DNA from: Eukaryota sp. GEM-RC1 | Lineage: Eukaryota | DNA length: 64,000 nucleotides | Direction of reading: 5' to 3' | Assembly: GCA_040285855.1 (NCBI GenBank) | Contig: JAUFOQ010000010.1 | Span: 558,001-622,000 of the forward strand | Part shown: positions 1-64,000 of the stretch, piece by piece | Layout of the letters: every line of letters begins with the position of its first letter | How positions within the stretch are numbered: position 1 is the stretch's first letter | Made by a program: the position numbers and the translations under genes | Notes under the pieces: generated by a model | Told to the model about the DNA's origin: nothing | What the model saw: the letters and a program-made list of their open reading frames with translations, nothing else | The model's database searches: none

Positions 1-312
1 GTTGTAACTGTGGTGTTGACAAAAAAATTATTCGGTAGGCAATAAGGTAACCTTTCGACAAAACTGAAAAATTGCAAAAACAAACAAACAGTACTAAGAT
101 TAAATCCAAACGACTTCATCACCACCAGGTATAAGATTAAAGTATTAACTGTTAACATATTGGTTGTAAAAGAAAGAAGATCATTGATCTTGTCTGATCA
201 ACAGCTCATCATTTGCGTCATTCTTGGATTTCGCAAAACATTAGTGTAAATTTTTACAACAAGATTGTAGATATGTATAACAAAATTGATGTACGTTGTA
301 CTTTATAAAAGT

Positions 313-1055
313 TCAATCTAAAAAGGGATATAAGTTGTTAACATGAACTAACAAAAGATTGTTTCCTGTTTCTGTCAGTCTCCCAATAGAAAACGCAATC
401 ATGAACCGGGCAGAATAATAAAAAGGTAGACCTGGGACACGGTTAACATATGTTTTTTCGACAAACTGATCTCGAGCAACAAAAATATCAGAAATGTAAA
501 ACATCACTGCTCCACAAATAACCAGAAATCTTGCAGTCCCATTCTTGGTACTACTTCCTAGTGCACCAGCAGAAGAAACCATGATGGTTATGACGACGAG
601 ATAAGCGACAACAGGAACCAGCATTTCTCCTACGTGAGGTTGTAGCCATATGAACAACCCCGTGCTAACCAAAAGGCTTCCGCCTGCTGAAATGTAAAAC
701 AAGGAACCAGTTGATCCAAACTTAGAAAACGCCAATGTATACATGACATGGCCAGCAAGAAAAGTCAACAGACCGATGGTGAACATCATTCTATTCTCAA
801 AAAGATGAGAAAAACGTCACCGAAAAAACCAAAGACAGCTCCAGACAAGACGCGATAGTAGTAAGTTGAATCCTGGTGCGGCTGAATCAATGCCACTACA
901 ATAAAGAGCAGTGATAGAAACGGCTTTGTCAACAACATACCAAGGGTGTTTTCTGTTTTCTCAAAATACAGAAGTCCAAGCAAAAGTATAGGTGCGACTA
1001 AGACAATAGAACGATAAAGGTATGCTGTAAGTGTTGATTTACAGTTTGTCCTCAT
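313..1055 (-). CDS. YhhN/TMEM86 (lysoplasmalogenase) family membrane protein, split by one frameshift near 800
   Basis: ORFs 786..1064 and 313..789 carry TKP, GDVFL, FLAGHVMY and GAVMFYISD motifs. One extra T in the T5 run (~799-803) joins them as LIFFENRMMFTIG. First ATG at 1055. Confidence 0.8.
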
Positions 1056-1816
1056 GAAGCTCAAGAGAATGGACCTACCCTACTAACAGTGGAATGAATC
1101 GAATCATGAAACATCTACAGTTATCTCATTCACTTTTGATATGATACCAAGTGTTTAACATAAAATAACATCACAGAATCACACAACCTCGTTTCTAGTA
1201 TTCTGTGCTGGTGAATAGTCCAAAGAAAATGCGCTTTTCATCCACTATCTAAGAGTGGTTAGGTAACTGAGTGCAGTGTTCACGCATCAAAACAGACTAT
1301 AACGGAGATAGAAGAGGTTCAACTTTGCCGTGGAAACCATTATCTGAACATAGATAAACACTGATCACGAACATTAGTATTTTCATTTAATTCAATACTA
1401 TTAAGAGTGTGAAAAGGAAATACGTGTAGCTGTTGTGGTAATGTCTTTTTTTTCGAGACAAAAGACGTCACTTTGTTCTATTAGAAATAGTTTTGGTACT
1501 GTTTCCTGTGCATCTTTAGTTTGTGCAATAAGTTTGATTCCCTGTCAACTAATTCCCTTCTAAACTGACAAAGTGTACATCTATAGAGTATGTTCTGTAG
1601 TTGTAGAGGGCTGGCTGCAGATTTAGAACATCTAGATTCATCAATGATCACCTTCAAAAATTGTCACCAAATGCAAGTCTGCTCATCTGAAAAACGTGTT
1701 TGCTCCCCACAGTCCATATATCTCTACGTATCCAGTGAAACCCTTGTCTGTCTAAAGCCTGCGAACAAGATCCAGATAATTCCTCCAACTTACCGCCTTC
1801 TGACGACGAAAGTATC

Positions 1817-3118
1817 ATGAATCCCCCACTTGATGACACGAAACCCTCTACTTCTCTCCAATCTCGAGATCAATGTTCACTTTCCACTGGGAGGACAAAG
1901 CTATCTTCATCTTCTCTTCCTTCTCCCTCCACTCACTCTTCCACTGTAAGTCCTGACAAGAGAGAAAGTTGCCTACATTTTCAACAATCTCTGTTGATTT
2001 CGATCCATCTTCACTTGTTACGACGACTTCTAACGACTTCTATCATAGTCGAACATTTTGAACATTGTTATTCTTTTCTCATTTTAAAGAGAGATCTACC
2101 TACGATCTTTACCAAAGTCGGTTATTTAAGTCGTCATTTTTTTGAATCTGCTTTTCTAGCAGTTGGGGTGTTTTTCCAGACAAACACGGTTTATGTCAAG
2201 TCTAAAGATATTCGTCAATTATATTCAGTTGCTGCTTTATTTGGAGCTCATGTAACTTCTATCTTCTTGTACGTAAATGAAACCTTTAAAGTTGAAGATT
2301 GTCTTGAATATTCTAATGTAATTTCAGGATTGGATATTTATTGCGATTGCCGTAAAGATTTAGAAGTTTTGAACAAGTCTTCTATTTACTTTCCATGTCT
2401 TGACCAACTTCATGTGCATATTGATAGATCTATTTTTATGACATTGCTCGAATTGTTAAAAGTGAATACTACGGCTACGTTTACAAGTATTAGTTTCAGT
2501 TTCAACTTCATTGGAGATGAAGGCGCTTTAGCTTTGGCAGATGTTTTAAAAGTCAATACTTCAATTAAACGTATTGAACTTTCGCATAATGATATCGGTC
2601 ATGAAGGAACTTTTGCTTTAGCAGGGGTATTGAAAGTTAACACCACAATCACAAACATCAACCTCATGTCTAACTCTATTGGAGATCAGGGGGCTCTAGC
2701 ATTAGCAGAGGCGTTGAAAGTAAATAATTCAGTTGTTGTTGTCAAGCTATGGTACAACTCTATTGGAGCTTTAGGTGCCAGAGCTTTAGCAGAAGCATTG
2801 CTAGTCAAAACTACTATTTCAAGTATACTTCTGGGTGGAAACAACATCGGAGTTGAAGGTGCTAGCGCCTTGGCAGATGCGTTGAAAATTAATACTACAA
2901 TGACCAGTGTTGAGTTAAGCGGAAACTCTATAGGAGATGAAGGCGCTAGAACATTGTCGGAAATGTTAAAAGTTAATACTACACTTACACGAGTTAGTCT
3001 GTGGAACAATTCTATTGGAGTTGAAGGTGCTAATGCTTTGGCAGATGCTTTAAAAGTTAACAGCAAAGTAAAAATTGAAGGGGTAGACCAACTTGATCTA
3101 AGTAAGAGATCTAAGTAA
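1817..3118 (+). CDS. LRR protein (RI/NLRC3-like 28-aa repeats) with Ser-rich N-terminus and conserved pre-LRR domain
   Basis: About 7 repeats of LxxNxIGDEGAxALAxALKVN. Homology to the 5538 paralog extends upstream of the ATG, so the start is uncertain. Confidence 0.85.
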   Translation: MNPPLDDTKPSTSLQSRDQCSLSTGRTKLSSSSLPSPSTHSSTVSPDKRESCLHFQQSLLISIHLHLLRRLLTTSIIVEHFEHCYSFLILKRDLPTIFTKVGYLSRHFFESAFLAVGVFFQTNTVYVKSKDIRQLYSVAALFGAHVTSIFLYVNETFKVEDCLEYSNVISGLDIYCDCRKDLEVLNKSSIYFPCLDQLHVHIDRSIFMTLLELLKVNTTATFTSISFSFNFIGDEGALALADVLKVNTSIKRIELSHNDIGHEGTFALAGVLKVNTTITNINLMSNSIGDQGALALAEALKVNNSVVVVKLWYNSIGALGARALAEALLVKTTISSILLGGNNIGVEGASALADALKINTTMTSVELSGNSIGDEGARTLSEMLKVNTTLTRVSLWNNSIGVEGANALADALKVNSKVKIEGVDQLDLSKRSK

Positions 3119-5039
3119 AATTAAATACTGCTGGTGGTGCAGGATCAGGTTCCTTTTTCAAGAGCAGTGAACTTTCTTTTTTAAAGGCGATTTAATGATT
3201 TCGGTAATACCAGAGTTATGTATGTAACATACAAGATTGTTGTTGTAATCTTATACATATTGTTGTTTGGAATATGCGCAATCGTTTAGTGGTAGAACAT
3301 CAGCCTAGAGAGTAGAGTTTCAGCCTGATACATGAAATACACAGGTGACGTTAGAGCTGTTTACTCGGTAATGAGAGATGTAACTCTGGTCAAAAATAAT
3401 ACTTCATATACATGTATATTAATTTTTATAAGTCTCAATTAATTGATGTAAATTCTACACGTACGCGATACTTTTCAGGGTTAAAGAATAGATCACACTG
3501 GAAGTGGTAACTGGAATTCTGAGAATCTATTCTTTCCTTAGATCTGAGTCAATGTCTCCTTCTTTTGGAAGAAATAGATCTTCAGAACATTGCTGAATTC
3601 GATAGGTCTAGGAATATGATGTACAGTGACTCTGTCCCATATTGTGAATGTGGTAGAAAACAATTTCAACTACTATAATCATATCGAACAGCTTATTGAT
3701 CCAATACTCTCATAATTTCGAGCTGCGAAATGAGATTTATGAATCAACATTAAGAATTAAATTAACCATGTCGGTTGGCCATTTCTACTCCAGAAAAGAA
3801 TGATGCGAAAGTTGTTCATTTTGTCATATCCATGTATGTCTCAGCTAGTCCAGAGAATCTTCCGACAATGTTCATCTCAGGGTTATAAAGACTTGGTGTT
3901 TGCTGGTTCATACTTGTCCAAGTCATCACTTCCTTTATTCCAAAACTTCAACGAGTACTGAGTACTTCTAAACGATGACAGTAGTTAGTCTTGGAAAAAC
4001 TCCATACTCGTCCAGAGTCAATGAAAAATCTTGTCAACTCTACAATGCAAACACAAAAGCGCAGCATGAAGCATTTTCATGAGGGGAACGAGTAATGTCA
4101 TTGTATCGGTATTATTCATGGTGTGACTTGACTATCCAGGCCCTCTCATAAGATAATTTAAAATAATTTGAACATCAAAAAGTACCAAAAATAAATGTGA
4201 AATAAATATAATTCGAACAAAATAAAAACCAAATATTGCATTAGTACATTTTCTCTCAGTCACTATCGATGAATACACAATCCATTTGATTATCTCTTTC
4301 TTGTCGAAATAGGTTAGTTGACTTTCTGCTTCGTATGAGTGCTCTAACTGTGTCGTCTTTCCATAGAGATCTGTGGATCTTCACATTAGTTCAATATAGC
4401 ATCGTGGACAACCATGAGAATCGTTCACTAATCATGCCCGGATATAGCCGTTGGACTGGCTTAGAACACAGGTTAGGTTCGACATAGAAATAGCAAAGTT
4501 TGAGGAAAAATGACTTGACTTTGATTCTGGGCTGTGCTTGAGTATTTCACACTTCGTGTTTCAAGTCAATCAACGATCTTGAGCACTAAACTAACTCATG
4601 TAATATAGAGATCAATGAAGTTTACTTTCCCACATCTTTTTTATATTTCTTCATATTTTGTTTTATTTTGTACTATTTGCATGATCGTGAAAAAAGCTCA
4701 AAAATAAGTAGAAATAGAAATAAATAGAATATAATTTTGAATCATAAGTGTAAAGTAAATGAACAAATAATTTTGGTTGAAGTGATTTGACAACATATCT
4801 TTGGAAACACAGAACCTCAAAAAATATAATACAAAAAAGTACAAAAAATACATATAGAAAAGTGTAGTTCCAAACAATGTGTTCAAATAAAATGTGCAGA
4901 AACGTGCGGCCGTATTTTGATAAACGTTTTGTTTGGAAAAGTTTGTGCTCTTGAACCTTGATTTAACCATGATTTAATATTATAAATTAACGAAATACAA
5001 ACAACTAGTACTTTAAACATATTAAATGATCCACATCTA

Positions 5040-5520
5040 AGAACCTAAGGAAAAAACAATGCGATTGCGCCAAAGAGTCTGATTAAAATTTTTCCTATGG
5101 TCACGGCACAACTTTGAAAATGCATCAAAGAACTTTTCAGTAGCAAATCCAATATTACCAAGAATTGAAATAGCAAAAGGAATGAAACTTAAAAGAAGAA
5201 TACAAATTGGAATTCAGTTTGATCATTGTGTCAGAATATGTACTAATTTTTTCTTTTTTTGAGCTTTGGATAAATGATTTTCAGTATCACTCGAAACTGA
5301 ATTCAAACATACTTTAGCACATGGATCAACAGTAGTCAAATCTATCACAGCTTGACATGAATCAAGATATGGAGTAATGAGATCACGTTCGTTGTCGAGA
5401 ATTGGTAATATTATCATCACTATAACGCTTAAGAAGAGGTTCGATTTTACCATTAAACCCGTGACATTTAAACATTTCATACGTAACGTCACGAACAGCA
5501 TTGTGTAAAATCGATCTAGA
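5040..5520 (-). mobile_element. Decayed non-LTR retrotransposon 3' fragment (restriction-like endonuclease region)
   Basis: Minus strand reads, across frames: HNAVRD...KIEPLL...RDLITP...DLTTVDPC...IPFAISILGNIG. Homologous to the 17990-18240 segment. Confidence 0.6.
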
Positions 5521-5537
5521 AGAAACCTTGGTTTCAA

Positions 5538-6956
5538 ATGCAACACACTGATCTCATGTTCGCTTCCCCACAGTGTACAGTAAAATCTTTGCCTAGAGCC
5601 TTCGAGCAAGACTCATATAAGTCCTCCCACTTACCACCTTCTGACGATGAAAGTGTCAGGACTCCCATACTTGACGACACGAAACCCTCTACTTCTCTTC
5701 AATCTCGAGATCAATGTTCACTCTCTATTGGGAGGACTATGCTATCTTCTCATTCCCATCCTTCAATTTCCACTCACTCTACCACGGACAGTCCTGACAC
5801 GAGCATTAAGTTCTTACATTTTCAGCAATCTCTGTTGATTTCGATACATCTTCACTTGTTAGGACGACTTCCACAGACTTCCAGCATTGTCAAACATTAT
5901 GGACCGTGTTTTCCTTATCTTGATTTAGTGAAAAATTTACCTACATTCTTCTACAAAGTTGGTTATTTAAGTCGTCATTTCTTTGAATCTGCTTTTCAAG
6001 CAGTTGGGGTGTTTTTTCAAACAAACACGCTGTATCTGGAATCTAAAGATATTCACCAACTCTTTTCATTTGCTTCTTTATTTGGAGCTGATGTAACTTC
6101 TATTTTTCTGGACGTAGACGGGACCTTTAAAGTTGAAGATTATCTTGAATATTCTAGTGTAATTTCAGGTCTGGATGTTTATTGCGATTGCCGCAAAGAT
6201 TTAGAAGTTTTGAATGAGACGTCTATCTACTTTCCACGTCTTGACCAACTTCATGTACATATCGAAAGAACTATATATGCAGATTTGGTCGAGTTATTGA
6301 AGGTTAACACTACAGTTACATGCATTGGTCTCAGTTTCAAAGATATTAGAGATGAAGGTGCTATAGCTTTGGCAGATGTTTTAAAAGTTAATACTACAGT
6401 TAAACGTGTTGAACTTTCGCATAATGATATCGGTTATGAAGGTATCTTTGCTTTGTCAGAGGCATTGAAAGTTAACACTACAGTTACCCGTATTAATCTT
6501 ATGTCCAATTTTGTTGGAGAACAAGGGGGTGCTCAATTTTTAGCAGATGCATTGAAAGTCAATACCTCCGTTACAAGTGTTGATTTAGCCACAAACTTTA
6601 TTGGAGATGAAGGTGCTAGCGCCTTGGCAGATGCATTGAAGATCAATACTGCAATTACTAGTGTTGATTTAAGTGAAAACGGTATTGGAGATGAAGGTGC
6701 TAGCGCCTTGGCAGATGCATTGAAGGTCAATACTGCAATTACTAGTGTTGATTTAGGTGGAAACTCCATAGGAGATGAAGGTGCTAGAAAATTGTCGGAA
6801 ATGTTAAAAGTTAATACTACACTTACACGAGTTAGTCTGTGGAACAATTCTATTGGAGTTGAAGGTGCTGATGCTTTGGCTGATGCTTTAAAAGTTAACA
6901 CTTTTGTTTCATTAGAAGGCGTAGACCAACTTGATCTAAGTAAGAGATCTAAGTGA
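5538..6956 (+). CDS. LRR protein, tandem paralog of 1817..3118
   Basis: Same N-terminal motif (DDTKPSTSLQSRDQCSLS), same pre-LRR domain and identical C-terminus EGVDQLDLSKRSK. Confidence 0.85.
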   Translation: MQHTDLMFASPQCTVKSLPRAFEQDSYKSSHLPPSDDESVRTPILDDTKPSTSLQSRDQCSLSIGRTMLSSHSHPSISTHSTTDSPDTSIKFLHFQQSLLISIHLHLLGRLPQTSSIVKHYGPCFPYLDLVKNLPTFFYKVGYLSRHFFESAFQAVGVFFQTNTLYLESKDIHQLFSFASLFGADVTSIFLDVDGTFKVEDYLEYSSVISGLDVYCDCRKDLEVLNETSIYFPRLDQLHVHIERTIYADLVELLKVNTTVTCIGLSFKDIRDEGAIALADVLKVNTTVKRVELSHNDIGYEGIFALSEALKVNTTVTRINLMSNFVGEQGGAQFLADALKVNTSVTSVDLATNFIGDEGASALADALKINTAITSVDLSENGIGDEGASALADALKVNTAITSVDLGGNSIGDEGARKLSEMLKVNTTLTRVSLWNNSIGVEGADALADALKVNTFVSLEGVDQLDLSKRSK

Positions 6957-7870
6957 AGATTCAATAGATTCTCTTAGTTTATGAGTTCTGTATGTAACAT
7001 AAAAGATTGTTTGTTTAATGATCTTATGATTGGTTTTTGGAATACACCATACTTCTATTTCATAGTTTACTTTATTTTAATAGTTAACAGTGGTACATGA
7101 ATTCAATATCATGTGGTGGAGCTTTTTCCTCTGTAATGACGAATGATATGCTTATTTGTACTGCATAGTAAGATGAAAAACTAGTCATAACAACTAAATA
7201 TAGTGTTGATTTTGTGATGTTTGAACAATCTGTCAGAAGAACATGTAAGATCGTCACTCAGCATGTTGCATTGGGTTAAAACCACACCTAGATATCGATA
7301 GTGAGAACGAAATGTCTGGCCAACTCAATGTTTCGCTTAAATTCACGTTAAACTTACCTTATAAATTGCATGTACATGTATCTTATATGTAGTAATGTTA
7401 ATGAAAAATCTCAGAGGTGATCAGTTAGTTTAGACCAAAAACAGTCTAATTCAGCAATTTGAACAGTTTGGTTGATACAATTACATGATCAGAGTCCTGT
7501 ATTAAAAACCAAGATTTGGATAATGATAAATGGTAGTGTTGCAAATCCAAAACACTTGGTATTGATTTTGATCAAAAAGAACCAATTTGGATGTACCAAT
7601 AAGGAGGATCATTAAGATTCTATTAGGAATGCTTGATTACTGGGATATGTGTAGATAACATAACCTAGGGATGTGTGAATTCTCCTCAAACAATACATTT
7701 TACAAGTGAACAATTTTGACAGAACTACAACTCGACTCCAACTCATATAAATTTGGAGTGAAGTGAAGCTTCGAGTCTTGGAGTAGAACTCGAGTGGAGT
7801 TTTGCCCACACCTAACATAACCTAATATGGAGAACACATTTGGACACATTTCTTTTGTTTTTTTGATCAG

Positions 7871-9949
7871 ATGGGCTCTGAAAATAGAACTGTTGCCGCA
7901 CATTCCTTAGAACAGAGTGGTTTTCCTACTCATTCCCCTACTTCAAACGCTGAACCACAAGTCCATGTCTATAGTATACGTCCAGTTCATGAACAGTATG
8001 AACTTCCTTCTGAGGCCCCCTTCACTGCCGAAATCGTCATTGATGCAAACAATGTAACAGAAATCGACATTAAGCATGCTTTCTCATCTCTTCCCGTAAC
8101 AGGAATACGATCTCCTCCCAATACACCAGGTCAGTTCTTTATCGTGTTTTCTGATGTTCAAGGACTCAAGCAATGTTTAGATCAGTACTGGATGTTTAAG
8201 ATCCATGGTTACCCTATCCGTACCTATGTAGCCTCTGCTCCTCAGTCTTCTGTTAAACCATTGAACGCTCTCTTCTGCTCTACTGCACCTGATTCTAAAT
8301 CTCATAAACTTCTCCCTTTGGCAGCTTCAAACAAATCTCCTTCATGCTTCATACAATTTGAACAGTTGCTGCTACACTCCGTCCTTGATCAACTATTGAA
8401 AAGTCTTTGTAAGTCTATTCTTCTTGAATGGAAACGTGATGAACCATGTCGTATTAACAACTTGAAACAAGAAGTGTTAACTTTCTTCAAAAAAGTTGGC
8501 TATGTAAGCCATCATTTCTTTGAATCTGCTCTTCTTGCAACCAAGGTGTTTTTCCAAAGAAACACCTTCCATTTAGCACCTGAAGATCTTCCCCAGATCT
8601 TTTCTTTTGCTTCCTTTTTGGAAGCAGATATTGCGTTTATTTTCTTACACATAGACGGGGTATTTAGCTCTGAAGAATTTCTCGATTATTCTAATGTAAT
8701 TTCAGGATTGGAATTGAAATTAGAAGATCACAATGACTTGGAGTTTCTTGACAAGTCTTTATTGTCTTATCCACAACTTAATCAACTTGAGGTGCACGTT
8801 CACCGCTCCATTTCTATGGAATTAATCGAATTGTTAAAAGTTAATACCATAATTACTAGTGTTGATCTGAATCGTTGCTGCCTTGAAGATGAAGGCGCTA
8901 GAGCTCTGGCCGAGGCGTTGAAAGTGAATACGTCACTTACAAGTGTCTGTTTGATTAGGAACTCTATCGAAGATGAAGGCGCTAGAGCTCTGGCCGAGGC
9001 GTTAAAAGTTAACGCTACTTTGACAAGTATTAATTTATTGGGGAACTCTATCGAAGCTGGAGGCGCTAGAGCATTGGCTGAGGCGTTGAAGGTAAATTCA
9101 ACATGCACAAATCTTAATCTGCAAAACAACTGTATCAGAGATGAAGGTGCTATGGCATTGGCAAATGCGTTGAAGGTAAATTCAACATGCGCAAATCTTA
9201 ATCTGCAAAACAACTCTATTGGAGCTGAAGGTGTCGGAGCATTGGCGGAGGCGTTGAAGGTAAATTCAACACTTACAACTGTTAATCTGACTAGAAACTC
9301 TATAAGAGATGAAGGTGCCAGAGCATTGGCGGAGGCGTTGAAGGTAAATACCACACTTACAACTGTTAATCTGACTAGAAACTCTATAAGAGATGAAGGT
9401 GCCAGAGCATTGGCGGAGGCGTTGAAGCTAAATTCAACATGCTCAAATCTTAACCTGCAAAACAACTCTATTGGAGCTGAAGGTGCCAGAGCCTTAGCAG
9501 AGATGTTAAAAGTAAATGCCACAATGACAAGTATTAATTTGGAGGAAACCTGTATTGAAGATGAAGGTGCAAGAGCCTTAGCAGCGATGTTAAAAGTTAA
9601 TAGTACAATTGTAAGTATTAATCTAAATGATGCCTCTATTGGAGCTGAAGGTGCTAGCAGTTTGGCAGAAGCGTTAAAAGTTAACACTACAATTACCAAT
9701 GTTGATATGGGGAACAATTGCCTCAGAGATGAAGGTGCCAGAGCTTTGGCAGAAGCGTTAAAAGTTAACACTTCGGTTACCACTATTGATCTCATGTGCA
9801 ACTCTATCGGAGATAAAGGCGCTAGAGCTTTGGCAGAAGCATTGAAACTGAATACGACAGTTACAAGTGTTGATTTGTATGGAAACTCTATTAGATCTGT
9901 AGGTGTTCGTGCATTGTTAGAGGAGTTGAAAATTGTAAATTTAAAATAG
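7871..9949 (+). CDS. RRM-like domain + pre-LRR domain + ~13 LRRs
   Basis: Intact 692-aa ORF with ATG. N-terminal LPSEAPFTA...FFIVFSDVQGLKQCL...IRTYVA resembles the eIF4B/eIF4H RRM; 28-aa LRRs follow. Confidence 0.88.
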   Translation: MGSENRTVAAHSLEQSGFPTHSPTSNAEPQVHVYSIRPVHEQYELPSEAPFTAEIVIDANNVTEIDIKHAFSSLPVTGIRSPPNTPGQFFIVFSDVQGLKQCLDQYWMFKIHGYPIRTYVASAPQSSVKPLNALFCSTAPDSKSHKLLPLAASNKSPSCFIQFEQLLLHSVLDQLLKSLCKSILLEWKRDEPCRINNLKQEVLTFFKKVGYVSHHFFESALLATKVFFQRNTFHLAPEDLPQIFSFASFLEADIAFIFLHIDGVFSSEEFLDYSNVISGLELKLEDHNDLEFLDKSLLSYPQLNQLEVHVHRSISMELIELLKVNTIITSVDLNRCCLEDEGARALAEALKVNTSLTSVCLIRNSIEDEGARALAEALKVNATLTSINLLGNSIEAGGARALAEALKVNSTCTNLNLQNNCIRDEGAMALANALKVNSTCANLNLQNNSIGAEGVGALAEALKVNSTLTTVNLTRNSIRDEGARALAEALKVNTTLTTVNLTRNSIRDEGARALAEALKLNSTCSNLNLQNNSIGAEGARALAEMLKVNATMTSINLEETCIEDEGARALAAMLKVNSTIVSINLNDASIGAEGASSLAEALKVNTTITNVDMGNNCLRDEGARALAEALKVNTSVTTIDLMCNSIGDKGARALAEALKLNTTVTSVDLYGNSIRSVGVRALLEELKIVNLK

Positions 9950-9994
9950 CGCATTCTTATATAGTTTGTCTATCTAAACAAATGTGTTATTTAC

Positions 9995-11213
9995 TAGTGT
10001 TACGAGAAACGTAAATAATCCACATATGATCTCTAACATTGTTACACCCATAGTACGGAAAAACACGTGTTCTTCCAGTTACAACACGTTCAGAACACGT
10101 TCACACTCAACACCGTGTTGAACACCGCTAAAACACCGCCACCCAACCACCCAAACTGTTCCTCCAATTCTCTCTTCAAAAGTGTTTGACCTTCAGTGAT
10201 CGAATACCTCCCTTCTATATGCATTCGTGACACAACCTTTACAATCGCATCATTACTAGTCACGATTATTTCCAGATGAATTGTGAGTATAAAGAAAAGA
10301 TATTTATGTATAAGACACAGTTCAAGAGCACCCACCTTGCTTCCAAGTCAAAAAATCACTTTCAGTGGTGCTGTAAATTGAAGCCAGTTTCTCCTTGAAC
10401 AATTTGGAGACTTAGATGAAGTTACCCACAAATTGTGAAGTGTATAGTTCAAATTTCTTGAAGCGCTAACTACTGTAGTGGATAAGTTGTATTCACGTTC
10501 AATCAGTGACTATCAATTCCAGATTCAAAGAGCTCCTATTTGTTCTCATCACCATTTATTCAGTAAAGAATGATATATTTGAAACTATTTTAATACGACA
10601 GCGTGAAACAATCAACAACTAAAAACACCGCAACTCACCCTTCAAAAAAATACAACACGTTCAGAACAAGTTCACACTCAACACCGTGTTCAAACACGCC
10701 CGGTGTTTTCCGTACTATGGTTACACCTGATGGTGCAAGGTTATACGGTTGTATTACAACTTTTGCAAATTTTAAAAATACATTGTGGTTATGTTATTTT
10801 TATATTAAGAAGTTAATAATATTATTGAATACATCAATCCAGTACATCACGTTAAGAAAGATGGTCAAAGTCGGTGGACGAATGAAAAGAAGTTTCTAGG
10901 ATTTATCATTAGTCATAGAAGTTGAAGAAGACGGAGAAGTTTTGGATGATTTAGTTCAACGACAGGGTGAAATTGCCAATATCCTTTTGGTGGCTTGAAA
11001 TTGAGTTTTAGGGTATTGTCTTCAGTACTCACTCACACAGTATCACAATTTGTAGTATTTAATGAGTTTCTGTAGTACAAAAAAAAGTTAAAACCATCCC
11101 CGAAATTTACGTTTCCAAAACGTATTTTACGTTTCCATGCCATTTCCATACTGGTATGTTTATTGGAAACGTTTCGGAAACGCTGAAACGTAGAAACGTT
11201 CCTCGCAACACTA
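9995..11213. mobile_element. Non-autonomous hAT-type DNA transposon (outer element)
   Basis: TIRs TAGTGTTACGAGAAACGT / ACGTTCCTCGCAACACTA (16/18 match); 8-bp TSD TTATTTAC at 9987-9994 and 11214-11221; subterminal GAAACG repeats. Confidence 0.85.
10049..10719. mobile_element. Non-autonomous hAT-type element nested in the outer element
   Basis: TIRs CATAGTACGGAAAA / TTTTCCGTACTATG; 8-bp TSD GTTACACC at 10041-10048 and 10720-10727; a ~45-bp AACAC-rich block repeated near both ends. Confidence 0.88.
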
Positions 11214-11844
11214 TTATTTACTATTCTGGTGTAAGTTTTTGACAAATGAGTTAAGTTGACACATCTAAAAATGAATACAATTCATGATAGTTCATTAAAA
11301 TAAAACTGTTATGTAAAACTTATTTTTTTCAGCTCGAAGAAGATAGAATCACTGGGGATTCAATTTTTTGTTTAAAAGTTATTATTATTGCAGTTGGTGT
11401 TGTGTGTATTTATGGAACAAAACAAGACTCTGAATATGTTTGTAGTCATCTTCGCAATGCATCAAGGGAAGTTACCTCCCTTGACTATAAAGATGGGCTT
11501 ACAATCCTAAAGTATGAAATTTTCTGTCGTTGGAGGTCGATTCTATCAACAAGTCAGTTTATAACGGCTCAACAACAAAAATTTATTGTGAAAAGGAAAC
11601 ATTGTAAGGAATTGCAGTTTGAGTGATAGAGTACAATCTTTATCGTGTTACTGAGAGAGAGATGTTTATTCGGCACCCAATAAGGTAACCTTTCTACAAA
11701 CTATGAAATTGTAAATCGTGTTACTTGTTGGGCCGTGTTACGTGTTAGCGATCACTGCATGTGCCATAATATCCTAAATGCAAATATGAATTTTTTCATC
11801 CTTATGTATCTCGAAGTAAAGAAAACATTGGGTTGAATACTTCT

Positions 11845-14240
11845 ATGCAATGTTACATCTGCAAGAAAGCTTTCTTATCTTTGGAGACTTATCACGTGAC
11901 AACTTGTTGTGATCGCAATGTCTGTTCACCTTGTGTTACATCTAGTTCTCATCAGTGTTGTTGTTATAATACAAATCCTTCTTCTTCCCTTGATTCCATC
12001 ACTTGTCTTTACTCTCATCCCATTGTTTCTTCTAAGTCCATCCACCTACAACACTCTCTCATAGTTCAAGTCAATTCCGCCTTACTCGGTTCTATGTTCC
12101 AGTCCTGTGTCGCCAGGTATAGCAAAGATGGAATTCCTGCATTCATTCCCTTCCAAGCTGAACTTCTTTCGTTCTTCAGAAAAGTCGGCTATTTGAGCCA
12201 ACGCTTCTTCCAATACGCTTTTTGTGCTGCTGCGGTGTTTTTCCAAACCAATAGGTTTCACGCTACCCCCAAACACCTCACAATACTTTCATCAGCTGCT
12301 TCTTTCTTTGCAGTAAAAGTTCAATCAATATTTCTAGAAATGGAAGATTCTTTTGAATTTGACGTGATTGCTGAATGGAGGTCAAGAATTTCGCATCTTA
12401 AGTTTGAATTCAATCGGTCTGATGATGATTTAGATTATTCTGATTCTGATGGTTTAGCTTTTTCTGATTCTGATGATGACGATTACACCACTTTAAATCA
12501 CTTGCTTAATCCAGAATCTCCTAATTTCCTATTACGTTTGAGACGTCTGGATGTTAGCAGTCCACGTATGAGTGAGCCATTTGCTTCGTTTTGTAAGTAT
12601 CTTATGGTGAATGAAACTCTCATGGAGTTGAATATTCGATTTAGTTCACTGTCTTTATCTGAAGCTGCTTCTTTTGCAGTGTTTTGTGCAAATAACACGT
12701 TGAAGAAGCTGTGCATTGCTAGTGATTCTTGTCTTATCGAGGAAGTGTCATTGACTGTGCTTAATGCTCTCTCAAATAATTTAATAATTGAAACACTAGA
12801 TCTGTATGAACTCATTATTGAAAAATCAACAGTTGTACGACCACTCATTAATAATTCCACTCTCAAAAGTATTGTTTTTCCTCGTGGTTGTTTTCTTGAT
12901 TCTACGATAGTTGATGGTCTTAAAAACAACTCTTTTTTGAAGCAAATTTCATTGGAGTTTAATTCACCTCAATTTTCAGAAATGTTATTAATCAACACGT
13001 GTGTCAAAAAACTTGAGCTTCACCATTGCTCTGCTGCACTATCACCAATTTTTAAATCTTTAGAAACAAATTCATCTCTACTAGAACTAGTTATTCGGGA
13101 TAGCAAATACCTCAGCATCCAGGAAATTCAAAGTTTAATCACAATGTTGAGACTTAACAATGGTTTAATTGTATTAACTTTTGACAATATACCGTTCCGA
13201 CCACTTAATTTTAACAATATTCTGGAAGAACTAGAATTTAATACCATTCTAAAGAAAGTTTCTTTTTCTTGTTTGGATTTACGTTGTTTAATCACGTTAT
13301 TTGAACCAATTTTTACTGTGAAGTTACAATCCCTTGTTAGTATATGTCCTCACTCAGTTGACGTTTCTCAGGGCCATCTTTTGTTTGATAAAACGGTTAC
13401 ATTGAATGATTTAACTATTCTTTTGAATGGTTTGAAATCAAATTTGCCTATTAAACGTATTGATTGCCGTGGATTAATTAGTTTAAGTTTAGAAGCTATT
13501 ATCACATTGTTTGAAATTCTTTCAATTAACCACACCATGCTCAATCTTGATATTTCTCCTCACGCCATTGATGAAAAACGCAAGTCAATTCGTTATGAAG
13601 ATAAAATAGGTTCATCTGATTTAAATTTTCTTTTAAAATATATGAGATCAAATGTTGGTGTTAGATCTGTTACTTGTCGCGGATTGAGTGGGTTAAGCGC
13701 TGAAGGACTCTTCACCATTATTGAAATATTTTACGTCAGTAAATCACTGGTCAAAGTTCAAATTCCTCCTTATTTGATTGACATTGACGAGAGTCTGTTT
13801 TCAATTTCACCTAAATATAATAATTCACAAATTACTGTTGAAGGTATGACACTTGTACAAGATTTTGTAGATCGTCTTTCAATACAGAATCTTGTTCTCA
13901 AAGGTCGTATTCTAACTAAAGAAACGTTTCAGTTTTTTTGTCAGTTTCTCAAAGTCAATAAATCATTGACTGCTGTTGACTTGAGCGACTGTTGTTTTCG
14001 AATGATGACTTATTTTTGATTGTAACTGCAGTTATGTCTAATTCTGTTTGTAATATTCGAAGGATCGATTTCAGTCATAATCTTGTGAATAATGCTGGAG
14101 CTCAAAAATTGGCGCAATTGTTGAACGTGAATGGGTCTGTTATTGAAGTGAATTTATTCAGGAATTCGATTGACCGAAAAACTCAAAATTTTGTAAAAAA
14201 GAATTCCAATGGTTGTATAAAATTTTGTAGATGGAAATGA
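11845..14240 (+). CDS. Divergent LRR protein with N-terminal RING-like Cys cluster; frameshift near 13995
   Basis: ATG at 11845; CYIC...CCDRNVCSPC; shared KVGYLSQRFF domain; degenerate LRRs. One extra T in the T4 run near 13995 joins ORF 13992..14240. Confidence 0.75.
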
Positions 14241-15357
14241 AGTAAGATAAATTGTTTTTTAATTATTATGATTATTAGTAAATGTAATAGTTTGTTCTGC
14301 AAATACTGTTTACGTATGCTGCTCATGATTAGCAGGATCATGGTGGGATAAGTTGGTAAACTCACCTCCTAAAATATTGCTGGTTCAAAATAGTTTTACC
14401 CAATAGCTCCGAAATTTAAATTGAGGAAAAACATGTATTGGAACAATGAAGTTTGGCAATTACCGCTACAATTCTAAAAGTTCAATATATTGATACTGTT
14501 TTAAGGGAAGTGACGCCTTCCTGAAGTAACTATGGCAGATATTAAATATATTGAAAGTCACAATTGTCTGATCAACAAATTGTTACAGTAGCGTGTGCTT
14601 GTTTTAGTGTTTTAATGATTTAGAACTAAACTATTACGATTGAGAAAAACATCTAAAAATAACTTATTGAAAATTATACATCGTCAAATTGGGGGTACCT
14701 ATCCAGTACTTATACAGAAAAGAGGGATTTAAAGGACCCTAATACCGACAAGGTCATAGTAAAGGGGATAATTGTATAGTATTTAAGGTTGCTTGTATTG
14801 GGACTTTGACGATATATGTTTCTTAAGACAACAATAATATCGTCATGTTGATGGACAACATCTCAAAGAGCGGTCTGCTTACAGCTTGAACAACTTTTTT
14901 CCAATCTACTTCTAGTTCTCTTACTACTTTAGTGGTCAGTGATTACTCGGACTCGTGAGTTTTGATGCACCTTCTTTCACGTGTATGCTTCAGAAACATT
15001 CCTTTGATAACGATGCCAAGTGTGTTGTCACTCATAATATAGAAGACTTTGAGAAAAAAACAGTGTGAATATAAGTGTGGTTATTGAAAAACGAATGAAA
15101 TACTTTTTGTTGTGTTTTACTTCAGCTTCATTGAATTTATAGTCAAACAAAAATTCTAATCAGCATGATTGAATATATATCTTCTAGAAAATGGCGAGAT
15201 ATCTGTAAAAAAGATGGAGAAATTATTTCAAATCGGTTCGAAAAAGTGTTTCAATTGTTTCAATTTTGACTTTGGTATTGAATGACTAGATGACATACAG
15301 TTGTTTCAATTAGAGAGAGTCTTCAATGGAGAGATTATACTTCAATAATTTGAAACA

Positions 15358-16150
15358 ATGCCCATTCAACTTTACTTATTAACGGGTATATCGATCTTTG
15401 TATACATGGTGATGGTCTTTGCCATCGCGCAGTTAATTGAGGATAACTCCATCGTTGACATTGCTTGGGGATTTGGTTTTGTTATTGCTGCTTGGGTCAA
15501 TCTCCTTTACACCCGAGAATTCACCCTCCGCCAACTGCTGGTTGTAGCTCTTGTTACGCTTTGGGGATTAAGGTTAGGTAGTTTCTTGTGGTACCGATCC
15601 TTGGGACGTGGGGAAGATTTCCGATACGCAAACTTCCGTAGAAACTGGGGCAATAACGCAGCATTGAATGCTTTCATCCGTGTCTTTATGTTACAAGGGA
15701 TCATCATGATGCTTCTCACATATCCTATACTGAGAGTTCACGCTTCTGAGGGATCAGGCCTTGACTCCTTCATGATTGCTGGTACACTGATCTGGCTGGT
15801 TGGCTTTTTTCTTTCAAGTTGTTGGTGATGCTCAACTTGATAATTTCAAGAAAACTAAGACACACAGAGATCAAATTCTTACAACAGGAGTTTGGCGTTA
15901 TACCAGACATCCAAATTACTTTGGAGAGGCCACAATGTGGTGGGGAATCTTTATCATTGTTCTTCCTGTTAAACTTGGGTGGACAGCGATTATCAGCCCA
16001 TTGTTCATCAACTTTTTACTCCTAAAAGTTTCTGGTGTTCCGTTTCTTGATGAGCGGTTTAAAGATAATGATAGTTACCAAAAATATAAGTGTGAGACCA
16101 ACAATTTCATTCCATGGTTCCCAAAGACAAGTGTTTTGCAACAATCATGA
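15358..16150 (+). CDS. DUF1295 / steroid 5-alpha-reductase-like membrane protein; frameshift near 15805
   Basis: Motifs DNSIVDIAWG, LWGLRLG, GEDFRY, GVWRYTRHPNYFGE, LLKVSGVP. Removing one T from the T6 run at 15805-15810 fuses the two ORFs. Confidence 0.88.
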
Positions 16151-17279
16151 TCTCAAACATGTGGTCTTTATGTGATATGTGTAGTAGTTTGTTTTGTTTT
16201 TACTATATATATTTTGGCCTGTCAATTGGTTATAGAATCTCTAGCCCATGCATAATAGACACAGCGCTGTTTGTGGTAATGAGTTACTAGACAGGATCTT
16301 CCTAAGAATATTGTTTGAGACAGATTGCCTTGTTGTTGGTGATTTCAGGACTACTGAACTTGCCTGACTTATGAATTTAGACTAATTGAGAAGCGATGGA
16401 CTGGTTTTGTTGCTTAAAGTCGTTAAAAGATGGAGTCGAAGAATGGACTGAAATTAAGATGGTTTATTGAACAGGGTTTATGATTAATCAGTGAAATACA
16501 ATGATGGTTGATGATTGCTATTTTATGAGACACATGTCTTTAAGTAGCATCTTTACCATTTTGTCTTATTCTTAGCTTGTTGCTTAAACATCATTCTTTA
16601 CATTTGTTATAACTGGCATCACTGTTAGCTATTATATACTGTACCTACAGTTTGGATTCGTTAATGTTCAAAGTATGGTAAACTTAAAAGTTATAATGAT
16701 CAACATTAGCTTTCAATTCATCAGTTCGTATGTACATACCTTGAATATAGGTATTTCTGTTTTTTCATAGAGAAACATACAAAAGGTTTAAGGTTCGACC
16801 ATTTGACACTTTCTGCCTCTCATTGTAAAGAAATTTGCGATGATTTATCAGTCTTTTTAATTTGACTAGTGCAATTTTTTCAAGATGACCAGAAGCTTTA
16901 AAGTCAAGTCGTTCGGCCGCCTTAAAAAAGCCCAGCCGTCAGGTTACACATATTGCTATAGGTGAAGTAATATTGAGGCTTTACGCAACGATTTGCTTTG
17001 ATCCTAAAGCTGATATGTATTTTCGTCCTTTCCAATGTTGTGTTGGCATTGATGATGGCACTACTTGTGTCACTTTAATGACTGATTTGTTCTTAAATGA
17101 AAATCTTGAAAATTGTGTTCTTAATATTAACTACAAAAATCACTTTCTTAGAAGACAGTACTAAATTTTTAGGTAATTACATTCGCGATTTGAATGAAAC
17201 AAAAAAAGTTGAAATACAAAAATGATTCCATTTAGTGCCAATTGAAACAAATGTTTGATTTGGATGTTGGCAAGCAAGC

Positions 17280-18400
17280 GTCTTCCACTATGTTGCGGGT
17301 TTGTTTTGCTGGTAAGATAAATCACTGTCCGAGGTCTGCTACCTGAGGTTACTTACGATTTTTGAAGAAATGCTAACAAGCTGAGGACAAAATTTGTGTT
17401 CAATTTGGTTGGTGGTTAGATACTCTACCAGCTTTGTTTCTCTTCAACTTCTATTGGTGGTATTGGTTTTCAAAAGCCAAATATTTTCGGGAAGGTGTCT
17501 TTTAGGGTGTTTAAAGAACTTTCTTTTGAATTTCGTATTCGTTATATTGACCTTTGGAATCAACAGCATTATTTGTCAAGATCTACGTGTCACTGGATGG
17601 TTAGTTTACAAGTTTATGGAAAATCTTGACACTGATGTTTGGTCGTCACTTTTCCTGTTTCTTCGTCTGCGAATGTGTGTTTCCAAACTGCAGAAAAAAT
17701 TCACCAGTTACACGAAAGCTTGGATTTTTAAAATCGTATTAGCTTGGCTAAAATTGATCGTCCCAATTTTTGTGCTTTCTTGATGGATATTTCTAGTGAT
17801 TCTGCTTTAGCGGTAGTTACTCGTCATCCTCAGCAATTTTGTTATAATCTAAGAGATCATAAATGGCTGACCGACAAGTGTCTGAGTTTAGAATGGTTTA
17901 CTACAAACATCTTATTGCTTTTGTTCAAAATCTGGACGGCCTCATTCAATCATGTTGTTACCTGAAGCATATTTATTCCTATAAGATCTGTTATCCACAA
18001 CAGTGTTCGTGATCACTGTTTATCTATGTTCAGATCTAATGGTTCCCACGGTAAAGTTAAAACCTCTTTTATCTGCAGTTTCTGATTCGGTTATTCGGAA
18101 CAAAAGTCGTGGTGATTTAATTGGACCTTGGAGAAATTCTCAAGAAATTGTACTGGGCTTTACTACAGTTGATCCTTGTATCTCTACTTTTGCCAAAAAA
18201 GTACCTAGTGATGGATTTACGGTCATTGACTACTAGTATGTTGAAAAAAGAAATTTCTTCGATACAGGGATTGTTTTGAAAATTGAAACTCTCAAAGACA
18301 CTTTGATTTTGTTTTTCAACCTTTTGGAATTTCTTAATATGGTTATTTAGGTACTGCAGCTAATAACTTCTTATGTTCGTTTAATGATTTCGATAAAAAG
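17280..18400 (+). mobile_element. Decayed non-LTR retrotransposon (RLE-type, CRE/SLACS-like) remnant
   Basis: Fragmented frames: MLRVCFAGKINHCPRS (RT thumb-like), NHVVT...IHNSVRD, KLKPLL...RGDLIGPW...FTTVDPC. Many stops; boundaries approximate. Confidence 0.55.
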
Positions 18401-18680
18401 TTAAACACAGGTTTTTGGAGAGATCGTCTATTTTTGCTATATTTCGTTCTATGAACAATTACTTTGATGATATCTTGAAGAGATTGTTTGGTGTAGAAGG
18501 TCGTGTGATGGGGTAGGTTTATCTGTCTAATGTATCTTCTTTAGTGTAAGTTTGTAGAATAAAATATTTTTTACAAAAGAATAACATGCAAAAGAATAAA
18601 TGTACAAAACTGTGTGTGTAGTGTGGGCTTCTATACAAATTCATTGCACACGTTACGTTGACGTTATTACCAGTTTACAC

Positions 18681-20682
18681 TTATACACATTTAAATGAAT
18701 CTGTCACTATTTCCACGTTGCTATTGAGTTTTAACGCATCAGCCAATGTTTTTGCACCTTCATCTCCGATACAGTTTCCTAACACATTTAAACTTACAAA
18801 TGACGGCCTAACTTTTAACACATCTGCGAGAGTTCTAACACCTTCATATCCAATAGAGTTGCACCTTAGATCAACACTTCTAACTGCAGAGTTAACTTTG
18901 AGAACCTCAGCCAATGCCCTAACACCTATGTCACCAATAGAGTTGAAAGCAAGACTAATAGAAGTAAGACTATTATTAAGTTTCAACGCCTCAGACAAAG
19001 CTCTAACACCTCTATCGCTAATAGAGTTTCCGGTCAAATCAATTTTAGTAATAGTAGTATTAACTTTAAAAGCCTCTGCCAGTGCTCTAACACCTTTGTC
19101 ACCAATAGAGTTGCTTCGCAGATCAATAAATGTAACTGAATTATTAACCTTAAAAGACTCTGCCAATGATTTAACTTCGTCATCTCCTAAGAAATTTCCA
19201 TGTAGGTAAACATGGGAAACTGTATGATTAACTTTTAACGCATCTGCCAAAGCTCGAGCACCTTCAGCCCCAATACAGTTATTTTGCAGGCAAACACTTG
19301 TAACTGTATGATTGATTTTCAATGCTTCTGCCAAAGCTATAGTTCCTTCAGCTTCAATAGTGTTATTTTGCAGATCAATACTTGTGAACGTATTATTACA
19401 TTTCAACGCATCTGCCAAAGATCTTGCTCCTTCAGCTCCAATAGAGTTTGTGTCCAGCACAATACTGGTAACTGTAGTGTTGACTTTTAACATGTCTGCC
19501 AAAGCTGTTAAACCATCATCTGTAACAGAGTTTTCACCTAGATCAATACTTGTGACTGTAGAGTTAACTTTTAAAGCTTCTGCCAATGCTCTAACACCTT
19601 CATCTCCAAGATCATTATTCCACAGAACTAAATCGAAAACTTTAGTATTAACTTTCAATGATTCTGCCAATTTTCTAACACCTTCATTTCCAATAGCACT
19701 ATTCCAAAGATAAACACGTGTCACTGTAGCATTGACTTTCAATAATTCAATAAATGCCATAGAAATTGAAGCAGAAACGTCAACATGAAGCTGTTGAAGA
19801 TGTGGAAAGAACATGGACGACCTATTAAGAAACTCCAAGTCATTGTTATTCTTCAATTTCAATTCTAAACCAACAATTAAATCAGAAAGATGAAGAAACT
19901 CTTCAATAATAAACGTCTTGTTTATGTGTAAGAAAAGAGAGTTTACATCTGCGCCAAAGTGGGAAGCAAATGAACAGATTTGAGGAAGATCTTGAGAAGT
20001 AACATGAAACGTGTTTCTTTGAAAAAACACCTTAATTGCTAGAAGAGCAGATTCGAAGAAATGATTGCTGACATAACCAATTCTCTTAAAAAAAAGTAAG
20101 AATATTGTTGTTCAAATAAAGGAGATCAAAACCAGTATTAACTTCAAGAGCAGACTTGCAGAGATTTGTCAACAGGTGAAAATGTATTAGTACTAGCAAA
20201 GAGTGCAAAAAATGTATACGATTTGAAGGAGATTGGAGTAAAGATGTCAAATGGAGAAGGGCATGAGATTTAGAATTAAGTGTAGGTGATCCAGAGAGAG
20301 CGTTCATTGGTTGAAGAGAAGACCGATGAGCAGATGCTACATATGTGCGGATATGGCGGCCACGGATCTTAAACATCCAGTACTTATCTAAACATTGCTT
20401 GAGGCCTTGAACATCAGAAAACTCGACAAAGAACTGACCTGTTGTATTAGGAGGAGATCGGATTCCTGTTACGGGAAGAGAGGAGAAAGCATGGCTAATG
20501 TCGATTTCTGTTACACTGTGAGCATCAATGACGATTTCGGCAGTGAAGGGGGCTTCAGAAGGAAGTTCATACTGTTCATGACCAGGACGTATACTATAGA
20601 CAGGAACTTCTGGTTCAGTGTTTGAACTAGGGGAATGGGCAGGAAAACCATTTTGATCCAAGAAAGGTGGTTCAGAGTCCAT
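18681..20682 (-). CDS. RRM-like + LRR protein, paralog of 7871..9949; frameshift in A8 run at 20088-20095
   Basis: ORFs 20086..20685 and 18681..20030. The duplicate copy has A7 at this site (48612-48618) and reads through in frame. Confidence 0.85.
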
Positions 20683-23600
20683 CAAACAAAAGAAATGTGT
20701 GTGATTTGATGTGTTATCTTCTATTACTGCACAGGTTCGGGTTTAGGTTTCTAACCAAACCTTTTTAAACCAAACCAAACCAAAACCTTTTTAATAAAAC
20801 CAAACCAAACCAAAACCTTTAGCTTCAGAACTGAAGGAAAATGAATCACAATTAATTTCAAAAACCCTCTGTCTCTGATATACATCGTATAAGAACGATC
20901 TTGACGTTTTTTCGGTATCTATGCAATTTTTGTTGCGAACAAGTTTTTCTTCTGCTGGACGCACAGTTACAGAAGAATTGTTCAGTGCATGAAAAGCAAC
21001 TTTTCTTTTAAAACCACTTTACCTTGGGTTAAATGGTGTGATACATACTTTTGTCTCATCATCGATTAACTCCCCGCTGTACATACAGGGAGTATGTTGT
21101 CTAGAGCTGCCACTGTGATATAATGCCTTCACCGTATCCAGCTTCAATGGATTGCAGATTTCACTCATCATATGCCACATATTATCATATATATTGAAGT
21201 ATTCTGTTTAATAATTTGTGCTTTTTATTAACAATATTTTTGTTTTTGTCTCAGAAGGAGTGAATCAAAAGACTGTAAACGACCCAGGCTTGGTGAAGAA
21301 GCGATAAGAGAAACATGGGTTTTTGGATAGGATTTAGTAGAGATTTTAAGGTACCTCAAACTTTGCTTCAGACACAGGGGTGATACTGAGACATGATCGT
21401 AGTCACATTGAGGAAGTACATTATAAGTGTTTGGAGAAAGAAGGAGATAGTGACGAGCATCAGACTGTATAAGAAACAACATAGAGTTATTAAAGGAGAT
21501 AGTATTCTTCCAAACAAGATGAGAATTTCGGTAGTGTGACCTCCTGATTCAAGTAACTGAAAGAGAAATCGGCGAAATAGAGAATCCAATTAAGAACAAC
21601 TCAAGTTTCAGATACTCAAAGAGACAAAACACAGAGAACTTGTTCTGAGTTAGTAAGCAGAATTGAATATGTGAGGAGAAGAACCCCTTCAAAGCATTGA
21701 GACGACAATAGCAGCATTAACATTGCCAGAGAAGAGTGTCCTTAAAGAATAGAATCTACAAGAGGGATATGAAAAGATAGGGTAATTTATGCAAGAAGTA
21801 CAGTCACACCTAAAATCGTATTCCCAAGATGACAACGAAAAGAGCTGATGATTGGTGTTGAACAAGGGTAGGCTCATGTCTTAAGTTTACCCTTTGTTTC
21901 TTTTGCTGCCTAAGAAACAATACACTCTGTTATCTGCTCTTTCTGAAAGTCAAAAATAAAAAACCAATGTCCCGGTTAAGCTAGATTGGATGTTTGTGAT
22001 TGTTGCAAAGATAAGGTATCGATCCTGGCTTATATATGGTACTGTAACTGATGGAAGAGGTTGAAAAAGAACTCGAGACGGGAAAAATTGTCGTGCAACA
22101 AAATGATGTCGGAGTTTTCCAGAATGAACTCTTCGATTTGAAGTCTATTTTCTTCCTCAAATGTCTCACTATCTCTGTGATATTTGTCATGAAATTCTCA
22201 AGAATCCGGTAACTACTTGGTGTGGCCACACCTTTTGTATGTCGGATTTGCAGGAGTGGCTTGATTCTCATAACGGATGTCCGATCTGTCGAGCTGAAGT
22301 GGACAAGTCAAGGCTGTGTCCTAACTACAAGTTGAAAGAAGCTGTTGAAGCCTTTGTTGCTGGTCAAGGTGAGACTATTTGTTTTGAGTGTGATGAAGCT
22401 GCTGCCACTTGTTATTGCGCAGAATGTGACGCTGATTTCTGTGACGACTGTTTTAACCCTGCTCATCGCCCCAAGTTGCTACGATCTCACGTTGCTGTCC
22501 CCCTAAATAAGAAGCATGCCTACCTTGTTCCCAAGTGCCCCAGCCACAGTATGAAGTCGTTAGAGTTGTTCTGCACCTTCTGCTCCGTCGCCCTTTGCTC
22601 CACTTGTGCTTTCCTTGGTGACCATGACCAACACAAAAGAAGTTGCTTCCCTTTGACGAAGGTCGAACCTCTGTTGAAAAGAATATCAACTCTATAAACC
22701 AAGAGTTGTCGTTAGCCATTGAAAAATATCTCAGTCAGCTGAAGCTGCTATCCAGCAAGCAACAAGTGGTTTTGTCCAACTCAAAGAAAGTCTGACTGTC
22801 CTGCTCCAAGAAACTATGTTAGACTCTGCTACCATTATGAATGACTTACAATCTGGGAAACCTGTCATGTTCAAGCCAAAGATCAGCGAAAAATTCACTA
22901 CCACAACTTCAACCCTTCTCAACAACCAATCTGATATCATCTCCTCTTTAAATGAAGAACTTTGCTCCATCCACTCCGATGCTTCTCGTCGTTTGACCTC
23001 TCTTTCCGTTGATTCGGAGTCTAGTGTTGCTTCTGCTAGGCTTTTAGATGATACTCCTTTACCAATCAAGTCTATTGACAGTTTATGCCCTGTGCAACAA
23101 GTTGAAGAGAAGAAATTTGTTATTGATTGGAGCAAGCTTAGTTCTAAGTTGAAGAATTGTTATGATCAGATGGTGAGAAATGAGGTTTCTACGATCAATC
23201 TATATAACAACTCAATTGGTCCTGAAGGCGCTATTGCAATTGCTGAAGCTTTGAAGGTGAATTCTTCACTTTCTACGATCAATCTATATAACAACTCAAT
23301 TGGTCCTGAAGGCGCTATTGCAATTGCTGAAGCTTTGAAGGTGAATTCTTCAGTTTCTACGATCAATCTATATAACAACTCAATTGGTCCTGAAGGCGCT
23401 ATTGCAATTGCTGAAGCTTTGAAGGTGAATTCGTCTGTTTCTACGATCAATCTACATAGCAACTCAATTGGTAATGAAGGTGCTATTGCAATTGCTGCAG
23501 CTTTGAAAGTGAATTCGTCTGTTTCTACGATCAATCTACATAGCAACTCAATTGGTAATGAAGGTGCTATTGCAATTGCTGCAGCTTTGAAAGTGAATTC

Positions 23601-24415
23601 GTCTGTTTCTACGATCAATCTACATAGCAACTCAATTGGTAATGAAGGTGCTATTGCAATTGCTGCAGCTTTGAAAGTGAATTCGTCTGTTTCTTCGATT
23701 TATCTACATAGCAACTCAATTAACAGTCAAACACAACAGTCGTTAAAATCACTACACAAGAATAGAATTCATTTCTAAAGATATTTTCCTCTGATATAAA
23801 GATCACCCCATTATAAGTCACACATAAACAAATATCAAAGCAGTTTAGCAGTCGATCATACACAGATTGATTTTCAGTTTTACCCGGTAATTAAGACTCG
23901 TCATATCGAAAAGTTCATTTGCTATTGTTTTCAACAACACCACGTATTAAATGGTATCTGGAAATGATGTAACATTATACTACATGTTTTGAAATGATTC
24001 GAATCACCGACACAGTGTCTCGTTATTAACACGGTTGTATTTTTTCTCAAAAAACAGCTTAATTGTCGTTATGTTGAGTGATGCTTTGATTATTCTTAGT
24101 GATTTATAAGATGTACAGTATCCTTTTGTATCTATTCCAAAGATATTTTAGTCATGGTAATTTATTGAATATTGGTCAAAATTAGGTTATTCGTTAGATT
24201 CTGTTTTAGTGATCTGTAATTTAATTGGAAATCTTGTCACACAATTGTCTTAACATACAAAGTAGGTTTTGTTTATCTTAAATTGAGTTTATTATCTAAC
24301 ATTATCTAAGCTTCTCTTTACGGGATATGGGTTCTATGAACCGGCTAGAATTTCCGATTTCTATCTACATTACAACTCAACTGGTCCTGAAGGCGCTATT
24401 GCAATTGCTGAAGCT
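19829..24415. repeat. Segmental duplication, copy 1 (matches 48353..52940)
   Basis: Near-identical from GAAACTCCAAGTC at 19829 through the RRM gene 5' part, intergenic DNA, the TRIM-like gene and the first spacer. Confidence 0.92.
22161..23778 (+). CDS. TRIM-like E3 ligase: RING, B-box1, B-box2, coiled-coil, 6 LRR modules + cap; frameshift near 22635
   Basis: C3HC4-like RING (CDIC..CGHTFC..CPIC), B-box1 (CFEC..CAECDADFCDDC..H..H), B-box2 (CPSH..CTFC..CSTC..HDQH). One extra A at 22635-22638 joins the frame of ORF 22816..23778. Confidence 0.88.
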
Positions 24416-24607
24416 TTGAAGGTGAAATCGTTTGTTTCTACGGTTGGTCTAGGTAACAACTCAATTGATGATGAAGGCGCTATTGCAATTGCTGAAGCTT
24501 TGAAGGTAAATTCGTCTGTTTCTACGATTTATCTACATAGCAACTCAATTAACAGTCAAACACAACAGTCGTTAAAATCACTACACAAGAATAGAATTCA
24601 TTTCTAA
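24416..24607 (+). pseudogene. Headless LRR cassette A1 (1 module + cap)
   Basis: ORF start is an internal TTG (Leu); no in-frame ATG back to TGA at 24284. Confidence 0.75.
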
Positions 24608-25240
24608 AGATATTTTCCTCTGATATAAAGATCACCCCATTATAAGTCACACATAAACAAATATCAAAGCAGTTTAGCAGTCGATCATACACAGATTGAT
24701 TTTCAGTTTTACCCGGTAATTAAGACTCGTCATATCGAAAAGTTCATTTGCTATTGTTTTCAACAACACCACGTATTAATTGTTATCTGGAAATGATGTA
24801 ACATACTACATGTTTCGAAATATTTCGAATCACCGACACATTGTCTCGTTGTTAACACGGTTGTATTTTTCTCAAAAACAGCTTAATTGTCCATGAGTTG
24901 AGTGATGCTTTGATTATTCTTAGTGATTTATAAGATGTACAGTATCCTTTTGCATCTACTCCAAAGATATTTTAGTCATGGTAATTTATTAAATATTGGT
25001 CAAAATTAGGTTGTTCGTTAGATTCTGTTTTAGTGATCTGTGATTTAATTGGAAATCTTGTCACACAATTGTCCTAACATACAAAGTAGGTTTTTCTTTA
25101 TCTTAAATTGAGTTTATTATCTAACATTATCTAAGCTTCTCCTTACTGGATATGGGTTCTATGAACCGGCTAGCATTTCCGATTTCTATCTACATTACAA
25201 CTCAACTGGTCCTGAAGGCGCTATTGCAATTGCTGAAGCT

Positions 25241-25768
25241 TTGAAGGTGAATTCGTTTGTTTCTTCGATTTATCTATATAACAACTCAATTGGTCCTGAA
25301 GGTGCTATTGCAATTGCTGAATCTTTGAAGGTGAATTCGTCTGTTTCTACGATCGATCTGTATAACAACTCAATTGGTACTGAAGGCGCTATTGCAATTG
25401 CTGAAGCTTTGAAGGTGAATTCTTCAGTTTCTCAGATCGATCTACGTAACAACCCAATTGGTAATGAAGGCGCTATTGCAATTGCTGAAGCTTTGAAGGT
25501 GAATTCTTCAGTTTCTACGATCAATCTATATAACAACTCAATTGGTCCTGAAGGCGCTATTGCAATTGCTGAAGCTTTGAAGGTGAATTCTTCAGTTTCT
25601 ACGATCAATCTATATAACAACTCAATTGGTCCTGAAGGCGCTATTGCAATTGCTGAATCTTTGAAGGTGAATTCGTCTGTTTCTTCGATTTATCTACATA
25701 GCAACTCAATTAACAGTCAAACACAACAGTCGTTAAAATCACTACACAAGAATAGAATTCATTTCTAA
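25241..25768 (+). pseudogene. Headless LRR cassette A2 (5 modules + cap)
   Basis: Open frame, no ATG. Confidence 0.75.
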
Positions 25769-26403
25769 AGATATTTTCCTCTGATATAAAGATCACCCCA
25801 TTATAAGTCACACATAAACAAATATCAAAGCAGTTTAGCAGTCGATCATACACAGATTGATTTTCAGTTTTACCCGGTAATTAAGACTCGTCATATCGAA
25901 AAGTTCATTTGCTATTGTTTTCAACAACACCACGTATTAATTGTTATCTGGAAATGATGTAACATACTACATGTTTCGAAATATTTCGAATCACCGACAC
26001 ATTGTCTCGTTGTTAACACGGTTGTATTTTTTCTCAAAAAACAGCTTAATTGTCCATGAGTTGAGTGATGCTTTGATTATTCTTAGTGATTTATAAGATG
26101 TACAGTATCCTTTTGTATCTACTCCAAAGATATTTTAGTCATGGTAATTTATTAAATATTGGTCAAAATTAGGTTGTTCGTTAGATTCTGTTTTAGTGAT
26201 CTGTGATTTAATTGGAAATCTTGTCACACAATTGTCCTAACATACAAAGTAGGTTTTTCTTTATCTTAAATTGAGTTTATTATCTAACATTATCTAAGCT
26301 TCTCCTTACTGGATATGGGTTCTATGAACCGGCTAGCATTTCCGATTTCTATCTACATTACAACTCAACTGGTCCTGAAGGCGCTATTGCAATTGCTGAA
26401 GCT

Positions 26404-26931
26404 TTGAAGGTGAATTCGTTTGTTTCTTCGATTTATCTATATAACAACTCAATTGGTCCTGAAGGTGCTATTGCAATTGCTGAATCTTTGAAGGTGAATT
26501 CGTCTGTTTCTACGATCGATCTGTATAACAACTCAATTGGTACTGAAGGCGCTATTGCAATTGCTGAAGCTTTGAAGGTGAATTCTTCAGTTTCTCAGAT
26601 CGATCTACGTAACAACCCAATTGGTAATGAAGGCGCTATTGCAATTGCTGAAGCTTTGAAGGTGAATTCTTCAGTTTCTACGATCAATCTATATAACAAC
26701 TCAATTGGTCCTGAAGGCGCTATTGCAATTGCTGAAGCTTTGAAGGTGAATTCGTCTGTTTCTACGATCAATCTAGGTAACAACTCAATTGGTAATGAAG
26801 GCGCTATTGCAATTGCTGAAGCTTTGAAGGTGAATTCGTCTGTTTCTTCGATTTATCTACATAGCAACTCAATTAACAGTCAAACACAACAGTCGTTAAA
26901 ATCACTACACAAGAATAGAATTCATTTCTAA
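26404..26931 (+). pseudogene. Headless LRR cassette A3 (5 modules + cap)
   Basis: Open frame, no ATG; same translation as A6. Confidence 0.75.
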
Positions 26932-27564
26932 AGATATTTTCCTCTGATATAAAGATCACCCCATTATAAGTCACACATAAACAAATATCAAAGCAGTTTA
27001 GCAGTCGATCATACACAGATTGATTTTCAGTTTTACCCGGTAATTAAGACTCGTCATATCGAAAAGTTCATTTGCTATTGTTTTCAACAACACCACGTAT
27101 TAATTGTTATCTGGAAATGATGTAACATACTACATGTTTCGAAATATTTCGAATCACCGACACATTGTCTCGTTGTTAACACGGTTGTATTTTTCTCAAA
27201 AACAGCTTAATTGTCCATGAGTTGAGTGATGCTTTGATTATTCTTAGTGATTTATAAGATGTACAGTATCCTTTTGTATCTACTCCAAAGATATTTTAGT
27301 CATGGTAATTTATTAAATATTGGTCAAAATTAGGTTGTTCGTTAGATTCTGTTTTAGTGATCTGTGATTTAATTGGAAATCTTGTCACACAATTGTCCTA
27401 ACATACAAAGTAGGTTTTTCTTTATCTTAAATTGAGTTTATTATCTAACATTATCTAAGCTTCTCCTTACTGGATATGGGTTCTATGAACCGGCTAGCAT
27501 TTCCGATTTCTATCTACATTACAACTCAACTGGTCCTGAAGGCGCTATTGCAATTGCTGAAGCT

Positions 27565-29352
27565 TTGAAGGTGAATTCGTTTGTTTCTTCGATTTATCTA
27601 TATAACAACTCAATTGGTCCTGAAGGTGCTATTGCAATTGCTGAATCTTTGAAGGTGAATTCGTCTGTTTCTACGATCGATCTGTATAACAACTCAATTG
27701 GTACTGAAGGCGCTATTGCAATTGCTGAAGCTTTGAAGGTGAATTCTTCAGTTTCTCAGATCGATCTACGTAACAACCCAATTGGTAATGAAGGCGCTAT
27801 TGCAATTGCTGAAGCTTTGAAGGTGAATTCTTCAGTTTCTACGATCAATCTATATAACAACTCAATTGGTACTGAAGGCGCTATTGCAATTGCTGAAGCT
27901 TTGAAGGTGAATTCTTCAGTTTCTACGATCAATCTGTATAACAACTCAATTGGTACTGAAGGCGCTATTGCAATTGCTGAAGCTTTGAAGGTGAATTCTT
28001 CAGTTTCTACGATCAATCTGTATAACAACTCAATTGGTACTGAAGGCGCTATTGCAATTGCTGAAGCTTTGAAGGTGAATTCTTCAGTTTCTACGATCGA
28101 TCTAAATTACAACTCAATTGGTCCTGAAGGTGCTATTGCAATTGCTGCAGCTTTGAAGGTGAATTCTTCAGTTTCTACGATCAATCTATATAACAACTCA
28201 ATTGGTACTGAAGGCGCTATTGCAATTGCTGAAGCTTTGAAGGTGAATTCTTCAGTTTCTACGATCGATCTAAATTACAACTCAATTGGTCCTGAAGGTG
28301 CTATTGCAATTGCTGCAGCTTTGAAGGTGAATTCTTCAGTTTCTACGATCAATCTATATAACAACTCAATTGGTACTGAAGGCGCTATTGCAATTGCTGA
28401 AGCTTTGAAGGTGAATTCTTCAGTTTCTACGATCAATCTGTATAACAACTCAATTGGTACTGAAGGCGCTATTGCAATTGCTGAAGCTTTGAAGGTGAAT
28501 TCGTTTGTTTCTACGATTGTTCTAGGTAACAACTCAATTGGTCCTGAAGGTGCTATTGCAATTGCTGCAGCTTTGAAAGTGAATTCGTCTGTTTCTTCGA
28601 TTTATCTACATAGCAACTCAATTGGTCCTGAAGGCGCTATTGCAATTGCTGAAGCTTTGAAGGTGAATTCGTCTGTTTCTACGATCAATCTACATAGCAA
28701 CTCAATTGGTCCTGAAGGCGCTATTGCAATTGCTGAAGCTTTGAAGGTGAATTCGTCTGTTTCTACGATCAATCTACATAGCAACTCAATTGGTAATGAA
28801 GGTGCTATTGCAATTGCTGCAGCTTTGAAAGTGAATTCGTCTGTTTCTTCGATTTATCTACATAGCAACTCAATTGGTACTGAAGGCGCTATTGCAATTG
28901 CTGAAGCTTTGAAGGTGAATTCTTCAGTTTCTACGATCGATCTAAATTACAACTCAATTGGTCCTGAAGGTGCTATTGCAATTGCTGCAGCTTTGAAGGT
29001 GAATTCTTCAGTTTCTACGATCAATCTATATAACAACTCAATTGGTACTGAAGGCGCTATTGCAATTGCTGAAGCTTTGAAGGTGAATTCTTCAGTTTCT
29101 ACGATCAATCTGTATAACAACTCAATTGGTACTGAAGGCGCTATTGCAATTGCTGAAGCTTTGAAGGTGAATTCTTCAGTTTCTACGATCAATCTGTATA
29201 ACAACTCAATTGGTACTGAAGGCGCTATTGCAATTGCTGAAGCTTTGAAGGTGAATTCTTCAGTTTCTTCGATTTATCTACATAGCAACTCAATTAACAG
29301 TCAAACACAACAGTCGTTAAAATCACTACACAAGAATAGAATTCATTTCTAA
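27565..29352 (+). pseudogene. Headless LRR cassette A4 (20 modules + cap)
   Basis: 595-codon open frame, no ATG. Confidence 0.75.
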
Positions 29353-29983
29353 AGATATTTTCCTCTGATATAAAGATCACCCCATTATAAGTCACACATA
29401 AACAAATATCAAAGCAGTTTAGCAGTCGATCATACACAGATTGATTTTCAGTTTTACCCGGTAATTAAGACTCGTCATATCGAAAGTTCATTTGCTATTG
29501 TTTTCAACAACACCACGTATTAATTGTTATCTGGAAATGATGTAACATACTACATGTTTCGAAATATTTCGAATCACCGACACATTGTCTCGTTGTTAAC
29601 ACGGTTGTATTTTTCTCAAAAACAGCTTAATTGTCCATGAGTTGAGTGATGCTTTGATTATTCTTAGTGATTTATAAGATGTACAGTATCCTTTTGTATC
29701 TACTCCAAAGATATTTTAGTCATGGTAATTTATTAAATATTGGTCAAAATTAGGTTGTTCGTTAGATTCTGTTTTAGTGATCTGTGATTTAATTGGAAAT
29801 CTTGTCACACAATTGTCCTAACATACAAAGTAGGTTTTCTTTATCTTAAATTGAGTTTATTATCTAACATTATCTAAGCTTCTCTTTACTGGATATGGGT
29901 TCTATGAACCGGCTAGCATTTCCGATTTCTATCTACATTACAACTCAACTGGTCCTGAAGGCGCTATTGCAATTGCTGAAGCT

Positions 29984-31015
29984 TTGAAGGTGAATTCGTT
30001 TGTTTCTTCGATTTATCTATATAACAACTCAATTGGTCCTGAAGGTGCTATTGCAATTGCTGAATCTTTGAAGGTGAATTCGTCTGTTTCTACGATCGAT
30101 CTAAATTACAACTCAATTGGTCCTGAAGGTGCTATTGCAATTGCTGAAGCTTTGAAGGTGAATTCTTCAGTTTCTCAGATCGATCTACGTAACAACCCAA
30201 TTGGTAATGAAGGCGCTATTGCAATTGCTGAAGCTTTGAAGGTGAATTCTTCAGTTTCTACGATCAATCTATATAACAACTCAATTGGTACTGAAGGCGC
30301 TATTGCAATTGCTGAAGCTTTGAAGGTGAATTCTTCAGTTTCTACGATCAATCTGTATAACAACTCAATTGGTACTGAAGGCGCTATTGCAATTGCTGAA
30401 GCTTTGAAGGTGAATTCTTCAGTTTCTACGATCAATCTGTATAACAACTCAATTGGTACTGAAGGCGCTATTGCAATTGCTGAAGCTTTGAAGGTGAATT
30501 CTTCAGTTTCTACGATCGATCTAAATTACAACTCAATTGGTCCTGAAGGTGCTATTGCAATTGCTGCAGCTTTGAAGGTGAATTCTTCAGTTTCTACGAT
30601 CAATCTATATAACAACTCAATTGGTACTGAAGGCGCTATTGCAATTGCTGAAGCTTTGAAGGTGAATTCTTCAGTTTCTACGATCAATCTGTATAACAAC
30701 TCAATTGGTACTGAAGGCGCTATTGCAATTGCTGAAGCTTTGAAGGTGAATTCTTCAGTTTCTACGATCAATCTGTATAACAACTCAATTGGTACTGAAG
30801 GCGCTATTGCAATTGCTGAAGCTTTGAAGGTGAATTCTTCAGTTTCTACGATCAATCTGTATAACAACTCAATTGGTACTGAAGGCGCTATTGCAATTGC
30901 TGAAGCTTTGAAGGTGAATTCTTCAGTTTCTTCGATTTATCTACATAGCAACTCAATTAACAGTCAAACACAACAGTCGTTAAAATCACTACACAAGAAT
31001 AGAATTCATTTCTAA
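29984..31015 (+). pseudogene. Headless LRR cassette A5 (11 modules + cap)
   Basis: Open frame, no ATG. Confidence 0.75.
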
Positions 31016-31650
31016 AGATATTTTCCTCTGATATAAAGATCACCCCATTATAAGTCACACATAAACAAATATCAAAGCAGTTTAGCAGTCGATCATACAC
31101 AGATTGATTTTCAGTTTTACCCGGTAATTAAGACTCGTCATATCGAAAAGTTCATTTGCTATTGTTTTCAACAACACCACGTATTAATTGTTATCTGGAA
31201 ATGATGTAACATACTACATGTTTCGAAATATTTCGAATCACCGACACATTGTCTCGTTGTTAACACGGTTGTATTTTTTCTCAAAAAACAGCTTAATTGT
31301 CCATGAGTTGAGTGATGCTTTGATTATTCTTAGTGATTTATAAGATGTACAGTATCCTTTTGTATCTACTCCAAAGATATTTTAGTCATGGTAATTTATT
31401 AAATATTGGTCAAAATTAGGTTGTTCGTTAGATTCTGTTTTAGTGATCTGTGATTTAATTGGAAATCTTGTCACACAATTGTCCTAACATACAAAGTAGG
31501 TTTTTCTTTATCTTAAATTGAGTTTATTATCTAACATTATCTAAGCTTCTCCTTACTGGATATGGGTTCTATGAACCGGCTAGCATTTCCGATTTCTATC
31601 TACATTACAACTCAACTGGTCCTGAAGGCGCTATTGCAATTGCTGAAGCT

Positions 31651-32178
31651 TTGAAGGTGAATTCGTTTGTTTCTTCGATTTATCTATATAACAACTCAAT
31701 TGGTCCTGAAGGTGCTATTGCAATTGCTGAATCTTTGAAGGTGAATTCGTCTGTTTCTACGATCGATCTGTATAACAACTCAATTGGTACTGAAGGCGCT
31801 ATTGCAATTGCTGAAGCTTTGAAGGTGAATTCTTCAGTTTCTCAGATCGATCTACGTAACAACCCAATTGGTAATGAAGGCGCTATTGCAATTGCTGAAG
31901 CTTTGAAGGTGAATTCTTCAGTTTCTACGATCAATCTATATAACAACTCAATTGGTCCTGAAGGCGCTATTGCAATTGCTGAAGCTTTGAAGGTGAATTC
32001 GTCTGTTTCTACGATCAATCTAGGTAACAACTCAATTGGTAATGAAGGCGCTATTGCAATTGCTGAAGCTTTGAAGGTGAATTCGTCTGTTTCTTCGATT
32101 TATCTACATAGCAACTCAATTAACAGTCAAACACAACAGTCGTTAAAATCACTACACAAGAATAGAATTCATTTCTAA
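31651..32178 (+). pseudogene. Headless LRR cassette A6 (5 modules + cap)
   Basis: Open frame, no ATG. Confidence 0.75.
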
Positions 32179-32813
32179 AGATATTTTCCTCTGATATAAA
32201 GATCACCCCATTATAAGTCACACATAAACAAATATCAAAGCAGTTTAGCAGTCGATCATACACAGATTGATTTTCAGTTTTACCCGGTAATTAAGACTCG
32301 TCATATCGAAAAGTTCATTTGCTATTGTTTTCAACAACACCACGTATTAATTGTTATCTGGAAATGATGTAACATACTACATGTTTCGAAATATTTCGAA
32401 TCACCGACACATTGTCTCGTTGTTAACACGGTTGTATTTTTTCTCAAAAAACAGCTTAATTGTCCATGAGTTGAGTGATGCTTTGATTATTCTTAGTGAT
32501 TTATAAGATGTACAGTATCCTTTTGTATCTACTCCAAAGATATTTTAGTCATGGTAATTTATTAAATATTGGTCAAAATTAGGTTGTTCGTTAGATTCTG
32601 TTTTAGTGATCTGTGATTTAATTGGAAATCTTGTCACACAATTGTCCTAACATACAAAGTAGGTTTTTCTTTATCTTAAATTGAGTTTATTATCTAACAT
32701 TATCTAAGCTTCTCCTTACTGGATATGGGTTCTATGAACCGGCTAGCATTTCCGATTTCTATCTACATTACAACTCAACTGGTCCTGAAGGCGCTATTGC
32801 AATTGCTGAAGCT

Positions 32814-33341
32814 TTGAAGGTGAATTCGTTTGTTTCTTCGATTTATCTATATAACAACTCAATTGGTCCTGAAGGTGCTATTGCAATTGCTGAATCTTTG
32901 AAGGTGAATTCGTCTGTTTCTACGATCGATCTGTATAACAACTCAATTGGTACTGAAGGCGCTATTGCAATTGCTGAAGCTTTGAAGGTGAATTCTTCAG
33001 TTTCTCAGATCGATCTACGTAACAACCCAATTGGTAATGAAGGCGCTATTGCAATTGCTGAAGCTTTGAAGGTGAATTCTTCAGTTTCTACGATCAATCT
33101 ATATAACAACTCAATTGGTACTGAAGGCGCTATTGCAATTGCTGAAGCTTTGAAGGTGAATTCTTCAGTTTCTACGATCAATCTGTATAACAACTCAATT
33201 GGTACTGAAGGCGCTATTGCAATTGCTGAAGCTTTGAAGGTGAATTCTTCAGTTTCTTCGATTTATCTACATAGCAACTCAATTAACAGTCAAACACAAC
33301 AGTCGTTAAAATCACTACACAAGAATAGAATTCATTTCTAA
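32814..33341 (+). pseudogene. Headless LRR cassette A7 (5 modules + cap)
   Basis: Open frame, no ATG. Confidence 0.75.
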
Positions 33342-33976
33342 AGATATTTTCCTCTGATATAAAGATCACCCCATTATAAGTCACACATAAACAAATATCA
33401 AAGCAGTTTAGCAGTCGATCATACACAGATTGATTTTCAGTTTTACCCGGTAATTAAGACTCGTCATATCGAAAAGTTCATTTGCTATTGTTTTCAACAA
33501 CACCACGTATTAATTGTTATCTGGAAATGATGTAACATACTACATGTTTCGAAATATTTCGAATCACCGACACATTGTCTCGTTGTTAACACGGTTGTAT
33601 TTTTTCTCAAAAAACAGCTTAATTGTCCATGAGTTGAGTGATGCTTTGATTATTCTTAGTGATTTATAAGATGTACAGTATCCTTTTGTATCTACTCCAA
33701 AGATATTTTAGTCATGGTAATTTATTAAATATTGGTCAAAATTAGGTTGTTCGTTAGATTCTGTTTTAGTGATCTGTGATTTAATTGGAAATCTTGTCAC
33801 ACAATTGTCCTAACATACAAAGTAGGTTTTTCTTTATCTTAAATTGAGTTTATTATCTAACATTATCTAAGCTTCTCTTTACTGGATATGGGTTCTATGA
33901 ACCGGCTAGCATTTCCAATTTCTATCTACATTACAACTCAACTGGTCCTGAAGGCGCTATTGCAATTGCTGAAGCT

Positions 33977-34336
33977 TTGAAGGTGAATTCGTTTGTTTCT
34001 TCGATTTATCTATATAACAACTCAATTGGTCCTGAAGGTGCTATTGCAATTGCTGAATCTTTGAAGGTGAATTCGTCTGTTTCTACGATCGATCTAAATT
34101 ACAACTCAATTGGTCCTGAAGGTGCTATTGCAATTGCTGAAGCTTTGAAGGTGAATTCTTCAGTTTCTCAGATCGATCTACGTAACAACCCAATTGGTAA
34201 TGAAGGCGCTATTGCAATTGCTGAAGCTTTGAAGGTGAATTCTTCAGTTTCTTCGATTTATCTACATAGCAACTCAATTAACAGTCAAACACAACAGTCG
34301 TTAAAATCACTACACAAGAATAGAATTCATTTCTAA
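33977..34336 (+). pseudogene. Headless LRR cassette A8 (3 modules + cap)
   Basis: Open frame, no ATG; same translation as A9. Confidence 0.75.
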
Positions 34337-34975
34337 AGATATTTTCCTCTGATATAAAGATCACCCCATTATAAGTCACACATAAACAAATATCAAAGCA
34401 GTTTAGCAGTCGATCATACACAGATTGATTTTCAGTTTTACCCGGTAATTAAGACTCGTCATATCGAAAAGTTCATTTGCTATTGTTTTCAACAACACCA
34501 CGTATTAATTGTTATCTGGAAATGATGTAACATTATACTACATGTTTCGAAATATTTCGAATCACCGACACATTGTCTCGTTGTTAACACGGTTGTATTT
34601 TTTCTCAAAAAACAGCTTAATTGTCCATGAGTTGAGTGATGCTTTGATTATTCTTAGTGATTTATAAGATGTACAGTATCCTTTTGTATCTACTCCAAAG
34701 ATATTTTAGTCATGGTAATTTATTAAATATTGGTCAAAATTAGGTTGTTCGTTAGATTCTGTTTTAGTGATCTGTGATTTAATTGGAAATCTTGTCACAC
34801 AATTGTCCTAACATACAAAGTAGGTTTTTTCTTTATCTTAAATTGAGTTTATTATCTAACATTATCTAAGCTTCTCTTTACTGGATATGGGTTCTATGAA
34901 CCGGCTAGCATTTCCGATTTCTATCTACATTACAACTCAACTGGTCCTGAAGGCGCTATTGCAATTGCTGAAGCT

Positions 34976-35335
34976 TTGAAGGTGAATTCGTTTGTTTCTT
35001 CGATTTATCTATATAACAACTCAATTGGTCCTGAAGGTGCTATTGCAATTGCTGAATCTTTGAAGGTGAATTCGTCTGTTTCTACGATCGATCTAAATTA
35101 CAACTCAATTGGTCCTGAAGGTGCTATTGCAATTGCTGAAGCTTTGAAGGTGAATTCTTCAGTTTCTCAGATCGATCTACGTAACAACCCAATTGGTAAT
35201 GAAGGCGCTATTGCAATTGCTGAAGCTTTGAAGGTGAATTCTTCAGTTTCTTCGATTTATCTACATAGCAACTCAATTAACAGTCAAACACAACAGTCGT
35301 TAAAATCACTACACAAGAATAGAATTCATTTCTAA
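34976..35335 (+). pseudogene. Headless LRR cassette A9 (3 modules + cap)
   Basis: Open frame, no ATG. Confidence 0.75.
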
Positions 35336-35972
35336 AGATATTTTCCTCTGATATAAAGATCACCCCATTATAAGTCACACATAAACAAATATCAAAGCAG
35401 TTTAGCAGTCGATCATACACAGATTGATTTTCAGTTTTACCCGGTAATTAAGACTCGTCATATCGAAAAGTTCATTTGCTATTGTTTTCAACAACACCAC
35501 GTATTAATTGGTATCTGGAAATGAAGTAACATTATTCTTTTGTTTTGAAATGATTCGAATCACCGACACAATGTCTCGTTATTAACACGGTTGTATTTTT
35601 TCTCAAAAAACAGCTTAATTGTCGTTATGTTGAGTGATGCTTTGATTATTCTTAGTGATTTATAAGATGTACAGTATCCTTTTGTATCTACTCCAAAGAT
35701 ATTTTAGTCATGGTAATTTATTAAATATTGGTCAAAATTAGGTTGTTCGTTAGATTCTGTTTTAGTGATCTGTGATTTAATTGGAAATCTTGTCACACAA
35801 TTGTCCTAACATACAAAGTAGGTTTTTGTTTATCTTAAATTGAGTTTATTATCTAACATTATCTAAGCTTCTCTTTACTGGATATGGGTTCTATGAACCG
35901 GCTAGCATTTCCGATTTCTATCTACATTACAACTCAACTGGTCCTGAAGGCGCTATTGCAATTGCTGAAGCT

Positions 35973-37170
35973 TTGAAGGTGAATTCGTGTGTTTCTACGA
36001 TTGTTCTAGGTAACAACTCAATTGGTCCTGAAGGCGCTATTGCAATTGCTGAAGCTTTGAAGGTGAATTCGTCTGTTTCTTCGATTTATCTATATAACAA
36101 CTCAATTGGTCCTGAAGGTGCTATTGCAATTGCTGAAGCTTTGAAGGTGAATTCGTCTGTTTCTACGATCGATCTATTTAGCAACTCAATTGGTAATGAA
36201 GGCGCTATTGCAATTGCTGAAGCTTTGAAGGTGAATTCGTCTGTTTCTTCGATTTATCTATATAACAACTCAATTGGTAATGAAGGTGCTATTGCAATTG
36301 CTGCAGCTTTGAAAGTGAATTCGTCTGTTTCTTCGATTTATCTACATAGCAACTCAATTGGTCCTGAAGGCGCTATTGCAATTGCTGAAGCTTTGAAGGT
36401 GAATTCGTCTGTTTCTTCGAATATCTATATAACAACTCAATTGGTAATGAAGGTGCTATTGCAATTGCTGCAGCTTTGAAAGTGAATTCGTCTGTTTCTT
36501 CGATTTATCTACATAGCAACTCAATTGGTCCTGAAGGCGCTATTGCAATTGCTGAAGCTTTGAAGGTGAATTCGTCTGTTTCTTCGAATATCTATATAAC
36601 AACTCAATTGGTAATGAAGGTGCTATTGCAATTGCTGCAGCTTTGAAAGTGAATTCGTCTGTTTCTTCGATTTATCTACATAGCAACTCAATTGGTCCTG
36701 AAGGCGCTATTGCAATTGCTGAAGCTTTGAAGGTGAATTCTTCAGTTTCTACGATCAATCTACATAGCAACTCAATTGGTCCTGAAGGTGCTATTGCAAT
36801 TGCTGAAGCTTTGAAGGTGAATTCTTCAGTTTCTACGATCAATCTACATAGCAACTCAATTGGTAATGAAGGCGCTATTGCAATTGCTGAAGCTTTGAAA
36901 GTGAATTCGTCTGTTTCTTCGATTTATCTACATAGCAACTCAATTGGTCCTGAAGGTGCTATTGCAATTGCTGAAGCTTTGAAGGTGAATTCGTCTGTTT
37001 CTTCGATTTATCTATATAACAACTCAATTGGTAATGAAGGTGCTATTGCAATTGCTGCAGCTTTGAAAGTGAATTCGTCTGTTTCTTCGATTTATCTACA
37101 TAGCAACTCAATTAACAGTCAAACACAACAGTCGTTAAAATCACTACACAAGAATAGAATTCATTTCTAA
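35973..37170 (+). pseudogene. Headless LRR cassette A10 (13 modules + cap) with two 1-nt deletions
   Basis: TCGAATATCTA instead of TCGATTTATCTA at ~36421 and ~36588. Confidence 0.8.
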
Positions 37171-37806
37171 AGATATTTTCCTCTGATATAAAGATCACCC
37201 CATTATAAGTCACACATAAACAAATATCAAAGCAGTTTAGCAGTCGATCATACACAGATTGATTTTCAGTTTTACCCGGTAATTAAGACTCGTCATATCG
37301 AAAGTTCATTTGCTATTGTTTTCAACAACACCACGTATTAATTGGTATCTGGAAATGAAGTAACATTATTCTTTTGTTTTGAAATGATTCGAATCACCGA
37401 CACAATGTCTCGTTATTAACACGGTTGTATTTTTTCTCAAAAAACAGCTTAATTGTCGTTATGTTGAGTGATGCTTTGATTATTCTTAGTGATTTATAAG
37501 ATGTACAGTATCCTTTTGTATCTACTCCAAAGATATTTTAGTCATGGTAATTTATTAAATATTGGTCAAAATTAGGTTGTTCGTTAGATTCTGTTTTAGT
37601 GATCTGTGATTTAATTGGAAATCTTGTCACACAATTGTCCTAACATACAAAGTAGGTTTTTGTTTATCTTAAATTGAGTTTATTATCTAACATTATCTAA
37701 GCTTCTCTTTACTGGATATGGGTTCTATGAACCGGCTAGCATTTCCGATTTCTATCTACATTACAACTCAACTGGTCCTGAAGGCGCTATTGCAATTGCT
37801 GAAGCT

Positions 37807-38670
37807 TTGAAGGTGAATTCGTTTGTTTCTACGATTGTTCTAGGTAACAACTCAATTGGTCCTGAAGGCGCTATTGCAATTGCTGAAGCTTTGAAGGTGA
37901 ATTCGTCTGTTTCTTCGATTTATCTATATAACAACTCAATTGGTCCTGAAGGTGCTATTGCAATTGCTGAAGCTTTGAAGGTGAATTCGTCTGTTTCTAC
38001 GATCGATCTATTTAGCAACTCAATTGGTAATGAAGGCGCTATTGCAATTGCTGAAGCTTTGAAGGTGAATTCGTCTGTTTCTTCGATTTATCTATATAAC
38101 AACTCAATTGGTAATGAAGGTGCTATTGCAATTGCTGCAGCTTTGAAAGTGAATTCGTCTGTTTCTTCGATTTATCTACATAGCAACTCAATTGGTCCTG
38201 AAGGCGCTATTGCAATTGCTGAAGCTTTGAAGGTGAATTCTTCAGTTTCTACGATCAATCTACATAGCAACTCAATTGGTCCTGAAGGTGCTATTGCAAT
38301 TGCTGAAGCTTTGAAAGTGAATTCGTCTGTTTCTTCGATTTATCTACATAGCAACTCAATTGGTCCTGAAGGTGCTATTGCAATTGCTGAAGCTTTGAAG
38401 GTGAATTCGTCTGTTTCTTCGATTTATCTACATAGCAACTCAATTGGTCCTGAAGGTGCTATTGCAATTGCTGAAGCTTTGAAGGTGAATTCGTCTGTTT
38501 CTTCGATTTATCTATATAACAACTCAATTGGTAATGAAGGTGCTATTGCAATTGCTGCAGCTTTAAAAGTGAATTCGTCTGTTTCTTCGATTTATCTACA
38601 TAGCAACTCAATTAACAGTCAAACGCAACAGTCGTTAAAATCACTACACAAGAATAGAATTCATTTCTAA
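37807..38670 (+). pseudogene. Headless LRR cassette A11 (9 modules + cap)
   Basis: Open frame, no ATG. Confidence 0.75.
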
Positions 38671-39307
38671 AGATATTTTCCTCTGATATAAAGATCACCC
38701 CATTATAAGTCACACATAAACAAATATCAAAGCAGTTTAGCAGTCGATCATACACAGATTGATTTTCAGTTTTACCCGGTAATTAAGACTCGTCATATCG
38801 AAAAGTTCATTTGCTATTGTTTTCAACAACACCACGTATTAATTGGTATCTGGAAATGAAGTAACATTATTCTTTTGTTTTGAAATGATTCGAATCACCG
38901 ACACAATGTCTCGTTATTAACACGGTTGTATTTTTTCTCAAAAAACAGCTTAATTGTCGTTATGTTGAGTGATGCTTTGATTATTCTTAGTGATTTATAA
39001 GATGTACAGTATCCTTTTGTATCTACTCCAAAGATATTTTAGTCATGGAAATTTATTAAATATTGGTCAAAATTAGGTTGTTCGTTAGATTCTGTTTTAG
39101 TGATCTGTGATTTAATTGGAAATCTTGTCACACAATTGTCCTAACATACAAAGTAGGTTTTTGTTTATCTTAAATTGAGTTTATTATCTAACATTATCTA
39201 AGCTTCTCTTTACTGGATATGGGTTCTATGAACCGGCTAGCATTTCCGATTTCTATCTACATTACAACTCAACTGGTCCTGAAGGCGCTATTGCAATTGC
39301 TGAAGCT

Positions 39308-40087
39308 TTGAAGGTGAATTCGTTTGTTTCTACGATTGTTCTAGGTAACAACTCAATTGGTCCTGAAGGCGCTATTGCAATTGCTGAAGCTTTGAAGGTG
39401 AATTCGTCTGTTTCTTCGATTTATCTATATAACAACTCAATTGGTCCTGAAGGTGCTATTGCAATTGCTGAAGCTTTGAAGGTGAATTCGTCTGTTTCTA
39501 CGATCGATCTATTTAGCAACTCAATTGGTAATGAAGGCGCTATTGCAATTGCTGAAGCTTTGAAAGTGAATTCGTCTGTTTCTTCGATTTATCTATATAA
39601 CAACTCAATTGGTAATGAAGGCGCTATTGCAATTGCTGAAGCTTTGAAAGTGAATTCTTCAGTTTCTACGATCAATCTACATAGCAACTCAATTGGTCCT
39701 GAAGGTGCTATTGCAATTGCTGAAGCTTTGAAGGTGAATTCTTCAGTTTCTACGATCAATCTACATAGCAACTCAATTGGTAATGAAGGCGCTATTGCAA
39801 TTGCTGAAGCTTTGAAAGTGAATTCGTCTGTTTCTTCGATTTATCTATATAACAACTCAATTGGTAATGAAGGCGCTATTGCAATTGCTGAAGCTTTGAA
39901 GGTGAATTCTTCAGTTTCTCAGATCGATCTACGTAACAACCCAATTGGTAATGAAGGCGCTATTGCAATTGCTGAAGCTTTGAAGGTGAATTCTTCAGTT
40001 TCTTCGATTTATCTACATAGCAACTCAATTAACAGTCAAACACAACAGTCGTTAAAATCACTACACAAGAATAGAATTCATTTCTAA
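39308..40087 (+). pseudogene. Headless LRR cassette A12 (8 modules + cap)
   Basis: Open frame, no ATG. Confidence 0.75.
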
Positions 40088-40724
40088 AGATATTTTCCTC
40101 AGATATAAAGATCACCCCATTATAAGTCACACATGAACAAATATCAAAGCAGTTTAGCAGTCGATCATACACAGATTGATTTTCAGTTTTACCCGGTAAT
40201 TAAGACTCGTCATATCGAAAAGTTCATTTGCTATTGTTTTCAACAACACCACGTATTAATTGTTATCTGGAAATGATGTAACATTATACTACATGTTTCG
40301 AAATATTTCGAATCACCGACACATTGTCTCGTTGTTAACACGGTTGTATTTTTTCTCAAAAAACAGCTTAATTGTCCATGAGTTGAGTGATGCTTTGATT
40401 ATTCTTAGTGATTTATAAGATGTACAGTATCCTTTTGTATCTACTCCAAAGATATTTTAGTCATGGTAATTTATTAAATATTGGTCAAAATTAGGTTGTT
40501 CGTTAGATTCTGTTTTAGTGATCTGTGATTTAATTGGAAATCTTGTCACACAATTGTCCTAACATACAAAGTAGGTTTTGTTTATCTTAAATTGAGTTTA
40601 TTATCTAACATTATCTAAGCTTCTCTTTACTGGATATGGGTTCTATGAACCGGCTAGCATTTCCGATTTCTATCTACATTACAACTCAACTGGTCCTGAA
40701 GGTGCTATTGCAATTGCTGAAGCT

Positions 40725-41924
40725 TTGAAGGTGAATTCTTCAGTTTCTACGATCAATCTACATAGCAACTCAATTGGTAATGAAGGCGCTATTGCAATTG
40801 CTGAAGCTTTGAAAGTGAATTCGTCTGTTTCTTCGATTTATCTACATAGCAACTCAATTGGTCCTGAAGGTGCTATTGCAATTGCTGAAGCTTTGAAGGT
40901 GAATTCTTCAGTTTCTACGATCAATCTACATAGCAACTCAATTGGTAATGAAGGCGCTATTGCAATTGCTGAAGCTTTGAAAGTGAATTCGTCTGTTTCT
41001 TCGATTTATCTATATAACAACTCAATTGGTAATGAAGGCGCTATTGCAATTGCTGCAGCTTTGAAGGTGAATTCTTCAGTTTCTACGATCAATCTATATA
41101 ACAACTCAATTGGTACTGAAGGCGCTATTGCAATTGCTGAAGCTTTGAAGGTGAATTCTTCAGTTTCTACGATCAATCTGTATAACAACTCAATTGGTAC
41201 TGAAGGCGCTATTGCAATTGCTGAAGCTTTGAAGGTGAATTCTTCAGTTTCTACGATCAATCTACATAGCAACTCAATTGGTAATGAAGGCGCTATTGCA
41301 ATTGCTGAAGCTTTGAAAGTGAATTCGTCTGTTTCTTCGATTTATCTATATAACAACTCAATTGGTAATGAAGGCGCTATTGCAATTGCTGCAGCTTTGA
41401 AGGTGAATTCTTCAGTTTCTACGATCAATCTATATAACAACTCAATTGGTAATGAAGGCGCTATTGCAATTGCTGCAGCTTTGAAGGTGAATTCTTCAGT
41501 TTCTACGATCAATCTATATAACAACTCAATTGGTAATGAAGGCGCTATTGCAATTGCTGCAGCTTTGAAGGTGAATTCTTCAGTTTCTACGATCAATCTA
41601 TATAACAACTCAATTGGTAATGAAGGCGCTATTGCAATTGCTGAAGCTTTGAAGCTGAATTCTTCAGTTTCTACGATCAATCTGTATATCAACTCAATTG
41701 GTAATGAAGGCGCTATTGCAATTGCTGAAGCTTTGAAGGTGAATTCTTCAGTTTCTCAGATCGATCTACGTAACAACCCAATTGGTAATGAAGGCGCTAT
41801 TGCAATTGCTGAAGCTTTGAAGGTGAATTCTTCAGTTTCTAAGATTTATCTAGATAACAACTCAATTAACAGTCAAACACAACAGTCGTTAAAATCACTA
41901 CACAAGAATAGAATTCGTTTCTAA
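40725..41924 (+). pseudogene. Headless LRR cassette A13 (13 modules + divergent cap)
   Basis: Open frame, no ATG; unique cap SKIYLDNN...NRIRF. Confidence 0.75.
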
Positions 41925-42540
41925 AGATATTTTCCTCTGATATAAAGATCACCCCATTATAAGTCACACATGAACAAATATCAATGCGGTTTAGCAGTTG
42001 ATCATACACAGATTGATTTTCAGTTTTACCCGGTAATTAAGACTCCTCATATCGAAAAGTTCATTTGCTATTGTTTTCAACATCACCACGTATTAATTGG
42101 TATCTGGAAATGATGTAACATTATACTACATGTTTCGAAATATTTCGAATCACCGACACATTGTCTCGTTGTTAACACGGTTGTATTTTTTCTCAAAAAA
42201 CAGCTTAATTGTCCTTGAGTTGAGTGATACTTTGATTATTCTCAGTGATCTATAAGATGTACAGTATCCTTTTGTATGTGTTCCATAGATATTTTAGTCA
42301 TGGTAATTTATTGAATATTGGTCAAAATTTGGTTATTCGTTAGATTCTATTTTAGTGATCTGTAATTTTATTGGAAATCTTGTCGCACAATTGTCTTAAC
42401 ATACAAAGTAGGTCTTTGCTTATCTTAAATTGAGTGTGTTATCTAACGTTATCTAAGCTTCTTTTTAATAGATTTGTGTTCTATAAACCGGCTAGAATTT
42501 CTGACTTCTATCTACATAACAACTCAATTGGTACTGAAGG

Positions 42541-42796
42541 CTTCCGTTGCACTGGATGCGACGTCAACAATTTTGGCAGTAAAGAGTGCTTGCAATGGAA
42601 GTTCGTATCCTTCATGGTTTGGACGGGGTGTGGATTCCAACGGTTTTTCAGTAATTCTTGAACTGCAGGGAGGTCGAGAAGTACCACGCCGTCGGATAGA
42701 AGTTGTTGTTTTAGTACTTCTTTCCATTAACAAAGTCAAATGATTGATTGTATAGTATTGATGGCAAATGACACAAGTTATTTCATGTTGCGTCAC
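42541..42796 (-). pseudogene. Truncated 5' fragment of an RRM-type gene
   Basis: PRPNHEGYELPLQALFTAKIV matches IRPGHEQYELPSEAPFTAEIV of the RRM-LRR genes; breaks at 42541. Confidence 0.65.
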
Positions 42797-43602
42797 AAGT
42801 GTTTACGTGACGTGCTTCACAACGAGACTCACTGATAATTATAGGAAATAATTAAGCTTGTAATACTTGTACATATTAAAACATTACTAGAAAGTACATC
42901 TACCTAAAAAAATAAACCGATTAGAAGTGAGAAGTTTCAAATGTTCCATTTGGATTATGAGGATATTTGTTTGCATATGTATGTTTTTGTAAACAACTTT
43001 GACTTTTATAAAACAGAAACAGCCAAAAAAAATCTAGAACTCAATATCATTGAAGCAACATTCTTTGTCATTGAATTTAACAAAAGATTGTAAAGGAAAT
43101 ACGATTCAACCCTTTTGATCAAACATTTTGTAACTACTTTTTCAAAGTGAGAGAGAAAACAAAACATCATTGTCAAATGTATCTACAGTGTTGTGTTGTT
43201 GTTTATCCAGCTACACTAAATGTGTTTGTTTGGAAAAACGACTACCATTTTACTTGATGATAATCATGATACTCATTGAAAAGTATGCGAGAATTTGAGT
43301 TTTTCCTAATCAACAGTTTTAAAGTCAATTGGGTTATCACAAAGAACAATCTCAGTAATCGTACAGTTACTTCTTAAAGCATCTTTCAAAGCCAAAACAC
43401 CTTCAGAGCAAAAGAGTTGCCACTTAGATTAATAGTACAGTAGCAATCAAGGAATTCGTTTACAAAATTTTAGAAAGCGCTACAGTGATGCTGGAGATTA
43501 ATACTTGTACTTTATACTTAAGCATTGAGGATGTAACTTTAAAATGTAAAACAAACTTCTAGGTAGTAGTAAAATGCCATACTAAAGAAAAACTTAAGGG
43601 CA

Positions 43603-44623
43603 TTACTCAAGTTGTTCTATTCCCACTATTGAAACTCTACAATTAACTTTTAACGCCTCTGCCAAAGCTCCAGCACCTTCATCTCCAATCGAGTTGTTCC
43701 ACAGATTAACACGGGTAAGTGTAGTGTTAACTGTCAACGCATTTGCCAAAGCTCTAGCACCCGCATCTCCAGTTTCATTGGAACCTAAATCAAGAATTGC
43801 AACTCCAGAATTGATTTGTAAAGCATTTGCCAAAGCTTTAGTACCTTCACATTCAATGAAATTCACTCTCAGACAGATTCTTGTTACTGTACTATTGACT
43901 TTCAATGCATCTGCCAAAGCTATAGCACCATTATATCCAAAATAGTTGAAACTGAAAACAACACTGGTAACTGTAGTATTAACTTTTAACAGCTCCATCA
44001 ACAGAAATGGCAGAAGACACATCAACATGAAGCTGCTGAAGACAGGGAAAGAACAAGAAAGACTTGTTAAGAAACTCCAAGTCATTGTAGTGTTGTATGT
44101 TAAATTTCAATCCTAAAATTATATTAGAATAATCAAGATAATCTTCAACTTCAAAGGTTTCTTTTACCTCCAAGAAAATAGAAGTTACATGAGCTCCAAA
44201 TAAAGCAGCAACTGAATATAATTGACAAATTTCTTTAGATTCCAGATACAGCGTGTTTGGTTGAAGAAACACCCCAACTGCTTGAAAAGCAGATTCAAAG
44301 AAATGACGACTTAAATAGCCAACATTGTTCAAGAATGTAGGTAGATCTCTCTTTAAAATGAGAAAAGAATAACAAGGTTCGTTATGATTCCTCGTGTTAG
44401 AAGTGTTTAGAAGTCGTCGTAACAAGTGAAGATGGATCGAAATCAACAGAGATTGTTGAAAATGTATGGACTTTTTACTCTTGTCAGGACTTTCCGTGGA
44501 AGAGTGGTTGGAGGGTGGAGGAAGAGAAGATGAAGATAGCTTTGTCCTCCCAGCGGAGAGTGAACATTGATCTGGGTCTTGGAGAGAAGTAGAGGGTTTC
44601 GCGTCGTCAAGAGTGGGATTCAT
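43603..44623 (-). pseudogene. LRR gene of the 1817/5538 subfamily, frameshifted near 44000
   Basis: ORF 43979..44623 (MNPTLDDAKPSTSLQ, pre-LRR domain) and ORF 43603..44085 (about 4 LRRs). The shift is not in a long homopolymer. Confidence 0.75.
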
Positions 44624-44839
44624 GATACTTTCGTCGTCAGAAGGTGGTAAGTTGGGGAGATCTGAGAGTCTCGTTCGGAGGCTTTAGACACAAAGGATTT
44701 TGCTATAGAAATCAGTTGAGCAAATGATTTCATTACTTTGGTGGATTCTGGTTCCTGAGCAGAACTGTTGAATCTAGAAGTTGTTGGATGGATTAGAATG
44801 ATGATGGTACTGTGAATTGCATTTGTGTTGCATACTACT

Positions 44840-46011
44840 TAGGGCTGTTAATGGGAGATGGGAGTTTCTCCCACTCCCAACACGTGTTCTCCCACTACCA
44901 CTCCCACCTCCCACTTGTCATAGGTGAGACTCCCACTCCCACTCCCACTCCCAACAAATTCTCCCAACTCCCACCCAACTCCCATTTTTGTATCTTCTAG
45001 TACAATGACACTTTACTTTATAAACATAACAATCACTAACTCTATCTCTGATTCATGAACAACTCTCTCATCTCCCGACCTTTGAACCATGATTTCAAAC
45101 AAAGGACTACTTCAATAGAATCACTACTCAAGGAAGCTCGTAACTTCGTAACAACACACCCTGCCTGAGAAAATAACTGTTCACTTGGAACTGATGAGGC
45201 TTGTGTTGTCATAAAGTTCTTAGCATACAATGTATGCGGATAGTCGTGAATACCTGTTGAAACACAACACATTTTGTATTTTAAACCAAATTCAGTAATA
45301 ATTTCTTCCACAGCATCGGCAATGTTGATGGCAGTGTGGTTTTCTTTCAGGTGCTTAAAACCGTGGACGTACATTGTAAATGTTTAAATTCCAGTCTTCA
45401 ATACAGTGAACTGTTACCCCATTAAAATGCTTGTTTGTATTCGATCTCCATCTATCAATCCTAATAGATACTTTAGAAGAATTACACACATTTTTGAATT
45501 TATCTATCAAGTATCCTTTAAATGACTCATAAACATTCAACATATCATTTCTTATCGTGGTTCTTTTTGGAATTTTGGAAACTGAAAGAGAGGAAACAAA
45601 TTCAATAAAATCAGGATGTTTAAACAGACCAGAGTTTTCAGGATCTTCAGATAAATCAAGCGATGACATTGGTTGAAATTTACAGATAAACAACCACGCT
45701 CTTTATAAAACGAAAATAAATAAAACAAAACAAAGACAGTAAAAATGTAATACACCTAGTCCTATTAATATTCTAGAAAAATTATAACTGTATTTGTCTA
45801 GCTAGCTTGTTTCTGTTTTAAATTGAAGTTAGAGTTGTGTCTGTAAATGGGAGATGGGAGATTTTGGGAGTTCCCACCTCCCAACGGAGAGCTCCCACTC
45901 CCACTCCCACTCCCAAAAATTGCTACTGAAGCTCCCACTCCCACTCCCAAGGGTCATGGGAGATGGGAGTTGGGTGGGAGTTGGGAGAAATGGGAGAAAT
46001 TGACAGCCCTA
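44840..46011 (-). mobile_element. Internally deleted hAT transposon with transposase remnants
   Basis: TIRs TAGGGCTGTTAAT / ATTGACAGCCCTA; 8-bp TSD ATACTACT (44832-44839, 46012-46019); subterminal CTCCCA repeats; hATC motif ASSVPSEQLFSQAG...LRASLS...LCLKSW and VSIRIDRW...GVTVH. Confidence 0.93.
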
Positions 46012-48338
46012 ATACTACTAGTAGTACTACTAGTAGTCTGGTACACCTCCAAATCTGACTTTTCACATTTCTTGGTCTTTCACATTTTCTTGTATCTTGG
46101 TTTCTCGTCCTAACTACATCATGAGCTTCACATATAACACACTGTCGGTCTCGATGTTGGTTTTAGGACTTTTGGTTTCAATTCATCAAGAGATATGATC
46201 TACCGAGCAGTCCTCACTTAATGTATACATCCGCCCGTTTCCCGCTGAGATGCAGGTGTTTTCTCTGATCCAAACTCACATGGATAAAGTTGAATCTTGA
46301 TGCTGTACTATTGGTAATGATTACCAAGGTCATCATTTCTTTATTTGTAGTTCCTATAAACTAAGATGTAGCTGTTTCATCAGTTCAATACAACAGTCTA
46401 CAAATCAGATACATACCGAATGCTTGTCGAACACTTTACTCTCTCTTCACATTCCTCACCTCATTCGTCATCATTTAGAGTATATCAAACGACTGACTTG
46501 TGGCAGATACTACACCACAGTGTCTCTGGGATCAGTTCTTGGTCGTATTGTTGTGTCTTCCCTCTAGAGGTGATAGGACCATATGTAGATGTGTATTTTG
46601 AATATAGTCTAGGTGCAATCATTTCACTTGCAGATGACTATTTGCTTGTCTCATCGAATGATTATTGTGTTCATTTGTATAAAGATGCTTTCCTGATGCA
46701 TGTTCTTTCGTTTGTACTACTGATTTTGTTGGGTATAATCACACCCAATGTAACATGTGTATTACACACTCTACATGTGTTCAAGGTTGTCGATCAGGGG
46801 ACATTGAATTTATATATACAGATTCCTTAAGAAGTAAAGACCTCATTCAAGGAAATATACAGTTCTGTCAAGATTCTAGCAAAAGAAAGAATTTGTCGAG
46901 ATTCTAGTCTGCTATCAAGAGCAGAGACAGTTTTGTCAAGATTGTAGTGTTGAACAAACACCAATACTTCTGCTCTCGATAACAGAGATGGGCTCACAAC
47001 CAAAGCAGCATGAGCTTGTCTGTCGTTTGAGGTCGATTCTATCCACTGGGTATTAGCTGATTTTCGTGTGAAGGAACAAGAAAAAATTACAGTATTGTGA
47101 AAAGTAGAAAATGAAATTGTATGGAAATGCTCTTGTGATGAAAATGACTGTAGTATGGAATTTGATTGTGAGTCGCACAATTTGTAACAAACCGTTCATG
47201 CAGGGGTAGAAGCATTGGCGAGGATCAACAGAAGAGACCCCAAGATCGTTGTATAGATACAGTATATGTATAGATTCACAAGCTTCGCAGTCTACAAAAG
47301 CCTTAGCACAACAAATTGGACATAAAGCAAAGACAGTGCTCAATTACAGTAGTATTGTTTGATCAAACATAACGGTTTCACATCAATTCACGATTTAGAG
47401 AGATGTTGGTTTTTATATGGGTAATTGTCAGAGTCTCACTACAATGTAGCACACATACAGTGTTTGGAAAATGTTCGTTCATACTTTTCATCGGGATAGG
47501 CTAAATACACACCCCCACGGACGACATTTTCTTTCTCGCACAACAATTCTTTTCCTTGGTTGCCGTTGTTCTCTCCATCTACTTTCCTTGCAAACATAGA
47601 CTTTCCTTTATTGATATTGTTATACATTATGTTATCTCATCTGTTTCTTTCTTCTTTCCTCTGTAACAGTAATTGCTTATTGTTCTCACTATTTCCTCGT
47701 TGTTCTTAGCGGCATTCACTATTTCAGGTTTTGAACTCGTAAATTGAGATCCTACTTTTCTTCGACAACAGCTTGATAGGTATTCCTAAGTGCCCCTGTG
47801 GATGATAGTCATCAGTAAGTAGTCAACAGCATGGCTAGGGCTTTTAAGAAACAAGCCTGACACATTTGACGTACCGATAGACATCACTTCTCAAAAAGGA
47901 AGTTATCAGCTTTCAATGGAAGACTACAAGCTTGAATTTAATAAATTGCAACGTACATCATAATTAAAGTCAGTTGTTGTACCTGGTGTATGGACAGTAT
48001 GATCTGCATGATATAAGACACATTTATCTGCATCAATAAACCAAACATGTTCTACTCTTTCTGCTAACTTCTCCATGAGTCAAATGTGGGAAGCAGGTGT
48101 CACAGGGCAATCTTACAGTAACTAGAGTATCACTAAATTTCCGTTGTCTTCTGATCATAGAGCGATAGGTCACAATGTCTGAGCTCTGGGAAAGAGTTGT
48201 AATAAAATGGAAGCCAATATATTAATGCTTGCTGAACACGTTCGCTTAAGTAAACACTACTCCTAAAAGAAAACACAGAGTGTAATGCATTGAGGAAAAC
48301 ATGTACGGGATAGATGGATTGAGATGAGAAGGAATCAA

Positions 48339-49205
48339 TCAGGGGAAGAATTGAAACTCCAAGTCATTGTTATTCTTCAATTTCAATTCTAAACCAACAA
48401 TTAAATCAGAAAGATGAAGAAACTCTTCAATAATAAACGTCTTGTTTATGTGTAAGAAAAGAGAGTTTACATCTGCGCCAAAGTGGGAAGCAAATGAACA
48501 GATTTGAGGAAGATCTTGAGAAGTAACATGAAACGTGTTTCTTTGAAAAAACACCTTAATTGCTAGAAGAGCAGATTCGAAGAAATGATTGCTGACATAA
48601 CCAATTCTCTTAAAAAAAGTAAGAATATTGTTGTTCAAATAAAGGAGATCAAAACCAGTATTAACTTCAAGAGCAGACTTGCAGAGATTTGTCAACAGGT
48701 GAAAATGTATTAGTACTAGCAAAGAGTGCAAAAAATGTATACGATTTGAAGGAGATTGGAGTAAAGATGTCAAATGGAGAAGGGCATGAGATTTAGAATT
48801 AAGTGTAGGTGATCCAGAGAGAGCGTTCATTGGTTGAAGAGAAGACCGATGAGCAGATGCTACATATGTGCGGATATGGCGGCCACGGATCTTAAACATC
48901 CAGTACTTATCTAAACATTGCTTGAGGCCTTGAACATCAGAAAACTCGACAAAGAACTGACCTGTTGTATTAGGAGGAGATCGGATTCCTGTTACGGGAA
49001 GAGAGGAGAAAGCATGGCTAATGTCGATTTCTGTTACACTGTGAGCATCAATGACGATTTCGGCAGTGAAGGGGGCTTCAGAAGGAAGTTCATACTGTTC
49101 ATGACCAGGACGTATACTATAGACAGGAACTTCTGGTTCAGTGTTTGAACTAGGGGAATGGGCAGGAAAACCATTTTGATCCAAGAAAGGTGGTTCAGAG
49201 TCCAT
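48339..49205 (-). pseudogene. Duplicate of the RRM-LRR gene truncated before the LRRs
   Basis: Matches 19829..20682; homology ends at 48353 and a stop follows within a few codons. Confidence 0.8.
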
Positions 49206-49406
49206 CAAACAAAAGAAATGTGTGTGATTTGATGTGTTATCTTCTATTACTGCACAGGTTCGGGTTTAGGTTTCTAACCAAACCTTTTTAAACCAAACCA
49301 AACCAAAACCTTTTTTAATAAAACCAAACCAAACCAAAACCTTTAGCTTCAGAACCGAAGGAAAATGAATCACAATTAATTTCAAAAACCCTCTGTCTCT
49401 GATATA

Positions 49407-49481
49407 CAGTCAACACTGTTTATAGCGGGACTATATGTACCTACGCTATATAGAGTTTCACGCTATAGACAGTTTTTACTG
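49407..49481. mobile_element. 75-bp Tc1/mariner(pogo)-like MITE
   Basis: TIRs CAGTCAACACTGTTTATAGCG / CGCTATAGACAGTTTTTACTG (18/21); TA duplicated on both sides; empty site at 20881-20882 in copy 1. Confidence 0.9.
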
Positions 49482-50767
49482 TACATCGTATAAGAACGAT
49501 CTTGACGTTTTTTTCGGTATCTATGCAATTTTTTGTTGCGAACAAGTTTTTTCTTCTGCTGGACGCACAGTTACAGAAGAATTGTTCAGTGCATGAAAAG
49601 CAACTTTTCTTTTTAAAACCACTTTACCTTGGGTTAAATGGTGTGATACATACTTTTGTCTCATCATCGATTAACTCCCCGCTGTACATACAGGGAGTAT
49701 GTTGTCTAGAGCTGCCACTGTGATATAATGCCTTCACCGTATCCAGCTTCAATGGATTGCAGATTTCACTCATCATATGCCACATATTATCATATATATT
49801 GAAGTATTCTGTTTAATAATTTGTGCTTTTTATTAACAATATTTTTGTTTTTGTCTCAGAAGGAGTGAATCAAAAAGACTGTAAACGACCCAGGCTTGGT
49901 GAAGAAGCGATAAGAGAAACATGGGTTTTTGGATAGGATTTAGTAAAGATTTTAAGGTACCTCAAACTTTGCTTCAGACACAGGGGTGATACTGAAACAT
50001 GATCGTAGTCACATTGAGGAAGTACATTATAAGTGTTTGGAGAAAGAAGGAGATAGTGACGAGCATCAGACTGTATAAGAAACAACATAGAGTTATTAAA
50101 GGAGATAGTATTCTTCCAAACAAGATGAGAATTTCGGTAGTGTGACCTCCTGATTCAAGTAACTGAAAGAGAAATCGGCGAAATAGAGAATCCAATTAAG
50201 AACAACTCAAGTTTCAGATACTCAAAGAGACAAAACACAGAGAACTTGTTCTGAGTTAGTAAGCAGAATTGAATATGTGAGGAGAAGAACCCCTTCAAAG
50301 CATTGAGACGACAATAGCAGCATTAACATTGCCAGAGAAGAGTGTCCTTAAAGAATAGAATCTACAAGAGGATATGAAAAGATAGGGTAATTTATGCAAG
50401 AAGTACAGTCACACCTAAAATCGTATTCCCAAGATGACAACGAAAAGAGCTGATGATTGGTGTTGAACAAGGGTAGGCTCATGTCTTAAGTTTACCCTTT
50501 GTTTCTTTTGCTGCCTAAGAAACAATACACTCTGTTATCTGCTCTTTCTGAAAGTCAAAAATAAAAAACCAATGATCCCGGTTAAGCTAGATTGGATGTG
50601 TGAGATTGTTGCAAAGATAAGGTCTCGATCCTGGCTTATATATGGTACTGTAACTGCTGGAAGAGGTTGAAAAAGAACCCGAGACGGGAAAAAATTGTCG
50701 TGCGACAAAATGATGTCAGAGTTCTCCAGAATGAACTCTTCGACCTGAAGTCTATTTTCTTCCTCAA

Positions 50768-52302
50768 ATGTCTCACTATCTCTGTGATATTTGTCATGAA
50801 ATTCTCAAGAATCCGGTAACTACTTGGTGTGGCCACACCTTTTGTATGTCGGATTTGCAGGAGTGGCTTGATTCTCATAACGGATGTCCGATCTGTCGAG
50901 CTGAAGTGGACAAGTCAAGGCTGTGTCCTAACTACAAGTTGAAAGAAGCTGTTGAAGCCTTTGTTGCTGGTCAAGGTGAGACTATTTGTTTTGAGTGTGA
51001 TGAAGCTGCTGCCACTTGTTATTGCGCAGAATGTGACGCCGATTTCTGTGACAAATGTTTTAACCCTGCTCATCGCCCTAAGGTGCTACGATCTCATGTT
51101 GCTGTCCCCCTAAATAAGAAGCATGCCTACCTTGTTCCCAAGTGCCCCAGCCACAGTATGAAGTCGTTAGAGTTGTTCTGCACCTTCTGCTCCGTTGCCC
51201 TTTGTTCCACGTGTGCTTTCCTTGGTGACCATGACCAACACAAAAGAAGTTGCTTCCCTTCAATGAAGGTCGAACCTCTGTTGAAAAGAATATCAACTCA
51301 ATTAATCAAGAGTTGTCGTTAGCCATTGAAAAAATATCTCAGTCAGCTGAAGCTGCTATCCAGCAAGCAACAAGTGGTTTTGTCCAACTCAAAGAAAGTC
51401 TGACTGTCCTGCTCCAAGAAACTATGTTGGACTCTGCTACCATTATGAATGACTTACAATCTGGGAAACCTGTCATGTTCAAGCCAAAGATCAGCGAAAA
51501 ATTCACTACCACCACTTCAACCCTTCTCAACAACCAATCTAATATCATCTCCTCTTTAAATGAAGAACTTTTCTCCATCCACTCCGATGCTTCTCGTCGT
51601 TTGACGTCTCTTTCCGTTGATTCGGAGTCTAGTGTTGCTTCTGCTAGGCTTCTAGAAGACCCTCCTTTACCAATCAAGAGCATTGAAAGTGTCTGCCCTG
51701 TACAACAAGTTGAAGAGAAGAAACTTGTTATTGATTGGAGCAAGCTTAGTTCTAAGTTGAAGAATTGTTATGATCAGATGGTGAGAAATGAGGTTTCTAC
51801 GATCAATCTATATAACAACTCAATTGGTCCTGAAGGCGCTATTGCAATTGCTGAAGCTTTGAAGGTGAATTCTTCAGTTTCTACGATCAATCTACATAAC
51901 AACTCAATTGGTCCTGAAGGCGCTATTGCAATTGCTGAAGCTTTGAAGGTGAATTCTTCACTTTCTAGAATCGATCTAGATGGCAACTTAATTGGTAATG
52001 AAGGCACTATTGCAATTGCCGAAGCTTTGAAGGTGAATTCTTCACTTTCTAGAATCGATCTAAATAACAACTCAATTGGTAATGAAGGCGCTATTGCAAT
52101 TGCTGAAGCTTTGAAGGTGAATTCGTCTGTTTCTACGATCAATCTAGGTAACAACTCAATTGGTAATGAAGGCGCTATTGCAATTGCTGAAGCTTTGAAG
52201 GTGAATTCGTCTGTTTCTTCGATTTATCTACATAGCAACTCAATTAACAGTCAAACACAACAGTCGTTAAAATCACTACACAAGAATAGAATTCATTTCT
52301 AA
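50768..52302 (+). CDS. TRIM-like RING/B-box/coiled-coil/LRR gene, copy 2 (5 modules + cap); frameshift near 51242
   Basis: ORFs 50768..51322 and 51250..52302 overlap in different frames, as in copy 1. Confidence 0.88.
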
Positions 52303-52940
52303 AGATATTTTCCTCTGATAGAAAGATCACCCCATTATAAGTCACACATAAACAAATATCAAAGCAGTTTAGCAGTCGATCATACACAGATTGATTTTCA
52401 GTTTTACCCGGTAATTAAGACTCGTCATATCGAAAAGTTCATTTGCTATTGTTTTCAACAACACCACGTATTAAATGGTATCTGGAAATGATGTAACATT
52501 ATACTACATGTTTTGAAATGATTCGAATCACCGACACAGTGTCTCGTTATTAACACGGTTGTATTTTTTCTCAAAAAACAGCTTAATTGTCCATGAGTTG
52601 AGTGATGCTTTGATTATTCTTAGTGATTTATAAGATGTACAGTATCCTTTTGTATCTACTCCAAAGATATTTTAGTCATGGTAATTTATTAAATATTGGT
52701 CAAAATTAGGTTGTTCGTTAGATTCTGTTTTAGTGATCTGTGATTTAATTGGAAATCTTGTCACACAATTGTCCTAACATACAAAGTAGGTTTTTGTTTA
52801 TCTTAAATTGAGTTTATTATCTAACATTATCTAAGCTTCTCTTTACTGGATATGGGTTCTATGAACCGGCTAGCATTTCCGATTTCTATCTACATTACAA
52901 CTCAACTGGTCCTGAAGGCGCTATTGCAATTGCTGAAGCT

Positions 52941-53804
52941 TTGAAGGTGAATTCGTCTGTTTTTTCGATCAATCTAGGTAACAACTCAATTGGTAATGAA
53001 GGCGCTATTGCAATTGCTGAAGCTTTGAAGGTGAATTCGTCTGTTTCTACGATCTATCTAGGTAACAACTCAATTGGTCCTGAAGGCGCTATTGCAATTG
53101 CTGAAGCTTTGAAGGTGAATTCGTCTGTTTCTACGATCAATCTAGGTAACAACTCAATTGGTAATGAAGGCGCTATTGCAATTGCTGAAGCTTTGAAGGT
53201 GAATTCTTCAGTTTCTACGATTTATCTACATTACAACTCAATTGGTCCTGAAGGCGCTACTGTAATTGCTGAAGCTTTGAAGGTGAATTCTTCACTTTCT
53301 AGAATCGATCTAGATGGCAACTTAATTGGTAATGAAGGCACTATTGCAATTGCCGAAGCTTTGAAGGTGAATTCTTCACTTTCTAGAATCGATCTAAATA
53401 ACAACTCAATTGGTAATGAAGGCGCTATTGCAATTGCTGAAGCTTTGAAGGTGAATTCGTCTGTTTTTTCGATCAATCTAGGTAACAACTCAATTGGTAA
53501 TGAAGGCGCTATTGCAATTGCTGAAGCTTTGAAGGTGAATTCGTCTGTTTCTACGATCTATCTACATAACAACTCAATTGGTCCTGAAGGCGCTATTGCA
53601 ATTGCTGAAGCTTTGAAGGTGAATTCGTCTGTTTCTACGATCAATCTAGGTAACAACTCAATTGGTAATGAAGGCGCTATTGCAATTGCTGAAGCTTTGA
53701 AGGTGAATTCGTCTGTTTCTTCGATTTATCTACATAGCAACTCAATTAACAGTCAAACACAACAGTCGTTAAAATCACTACACAAGAATAGAATTCATTT
53801 CTAA
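52941..53804 (+). pseudogene. Headless LRR cassette B1 (9 modules + cap)
   Basis: Open frame, no ATG; same translation as B4. Confidence 0.75.
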
Positions 53805-54442
53805 AGATATTTTCCTCTGATAGAAAGATCACCCCATTATAAGTCACACATAAACAAATATCAAAGCAGTTTAGCAGTCGATCATACACAGATTGATTTT
53901 CAGTTTTACCCGGTAATTAAGACTCGTCATATCGAAAAGTTCATTTGCTATTGTTTTCAACAACACCACGTATTAAATGGTATCTGGAAATGATGTAACA
54001 TTATACTACATGTTTTGAAATGATTCGAATCACCGACACAGTGTCTCGTTATTAACACGGTTGTATTTTTTCTCAAAAAACAGCTTAATTGTCCATGAGT
54101 TGAGTGATGCTTTGATTATTCTTAGTGATTTATAAGATGTACAGTATCCTTTTGTATCTACTCCAAAGATATTTTAGTCATGGTAATTTATTAAATATTG
54201 GTCAAAATTAGGTTGTTCGTTAGATTCTGTTTTAGTGATCTGTGATTTAATTGGAAATCTTGTCACACAATTGTCCTAACATACAAAGTAGGTTTTTGTT
54301 TATCTTAAATTGAGTTTATTATCTAACATTATCTAAGCTTCTCTTTACTGGATATGGGTTCTATGAACCGGCTAGCATTTCCGATTTCTATCTACATTAC
54401 AACTCAACTGGTCCTGAAGGCGCTATTGCAATTGCTGAAGCT

Positions 54443-54802
54443 TTGAAGGTGAATTCGTCTGTTTTTTCGATCAATCTAGGTAACAACTCAATTGGTAATG
54501 AAGGCGCTATTGCAATTGCTGAAGCTTTGAAGGTGAATTCGTCTGTTTCTACGATCTATCTAGGTAACAACTCAATTGGTCCTGAAGGCGCTATTGCAAT
54601 TGCTGAAGCTTTGAAGGTGAATTCGTCTGTTTCTACGATCAATCTAGGTAACAACTCAATTGGTAATGAAGGCGCTATTGCAATTGCTGAAGCTTTGAAG
54701 GTGAATTCGTCTGTTTCTTCGATTTATCTACATAGCAACTCAATTAACAGTCAAACACAACAGTCGTTAAAATCACTACACAAGAATAGAATTCATTTCT
54801 AA
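54443..54802 (+). pseudogene. Headless LRR cassette B2 (3 modules + cap)
   Basis: Open frame, no ATG. Confidence 0.75.
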
Positions 54803-55440
54803 AGATATTTTCCTCTGATAGAAAGATCACCCCATTATAAGTCACACATAAACAAATATCAAAGCAGTTTAGCAGTCGATCATACACAGATTGATTTTCA
54901 GTTTTACCCGGTAATTAAGACTCGTCATATCGAAAAGTTCATTTGCTATTGTTTTCAACAACACCACGTATTAAATGGTATCTGGAAATGATGTAACATT
55001 ATACTACATGTTTTGAAATGATTCGAATCACCGACACAATGTCTCGTTATTAACACGGTTGTATTTTTTCTCAAAAAACAGCTTAATTGTCCATGAGTTG
55101 AGTGATGCTTTGATTATTCTTAGTGATTTATAAGATGTACAGTATCCTTTTGTATCTACTCCAAAGATATTTTAGTCATGGTAATTTATTAAATATTGGT
55201 CAAAATTAGGTTGTTCGTTAGATTCTGTTTTAGTGATCTGTGATTTAATTGGAAATCTTGTCACACAATTGTCCTAACATACAAAGTAGGTTTTTGTTTA
55301 TCTTAAATTGAGTTTATTATCTAACATTATCTAAGCTTCTCTTTACTGGATATGGGTTCTATGAACCGGCTAGCATTTCCGATTTCTATCTACATTACAA
55401 CTCAACTGGTCCTGAAGGCGCTATTGCAATTGCTGAAGCT

Positions 55441-55800
55441 TTGAAGGTGAATTCGTCTGTTTTTTTGATCAATCTAGGTAACAACTCAATTGGTAATGAA
55501 GGCGCTATTGCAATTGCTGAAGCTTTGAAGGTGAATTCGTCTGTTTCTACGATCTATCTAGGTAACAACTCAATTGGTCCTGAAGGCGCTATTGCAATTG
55601 CTGAAGCTTTGAAGGTGAATTCGTCTGTTTCTACGATCAATCTAGGTAACAACTCAATTGGTAATGAAGGCGCTATTGCAATTGCTGAAGCTTTGAAGGT
55701 GAATTCGTCTGTTTCTTCGATTTATCTACATAGCAACTCAATTAACAGTCAAACACAACAGTCGTTAAAATCACTACACAAGAATAGAATTCATTTCTAA
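55441..55800 (+). pseudogene. Headless LRR cassette B3 (3 modules + cap)
   Basis: Open frame, no ATG. Confidence 0.75.
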
Positions 55801-56438
55801 AGATATTTTCCTCTGATAGAAAGATCACCCCATTATAAGTCACACATAAACAAATATCAAAGCAGTTTAGCAGTCGATCATACACAGATTGATTTTCAGT
55901 TTTACCCGGTAATTAAGACTCGTCATATCGAAAAGTTCATTTGCTATTGTTTTCAACAACACCACGTATTAAATGGTATCTGGAAATGATGTAACATTAT
56001 ACTACATGTTTTGAAATGATTCGAATCACCGACACAGTGTCTCGTTATTAACACGGTTGTATTTTTTCTCAAAAAACAGCTTAATTGTCCATGAGTTGAG
56101 TGATGCTTTGATTATTCTTAGTGATTTATAAGATGTACAGTATCCTTTTGTATCTACTCCAAAGATATTTTAGTCATGGTAATTTATTAAATATTGGTCA
56201 AAATTAGGTTGTTCGTTAGATTCTGTTTTAGTGATCTGTGATTTAATTGGAAATCTTGTCACACAATTGTCCTAACATACAAAGTAGGTTTTTGTTTATC
56301 TTAAATTGAGTTTATTATCTAACATTATCTAAGCTTCTCTTTACTGGATATGGGTTCTATGAACCGGCTAGCATTTCCGATTTCTATCTACATTACAACT
56401 CAACTGGTCCTGAAGGCGCTATTGCAATTGCTGAAGCT

Positions 56439-57302
56439 TTGAAGGTGAATTCGTCTGTTTTTTCGATCAATCTAGGTAACAACTCAATTGGTAATGAAGG
56501 CGCTATTGCAATTGCTGAAGCTTTGAAGGTGAATTCGTCTGTTTCTACGATCTATCTAGGTAACAACTCAATTGGTCCTGAAGGCGCTATTGCAATTGCT
56601 GAAGCTTTGAAGGTGAATTCGTCTGTTTCTACGATCAATCTAGGTAACAACTCAATTGGTAATGAAGGCGCTATTGCAATTGCTGAAGCTTTGAAGGTGA
56701 ATTCTTCAGTTTCTACGATTTATCTACATTACAACTCAATTGGTCCTGAAGGCGCTACTGTAATTGCTGAAGCTTTGAAGGTGAATTCTTCACTTTCTAG
56801 AATCGATCTAGATGGCAACTTAATTGGTAATGAAGGCACTATTGCAATTGCCGAAGCTTTGAAGGTGAATTCTTCACTTTCTAGAATCGATCTAAATAAC
56901 AACTCAATTGGTAATGAAGGCGCTATTGCAATTGCTGAAGCTTTGAAGGTGAATTCGTCTGTTTTTTCGATCAATCTAGGTAACAACTCAATTGGTAATG
57001 AAGGCGCTATTGCAATTGCTGAAGCTTTGAAGGTGAATTCGTCTGTTTCTACGATCTATCTACATAACAACTCAATTGGTCCTGAAGGCGCTATTGCAAT
57101 TGCTGAAGCTTTGAAGGTGAATTCGTCTGTTTCTACGATCAATCTAGGTAACAACTCAATTGGTAATGAAGGCGCTATTGCAATTGCTGAAGCTTTGAAG
57201 GTGAATTCGTCTGTTTCTTCGATTTATCTACATAGCAACTCAATTAACAGTCAAACACAACAGTCGTTAAAATCACTACACAAGAATAGAATTCATTTCT
57301 AA
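56439..57302 (+). pseudogene. Headless LRR cassette B4 (9 modules + cap)
   Basis: Open frame, no ATG. Confidence 0.75.
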
Positions 57303-57940
57303 AGATATTTTCCTCTGATAGAAAGATCACCCCATTATAAGTCACACATAAACAAATATCAAAGCAGTTTAGCAGTCGATCATACACAGATTGATTTTCA
57401 GTTTTACCCGGTAATTAAGACTCGTCATATCGAAAAGTTCATTTGCTATTGTTTTCAACAACACCACGTATTAAATGGTATCTGGAAATGATGTAACATT
57501 ATACTACATGTTTTGAAATGATTCGAATCACCGACACAGTGTCTCGTTATTAACACGGTTGTATTTTTTCTCAAAAAACAGCTTAATTGTCCATGAGTTG
57601 AGTGATGCTTTGATTATTCTTAGTGATTTATAAGATGTACAGTATCCTTTTGTATCTACTCCAAAGATATTTTAGTCATGGTAATTTATTAAATATTGGT
57701 CAAAATTAGGTTGTTCGTTAGATTCTGTTTTAGTGATCTGTGATTTAATTGGAAATCTTGTCACACAATTGTCCTAACATACAAAGTAGGTTTTTGTTTA
57801 TCTTAAATTGAGTTTATTATCTAACATTATCTAAGCTTCTCTTTACTGGATATGGGTTCTATGAACCGGCTAGCATTTCCGATTTCTATCTACATTACAA
57901 CTCAACTGGTCCTGAAGGCGCTATTGCAATTGCTGAAGCT

Positions 57941-58300
57941 TTGAAGGTGAATTCGTCTGTTTTTTCGATCAATCTAGGTAACAACTCAATTGGTAATGAA
58001 GGCGCTATTGCAATTGCTGAAGCTTTGAAGGTGAATTCGTCTGTTTCTACGATCTATCTAGGTAACAACTCAATTGGTCCTGAAGGCGCTATTGCAATTG
58101 CTGAAGCTTTGAAGGTGAATTCGTCTGTTTCTACGATCAATCTAGGTAACAACTCAATTGGTAATGAAGGCGCTATTGCAATTGCTGAAGCTTTGAAGGT
58201 GAATTCGTCTGTTTCTTCGATTTATCTACATAGCAACTCAATTAACAGTCAAACACAACAGTCGTTAAAATCACTACACAAGAATAGAATTCATTTCTAA
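57941..58300 (+). pseudogene. Headless LRR cassette B5 (3 modules + cap)
   Basis: Open frame, no ATG. Confidence 0.75.
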
Positions 58301-58938
58301 AGATATTTTCCTCTGATAGAAAGATCACCCCATTATAAGTCACACATAAACAAATATCAAAGCAGTTTAGCAGTCGATCATACACAGATTGATTTTCAGT
58401 TTTACCCGGTAATTAAGACTCGTCATATCGAAAAGTTCATTTGCTATTGTTTTCAACAACACCACGTATTAAATGGTATCTGGAAATGATGTAACATTAT
58501 ACTACATGTTTTGAAATGATTCGAATCACCGACACAATGTCTCGTTATTAACACGGTTGTATTTTTTCTCAAAAAACAGCTTAATTGTCCATGAGTTGAG
58601 TGATGCTTTGATTATTCTTAGTGATTTATAAGATGTACAGTATCCTTTTGTATCTACTCCAAAGATATTTTAGTCATGGTAATTTATTAAATATTGGTCA
58701 AAATTAGGTTGTTCGTTAGATTCTGTTTTAGTGATCTGTGATTTAATTGGAAATCTTGTCACACAATTGTCCTAACATACAAAGTAGGTTTTTGTTTATC
58801 TTAAATTGAGTTTATTATCTAACATTATCTAAGCTTCTCTTTACTGGATATGGGTTCTATGAACCGGCTAGCATTTCCGATTTCTATCTACATTACAACT
58901 CAACTGGTCCTGAAGGCGCTATTGCAATTGCTGAAGCT

Positions 58939-60054
58939 TTGAAGGTGAATTCGTCTGTTTTTTCGATCAATCTAGGTAACAACTCAATTGGTAATGAAGG
59001 CGCTATTGCAATTGCTGAAGCTTTGAAGGTGAATTCGTCTGTTTCTACGATCTATCTAGGTAACAACTCAATTGGTCCTGAAGGCGCTATTGCAATTGCT
59101 GAAGCTTTGAAGGTGAATTCGTCTGTTTCTACGATCAATCTAGGTAACAACTCAATTGGTAATGAAGGCGCTATTGCAATTGCTGAAGCTTTGAAGGTGA
59201 ATTCGTCTGTTTCTTCGATTTATCTACATAGCAACTCAATTGGTACTGAAGGCGCTATTGCAATTGCTGAAGCTTTGAAGGTGAATTCTTCAGTTTCTAC
59301 GATCAATCTACATAACAACTCAATTGGTCCTGAAGGCGCTATTGCAATTGCTGAAGCTTTGAAGGTGAATTCTTCAGTTTCTACGATTTATCTACATTAC
59401 AACTCAATTGGTCCTGAAGGCGCTACTGTAATTGCTGAAGCTTTGAAGGTGAATTCTTCACTTTCTAGAATCGATCTAGATGGCAACTTAATTGGTAATG
59501 AAGGCACTATTGCAATTGCCGAAGCTTTGAAGGTGAATTCTTCACTTTCTAGAATCGATCTAAATAACAACTCAATTGGTAATGAAGGCGCTATTGCAAT
59601 TGCTGAAGCTTTGAAGGTGAATTCGTCTGTTTTTTCGATCAATCTAGGTAACAACTCAATTGGTAATGAAGGCGCTATTGCAATTGCTGAAGCTTTGAAG
59701 GTGAATTCGTCTGTTTCTACGATCTATCTACATAACAACTCAATTGGTCCTGAAGGCGCTATTGCAATTGCTGAAGCTTTGAAGGTGAATTCTTCAGTTT
59801 CTACGATTTATCTACATTACAACTCAATTGGTCCTGAAGGCGCTATTGCAATTGCTGAAGCTTTGAAGGTGAATTCGTCTGTTTCTACGATCAATCTAGG
59901 TAACAACTCAATTGGTAATGAAGGCGCTATTGCAATTGCTGAAGCTTTGAAGGTGAATTCGTCTGTTTCTTCGATTTATCTACATAGCAACTCAATTAAC
60001 AGTCAAACACAACAGTCGTTAAAATCACTACACAAGAATAGAATTCATTTCTAA
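58939..60054 (+). pseudogene. Headless LRR cassette B6 (12 modules + cap)
   Basis: Open frame, no ATG; looks chimeric. Confidence 0.75.
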
Positions 60055-60692
60055 AGATATTTTCCTCTGATAGAAAGATCACCCCATTATAAGTCACACA
60101 TAAACAAATATCAAAGCAGTTTAGCAGTCGATCATACACAGATTGATTTTCAGTTTTACCCGGTAATTAAGACTCGTCATATCGAAAAGTTCATTTGCTA
60201 TTGTTTTCAACAACACCACGTATTAAATGGTATCTGGAAATGATGTAACATTATACTACATGTTTTGAAATGATTCGAATCACCGACACAGTGTCTCGTT
60301 ATTAACACGGTTGTATTTTTTCTCAAAAAACAGCTTAATTGTCCATGAGTTGAGTGATGCTTTGATTATTCTTAGTGATTTATAAGATGTACAGTATCCT
60401 TTTGTATCTACTCCAAAGATATTTTAGTCATGGTAATTTATTAAATATTGGTCAAAATTAGGTTGTTCGTTAGATTCTGTTTTAGTGATCTGTGATTTAA
60501 TTGGAAATCTTGTCACACAATTGTCCTAACATACAAAGTAGGTTTTTGTTTATCTTAAATTGAGTTTATTATCTAACATTATCTAAGCTTCTCTTTACTG
60601 GATATGGGTTCTATGAACCGGCTAGCATTTCCGATTTCTATCTACATTACAACTCAACTGGTCCTGAAGGCGCTATTGCAATTGCTGAAGCT

Positions 60693-60968
60693 TTGAAGGT
60701 GAATTCGTCTGTTTTTTCGATCAATCTAGGTAACAACTCAATTGGTCCTGAAGGCGCTATTGCAATTGCTGAAGCTTTGAAGGTGAATTCGTCTGTTTCT
60801 ACGATCAATCTAGGTAACAACTCAATTGGTAATGAAGGCGCTATTGCAATTGCTGAAGCTTTGAAGGTGAATTCGTCTGTTTCTTCGATTTATCTACATA
60901 GCAACTCAATTAACAGTCAAACACAACAGTCGTTAAAATCACTACACAAGAATAGAATTCATTTCTAA
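60693..60968 (+). pseudogene. Headless LRR cassette B7 (2 modules + cap)
   Basis: Open frame, no ATG. Confidence 0.75.
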
Positions 60969-61606
60969 AGATATTTTCCTCTGATAGAAAGATCACCCCA
61001 TTATAAGTCACACATAAACAAATATCAAAGCAGTTTAGCAGTCGATCATACACAGATTGATTTTCAGTTTTACCCGGTAATTAAGACTCGTCATATCGAA
61101 AAGTTCATTTGCTATTGTTTTCAACAACACCACGTATTAAATGGTATCTGGAAGTGATGTAACATTATACTACATGTTTTGAAATGATTCGAATCACCGA
61201 CACAATGTCTCGTTATTAACACGGTTGTATTTTTTCTCAAAAAACAGCTTAATTGTCCATGAGTTGAGTGATGCTTTGATTATTCTTAGTGATTTATAAG
61301 ATGTACAGTATCCTTTTGTATCTACTCCAAAGATATTTTAGTCATGGTAATTTATTAAATATTGGTCAAAATTAGGTTGTTCGTTAGATTCTGTTTTAGT
61401 GATCTGTGATTTAATTGGAAATCTTGTCACACAATTGTCCTAACATACAAAGTAGGTTTTTGTTTATCTTAAATTGAGTTTATTATCTAACATTATCTAA
61501 GCTTCTCTTTACTGGATATGGGTTCTATGAACCGGCTAGCATTTCCGATTTCTATCTACATTACAACTCAACTGGTCCTGAAGGCGCTATTGCAATTGCT
61601 GAAGCT

Positions 61607-61966
61607 TTGAAGGTGAATTCGTCTGTTTTTTCGATCAATCTAGGTAACAACTCAATTGGTAATGAAGGCGCTATTGCAATTGCTGAAGCTTTGAAGGTGA
61701 ATTCGTCTGTTTCTACGATCTATCTAGGTAACAACTCAATTGGTCCTGAAGGCGCTATTGCAATTGCTGAAGCTTTGAAGGTGAATTCGTCTGTTTCTAC
61801 GATCAATCTAGGTAACAACTCAATTGGTAATGAAGGCGCTATTGCAATTGCTGAAGCTTTGAAGGTGAATTCGTCTGTTTCTTCGATTTATCTACATAGC
61901 AACTCAATTAACAGTCAAACACAACAGTCGTTAAAATCACTACACAAGAATAGAATTCATTTCTAA
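61607..61966 (+). pseudogene. Headless LRR cassette B8 (3 modules + cap)
   Basis: Open frame, no ATG. Confidence 0.75.
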
Positions 61967-62604
61967 AGATATTTTCCTCTGATAGAAAGATCACCCCATT
62001 ATAAGTCACACATAAACAAATATCAAAGCAGTTTAGCAGTCGATCATACACAGATTGATTTTCAGTTTTACCCGGTAATTAAGACTCGTCATATCGAAAA
62101 GTTCATTTGCTATTGTTTTCAACTACACCACGTATTAAATGGTATCTGGAAATGATGTAACATTATACTACATGTTTTGAAATGATTCGAATCACCGACA
62201 CAGTGTCTCGTTATTAACACGGTTGTATTTTTTCTCAAAAAACAGCTTAATTGTCCATGAGTTGAGTGATGCTTTGATTATTCTTAGTGATTTATAAGAT
62301 GTACAGTATCCTTTTGTATCTACTCCAAAGATATTTTAGTCATGGTAATTTATTAAATATTGGTCAAAATTAGGTTGTTCGTTAGATTCTGTTTTAGTGA
62401 TCTGTGATTTAATTGGAAATCTTGTCACACAATTGTCCTAACATACAAAGTAGGTTTTTGTTTATCTTAAATTGAGTTTATTATCTAACATTATCTAAGC
62501 TTCTCTTTACTGGATATGGGTTCTATGAACCGGCTAGCATTTCCGATTTCTATCTACATTACAACTCAACTGGTCCTGAAGGCGCTATTGCAATTGCTGA
62601 AGCT

Positions 62605-63132
62605 TTGAAGGAGAATTCGTCTGTTTTTTCGATCAATCTAGGTAACAACTCAATTGGTAATGAAGGCGCTATTGCAATTGCTGAAGCTTTGAAGGTGAAT
62701 TCGTCTGTTTCTACGATCAATCTAGGTAACAACTCAATTGGTAATGAAGGCGCTATTGCAATTGCTGAAGCTTTGAAGGTGAATTCGTCTGTTTTTTCGA
62801 TCAATCTAGGTAACAACTCAATTGGTAATGAAGGCGCTATTGCAATTGCTGAAGCTTTGAAGGTGAATTCGTCTGTTTCTACGATCTATCTAGGTAACAA
62901 CTCAATTGGTCCTGAAGGCGCTATTGCAATTGCTGAAGCTTTGAAGGTGAATTCGTCTGTTTCTACGATCAATCTAGGTAACAACTCAATTGGTAATGAA
63001 GGCGCTATTGCAATTGCTGAAGCTTTGAAGGTGAATTCGTCTGTTTCTTCGATTTATCTACATAGCAACTCAATTAACAGTCAAACACAACAGTCGTTAA
63101 AATCACTACACAAGAATAGAATTCATTTCTAA
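62605..63132 (+). pseudogene. Headless LRR cassette B9 (5 modules + cap)
   Basis: Open frame, no ATG. Confidence 0.75.
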
Positions 63133-63770
63133 AGATATTTTCCTCTGATAGAAAGATCACCCCATTATAAGTCACACATAAACAAATATCAAAGCAGTTT
63201 AGCAGTCGATCATACACAGATTGATTTTCAGTTTTACCCGGTAATTAAGACTCGTCATATCGAAAAGTTCATTTGCTATTGTTTTCAACAACACCACGTA
63301 TTAAATGGTATCTGGAAATGATGTAACATTATACTACATGTTTTGAAATGATTCGAATCACCGACACAGTGTCTCGTTATTAACACGGTTGTATTTTTTC
63401 TCAAAAAACAGCTTAATTGTCCATGAGTTGAGTGATGCTTTGATTATTCTTAGTGATTTATAAGATGTACAGTATCCTTTTGTATCTACTCCAAAGATAT
63501 TTTAGTCATGGTAATTTATTAAATATTGGTCAAAATTAGGTTGTTCGTTAGATTCTGTTTTAGTGATCTGTGATTTAATTGGAAATCTTGTCACACAATT
63601 GTCCTAACATACAAAGTAGGTTTTTGTTTATCTTAAATTGAGTTTATTATCTAACATTATCTAAGCTTCTCTTTACTGGATATGGGTTCTATGAACCGGC
63701 TAGCATTTCCGATTTCTATCTACATTACAACTCAACTGGTCCTGAAGGCGCTATTGCAATTGCTGAAGCT

Positions 63771-64000
63771 TTGAAGGTGAATTCGTCTGTTTTTTCGATC
63801 AATCTAGGTAACAACTCAATTGGTAATGAAGGCGCTATTGCAATTGCTGAAGCTTTGAAGGTGAATTCGTCTGTTTCTACGATCTATCTAGGTAACAACT
63901 CAATTGGTAATGAAGGCGCTATTGCAATTGCTGAAGCTTTGAAGGTGAATTCGTCTGTTTCTACGATCTATCTACATAACAACTCAATTGGTCCTGAAGG
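63771..64000 (+). pseudogene. Headless LRR cassette B10 (partial, cut by the window end)
   Basis: Same spacer and modules. Confidence 0.7.

What the first reader, a model, noticed from the sequence alone, without database searches (positions are those of the whole stretch)
22161..42541. TRIM-like E3 ligase followed by an array of 13 ATG-less variable LRR cassettes: candidate receptor-diversification system
Seen: one complete RING/B-box/B-box/coiled-coil/LRR gene, then 13 units holding only LRR modules plus the same cap and 3' flank. None has an in-frame ATG, 12 of 13 keep an open frame, and all lengths differ by multiples of 84 bp. Known: TRIM proteins join a RING E3 to a C-terminal target-recognition domain, often antiviral; lamprey VLRs and Borrelia vls diversify one expressed gene from silent cassettes. 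Inference: crossover or gene conversion between an 84-bp module of the head gene and any cassette would give a new in-frame binding domain on a constant ubiquitin-ligase effector, i.e. a possible anticipatory intracellular immune receptor in a microbial eukaryote.
Basis: partly seen in the sequence, partly recalled or inferred. Interest (0 to 1): 0.95.

Follow-up and report, generated by a model that had tools for sequence, protein, structure and literature searches.

The report
Ubiquitin ligase with spare LRR tails
A single-celled eukaryote carries a predicted TRIM-like ubiquitin-ligase gene followed by 13 start-less copies of its own repeat-built binding tail; gene and copies share repeats with a fast-evolving predicted binding surface, so the copies likely act as a store of spare recognition parts, though no switching in living cells has been shown.

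Summary
The layout is real, with corrections. A RING/B-box/B-box/coiled-coil/LRR head (22161-23778) is followed by 13 ATG-less LRR tails and a short LRR relic. A second head with 10 or more tails starts at 50768. The head is broken by two 1-base slips in A-runs, most likely assembly errors: head-to-head dN/dS is 0.20 and named relatives from Skoliomonas (a metamonad) are intact there.

Module variation sits on the LRR concave strand (pN/pS 2.4 against 0.37 in the framework). Each head shares its private modules with its own array, so head and array exchange DNA. Copying from head to array is the better-supported direction; return to the head is only suggested.

The open frames are not evidence of function: cassette-private changes are neutral (10 nonsynonymous, 2 synonymous) and only 0.44 stops were expected.

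Best reading: an unequal-crossover array that works as a passive module store on a population time scale, as in Podospora hnwd genes. A dedicated vls/VLR-like switch is unproven (about 15%). No reads were available.

The parts
22161..23778 (+). Head 1: RING, B-box1, B-box2, coiled coil, linker, N-cap, LRR modules, C-cap, stop; two 1-base slips at 22635-22638 and 22722-22726 in this assembly
   Evidence: Pfam; ORFs; slips; intact relatives
23779..24358 (+). Spacer unit (head 3' flank plus non-coding 'cap'), ~580 bp, repeated before every cassette
24359..24607 (+). Cassette 1 (2 modules; 5 private nonsynonymous changes, decaying edge copy)
25184..25768 (+). Cassette 2 (6 modules)
26347..26931 (+). 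Cassette 3 (6 modules; LRR DNA identical to cassette 6)
27508..29352 (+). Cassette 4 (21 modules; mosaic, with a 151-nt exact match to head 1)
29927..31015 (+). Cassette 5 (12 modules)
31594..32178 (+). Cassette 6 (6 modules)
32757..33341 (+). Cassette 7 (6 modules)
33920..34336 (+). Cassette 8 (4 modules; LRR DNA identical to cassette 9)
34919..35335 (+). Cassette 9 (4 modules)
35916..37170 (+). Cassette 10 (14 modules; two 83-bp modules break the frame)
37750..38670 (+). Cassette 11 (10 modules)
39251..40087 (+). Cassette 12 (9 modules)
40668..41924 (+). Cassette 13 (14 modules; distinct last module and cap)
41925..42541 (+). Terminal spacer (35-46 differences in ~573 bp from the others) ending in a ~45-bp LRR relic; likely seed or truncated end of the array
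48353..51792 (.). Duplicated upstream segment (copy of 19829-23184): 5' half of a minus-strand LRR gene, intergenic DNA, non-LRR part of head 2
50768..52302 (+). Head 2: same architecture, one 1-base slip at 51242-51245, different LRR modules
52303..64000 (+). Array 2: at least 10 cassettes with near-identical spacers (0-2 differences from the first), runs off the window

Best explanation
The head gene encodes a predicted TRIM-like ubiquitin ligase whose LRR surface is under diversifying selection, and the 13 downstream start-less tails are likely untranslated copies, made by repeated unequal crossover between 84-bp modules, that likely serve as a passive store of previously selected modules which ordinary recombination can return to the head. 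Shown from sequence: architecture; purifying selection on the head; excess amino-acid change on the concave strand; modules shared between each head and its own array; mosaic cassettes; neutral private changes in cassettes. Inferred: (1) an LRR fragment ~580 bp past the stop let a head module mis-pair and cross over, duplicating LRR tail + stop + flank; (2) further crossovers and patchy conversions expanded and shuffled the array; (3) reciprocal products or conversion tracts give the head new in-frame LRR domains in the population, where selection by an unknown fast-changing target (virus, bacterium or mobile element) sorts them; (4) the RING would ubiquitinate what the LRR binds. No dedicated switching machinery is assumed.
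For: Heads are constrained: dN/dS 0.20, 18.5 synonymous and 13.5 nonsynonymous differences, p=2e-5. At six x-positions fixed beforehand from the LRR consensus, pN is 0.26 against module-wide pS 0.11 (ratio 2.4; 2.0 and 3.6 per array) while the framework ratio is 0.37; on allele counts 22 nonsynonymous changes fall on 14 sites (p=3e-4 against synonymous changes). Positions 18, 20 and 22 lie on the predicted beta-strand of a well-modelled NOD2/NLRP1-like LRR. Of 233 head-1 25-mers, 103 occur only in array 1 and 7 only in array 2; of 303 head-2 25-mers, 130 occur only in array 2, 19 only in array 1 and 0 in neither. No head codon allele among the full modules is missing from the cassettes. Arrays hold 14 and 10 surface motifs against 3 and 5 in the full head modules. 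Three array-2 cassettes hold a head-type block joined in frame to a cassette first module, the junction a switch would make. Head 1 keeps the head-2-type left flank but has tail modules of the cassette-10/11 type, which needs a patch exchange.
Against: Return from array to head is not shown: every shared allele can be read as head-to-array copying, and the shared alleles are linked, so they amount to only about 2-3 events. Cassette-private changes are neutral (10 N, 2 S; 0.83 per kb against 0.99 per kb in spacers), so nothing shows selection to keep the array. A relative (P0014) has a different internal triplication, and partial gene models are common, so the family may simply be unstable. Both heads, and 2 of 4 other members of their 90% cluster, show the same 1-base slip, so a very recent real frameshift is not excluded. 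No expression, ligand or E3 data.
Confidence: 0.45

Rival explanations
1. One-way junk: the array is a recent by-product of unequal crossover from a repeat-rich gene and never gives anything back; diversification happens only inside head genes and between paralogous heads.
For: Neutral private changes and only 0.44 stops expected; array-2 spacers differ by 0-2 bases from the first, so it is a recent burst; intact relatives show the same variable surface; a different partial triplication exists in P0014.
Against: The layout was kept and re-amplified at both copies of a duplication with pS about 0.085; head 1 tail modules match distal cassettes while its left flank does not; in-frame head-type/cassette junctions exist, so returns are mechanically likely.
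Confidence: 0.25
2. Dedicated switching system: the array is maintained as a donor bank and the head LRR is rewritten at high rate within clonal cultures, giving an anticipatory intracellular receptor repertoire.
For: Geometry gives 489 and 128 in-frame products from one crossover; 11 and 5 cassette-only surface motifs; the layout occurs twice; strong surface selection.
Against: Donors are not stable or one-directional; there is more than one expression site; no sign of selection on cassettes; no recombinase-like gene among the window ORFs scanned.
Confidence: 0.15
3. Alternative last exons: the head is spliced from a donor in its N-cap to an acceptor in each spacer, so cassettes are expressed without DNA change.
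For: A GTGAGA donor at 23173 and a CTAAC...AG motif at 25121 are in the same phase; each cassette has its own stop and 3' flank.
Against: The product would carry 16 residues of cap with background DNA identity to the head N-cap (25-31%) and only marginal protein likeness (p 0.02-0.04); cassette-private changes are neutral; no predicted protein of 119-382 aa with the cap was found; the long LRR ORFs of the window look intronless.
Confidence: 0.07
4. Assembly artefact: the array is collapsed or inflated repeat sequence.
For: The assembly keeps homopolymer errors (10 of 11 one-base indels between the duplicated upstream segments are in homopolymer runs); some cassettes are identical; no reads could be checked.
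Against: Units differ in ordered module content (66 DNA module types in one phasing), spacers fall into linked haplotypes with diverged edge copies, and each array has private alleles shared with its own head. Exact copy number may still be wrong.
Confidence: 0.05
5. Dead locus: the shared 1-base slip is real, both heads are recent pseudogenes, and the arrays are decaying repeats.
For: The same truncation is predicted in 4 of 6 members of the 90% cluster.
Against: dN/dS stays 0.24 downstream of the slip (p=0.0015) and differences there are synonymous only in the relatives' frame; a single-copy gene in the window (DUF1295) is also split at a T-run.
Confidence: 0.08

Closest known systems
Podospora anserina hnwd/NWD NLR family (PMC1805685, passages; PMC2873952, abstract)
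   Same: Near-identical repeat units under concerted evolution, positive selection on a few codons, intact repeats kept in non-coding copies, rearrangement by unequal crossover or conversion.
   Different: WD40 repeats on a NACHT/HET protein, with dispersed loci; here 28-aa LRRs on a RING/B-box/coiled-coil head with a head-to-tail array of headless tails directly downstream.
Ectocarpus ROCO / NB-ARC-TPR exon shuffling (PMC3341825, passages)
   Same: Non-coding LRR units next to a gene, proposed as a reservoir under relaxed selection; recent duplicates differ mainly in their LRRs; somatic use unproven there too.
   Different: One LRR per exon with spare exons in introns; here the modules are contiguous and the spares are whole tails with stop and flank.
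Borrelia vls (PMC11499132, abstract)
   Same: A contiguous array of silent cassettes about 90% like the variable part of a complete gene.
   Different: vls has one expression site, head-to-head layout and one-way transfer; here at least two heads, same orientation, mosaic donors and head-to-array flow.
Pneumocystis msg-I (PMC5676039, abstract; the shared upstream start and junction element are recalled)
   Same: Mosaic gene family in which the expressed copy is exchanged by recombination.
   Different: Surface antigens in subtelomeres with mutually exclusive expression; here a predicted cytosolic ligase with a complete LRR of its own.
Lamprey VLR (passage in PMC3341825; details recalled)
   Same: LRR cassettes beside a gene with a variable concave face.
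   Different: The VLR germline gene is incomplete and assembled somatically; the head here already has a full LRR.
TRIM/RBCC ligases (PMC3503706, passages; PMC5758549, passages)
   Same: RING, two B-boxes, coiled coil, variable C-terminal domain.
   Different: In PMC3503706 non-animal TRIMs are the MATH-type subfamily A, and 'LRR' and 'leucine' do not occur in its main text. The sixth RING ligand is Asp here. RING/B-box/LRR is not unique: P0125 has it, and B-box+LRR Atlas clusters are leads at scores below 0.9.
Tetrahymena 90-bp-exon LRR genes (PMC6564038, abstract)
   Same: Young, clonally expanded LRR modules in a free-living protist, attributed to unequal crossing over.
   Different: Exon arrays with phase-2 introns and a retrotransposon link; no headless tail array described in the abstract.

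Membership tests
TRIM/RBCC | N-terminal RING | tested here: met
   Pfam zf-C3HC4_2 E 3e-10, U-box 2e-11, residues 4-68; sixth ligand is Asp (His in P0003, P0004)
TRIM/RBCC | One or two B-boxes after the RING | tested here: met
   zf-B_box, 2 stretches, E 7e-12
TRIM/RBCC | Coiled coil after B-box2 | tested here: inconclusive
   Model of relative P0001 has helices 166-221 and 244-281 at pLDDT about 43-73; dimer not modelled
TRIM/RBCC | E3 ligase activity | not testable with these tools
   inferred from domains only
hnwd-type repeat diversification | High internal conservation of repeats | tested here: met
   84-bp period, 83-96% matches
hnwd-type repeat diversification | Concerted evolution including non-coding copies | tested here: met
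hnwd-type repeat diversification | Positive selection on few surface codons | tested here: met
   pN/pS 2.4 at x-positions, 0.37 in framework
hnwd-type repeat diversification | NACHT and WD40 domains (family membership) | tested here: not met
   none in Pfam scan
vls/msg-type cassette switching | Start-less cassettes like the variable part of a complete gene | tested here: met
   silence itself untested
vls/msg-type cassette switching | Single expression site | tested here: not met
   two heads in the window and further full-length relatives
vls/msg-type cassette switching | One-way transfer from unchanged donors | tested here: not met
   mosaic cassettes and head-type flank block in all array-2 spacers
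vls/msg-type cassette switching | High-rate switching within a clone | not testable with these tools
   no run listed
VLR | Incomplete germline gene assembled somatically | tested here: not met
   heads have N-cap, 6-7 repeats and C-cap
ROCO/Tetrahymena exon shuffling | One repeat per exon | tested here: not met
   modules are contiguous in frame

The most novel reading that the evidence does not exclude
A free-living anaerobic flagellate rewrites the LRR binding domain of a TRIM-like ubiquitin ligase from an adjacent bank of silent tails fast enough to give a clonal culture a mixed receptor repertoire: an anticipatory intracellular immune system in a single-celled eukaryote.
Probability: 0.15. 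Interest if true: 0.92.

Novelty: new variant of a known kind. Interest (0 to 1): 0.62.

Why it matters
How single-celled eukaryotes recognise fast-changing intruders is largely open. This locus joins a constant predicted ubiquitin-ligase effector to a binding face with clear diversifying selection, and puts a bank of exchangeable modules right beside it. Similar reservoir ideas (brown algal ROCO, fungal hnwd) are hard to test for somatic use. Here the donors are adjacent, marked by private alleles and short enough to span with one long read, so whether modules return to the gene, and how fast, is directly testable. It also points to an expanded two-B-box TRIM family in a metamonad lineage; I found no paper describing it.

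Tried and rejected
No whole genome is held for the window, so other head+array loci could not be counted. No sequencing run was listed for 22100-23200; this is no evidence either way, and read laying was not used. The metagenome scan gave 2 loci of 84 candidate stretches, both matching only the RING at 43-46%; not followed. Searches of earlier findings returned nothing. A search with the cassette cap found no protein of 119-382 aa; weak, as repeats may have been masked. The dimer prediction was not run: no verdict.

Rejected: (a) open frames as evidence of selection (0.44 stops expected). (b) The cap as a homologue of the head N-cap: DNA identity is at background, protein likeness p 0.02-0.04. 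The protein test was mis-registered and was redone. (c) A 20-nt intron at the shared slip: differences inside it are synonymous in the relatives' frame and the relatives encode those residues. (d) DGR-like adenine mutagenesis: all window alleles at positions 20, 22, 23 and 28 keep the third base, but relatives have Trp, Gln and Glu at position 22 (5 of 51), most framework changes do not start from A, and no reverse transcriptase appeared in the ORFs scanned. (e) Cassettes using their own ATG: the cap ATGs at 25152 and 25161 are out of frame and stop after 27-30 codons.
Full report
1. What is there. Six-frame translation and repeat mapping show a head gene starting at ATG 22161. It has RING and two B-box matches, then an LRR_6 region ending at 23778. 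Thirteen units follow. Each has a ~580-bp spacer, 2-21 modules of 84 bp, the same 20-codon C-cap and a stop. Twelve of 13 are open and lack an in-frame ATG; cassette 10 has two 83-bp modules. After cassette 13 comes a more diverged spacer (35-46 differences in ~573 bp) ending in a ~45-bp LRR fragment at 42541. Its upstream DNA is a copy of 19829-23184.

2. Is the head a working gene? In this assembly it is split by 1-base slips in A-runs, two in head 1 and one (shared) in head 2. I read these as sequencing errors, for four reasons. Between the duplicated upstream segments, 10 of 11 one-base indels lie in homopolymer runs. A single-copy DUF1295 gene is also split at a T-run. Full-length relatives read through the site. 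Head 1 against head 2 gives dN/dS 0.20 (18.5 S, 13.5 N; p=2e-5), and 0.24 downstream of the shared slip (p=0.0015). Against this, 4 of the 6 members of the 90% cluster are predicted with the same truncation, and no reads were listed.

3. Relatives. All 4 hits of the N-terminal search (119 candidates) and 5 of 7 hits of the coiled-coil search (693 candidates; the other two are the window's own) are named Eukaryota sp. GEM-RC1. PMC11316075 (passages and section 6 seen) describes Skoliomonas sp. GEM-RC as a free-living metamonad. Those genomes were assembled from R9.4/R9.5 nanopore reads with Illumina correction; that paper's main text has no 'leucine-rich', and six of its supplementary files had no hit for intron, LRR or B-box (one scanned file was not searchable). 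A profile search of 1.84 billion representatives gave 6246 hits; the best 150 were examined. Of 10 looked up, 8 are named skoliomonads, with other C-terminal domains. LRR tails appear in 3 of the 150 (P0004, P0026, P0125). So the organism is most likely a skoliomonad with an expanded two-B-box TRIM family, and the RING/B-box/LRR combination is uncommon but not unique.

4. Selection on the modules. Among 160 internal modules (48 DNA types; 24 terminal and 2 frameshifted ones set aside), I fixed the six x-positions of LxxLxLxxNxL beforehand. There pN is 0.26 against module-wide pS 0.11, ratio 2.4; the framework ratio is 0.37. On allele counts, 22 nonsynonymous changes fall on 14 x-sites (p=3e-4 against 8 synonymous changes on 21 sites). 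pS at the x-codons themselves is only 0.03, so these are not simply old alleles that escaped homogenisation. Recombination was not modelled, so the p-values are approximate. The model of relative P0001 has a confident LRR (pLDDT mostly 82-95) and a poor N-terminal half. Positions 18, 20 and 22 lie on the strand, and the fold matches NOD2, NLRX1-type and NLRP1 LRRs (the NLRX1 label for 3un9 is recalled). Intact relatives vary at the same positions, so this is a property of the family, not only of the cassettes.

5. Are the cassettes maintained? Not detectably. Twelve singleton substitutions occur in 173 cassette modules: 10 nonsynonymous and 2 synonymous, against 9:3 expected if neutral. That is 0.83 per kb against 0.99 per kb in spacers, and only 0.44 stops were expected. 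Singletons may include errors, and 6 of the 12 lie in cassette 1. The 'cap' has background DNA identity to the head N-cap and marginal protein likeness.

6. Exchange between head and array. Each head resembles its own array. Head 1 has 103 of 233 25-mers only in array 1 and 7 only in array 2; head 2 has 130 of 303 only in array 2, 19 only in array 1 and none private. Of 21 codon alleles private to one array, 3 array-1 alleles occur only in head 1 and 5 array-2 alleles only in head 2. One is in both heads, and Tyr22 also occurs in the first half-module of head 2, which the count left out. None crosses over. These alleles are linked and stand for few events. As to direction, all 10 array-2 spacers carry the head-type left block, which is copying from head to array. 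Three array-2 cassettes hold a head-type block joined in frame to a cassette first module: the junction a switch would make, though it may have formed inside the array. Head 1 keeps the same left flank as head 2 yet ends in modules of the cassette-10/11 type, whose flank differs. That needs a patch exchange, direction unresolved. The arrays hold 14 and 10 surface motifs against 3 and 5 in the full head modules; one crossover could give 489 or 128 distinct in-frame LRR domains.

7. Mechanism. Most likely (0.45) an LRR fragment downstream of the stop allowed unequal crossover with a head module, duplicating tail, stop and flank. Repeated crossovers and conversions then built an accordion array that archives selected modules and can return them by ordinary recombination. 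Rivals: one-way junk (0.25), dedicated rapid switching (0.15), dead heads (0.08), alternative last exons (0.07), misassembly (0.05). An immune role is inferred from TRIM biology (PMC5758549, passages) and from the selection pattern; no ligand is known.

8. Comparison. It works most like Podospora hnwd repeats (PMC1805685, passages; PMC2873952, abstract) and the reservoir proposed for Ectocarpus ROCO genes (PMC3341825, passages). It is laid out like vls (PMC11499132, abstract) or Pneumocystis msg-I (PMC5676039, abstract), but fails their single-site and one-way tests. It is not a VLR, since the head is complete. In PMC3503706 (passages) non-animal TRIMs are MATH-type and LRR is not mentioned. 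Ten literature searches listed no paper on a TRIM-LRR gene with a headless tail array; the library lacks most subscription journals.

9. Verdict. A real and unusual locus with solid evidence for a fast-evolving LRR surface and head-array exchange. The 'adaptive immune system' reading stays open but unproven. Novelty: new variant of a known kind. Interest 0.62.

Noticed in passing
window 50768-64000: Second head plus array, more homogeneous than the first; its end lies outside the window.
   Followed up: yes
window 44840-46011: Defective hAT-like DNA transposon: inverted ends, an apparent 8-bp target duplication, and a Dimer_Tnp_hAT match at 45045-45383.
   Followed up: partly
window 1739-20742 and 43603-44683: At least five other RI/NLR-type LRR genes or fragments of two families with diverged modules (about 70% matches) and no tail arrays; the one at 43603-44683 is broken.
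   Followed up: partly
window 18681-20742 and 48339-49265: A minus-strand LRR gene sits head-to-head with head 1, 1.4 kb away; only its 5' half was duplicated with head 2. Copy 1 has a 1-base slip in an A-run that copy 2 lacks.
   Followed up: partly
window 313-816 and 15349-16147: YhhN and DUF1295 membrane-protein genes, possibly of bacterial origin (untested); DUF1295 is split at a T-run.
   Followed up: no
protein P0014: A relative with an internal triplication of the coiled-coil end, linker and LRRs: a second kind of partial tandem duplication in this family.
   Followed up: no
protein P0008 (head 1 C-terminal ORF): Listed on 2 contigs: an identical copy of the head-1 C-terminal part is on record elsewhere.
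   Followed up: no
window 22124-22160: An upstream ATG 37 bases before the head start opens a short out-of-frame reading; relative P0013 is annotated with a similar 12-residue in-frame extension.
   Followed up: no
window 22161-22300: The sixth RING zinc ligand is Asp in both heads and His in some relatives.
   Followed up: no
window 49405-49481: A 77-bp segment upstream of head 2 that is absent upstream of head 1.
   Followed up: no

Follow-up and report, generated by a model that had tools for sequence, protein, structure and literature searches.

It is still largely an open question how single-celled eukaryotes recognise parasites that change rapidly, and a locus of Eukaryota sp. GEM-RC1 (contig JAUFOQ010000010.1, positions 558,001 to 622,000, forward strand; this stretch of 64,000 nucleotides is referred to as the window) bears on it. 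The locus contains a long series of near-identical leucine-rich repeat (LRR) modules, which raises two questions: whether selection has shaped the variation among the modules, and whether the many module copies could serve an expressed gene.

Organization of the locus

The window holds 186 modules of 84 bp in 25 blocks. The 41-nt motif quoted in the preliminary description matches 165 times over the whole window, always on the + strand, and 107 of these matches lie in 23185–41924, a region with 120 anchored modules. The modules are real, but rather than a single array, this region of locus A comprises the 3' end of a gene encoding a TRIM-like protein (RING, two B-boxes, predicted coiled coil, LRR) and 13 separate tandem cassettes (Table 1). 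Each cassette consists, in order, of a spacer of ~570 bp, 2–21 in-register LRR modules, a cap and a stop codon. The RING/B-box head gene and the lack of start codons in the cassettes were not mentioned in the preliminary description. Internal cassettes open with a degenerate first module (ISDFYLHYNST type), followed by LRR modules, the cap and TAA, and in the cassette at 35907 a 1-bp shift is present in duplicate (36410, 36577). A duplicate locus, B, begins at 50768 and occupies 50768–64000 in the window.

Table 1. Features of loci A and B, numbered from the first letter of the window.
Feature	Positions	Strand	Remarks
Head gene A	22161..23778	+	RING, two B-boxes, predicted coiled coil, linker, 6 LRR modules, cap
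Candidate phase-0 splice donor ATG/GTGAGA	23170..23178	+	Bar between ATG and GTGAGA; head A, 15 nt upstream of first module
LRR end of head A	23185..23778	+	6 modules of 84 bp, capping module, stop
First spacer	23779..24349	+	~570 bp
Candidate branch point and acceptor CTAAC..TAAG	24296..24310	+	Phase 0 with cassette frame, 24/24 spacers
Head-proximal cassette	24350..24607	+	Decayed; framework changes I4V, G12D, N26K
11 internal cassettes	25175..40087	+	4–21 modules each
Last cassette of locus A	40659..41924	+	14 modules, different cap (SKIYLDNN...KNRIRF)
Terminal spacer	41925..42543	+	6–8% diverged from internal spacers
Head gene B	50768..52302	+	Duplicate of A, different set of 5 LRR modules
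Cassette array B	52875..64000	+	9 complete cassettes and one cut at window end

The 23 internal spacer copies in the window differ by 0–4.2% and carry block-wise haplotypes, and the terminal spacer of locus A finishes in a truncated LRR module, the edge of the array. No Rfam match and no notable hairpin was found in the spacer. The last 63 nt of the first spacer are open in the LRR frame following a TGA; homology of the spacer end to the linker preceding the LRR in the head was considered and rejected, as the similarity did not rise above that of shuffles (p 0.9 and 0.4). Eighteen of the 22 complete cassettes are distinct, and since some cassettes are identical, their copy number is uncertain.

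The LRR module and its variable residues

The 28-residue repeat (LxxLxLxxNxL plus a helix), its 84-bp period and its match to Pfam LRR_6 identify the module as a ribonuclease-inhibitor-like LRR. The structure model of the LRR (pLDDT 95) has strands at module positions 3–7 and a helix at 12–25, and superimposes on the NOD2 LRR fold with a TM of 0.93 and an rmsd of 1.8. The modules are contiguous at 84 bp and are not encoded as one exon per repeat. Position counts confirm the variable residues as they had been written earlier (S[T/S/Q/K]I[N/D/Y/V]L... plus G[P/N/T]): in locus A, position 3 is T, S or Q (K only in the last cap), position 5 is N, Y, D or V, position 7 is Y, H, R, G, N or F (D in the last cap and in locus B), position 8 is N, S or Y, position 10 is S or P, and position 13 is P, N or T. 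Position 13 had been counted among the binding-strand sites; it is variable, but it sits at the helix start and by itself does not reach significance (p about 0.2). The named paralogues, which are partly in one 90% cluster with the window proteins and do not represent an independent species, vary at the same positions, with 49 other module types and 13 residues at position 7.

The framework, described as almost fixed even at most synonymous sites, is near-fixed insofar as 57 of the 84 nucleotide positions have only one allele seen twice or more, but it is not fixed at synonymous sites, where 7 alleles are found on 18.4 sites, against 35 alleles on 574 columns of the spacer. The framework DNA therefore varies more than the spacer, and the suggestion that it is held constant to supply homology for recombination is not supported. 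In the x codons, third positions are nearly invariant, and all variant codons are NNT at positions 5, 7 and 13 and NNC at position 8.

Selection on predicted strand residues

The site counts rest on 158 of the 186 modules. Of the remainder, 22 are degenerate modules that open a cassette, 4 adjoin two 1-bp shifts, one is the first module at 33911 and one the decayed module at 24434. The six x positions of LxxLxLxxNxL carry 19 amino-acid-changing alleles on 13.2 sites, and the whole module has 8 synonymous alleles on 24 sites; in this allele count, which is independent of any tree, the ratio is 4.3 at the x sites (p 2e-4) and 0.4 in the framework. Transition weights of 1–4 leave the x-site ratio at 3.8–4.9 (p 8e-4 to 7e-5), and in 1142–1419 neutral simulations that had 8 synonymous alleles, the amino-acid-changing alleles, 4–5 on average, never numbered as many as 19. 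Counted as steps in locus A, the x codons have 14 non-synonymous and 0 synonymous changes and the framework 2 and 6 (Fisher p 4e-4). An enrichment of x over framework changes is by itself ordinary, since four older LRR genes in the window, taken as a control, show the same (x pN 0.41–0.62 versus framework 0.16–0.25), with x pN near pS (0.34–0.64, near saturation); the information lies solely in the excess relative to synonymous change. This excess, together with the model that places positions 3–7 on strands, supports diversifying selection on the predicted strand residues of the modules. The preliminary description had staked this proposal on two points, and both came out in its favour: strand positions are enriched in changes, and their dN/dS is higher than that of the framework.

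The head genes

In Pfam scans, which covered the B copy of the head, RING families score above the cut-off at 4–49 and zf-B_box is found in two stretches, and a RING with one or two B-boxes after it at the N-terminus is the arrangement that defines TRIM/RBCC proteins. As to the predicted coiled coil, which in TRIM/RBCC proteins directly follows the B-box, the paralogue P0002 has long helices at 163–219 and 244–281, modelled with a pLDDT of only about 60–69, and the full-length model is not reliable in its N-terminal half (pLDDT below 50 at 1–72 and 101–169). The Pfam scans gave no NACHT or NB-ARC domain. Based on its RING, the head product is predicted to be a ubiquitin ligase, which would choose its targets via the LRR end.

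In head A the frame shifts by −1 at two A runs, near 22635 and 22722, and in head B at one, near 51240; these shifts are likely assembly errors, and five named full-length paralogues (P0001, P0002, P0014, P0018, P0024) are in frame. Nevertheless, the window heads may be pseudogenes, since both are frameshifted in the assembly and the paralogues P0016 and P0017 terminate where the window heads shift frame. The two heads are 97.7% identical over 2.3 kb, yet their LRR ends differ; outside the LRR, their pN/pS is 0.18 (11/758 against 21/256). An LRR end, a cap and a stop are part of each head, and the germline gene is thus complete.

Recombination and sharing of modules

Four gametes were found for 55 of 84 site pairs 7–20 nt apart and for 17 of 46 pairs at 6 nt or less, which supports recombination within modules. 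Free combinatorial shuffling of module types, as previously suggested, is not supported, for the order is kept in blocks: the 87 adjacent module pairs include 37 distinct ones, as compared with a mean of 67 and a minimum of 57 in 2000 shuffles. The residue combinations observed number 26 of 2100 possible, and a TALE-like modular recognition code likewise finds no support.

Modules are common to each head and its own cassettes. Exact nucleotide copies of five of the six head A modules are present in A cassettes and of none in B cassettes, the three HSNS modules of head A being copied exactly only in A. The two SRIDL modules of head B have exact copies only in B cassettes, three each, and the nearest A module is 11 and 6 nt off, respectively. 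This sharing gives no direction, as copying from head to cassette alone suffices to explain it. As a count only, the 636 module pairs of locus A could yield 457 distinct module strings through one crossover.

What the cassettes may be

We hypothesize that the cassettes are silent 3' duplicates, generated by unequal crossing-over, which exchange modules with a TRIM-like gene under selection at its strand residues; we give this reading an even chance of being right. An LRR module lying astray where the spacer 3' of the head ends would have recombined with head modules, duplicating a unit of modules, cap and spacer, and repeated unequal exchange would then have enlarged and homogenised the array. 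Subsequently, a single crossover or conversion that pairs a head module in register with one from a cassette could provide the head with a new, in-frame LRR end, so that selection would work on modules while they are in the head and the array would store them. Judging from the architecture alone, the targets could be fast-changing foreign proteins, for instance of a virus, an intracellular bacterium or a mobile element, which would be marked for degradation. Silence is favoured by the absence of any in-frame Met in the cassettes, by the duplicated frameshift, by the decayed edge cassette and by changes private to one cassette, which look neutral (11 non-synonymous and 3 synonymous; 6 to 3 in the framework, a ratio of 1.1), although this test is weak (established versus private framework changes, Fisher p 0.4) and the private changes may be consensus errors. 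The paralogues P0018, P0007, P0011 and P0012 include 3' partial copies with other start points.

Against silence, in 21 of the 22 complete cassettes the frame stays open from the candidate phase-0 acceptor to the cap. Though we consider it unlikely, expression of the cassettes could take two forms: they might be spliced to the head as alternative last exons (ATG/GTGAGA to CTAAC..TAAG), or be small LRR-only genes with an ATG before a spacer intron of ~155 nt. The candidate donor, found in head B at 51778 as well, and the acceptor are both in phase 0 and flank the LRR boundary; an ATG/GT-ATT donor lies 154–156 nt upstream of the acceptor in 23 of 24 spacers; such motifs are sparse on both strands of 32 kb of non-array DNA (9 donors, 37 acceptors); and four named gene models of 143 aa (five accessions) start with the translated end of the spacer. 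However, the splice motifs were chosen after looking, and they do not fit the fused branch point/3' splice site consensus reported for diplomonads in the available part of PMC6679479, which may not be that of this lineage. In addition, an LRR end and a stop are already present in the head; the candidate donor coincides with the conserved codons M-V-R; every cassette begins with a degenerate module (I4F, I11T); the changes private to one cassette look neutral; the 3' copies of paralogues start elsewhere; and the proteins of 143 aa are products of gene prediction. The lead peptide was sought among proteins of 285–2000 aa and, in this weak search, found in 0 of 83 candidates.

It is also improbable, in our estimation, that the cassettes are a by-product, produced when tandem duplication of a gene end ran away in a genome rich in repeats; nothing useful would then return to the heads, and the selection signal would be a fossil copied outward from expressed heads. 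The genomes of the named relatives are 28–55% repetitive according to Table 1 of PMC11316075, the portion of that report drawn on here. Spacers are young (0–4% apart) whereas modules differ by 10% at synonymous sites, which indicates that the alleles predate expansion of the array, and the block-wise order, identical cassettes, neutral-looking private changes and possibly broken heads all agree with this reading. On the other hand, array A holds far more module types (27) than the present head A (3 protein types), the layout is old enough for its terminal spacer to have diverged, and in-register homology permits exchange both ways.

Diversity-generating retroelements mutagenise all adenines of a template specifically. 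A targeted, adenine-directed mutator of this type, in place of selection, would give NNT and NNC codons such as those seen here, as expected from AAY mutagenesis, but it is very improbable: four of five third-position adenines are invariant in 158/158 modules, the changes at positions 2 and 10 are not at adenines, and no reverse transcriptase was found among 10 scanned window ORFs. An assembly artefact as the source of the array or of its variation is scarcely credible, for although frameshifts at homopolymers in several genes suggest that the assembly is error-prone and some cassettes are identical, errors would ignore codon and strand position, spacer haplotypes are block-wise and the module sets of A and B are distinct.

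Comparison with known systems

Lamprey VLR cassettes, Borrelia vlsE and trypanosome VSG genes are surface or secreted systems with regulated conversion, in which silent partial copies beside an expressed gene feed it by homology. In VLR-type assembly, the germline gene is incomplete until cassettes are supplied, and conversion is enzyme-driven within a lineage. In contrast, the gene described here is of a predicted intracellular ligase type and complete in the germline, and its feeding by silent homologous copies is our proposal.

The repeat evolution parallels that of fungal HET-type WD40 genes. The Podospora het-d/het-e (HNWD) genes, in the available text of PMC1805685, likewise have near-identical repeats that evolve in concert within and between loci, with few interaction-surface codons under positive selection, as well as variable repeat numbers and pseudogenes that retain intact repeats; near-identical repeats with few positively selected surface codons are also what is found here. 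However, these are WD40 repeats on a NACHT protein in a fungus, not LRRs on a RING–B-box protein with a predicted coiled coil, and that text does not describe a start-less 3' cassette array behind the genes. In Ectocarpus, recent ROCO duplicates are near-identical except for LRR ends under diversifying selection, and non-coding LRR copies have been proposed as a reservoir; as far as described in the excerpts of PMC3341825, each repeat is a 72-nt exon, spare exons lie within introns and the effector is a GTPase, whereas here the 84-nt modules are contiguous and the spares lie 3' of the stop. The 90-bp-exon LRR genes of Tetrahymena are similarly young, clonally expanded protist modules reshuffled via unequal crossing-over, but according to the sections available of PMC6564038 they have one exon per repeat, phase-2 introns and an associated retrotransposon. 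TRIM/RBCC ligases have the order RING, B-box, B-box, coiled coil and C-terminal domain, which the head would match with its predicted coiled coil, but LRRs are absent among the C-terminal domains described in the consulted part of PMC2533329, which does not describe a cassette array either. LRSAM1 combines LRR and RING as a pattern-recognition ligase, with the domain order reversed and no B-box, and a cassette array is not described in the accessible portion of PMC8567218.

The literature searched did not reveal any protist TRIM-like ligase with such a layout of head and cassettes. Metagenome scans gave 57 pattern matches, none confirmed, and no hit to the module motif or in viral contigs, and a search of 1.84 billion representatives returned only generic ribonuclease-inhibitor-like LRR proteins (58,552 at E 0.001). 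Atlas leads comprise B-box/RING clusters at 0.92 and 0.91, the first mostly from ciliates where known, and B-box plus LRR clusters at 0.86.

Implications

The homogenisation of the repeats lowers synonymous noise and so exposes selection, making this a clean example even if the array is a by-product. With its 28 residues and five or six positions open to tuning, the repeat frame is reminiscent of designed repeat binders. The locus joins a clear signature of diversifying selection on a predicted LRR binding face to a predicted ubiquitin ligase, in a layout that could renew this face in one step. The nearest named relatives are from a cultured flagellate, and switching, expression and targets are hence directly testable. 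A more far-reaching proposal, which we regard as unlikely, is that a single-celled metamonad possesses a cassette-fed, anticipatory form of recognition, in which each TRIM-like ligase locus, with its library of selected LRR ends, would switch its binding surface at a high rate, either through in-register recombination or through choice among many last exons, so that a clonal population would display hundreds of specificities against viruses or intracellular bacteria. If true, such a protist would have coupled a strategy like that of VLRs to ubiquitin.

Organization of the locus

The window DNA is eukaryotic, with ~35% G+C and many LRR genes, and the TRIM-like gene that starts at 22161, head A, is followed by 13 cassettes, start-less partial 3' copies of its LRR end. 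Each cassette consists of a spacer of ~570 bp, then a first module that is degenerate and 1–20 more modules, closed by a cap and TAA, and none has an in-frame Met. The terminal spacer 3' of the last A cassette is 6–8% diverged from the other spacers and closes with a truncated module. The RING and B-box domain calls were made on the duplicate copy of the gene. In both heads the reading frame slips by -1 in a run of As 3' of the second B-box, and in head A it does so a second time; these shifts are likely assembly errors, because five named paralogues are full-length and in frame and other window genes are also broken up near homopolymers. Two further paralogues stop at the same place as the heads. 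Outside the LRR, heads A and B are alike (pS 0.082, pN 0.015), yet their LRR ends are different module strings. Their synonymous sites differ by 8%, versus 0.9% in the upstream non-coding DNA, a contrast suggesting that the head coding DNA was converted from other paralogues.

Features of the window and their coordinates
Feature	Position	Remarks
Head A	from 22161, stop at 23778	RING, two B-boxes, long helical region, six 84-bp LRR modules, cap
Head B	50768	duplicate of head A; own array of at least 10 cassettes
Segmental duplication	19829-23180 vs 48353-51790	97.7-99.7% match
Upstream non-coding DNA of duplicate	20881-22160 vs 49482-50767	12/1279 different
Higher-order duplication, array B	52875-60054	cassettes 52875 = 56373 identical; 54377 = 57875 = 61541 identical
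Terminal spacer	42274-42411	donor-like GTATGT; internal spacers GTATCT there
Degenerate hAT DNA transposon	44840-46011	inverted repeats at the termini and a perfect 8-bp target duplication; broken ORF encodes a hAT dimerisation domain
Second family, older LRR genes	1739-3118, 5520-6956, 7826-9949, 18681-20742, 43603-44683, 48339-49265	N-terminal part uncharacterised; copy at 48339 truncated by segmental duplication
YhhN and DUF1295 family genes	313-816 (-) and 15349-16150 (+)	may be bacterial-type
749-codon open frame	11770-14019	no Pfam match; resembles a strongly diverged LRR protein

Variation by module position

Alleles were counted in 158 of the 186 window modules (four beside frameshifts, 22 degenerate first modules and those at 33911 and 24434 were dropped) as the fewest steps that link, at each position, the codons occurring two or more times, a count that needs no tree and is therefore not inflated by recombination. 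The x positions 2, 3, 5, 7, 8 and 10, the variable sites of LxxLxLxxNxL, show 19 non-synonymous steps on 13.2 sites against eight synonymous steps on 24.0 sites of the whole module, a ratio of 4.3 (p = 2e-4; 3.8–4.9 under other transition weights, 3.7 with singletons included). The remaining framework has six non-synonymous steps on 44.6 sites (ratio 0.40), so that the ratio is higher at x than in the framework, the comparison proposed beforehand as a check. Locus A alone gives 14 non-synonymous x steps against six synonymous (p = 0.002), and neutral simulations conditioned on eight synonymous alleles gave 4–5 non-synonymous x alleles, never reaching 19. Positions 7, 5, 8, 13 and 3 vary most, and the same positions are variable in 15 named paralogues, which supply 49 further module types. 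In four older LRR genes of the window, x positions are again the more variable ones, with pN close to a pS near saturation; therefore only the excess over synonymous change is informative. Diversifying selection on the LRR strands is real and statistically supported.

The preliminary description, whose motif has 107 matches among the 120 modules in 23185-41924, was right to concentrate variation at strand positions. In the cassette structure model (pLDDT 95), which matches the NOD2 LRR (TM 0.93), positions 3–7 form strands and 12–25 a helix. Strands of this kind form the concave binding face of LRRs, and by this geometry the variable strand positions would lie on that face. Position 13 (G[P/N/T]), also listed there among the changing sites, is off the strand and not significant alone. 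Nor does the framework stand out as conserved DNA: 18.4 of its sites carry seven synonymous alleles, and 574 spacer columns carry 35. Four-gamete counts show recombination inside modules, but a framework held constant to serve as recombination homology was not supported.

Module order and proposed exchange with the heads

Free combinatorial shuffling was not borne out: of the 87 neighbour pairs in locus A, 37 are distinct (shuffling gives a mean of 67 and never fewer than 57), and of the 44 in locus B, 20 are (shuffled mean 32); five positions could form 2100 combinations, of which 26 are present. The block-wise order is what duplication, deletion and patchy conversion produce, not a free code. 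Of the six head A modules, five recur exactly in A cassettes, and none does so in B cassettes; of the five in head B, four recur exactly in B cassettes, three of these nowhere else, and the first head B module matches an A cassette. All modules share one frame and orientation, and therefore one crossover links the head to any cassette's end; in locus A, 636 module pairs allow 457 distinct strings, counted as possibilities rather than events.

Among the changes private to one cassette (11 non-synonymous, three synonymous), some break the framework and one is a frameshift that was duplicated; private changes arise at a rate close to that of the spacer (14 in ~17 kb vs 14 in ~13 kb), and the weak test of private against established alleles gives p = 0.4. 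Named paralogues include 3' partial copies with other start points (P0018, P0007, P0011, P0012), the P0018 model repeating linker-plus-LRR units. Given the module sharing, in-register frame, neutral-looking private changes and paralogue 3' copies, the most likely reading, to which we give an even chance, is that the cassettes are silent duplicates that arose by unequal crossing-over and exchange modules with the head. Unequal crossing-over would create tandem silent copies of the LRR end, and a single in-register crossover would give the head a cassette's end. Named 143-aa models start with a translated spacer end, and their locus tags are 12–70 numbers away from that of a head-type or LRR gene; with the other 3' partial copies, this suggests that the head-plus-cassette layout recurs. 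These models appear to use an intron matching the terminal-spacer GTATGT site and to be missing the four codons holding the in-frame TGA of the window spacer.

Expression of the cassettes by splicing to the head is an unlikely alternative, for which a candidate phase-0 donor lies 15 nt 5' of the head's first module and a candidate phase-0 branch point/acceptor in 24 of 24 spacers, leaving 21 of 22 complete cassettes open if so spliced; however, the motifs were picked post hoc and are unlike the fused consensus, which is for diplomonads (PMC6679479, available text). It is equally improbable that the cassettes are a by-product and the selection signal a fossil, although module alleles are older than the spacers and module sharing gives no direction of exchange. 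An adenine mutator or an artefact is very hard to credit.

Relatives and known systems

The nearest named proteins carry the label Eukaryota sp. GEM-RC1 (53–90% identity over the linker region), and since a 90% cluster holds some of them together with proteins of the window, they are taken as paralogues, not as an independent species. One paralogue, P0006, has the same RING–B-box–helical part but ends in an unrelated C-terminal region instead of the LRR, which hints at C-terminal swapping. VLR, vlsE, VSG and DGR features serve as comparison systems. GEM-RC has been described as an isolate of Skoliomonas, a bacterivorous metamonad with an anaerobic way of life (PMC11603281, in excerpt). Judged from partial texts, the modules match Podospora HNWD genes in repeat-level evolution (PMC1805685) and resemble Ectocarpus ROCO (PMC3341825) and Tetrahymena LRR genes (PMC6564038), but the locus, lacking the NACHT of the first and the exon per repeat of the others, belongs to none of these classes. 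The literature searched, from which most subscription papers were missing, yielded no description of this locus type, and 'LRR' is absent from the available main text of the publication describing the genomes of those named relatives (PMC11316075) and its preprint.

By analogy of domain order with TRIMs and LRSAM1, a ligase role with foreign targets may be predicted; that the locus is a switching recognition system is doubtful. A TRIM-like head with spare LRR ends downstream is notable in a protist.

Follow-up and report, generated by a model that had tools for sequence, protein, structure and literature searches.

Two neighbouring TRIM-type LRR genes in Eukaryota sp. GEM-RC1, each followed by a tandem array of headless LRR cassettes

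Introduction

Parasite surface antigens and lamprey receptors offer known cases of a head accompanied by silent cassettes, with vlsE, vlhA, and the conversion of Ig genes by pseudogenes as further analogues. The closest systems differ in what is exchanged. In the HNWD/NWD genes of Podospora anserina (het-d, het-e), family members trade near-identical repeats with one another and among the units of a single gene, diversification affects four exposed positions in each repeat, and pseudogene repeats stay intact and enlarge the pool (PMC1805685). In the VLR system of lamprey and hagfish, locus-specific LRR cassettes flank an incomplete germline gene, which is assembled somatically from cassettes of 1 to 3 modules lying in both orientations over ~2 Mb, with CDA1/2 implicated (PMC3308329). 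Pneumocystis msg-I (UCS + CRJE) has one expressed head that acquires headless 3′ genes when recombination takes place in a short sequence common to both; mosaics occur within this family, whose product is a parasite surface antigen encoded at subtelomeres with one dedicated junction (PMC5676039). LRR exons of Ectocarpus ROCO genes and 90-bp LRR exons of Tetrahymena are shuffled by intra- and intergenic recombination, and non-coding LRR units have been proposed as a reservoir (PMC3341825, PMC6564038). TRIM/RBCC proteins, for their part, are defined by a RING, one or two B-boxes, a coiled coil, and a variable C-terminal binding domain (PMC5758549).

Here we report on a stretch of 64,000 nucleotides from Eukaryota sp. 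GEM-RC1 (GCA_040285855.1 JAUFOQ010000010.1:558001-622000; hereafter the window), where a head-plus-cassette layout lies behind a predicted intracellular ubiquitin ligase.

Results

Architecture of the two loci

A TRIM-type head followed by headless cassettes is present at two neighbouring loci (Table 1). The first-pass annotation had reported the same architecture recurring 28.6 kb downstream, and parsing bore this out: the heads start at 22,161 and 50,768, 28,607 bp apart, and are followed by 13 and at least 10 cassettes, respectively, the last one being cut by the window end. Each head runs in the order RING, B-box 1, B-box 2, coiled coil, and LRR, while each cassette is made up of a leader, 28-amino-acid LRR modules, a tail with a stop codon, and a spacer of ~640 bp, with no head. 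The whole parse comprises 186 module anchors and 24 tails. Modules are 84 nt long and in register, and all non-frameshifted ones (183/183) are free of stop codons; cassette 10 of array 1 holds two identical frameshifted modules of 83 nt. The cassettes of array 2 stop at 53804, 54802, 55800, 57302, 58300, 60054, 60968, 61966, and 63132, and this array contains a higher-order duplication of 3.5 kb with 99.3% identity. Its first spacer and leader carry an in-frame TGA and no in-frame ATG ahead of the modules.

Table 1. Features of the two loci and their surroundings (window coordinates)
Feature	Position	Strand	Basis or remark
Head 1, architecture as head 2, seven LRR strands	22161..23778	+	Two 1-nt frameshifts in A runs
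Array 1, 13 headless cassettes, 3-22 LRR strands	24330..42412	+	First cassette degenerate
Terminal spacer S13, ~7% diverged	41925..42545	+	Leader type as in headless gene models P0019/P0029-31; ends in ~45-bp LRR relic
Truncated copy, 5′ half of neighbouring LRR gene (original 18,681-20,742); left end of duplicated segment	48353..49265	-	0 substitutions in 926 bp
MITE-like insertion, 75 bp, locus 2 only	49405..49481	.	TA duplication, 21-bp terminal inverted repeats (17/21)
Head 2 RING, B-box 1, B-box 2	50768..51247	+	Pfam zf-C3HC4 family, zf-B_box (2 stretches), E ~1e-10 to 1e-11
Head 2 A run with 1-nt frameshift	51242..51245	+	Comparison with intact relatives; also in head 1 (22,635-22,638), P0010, P0011
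Head 2 coiled coil and linker	51247..51792	+	Model of relative P0001; TRIM28 region match in PDB
Head 2 six 28-aa RI-type LRRs, capping tail, stop	51793..52302	+	
Array 2 first spacer and leader	52303..52900	+	5′ half resembles spacer after head 1; 3′ half resembles spacers S2-S8/S12
Array 2, at least 10 headless cassettes, 4-14 LRR strands each	52855..64000	+	Continues past window end

The head as a predicted TRIM-type ligase

Both heads matched Pfam RING families and two zf-B_box stretches, so the N-terminal RING and B-boxes of a TRIM/RBCC protein are present. The remainder was assessed on the intact relative P0001, whose model places helices at residues 164-220, 223-232, and 244-281 ahead of a disordered linker; the pLDDT of the long helices 164-220 and 244-281 is mostly 54-77, and that of the LRR mostly above 85. 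A region of TRIM28 in the PDB was matched over residues 39-210 (E 1e-11). As modelled, a coiled coil follows the B-box and precedes a C-terminal binding domain, an RI/NOD2-like LRR solenoid, which would make the head a TRIM/RBCC protein. It is predicted to be a ubiquitin ligase and predicted to be cytosolic. A Pfam search found no NACHT or NB-ARC core in the head; the protein resembles HNWD-type receptors in its working and is not an NLR. The RING/B-box part shows a pN/pS of 0.13 between head 2 and head 1.

The closest named relatives belong to Eukaryota sp. GEM-RC1 (Skoliomonas), a free-living metamonad. In this relative the family is multi-copy, with three more close heads annotated on one contig. 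The family also has truncated members (P0005, P0009). A search for homologues of the coiled coil and linker among long proteins returned 0 of 1566 candidates. When P0001 was used in a representative search, the best 150 matches were dominated by LRRs, 1 of 145 new proteins gave a weak RING-like match, and none had a full RBCC. Three loci from a metagenome scan gave RING-only matches at 41-46%, which are uninformative and were left out of the argument. Clusters combining B-box and LRR are present in the ESM Atlas as leads only (score 0.86), so the RBCC-LRR combination itself may not be unique. A literature search, in which the non-metazoan TRIM literature is poorly covered, found no title or abstract opening that describes a protist TRIM-LRR cassette array, and the word "leucine" occurs 0 times in the main text of the Skoliomonas genome preprint.

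Module repertoires

Counted over 159 full internal modules, SRIDLDGN and SRIDLNNN each occur once in head 2, three times in array 2, and not at all in locus 1. FSINLGNN (n = 13) is confined to array 2, and SQIDLRNN (10), STIDLNYN (7), and STIDLFSN (3) are confined to array 1. These distributions are as the first-pass annotation had described them, and the grouping of modules by locus that it proposed also held: none of 2000 shuffles of the unit labels reached the observed separation, a figure that is not an independent P value, the units being related by duplication. Only 1 of 48 nucleotide module haplotypes is common to both loci, so each gene is flanked by LRR cassettes of its own, as in the VLR type. 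The loci are not sealed, since STINLGNN and the locus-2 terminal module recur as nucleotide-identical copies in array-1 cassettes 3 and 6.

It had further been proposed that each array was homogenised with its own head. The heads do resemble their own arrays: identical copies of 4 of the 5 head-2 modules are found in array 2, and for head 1 the corresponding count is 3 of 6 modules in array 1 and 0 of 6 in array 2. The homogenisation is partial, however, with 9 of 12 module types in array 1 and 5 of 10 in array 2 missing from the respective head.

The modules recombine, as indicated by four-gamete pairs in locus 1 (29/66) and locus 2 (22/120). The SRIDL modules lie 7-9 nt away from any locus-1 module despite the unchanged flank (Table 1), which indicates that they were imported or pre-existing rather than mutated in place. 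The paralogues P0006 and P0012 carry SRIDL blocks resembling them, and the head-2 linker agrees with P0012 at 6 of 7 diagnostic residues; the heads are mosaics of paralogues. Counting against the explanation that we prefer below, exact occurrences of module blocks were found for only 3 of 20 in the 28 paralogue proteins examined. The module string of head 2 is derivable from cassette 20 via two in-register deletions, a relation that can be read in either direction.

Module variation is located at exposed β-strand residues. At strand positions 18, 20, 22, and 23 the pN/pS is ~6 versus 0.38 elsewhere, in pairwise and non-independent comparisons at positions picked after the variation had been seen; the structural model places 18, 20, and 22 on the strand. 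These values are suggestive of diversifying selection on binding-surface residues. Module diversity is 7-9% here versus 31-43% in five older LRR genes within the window, and these genes are without such arrays, so generic LRR instability alone is insufficient to explain why this gene has them, a point that likewise counts against the preferred explanation. The framework change S15F falls in first modules in 11 of 12 cases and S17F in 10 of 14; changes of this type are restricted to cassettes, with none among 90 paralogue modules. Taken with the duplicated frameshifted module, they make the cassettes look silent and unpurged.

Spacers, flanks, and the history of locus 2

Between the two copies, the upstream flank carries 0 substitutions in 926 bp and 13 in 1502 bp. 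Since the former is unchanged, locus 2 is a very recent duplicate, with a breakpoint at 48,353 (corresponding to 19,829) and no homology to the left of it. The RING/B-box part, previously called nearly identical, is indeed 98.1% identical (9 substitutions in 480 bp) but is less conserved than this flank, and divergence in the linker reaches 5.5%.

Locus-specific spacer SNPs had also been noted. One site, GATAG/GATAT, is fixed between the loci (10/10 versus 14/14 spacers), but no other of the 78 variable columns is. Array-1 spacers are of several types and not one clade, and the locus-2 spacers nest among these types. All 10 locus-2 spacers are 674 nt long and differ by a mean of 0.87 substitutions (diversity 0.13%, versus 7.1% for the modules of this locus), which supports the proposal that array 2 expanded or was homogenised after the duplication. 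Spacer S14 shows 1 difference from S0 in the 5′ half and 11 in the 3′ half, and 8 and 1, respectively, from S8. The locus-2 spacer is therefore a hybrid of two locus-1 types, which points to a likely single origin of the array with a later collapse and renewed expansion. The earlier view of an architecture "kept or rebuilt twice" is better replaced by this history, in which the array was copied, shrank to a single hybrid spacer, and grew again. The diverged edge units, cassette 1 and S13, are as expected under unequal crossing-over.

Discussion

We favour, with a probability of roughly 0.55, the reading that in-register unequal crossing-over and gene conversion amplified and reshuffled the headless 3′ ends of a recently duplicated TRIM-type gene, the likely silent cassettes forming a passive reservoir of LRR modules. 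The tandem unit would have been seeded when an LRR-bearing fragment ~640 bp beyond the stop paired with LRRs of the gene itself, after which crossovers in the constant part of the modules would alter module number, fuse cassettes, and remove spacers. Following the segmental duplication, the locus-2 array would have collapsed to one hybrid spacer, acquired modules from elsewhere in the family, and expanded again. Crossovers of this kind that join head and cassette would yield a new protein binding surface with the frame unbroken; from knowledge of the family, the LRR would bind a variable, probably foreign, target and the RING would ubiquitinate it. Two loci of different age within 42 kb would give a natural before-and-after view of an array that is copied, collapses, gains modules, and re-expands. 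Such arrays may be by-products or a first step to programmed receptor diversification.

A selected or programmed library, in which cassettes are donor templates copied or looped into the expressed head at a high rate as in a VLR- or msg-like diversifier, seems doubtful to us. A head with silent cassettes at two loci, the majority of cassette types missing from their own head (9/12 and 5/10), the quick rebuilding of the array after duplication, and the number of distinct strand strings that a single loop-out could give (382 for locus 1, at least 126 for locus 2) are all in line with it, as are five headless leader-LRR-tail gene models in the named relative (P0017, P0027, and P0032 look headless as well and were left out of the cassette count because each could be the second half of a frameshifted head, like P0013/P0015). 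Yet the head already holds 6-7 LRRs, a tail, and a stop, which makes it a complete gene in contrast to the incomplete germline gene of a VLR, and the cassettes are whole tandem 3′ ends whose higher-order duplications are typical of unequal crossing-over. Moreover, amplification extended to first-module changes that look deleterious and to a frameshifted module, a junction element separate from the module itself is absent, and the 20 window ORFs scanned include no recombinase, deaminase, or reverse transcriptase. Mutagenesis by a diversity-generating retroelement was rejected: 10 of 33 variable columns have a consensus A versus 24 of 84 overall, 14 A columns are invariant, and the reverse transcriptase of such an element was not found among the same 20 ORFs. 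We are equally doubtful that a free-living protist has here an anticipatory immune diversifier, with TRIM ligases swapping their LRR end from the locus's own downstream cassette library as a unicellular, intracellular VLR counterpart.

Both heads are split after B-box 2 by an identical 1-nt frameshift, which is absent from the first-pass annotation and recurs in P0010 and P0011. If real, it would prevent the LRR end from being made, which counts against our preferred explanation; the heads would give only a RING–B-box stub, the arrays would be neutral tandem junk at pseudogenes, and the loci would be a clear case of a receptor gene 3′ end becoming satellite DNA. We consider this unlikely. The shift lies within an A run, runs are the site of 10 of 11 single-base indels that distinguish the two copies, and a single-copy DUF1295 gene is likewise split, at a T run. 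On the other side, homopolymer problems in locus 2 are otherwise few, given the uniform spacer length, and the runs that differ between the copies amount to 2 of 14 five-base and 0 of 35 four-base runs, in a tally that leaves out 2 of the 11 indels (one G2/G3, one outside any run) and flags one three-base run by adjacency alone; the truncated family members P0005 and P0009 also fit a dead gene. Against it, four different downstream haplotypes carry the shift, and the frame is intact in the relatives P0001, P0002, P0006, P0012, and P0033. Read in the LRR frame, the stretch immediately beyond the shift has 5 synonymous changes and 1 non-synonymous change between head 1 and head 2; read in the stub frame, it has 1 and 5. 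Over the rest, pN/pS is 0.36. This pattern of substitutions favours the full RBCC-LRR frame. The shared frameshift is probably an assembly error. A 20-nt GT-AG intron at this position was rejected, that stretch being encoded in the intact relatives. Programmed -1 frameshifting takes place at slippery heptamers of the form X-XXY-YYZ; the site, as read from the sequence, is without one, and this candidate was rejected too.

It is improbable that assembly placed two allelic haplotypes in tandem or inflated the cassette number. The 100% flank identity, the homopolymer errors in the consensus, and the 3.9-kb repeats of array 2 at 99.3% could be taken in this way, and divergent alleles with identical flanks are known from immune loci; however, the junction at 48,352/3 falls within a gene and has no shared repeat to its left, the loci are separated by 5.8 kb of unique sequence that includes a hAT remnant and a further LRR gene, the units bear private, hierarchically shared variants, and the family is multi-copy in the named relative, with its three further close heads on one contig.

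Expression of the cassettes is very improbable, whether by alternative splicing to the head as 3′ exons or as small, independent LRR genes starting at a spacer ATG: models P0019/P0029-31 begin with a hydrophobic N-terminus at the MYSILL codons of the spacer, GTATGT and TAAC..AG signals are present in S13, and every module has a possible AAG|GT donor, but these models are predictions only, each unit has its own stop, the GTATGT site reads GTATCT in two other spacers checked, and among the 24 leader matches listed an in-frame TGA lies between ATG and modules wherever the alignment reaches.

For the passive reservoir that we favour, the Podospora HNWD repeats are the precedent. Near-identical DNA repeats within and between genes are found here as well (module diversity 7-9%), as are recombination among repeats and exchange between loci (four-gamete pairs, an identical module pair in both loci, mosaic heads). 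The Podospora units are WD40 repeats in NACHT genes and pseudogenes, whereas here RI-type LRRs sit on a TRIM, and a tandem row of headless 3′ ends with locus-specific repertoires stands right behind the gene. With TRIM/RBCC E3 ligases the predicted head shares the RING, two B-boxes, coiled coil, and variable C-terminal binding domain, the last being here an RI/NOD2-like LRR solenoid. Locus-specific LRR cassettes flanking a gene are common to the VLRs of lamprey and hagfish and to these loci, which, unlike VLR, have a complete head and cassettes that are tandem same-strand 3′ ends. Pneumocystis msg-I likewise combines one head with headless 3′ genes; here, in contrast, the head is a predicted cytosolic ligase and any module would be a possible crossover site. 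Ectocarpus and Tetrahymena share the recombination-shuffled LRR units and the idea of a reservoir of spare units, but they have one repeat per exon, whereas the modules described here are intronless and their spare units lie downstream of the stop.

Layout of the two loci

The window is eukaryotic, with a GC content of about 35% and many genes carrying 28-amino-acid RI-type LRRs. A TRIM-type gene (the head) followed by tandem headless units on the same strand forms a plan common to both loci, which lie 28,607 bp apart; the first-pass annotation had placed this recurrence about 28.6 kb downstream, in agreement with the measured offset. In each headless unit (cassette), a leader precedes 84-nt LRR modules; these are followed by the tail and stop of the gene itself and by a ~640-bp spacer. 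Thirteen cassettes are present at locus 1 and at least 10 at locus 2 inside the window, the tenth running past its end.

The head protein and its family

The head contains, in order, a RING, B-box 1, B-box 2, a predicted coiled coil, a linker, and an LRR solenoid. Its N-terminal part matches TRIM28 and its LRR part NOD2/RI-type repeats. In the structure model of P0001, a relative with an intact reading frame, the zinc-finger part is of low confidence (pLDDT <50), helices span 164-220 and 244-281, and the LRR part is confident. The family is multicopy in Eukaryota sp. GEM-RC1, the source of the nearest named proteins (74-97% identity); Skoliomonas is described in a preprint as an anaerobic free-living metamonad (10.1101/2023.05.03.539051). 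Since P0003 of the named relative joins this same type of RBCC head to a different, non-LRR C-terminus, whole binding domains are also swapped within the family.

An A run after B-box 2 is one base short in both heads and in the paralogues P0010 and P0011 compared with intact relatives. It is common to four copies, and the two loci disagree at only 2 of 14 five-base runs, both of which speak for a real lesion. Against this, runs hold 10 of the 11 single-base indels that separate the two loci, a single-copy gene is also broken at a T run, and immediately past the shift the LRR frame shows 5 synonymous changes and 1 nonsynonymous, the stub frame 1 and 5. A precedent for homopolymer misassembly in such a gene has been reported (PMC12222747). 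We regard the shared frameshift as quite likely a sequence error.

Cassettes as probably silent sequence

No in-frame ATG was found in the cassettes, and the cassette leader carries an in-frame TGA. Framework changes S15F, S17F, and N13K occur in cassettes only, mainly in the first module (0 in 90 paralogue modules), and a module with a 1-nt deletion is present in two copies. None of the 183 modules carries a stop, but arrays this young could not reveal selection in that way. At strand positions 18, 20, 22, and 23, nearly all differences are nonsynonymous (pN/pS ~6 versus 0.38 elsewhere, descriptive values only). Since these positions also vary in paralogue heads, it is probable that strand diversity took shape in genes that are expressed and is kept in the cassettes.

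An in-register crossover anywhere preserves frame and tail, and one event could give 382 (locus 1) or at least 126 (locus 2) distinct strand strings. This geometry would allow cassettes to feed the head. Two deletions would turn the cassette 20 string into that of head 2, and the terminal module of head 1 exactly matches the one ending cassette 10, which lies far off, and not those of neighbouring cassettes; with one sequence, either relation may run in either direction. That the cassettes constitute a programmed library, a dedicated store for the head, seems unlikely.

Origin of locus 2 and its repertoire

A misjoin of two loci during assembly is made unlikely by the lack of a repeat flanking the junction, 5.8 kb of unique DNA between the loci, hierarchical sharing of variants, and the multiple family copies in the named relative. 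The left boundary of the duplication, 48,353, falls inside the neighbouring LRR gene and truncates it, which marks locus 2 as the derived copy. The two head copies show no substitution across 926 bp of flank, and divergence beyond it towards the LRRs is 0.87%, 1.9%, 2.9%, and 5.5%. The RING/B-box part, proposed earlier to have stayed nearly identical, is indeed 98.1% identical, but the flank is closer still.

Counts over the window modules bear out the locus-specific distribution of every module type named in the first-pass annotation, and the 159 full internal modules comprise 48 nucleotide haplotypes, 1 of which is common to both loci. The annotation's locus-specific spacer SNPs fared less well: the named SNP is real but is the sole fixed difference among 78 variable spacer columns. 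Locus-2 spacers are near-identical (mean, 0.87 substitutions), and locus-1 spacers comprise several types (mean, 10.7, leaving out the terminal spacer, S13, which is ~7% diverged). The 5′ half of the locus-2 spacer differs at 1 position from the spacer after head 1 and its 3′ half at 1-2 positions from mid-array spacers S2, S8, and S12. Such a hybrid is what recombination of the first spacer with one further along would leave, and we infer that array 2 then re-expanded.

Module diversity in array 2 is 7.1%, about fifty times its spacer diversity. SRIDL modules lie 7-9 nt from the closest locus-1 sequence while the flank is unchanged, a divergence greater than mutation since the duplication could give. 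They were likely imported from other family members, since 6 of the 7 diagnostic residues in the head-2 linker are those of paralogue P0012 and two B-box sites show all four combinations among both heads, P0010, and P0011. The module donor was not found, exact copies existing in 28 paralogue proteins for only 3 of 20 window blocks. Within-module recombination is frequent (four gametes in 29/66 and 22/120 biallelic pairs at loci 1 and 2, respectively), and block duplications of cassette pairs span 2.3-3.9 kb. Long cassettes look like fusions via spacer deletion, because FSINLG, usually the first module of a cassette, also sits inside them. Locus 2 adds evidence that an array can be remade, with a new repertoire, very quickly.

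Other LRR genes and window features

Five accessions of the named relative are headless leader-LRR-tail protein models with an S13-type leader, and P0012 and P0018 resemble tandem 3′ parts with different breakpoints; these protein models, which lack DNA context, hint that 3′-end amplification recurs beyond the window. Headless models P0019 and P0029-31 begin with a hydrophobic stretch. The terminal-spacer ATG region may represent a small LRR gene from which the cassette descended, and the LRR relic at the array-1 end could be the array's seed or a deletion scar. Five further LRR genes of the window, which are older, lack arrays, and their modules have diverged by 31-43%.

Additional features of the window
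Feature	Position	Remarks
YhhN-family membrane gene	313-816	
Second LRR family	1739-3118, 5520-6956, 7826-9949, 18681-20742, 43603-44683	Diverged modules, no cassette arrays; N-terminal region without Pfam match
749-aa ORF	11770-14019	Cys-rich N-terminus, degenerate LRR-like repeats; no Pfam match
DUF1295-family membrane gene	15349-16150	Split by one base at T run
Terminal-spacer signals	42274-42411	Intron-like; upstream ATG matching start of P0019/P0029-31
Array 1 end	42500-42790	~45-bp LRR relic joined to inverted N-terminal fragment of neighbouring LRR family
hAT transposon, decayed	44840-46010	Between loci; terminal inverted repeats, Dimer_Tnp_hAT (E 5.5e-7)
MITE-like element, 75 bp	49405-49481	TA duplication, CAGT-ended inverted repeats; locus 2 only, single copy in window

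Comparison with known systems

The TRIM-LRR cassette locus is real and unusual; no description of such a locus was found in a literature search that covered TRIM evolution only thinly. NLR identity for this gene and DGR identity for these loci were rejected, and the head differs from a VLR in not being an incomplete germline gene. The layout of head and cassettes is similar to that of VLR loci (PMC3308329) and Pneumocystis msg-I (PMC5676039), and the process resembles the way in which HNWD repeats of Podospora evolve in concert (PMC1805685) and LRRs are shuffled in Ectocarpus and Tetrahymena (PMC3341825, PMC6564038).
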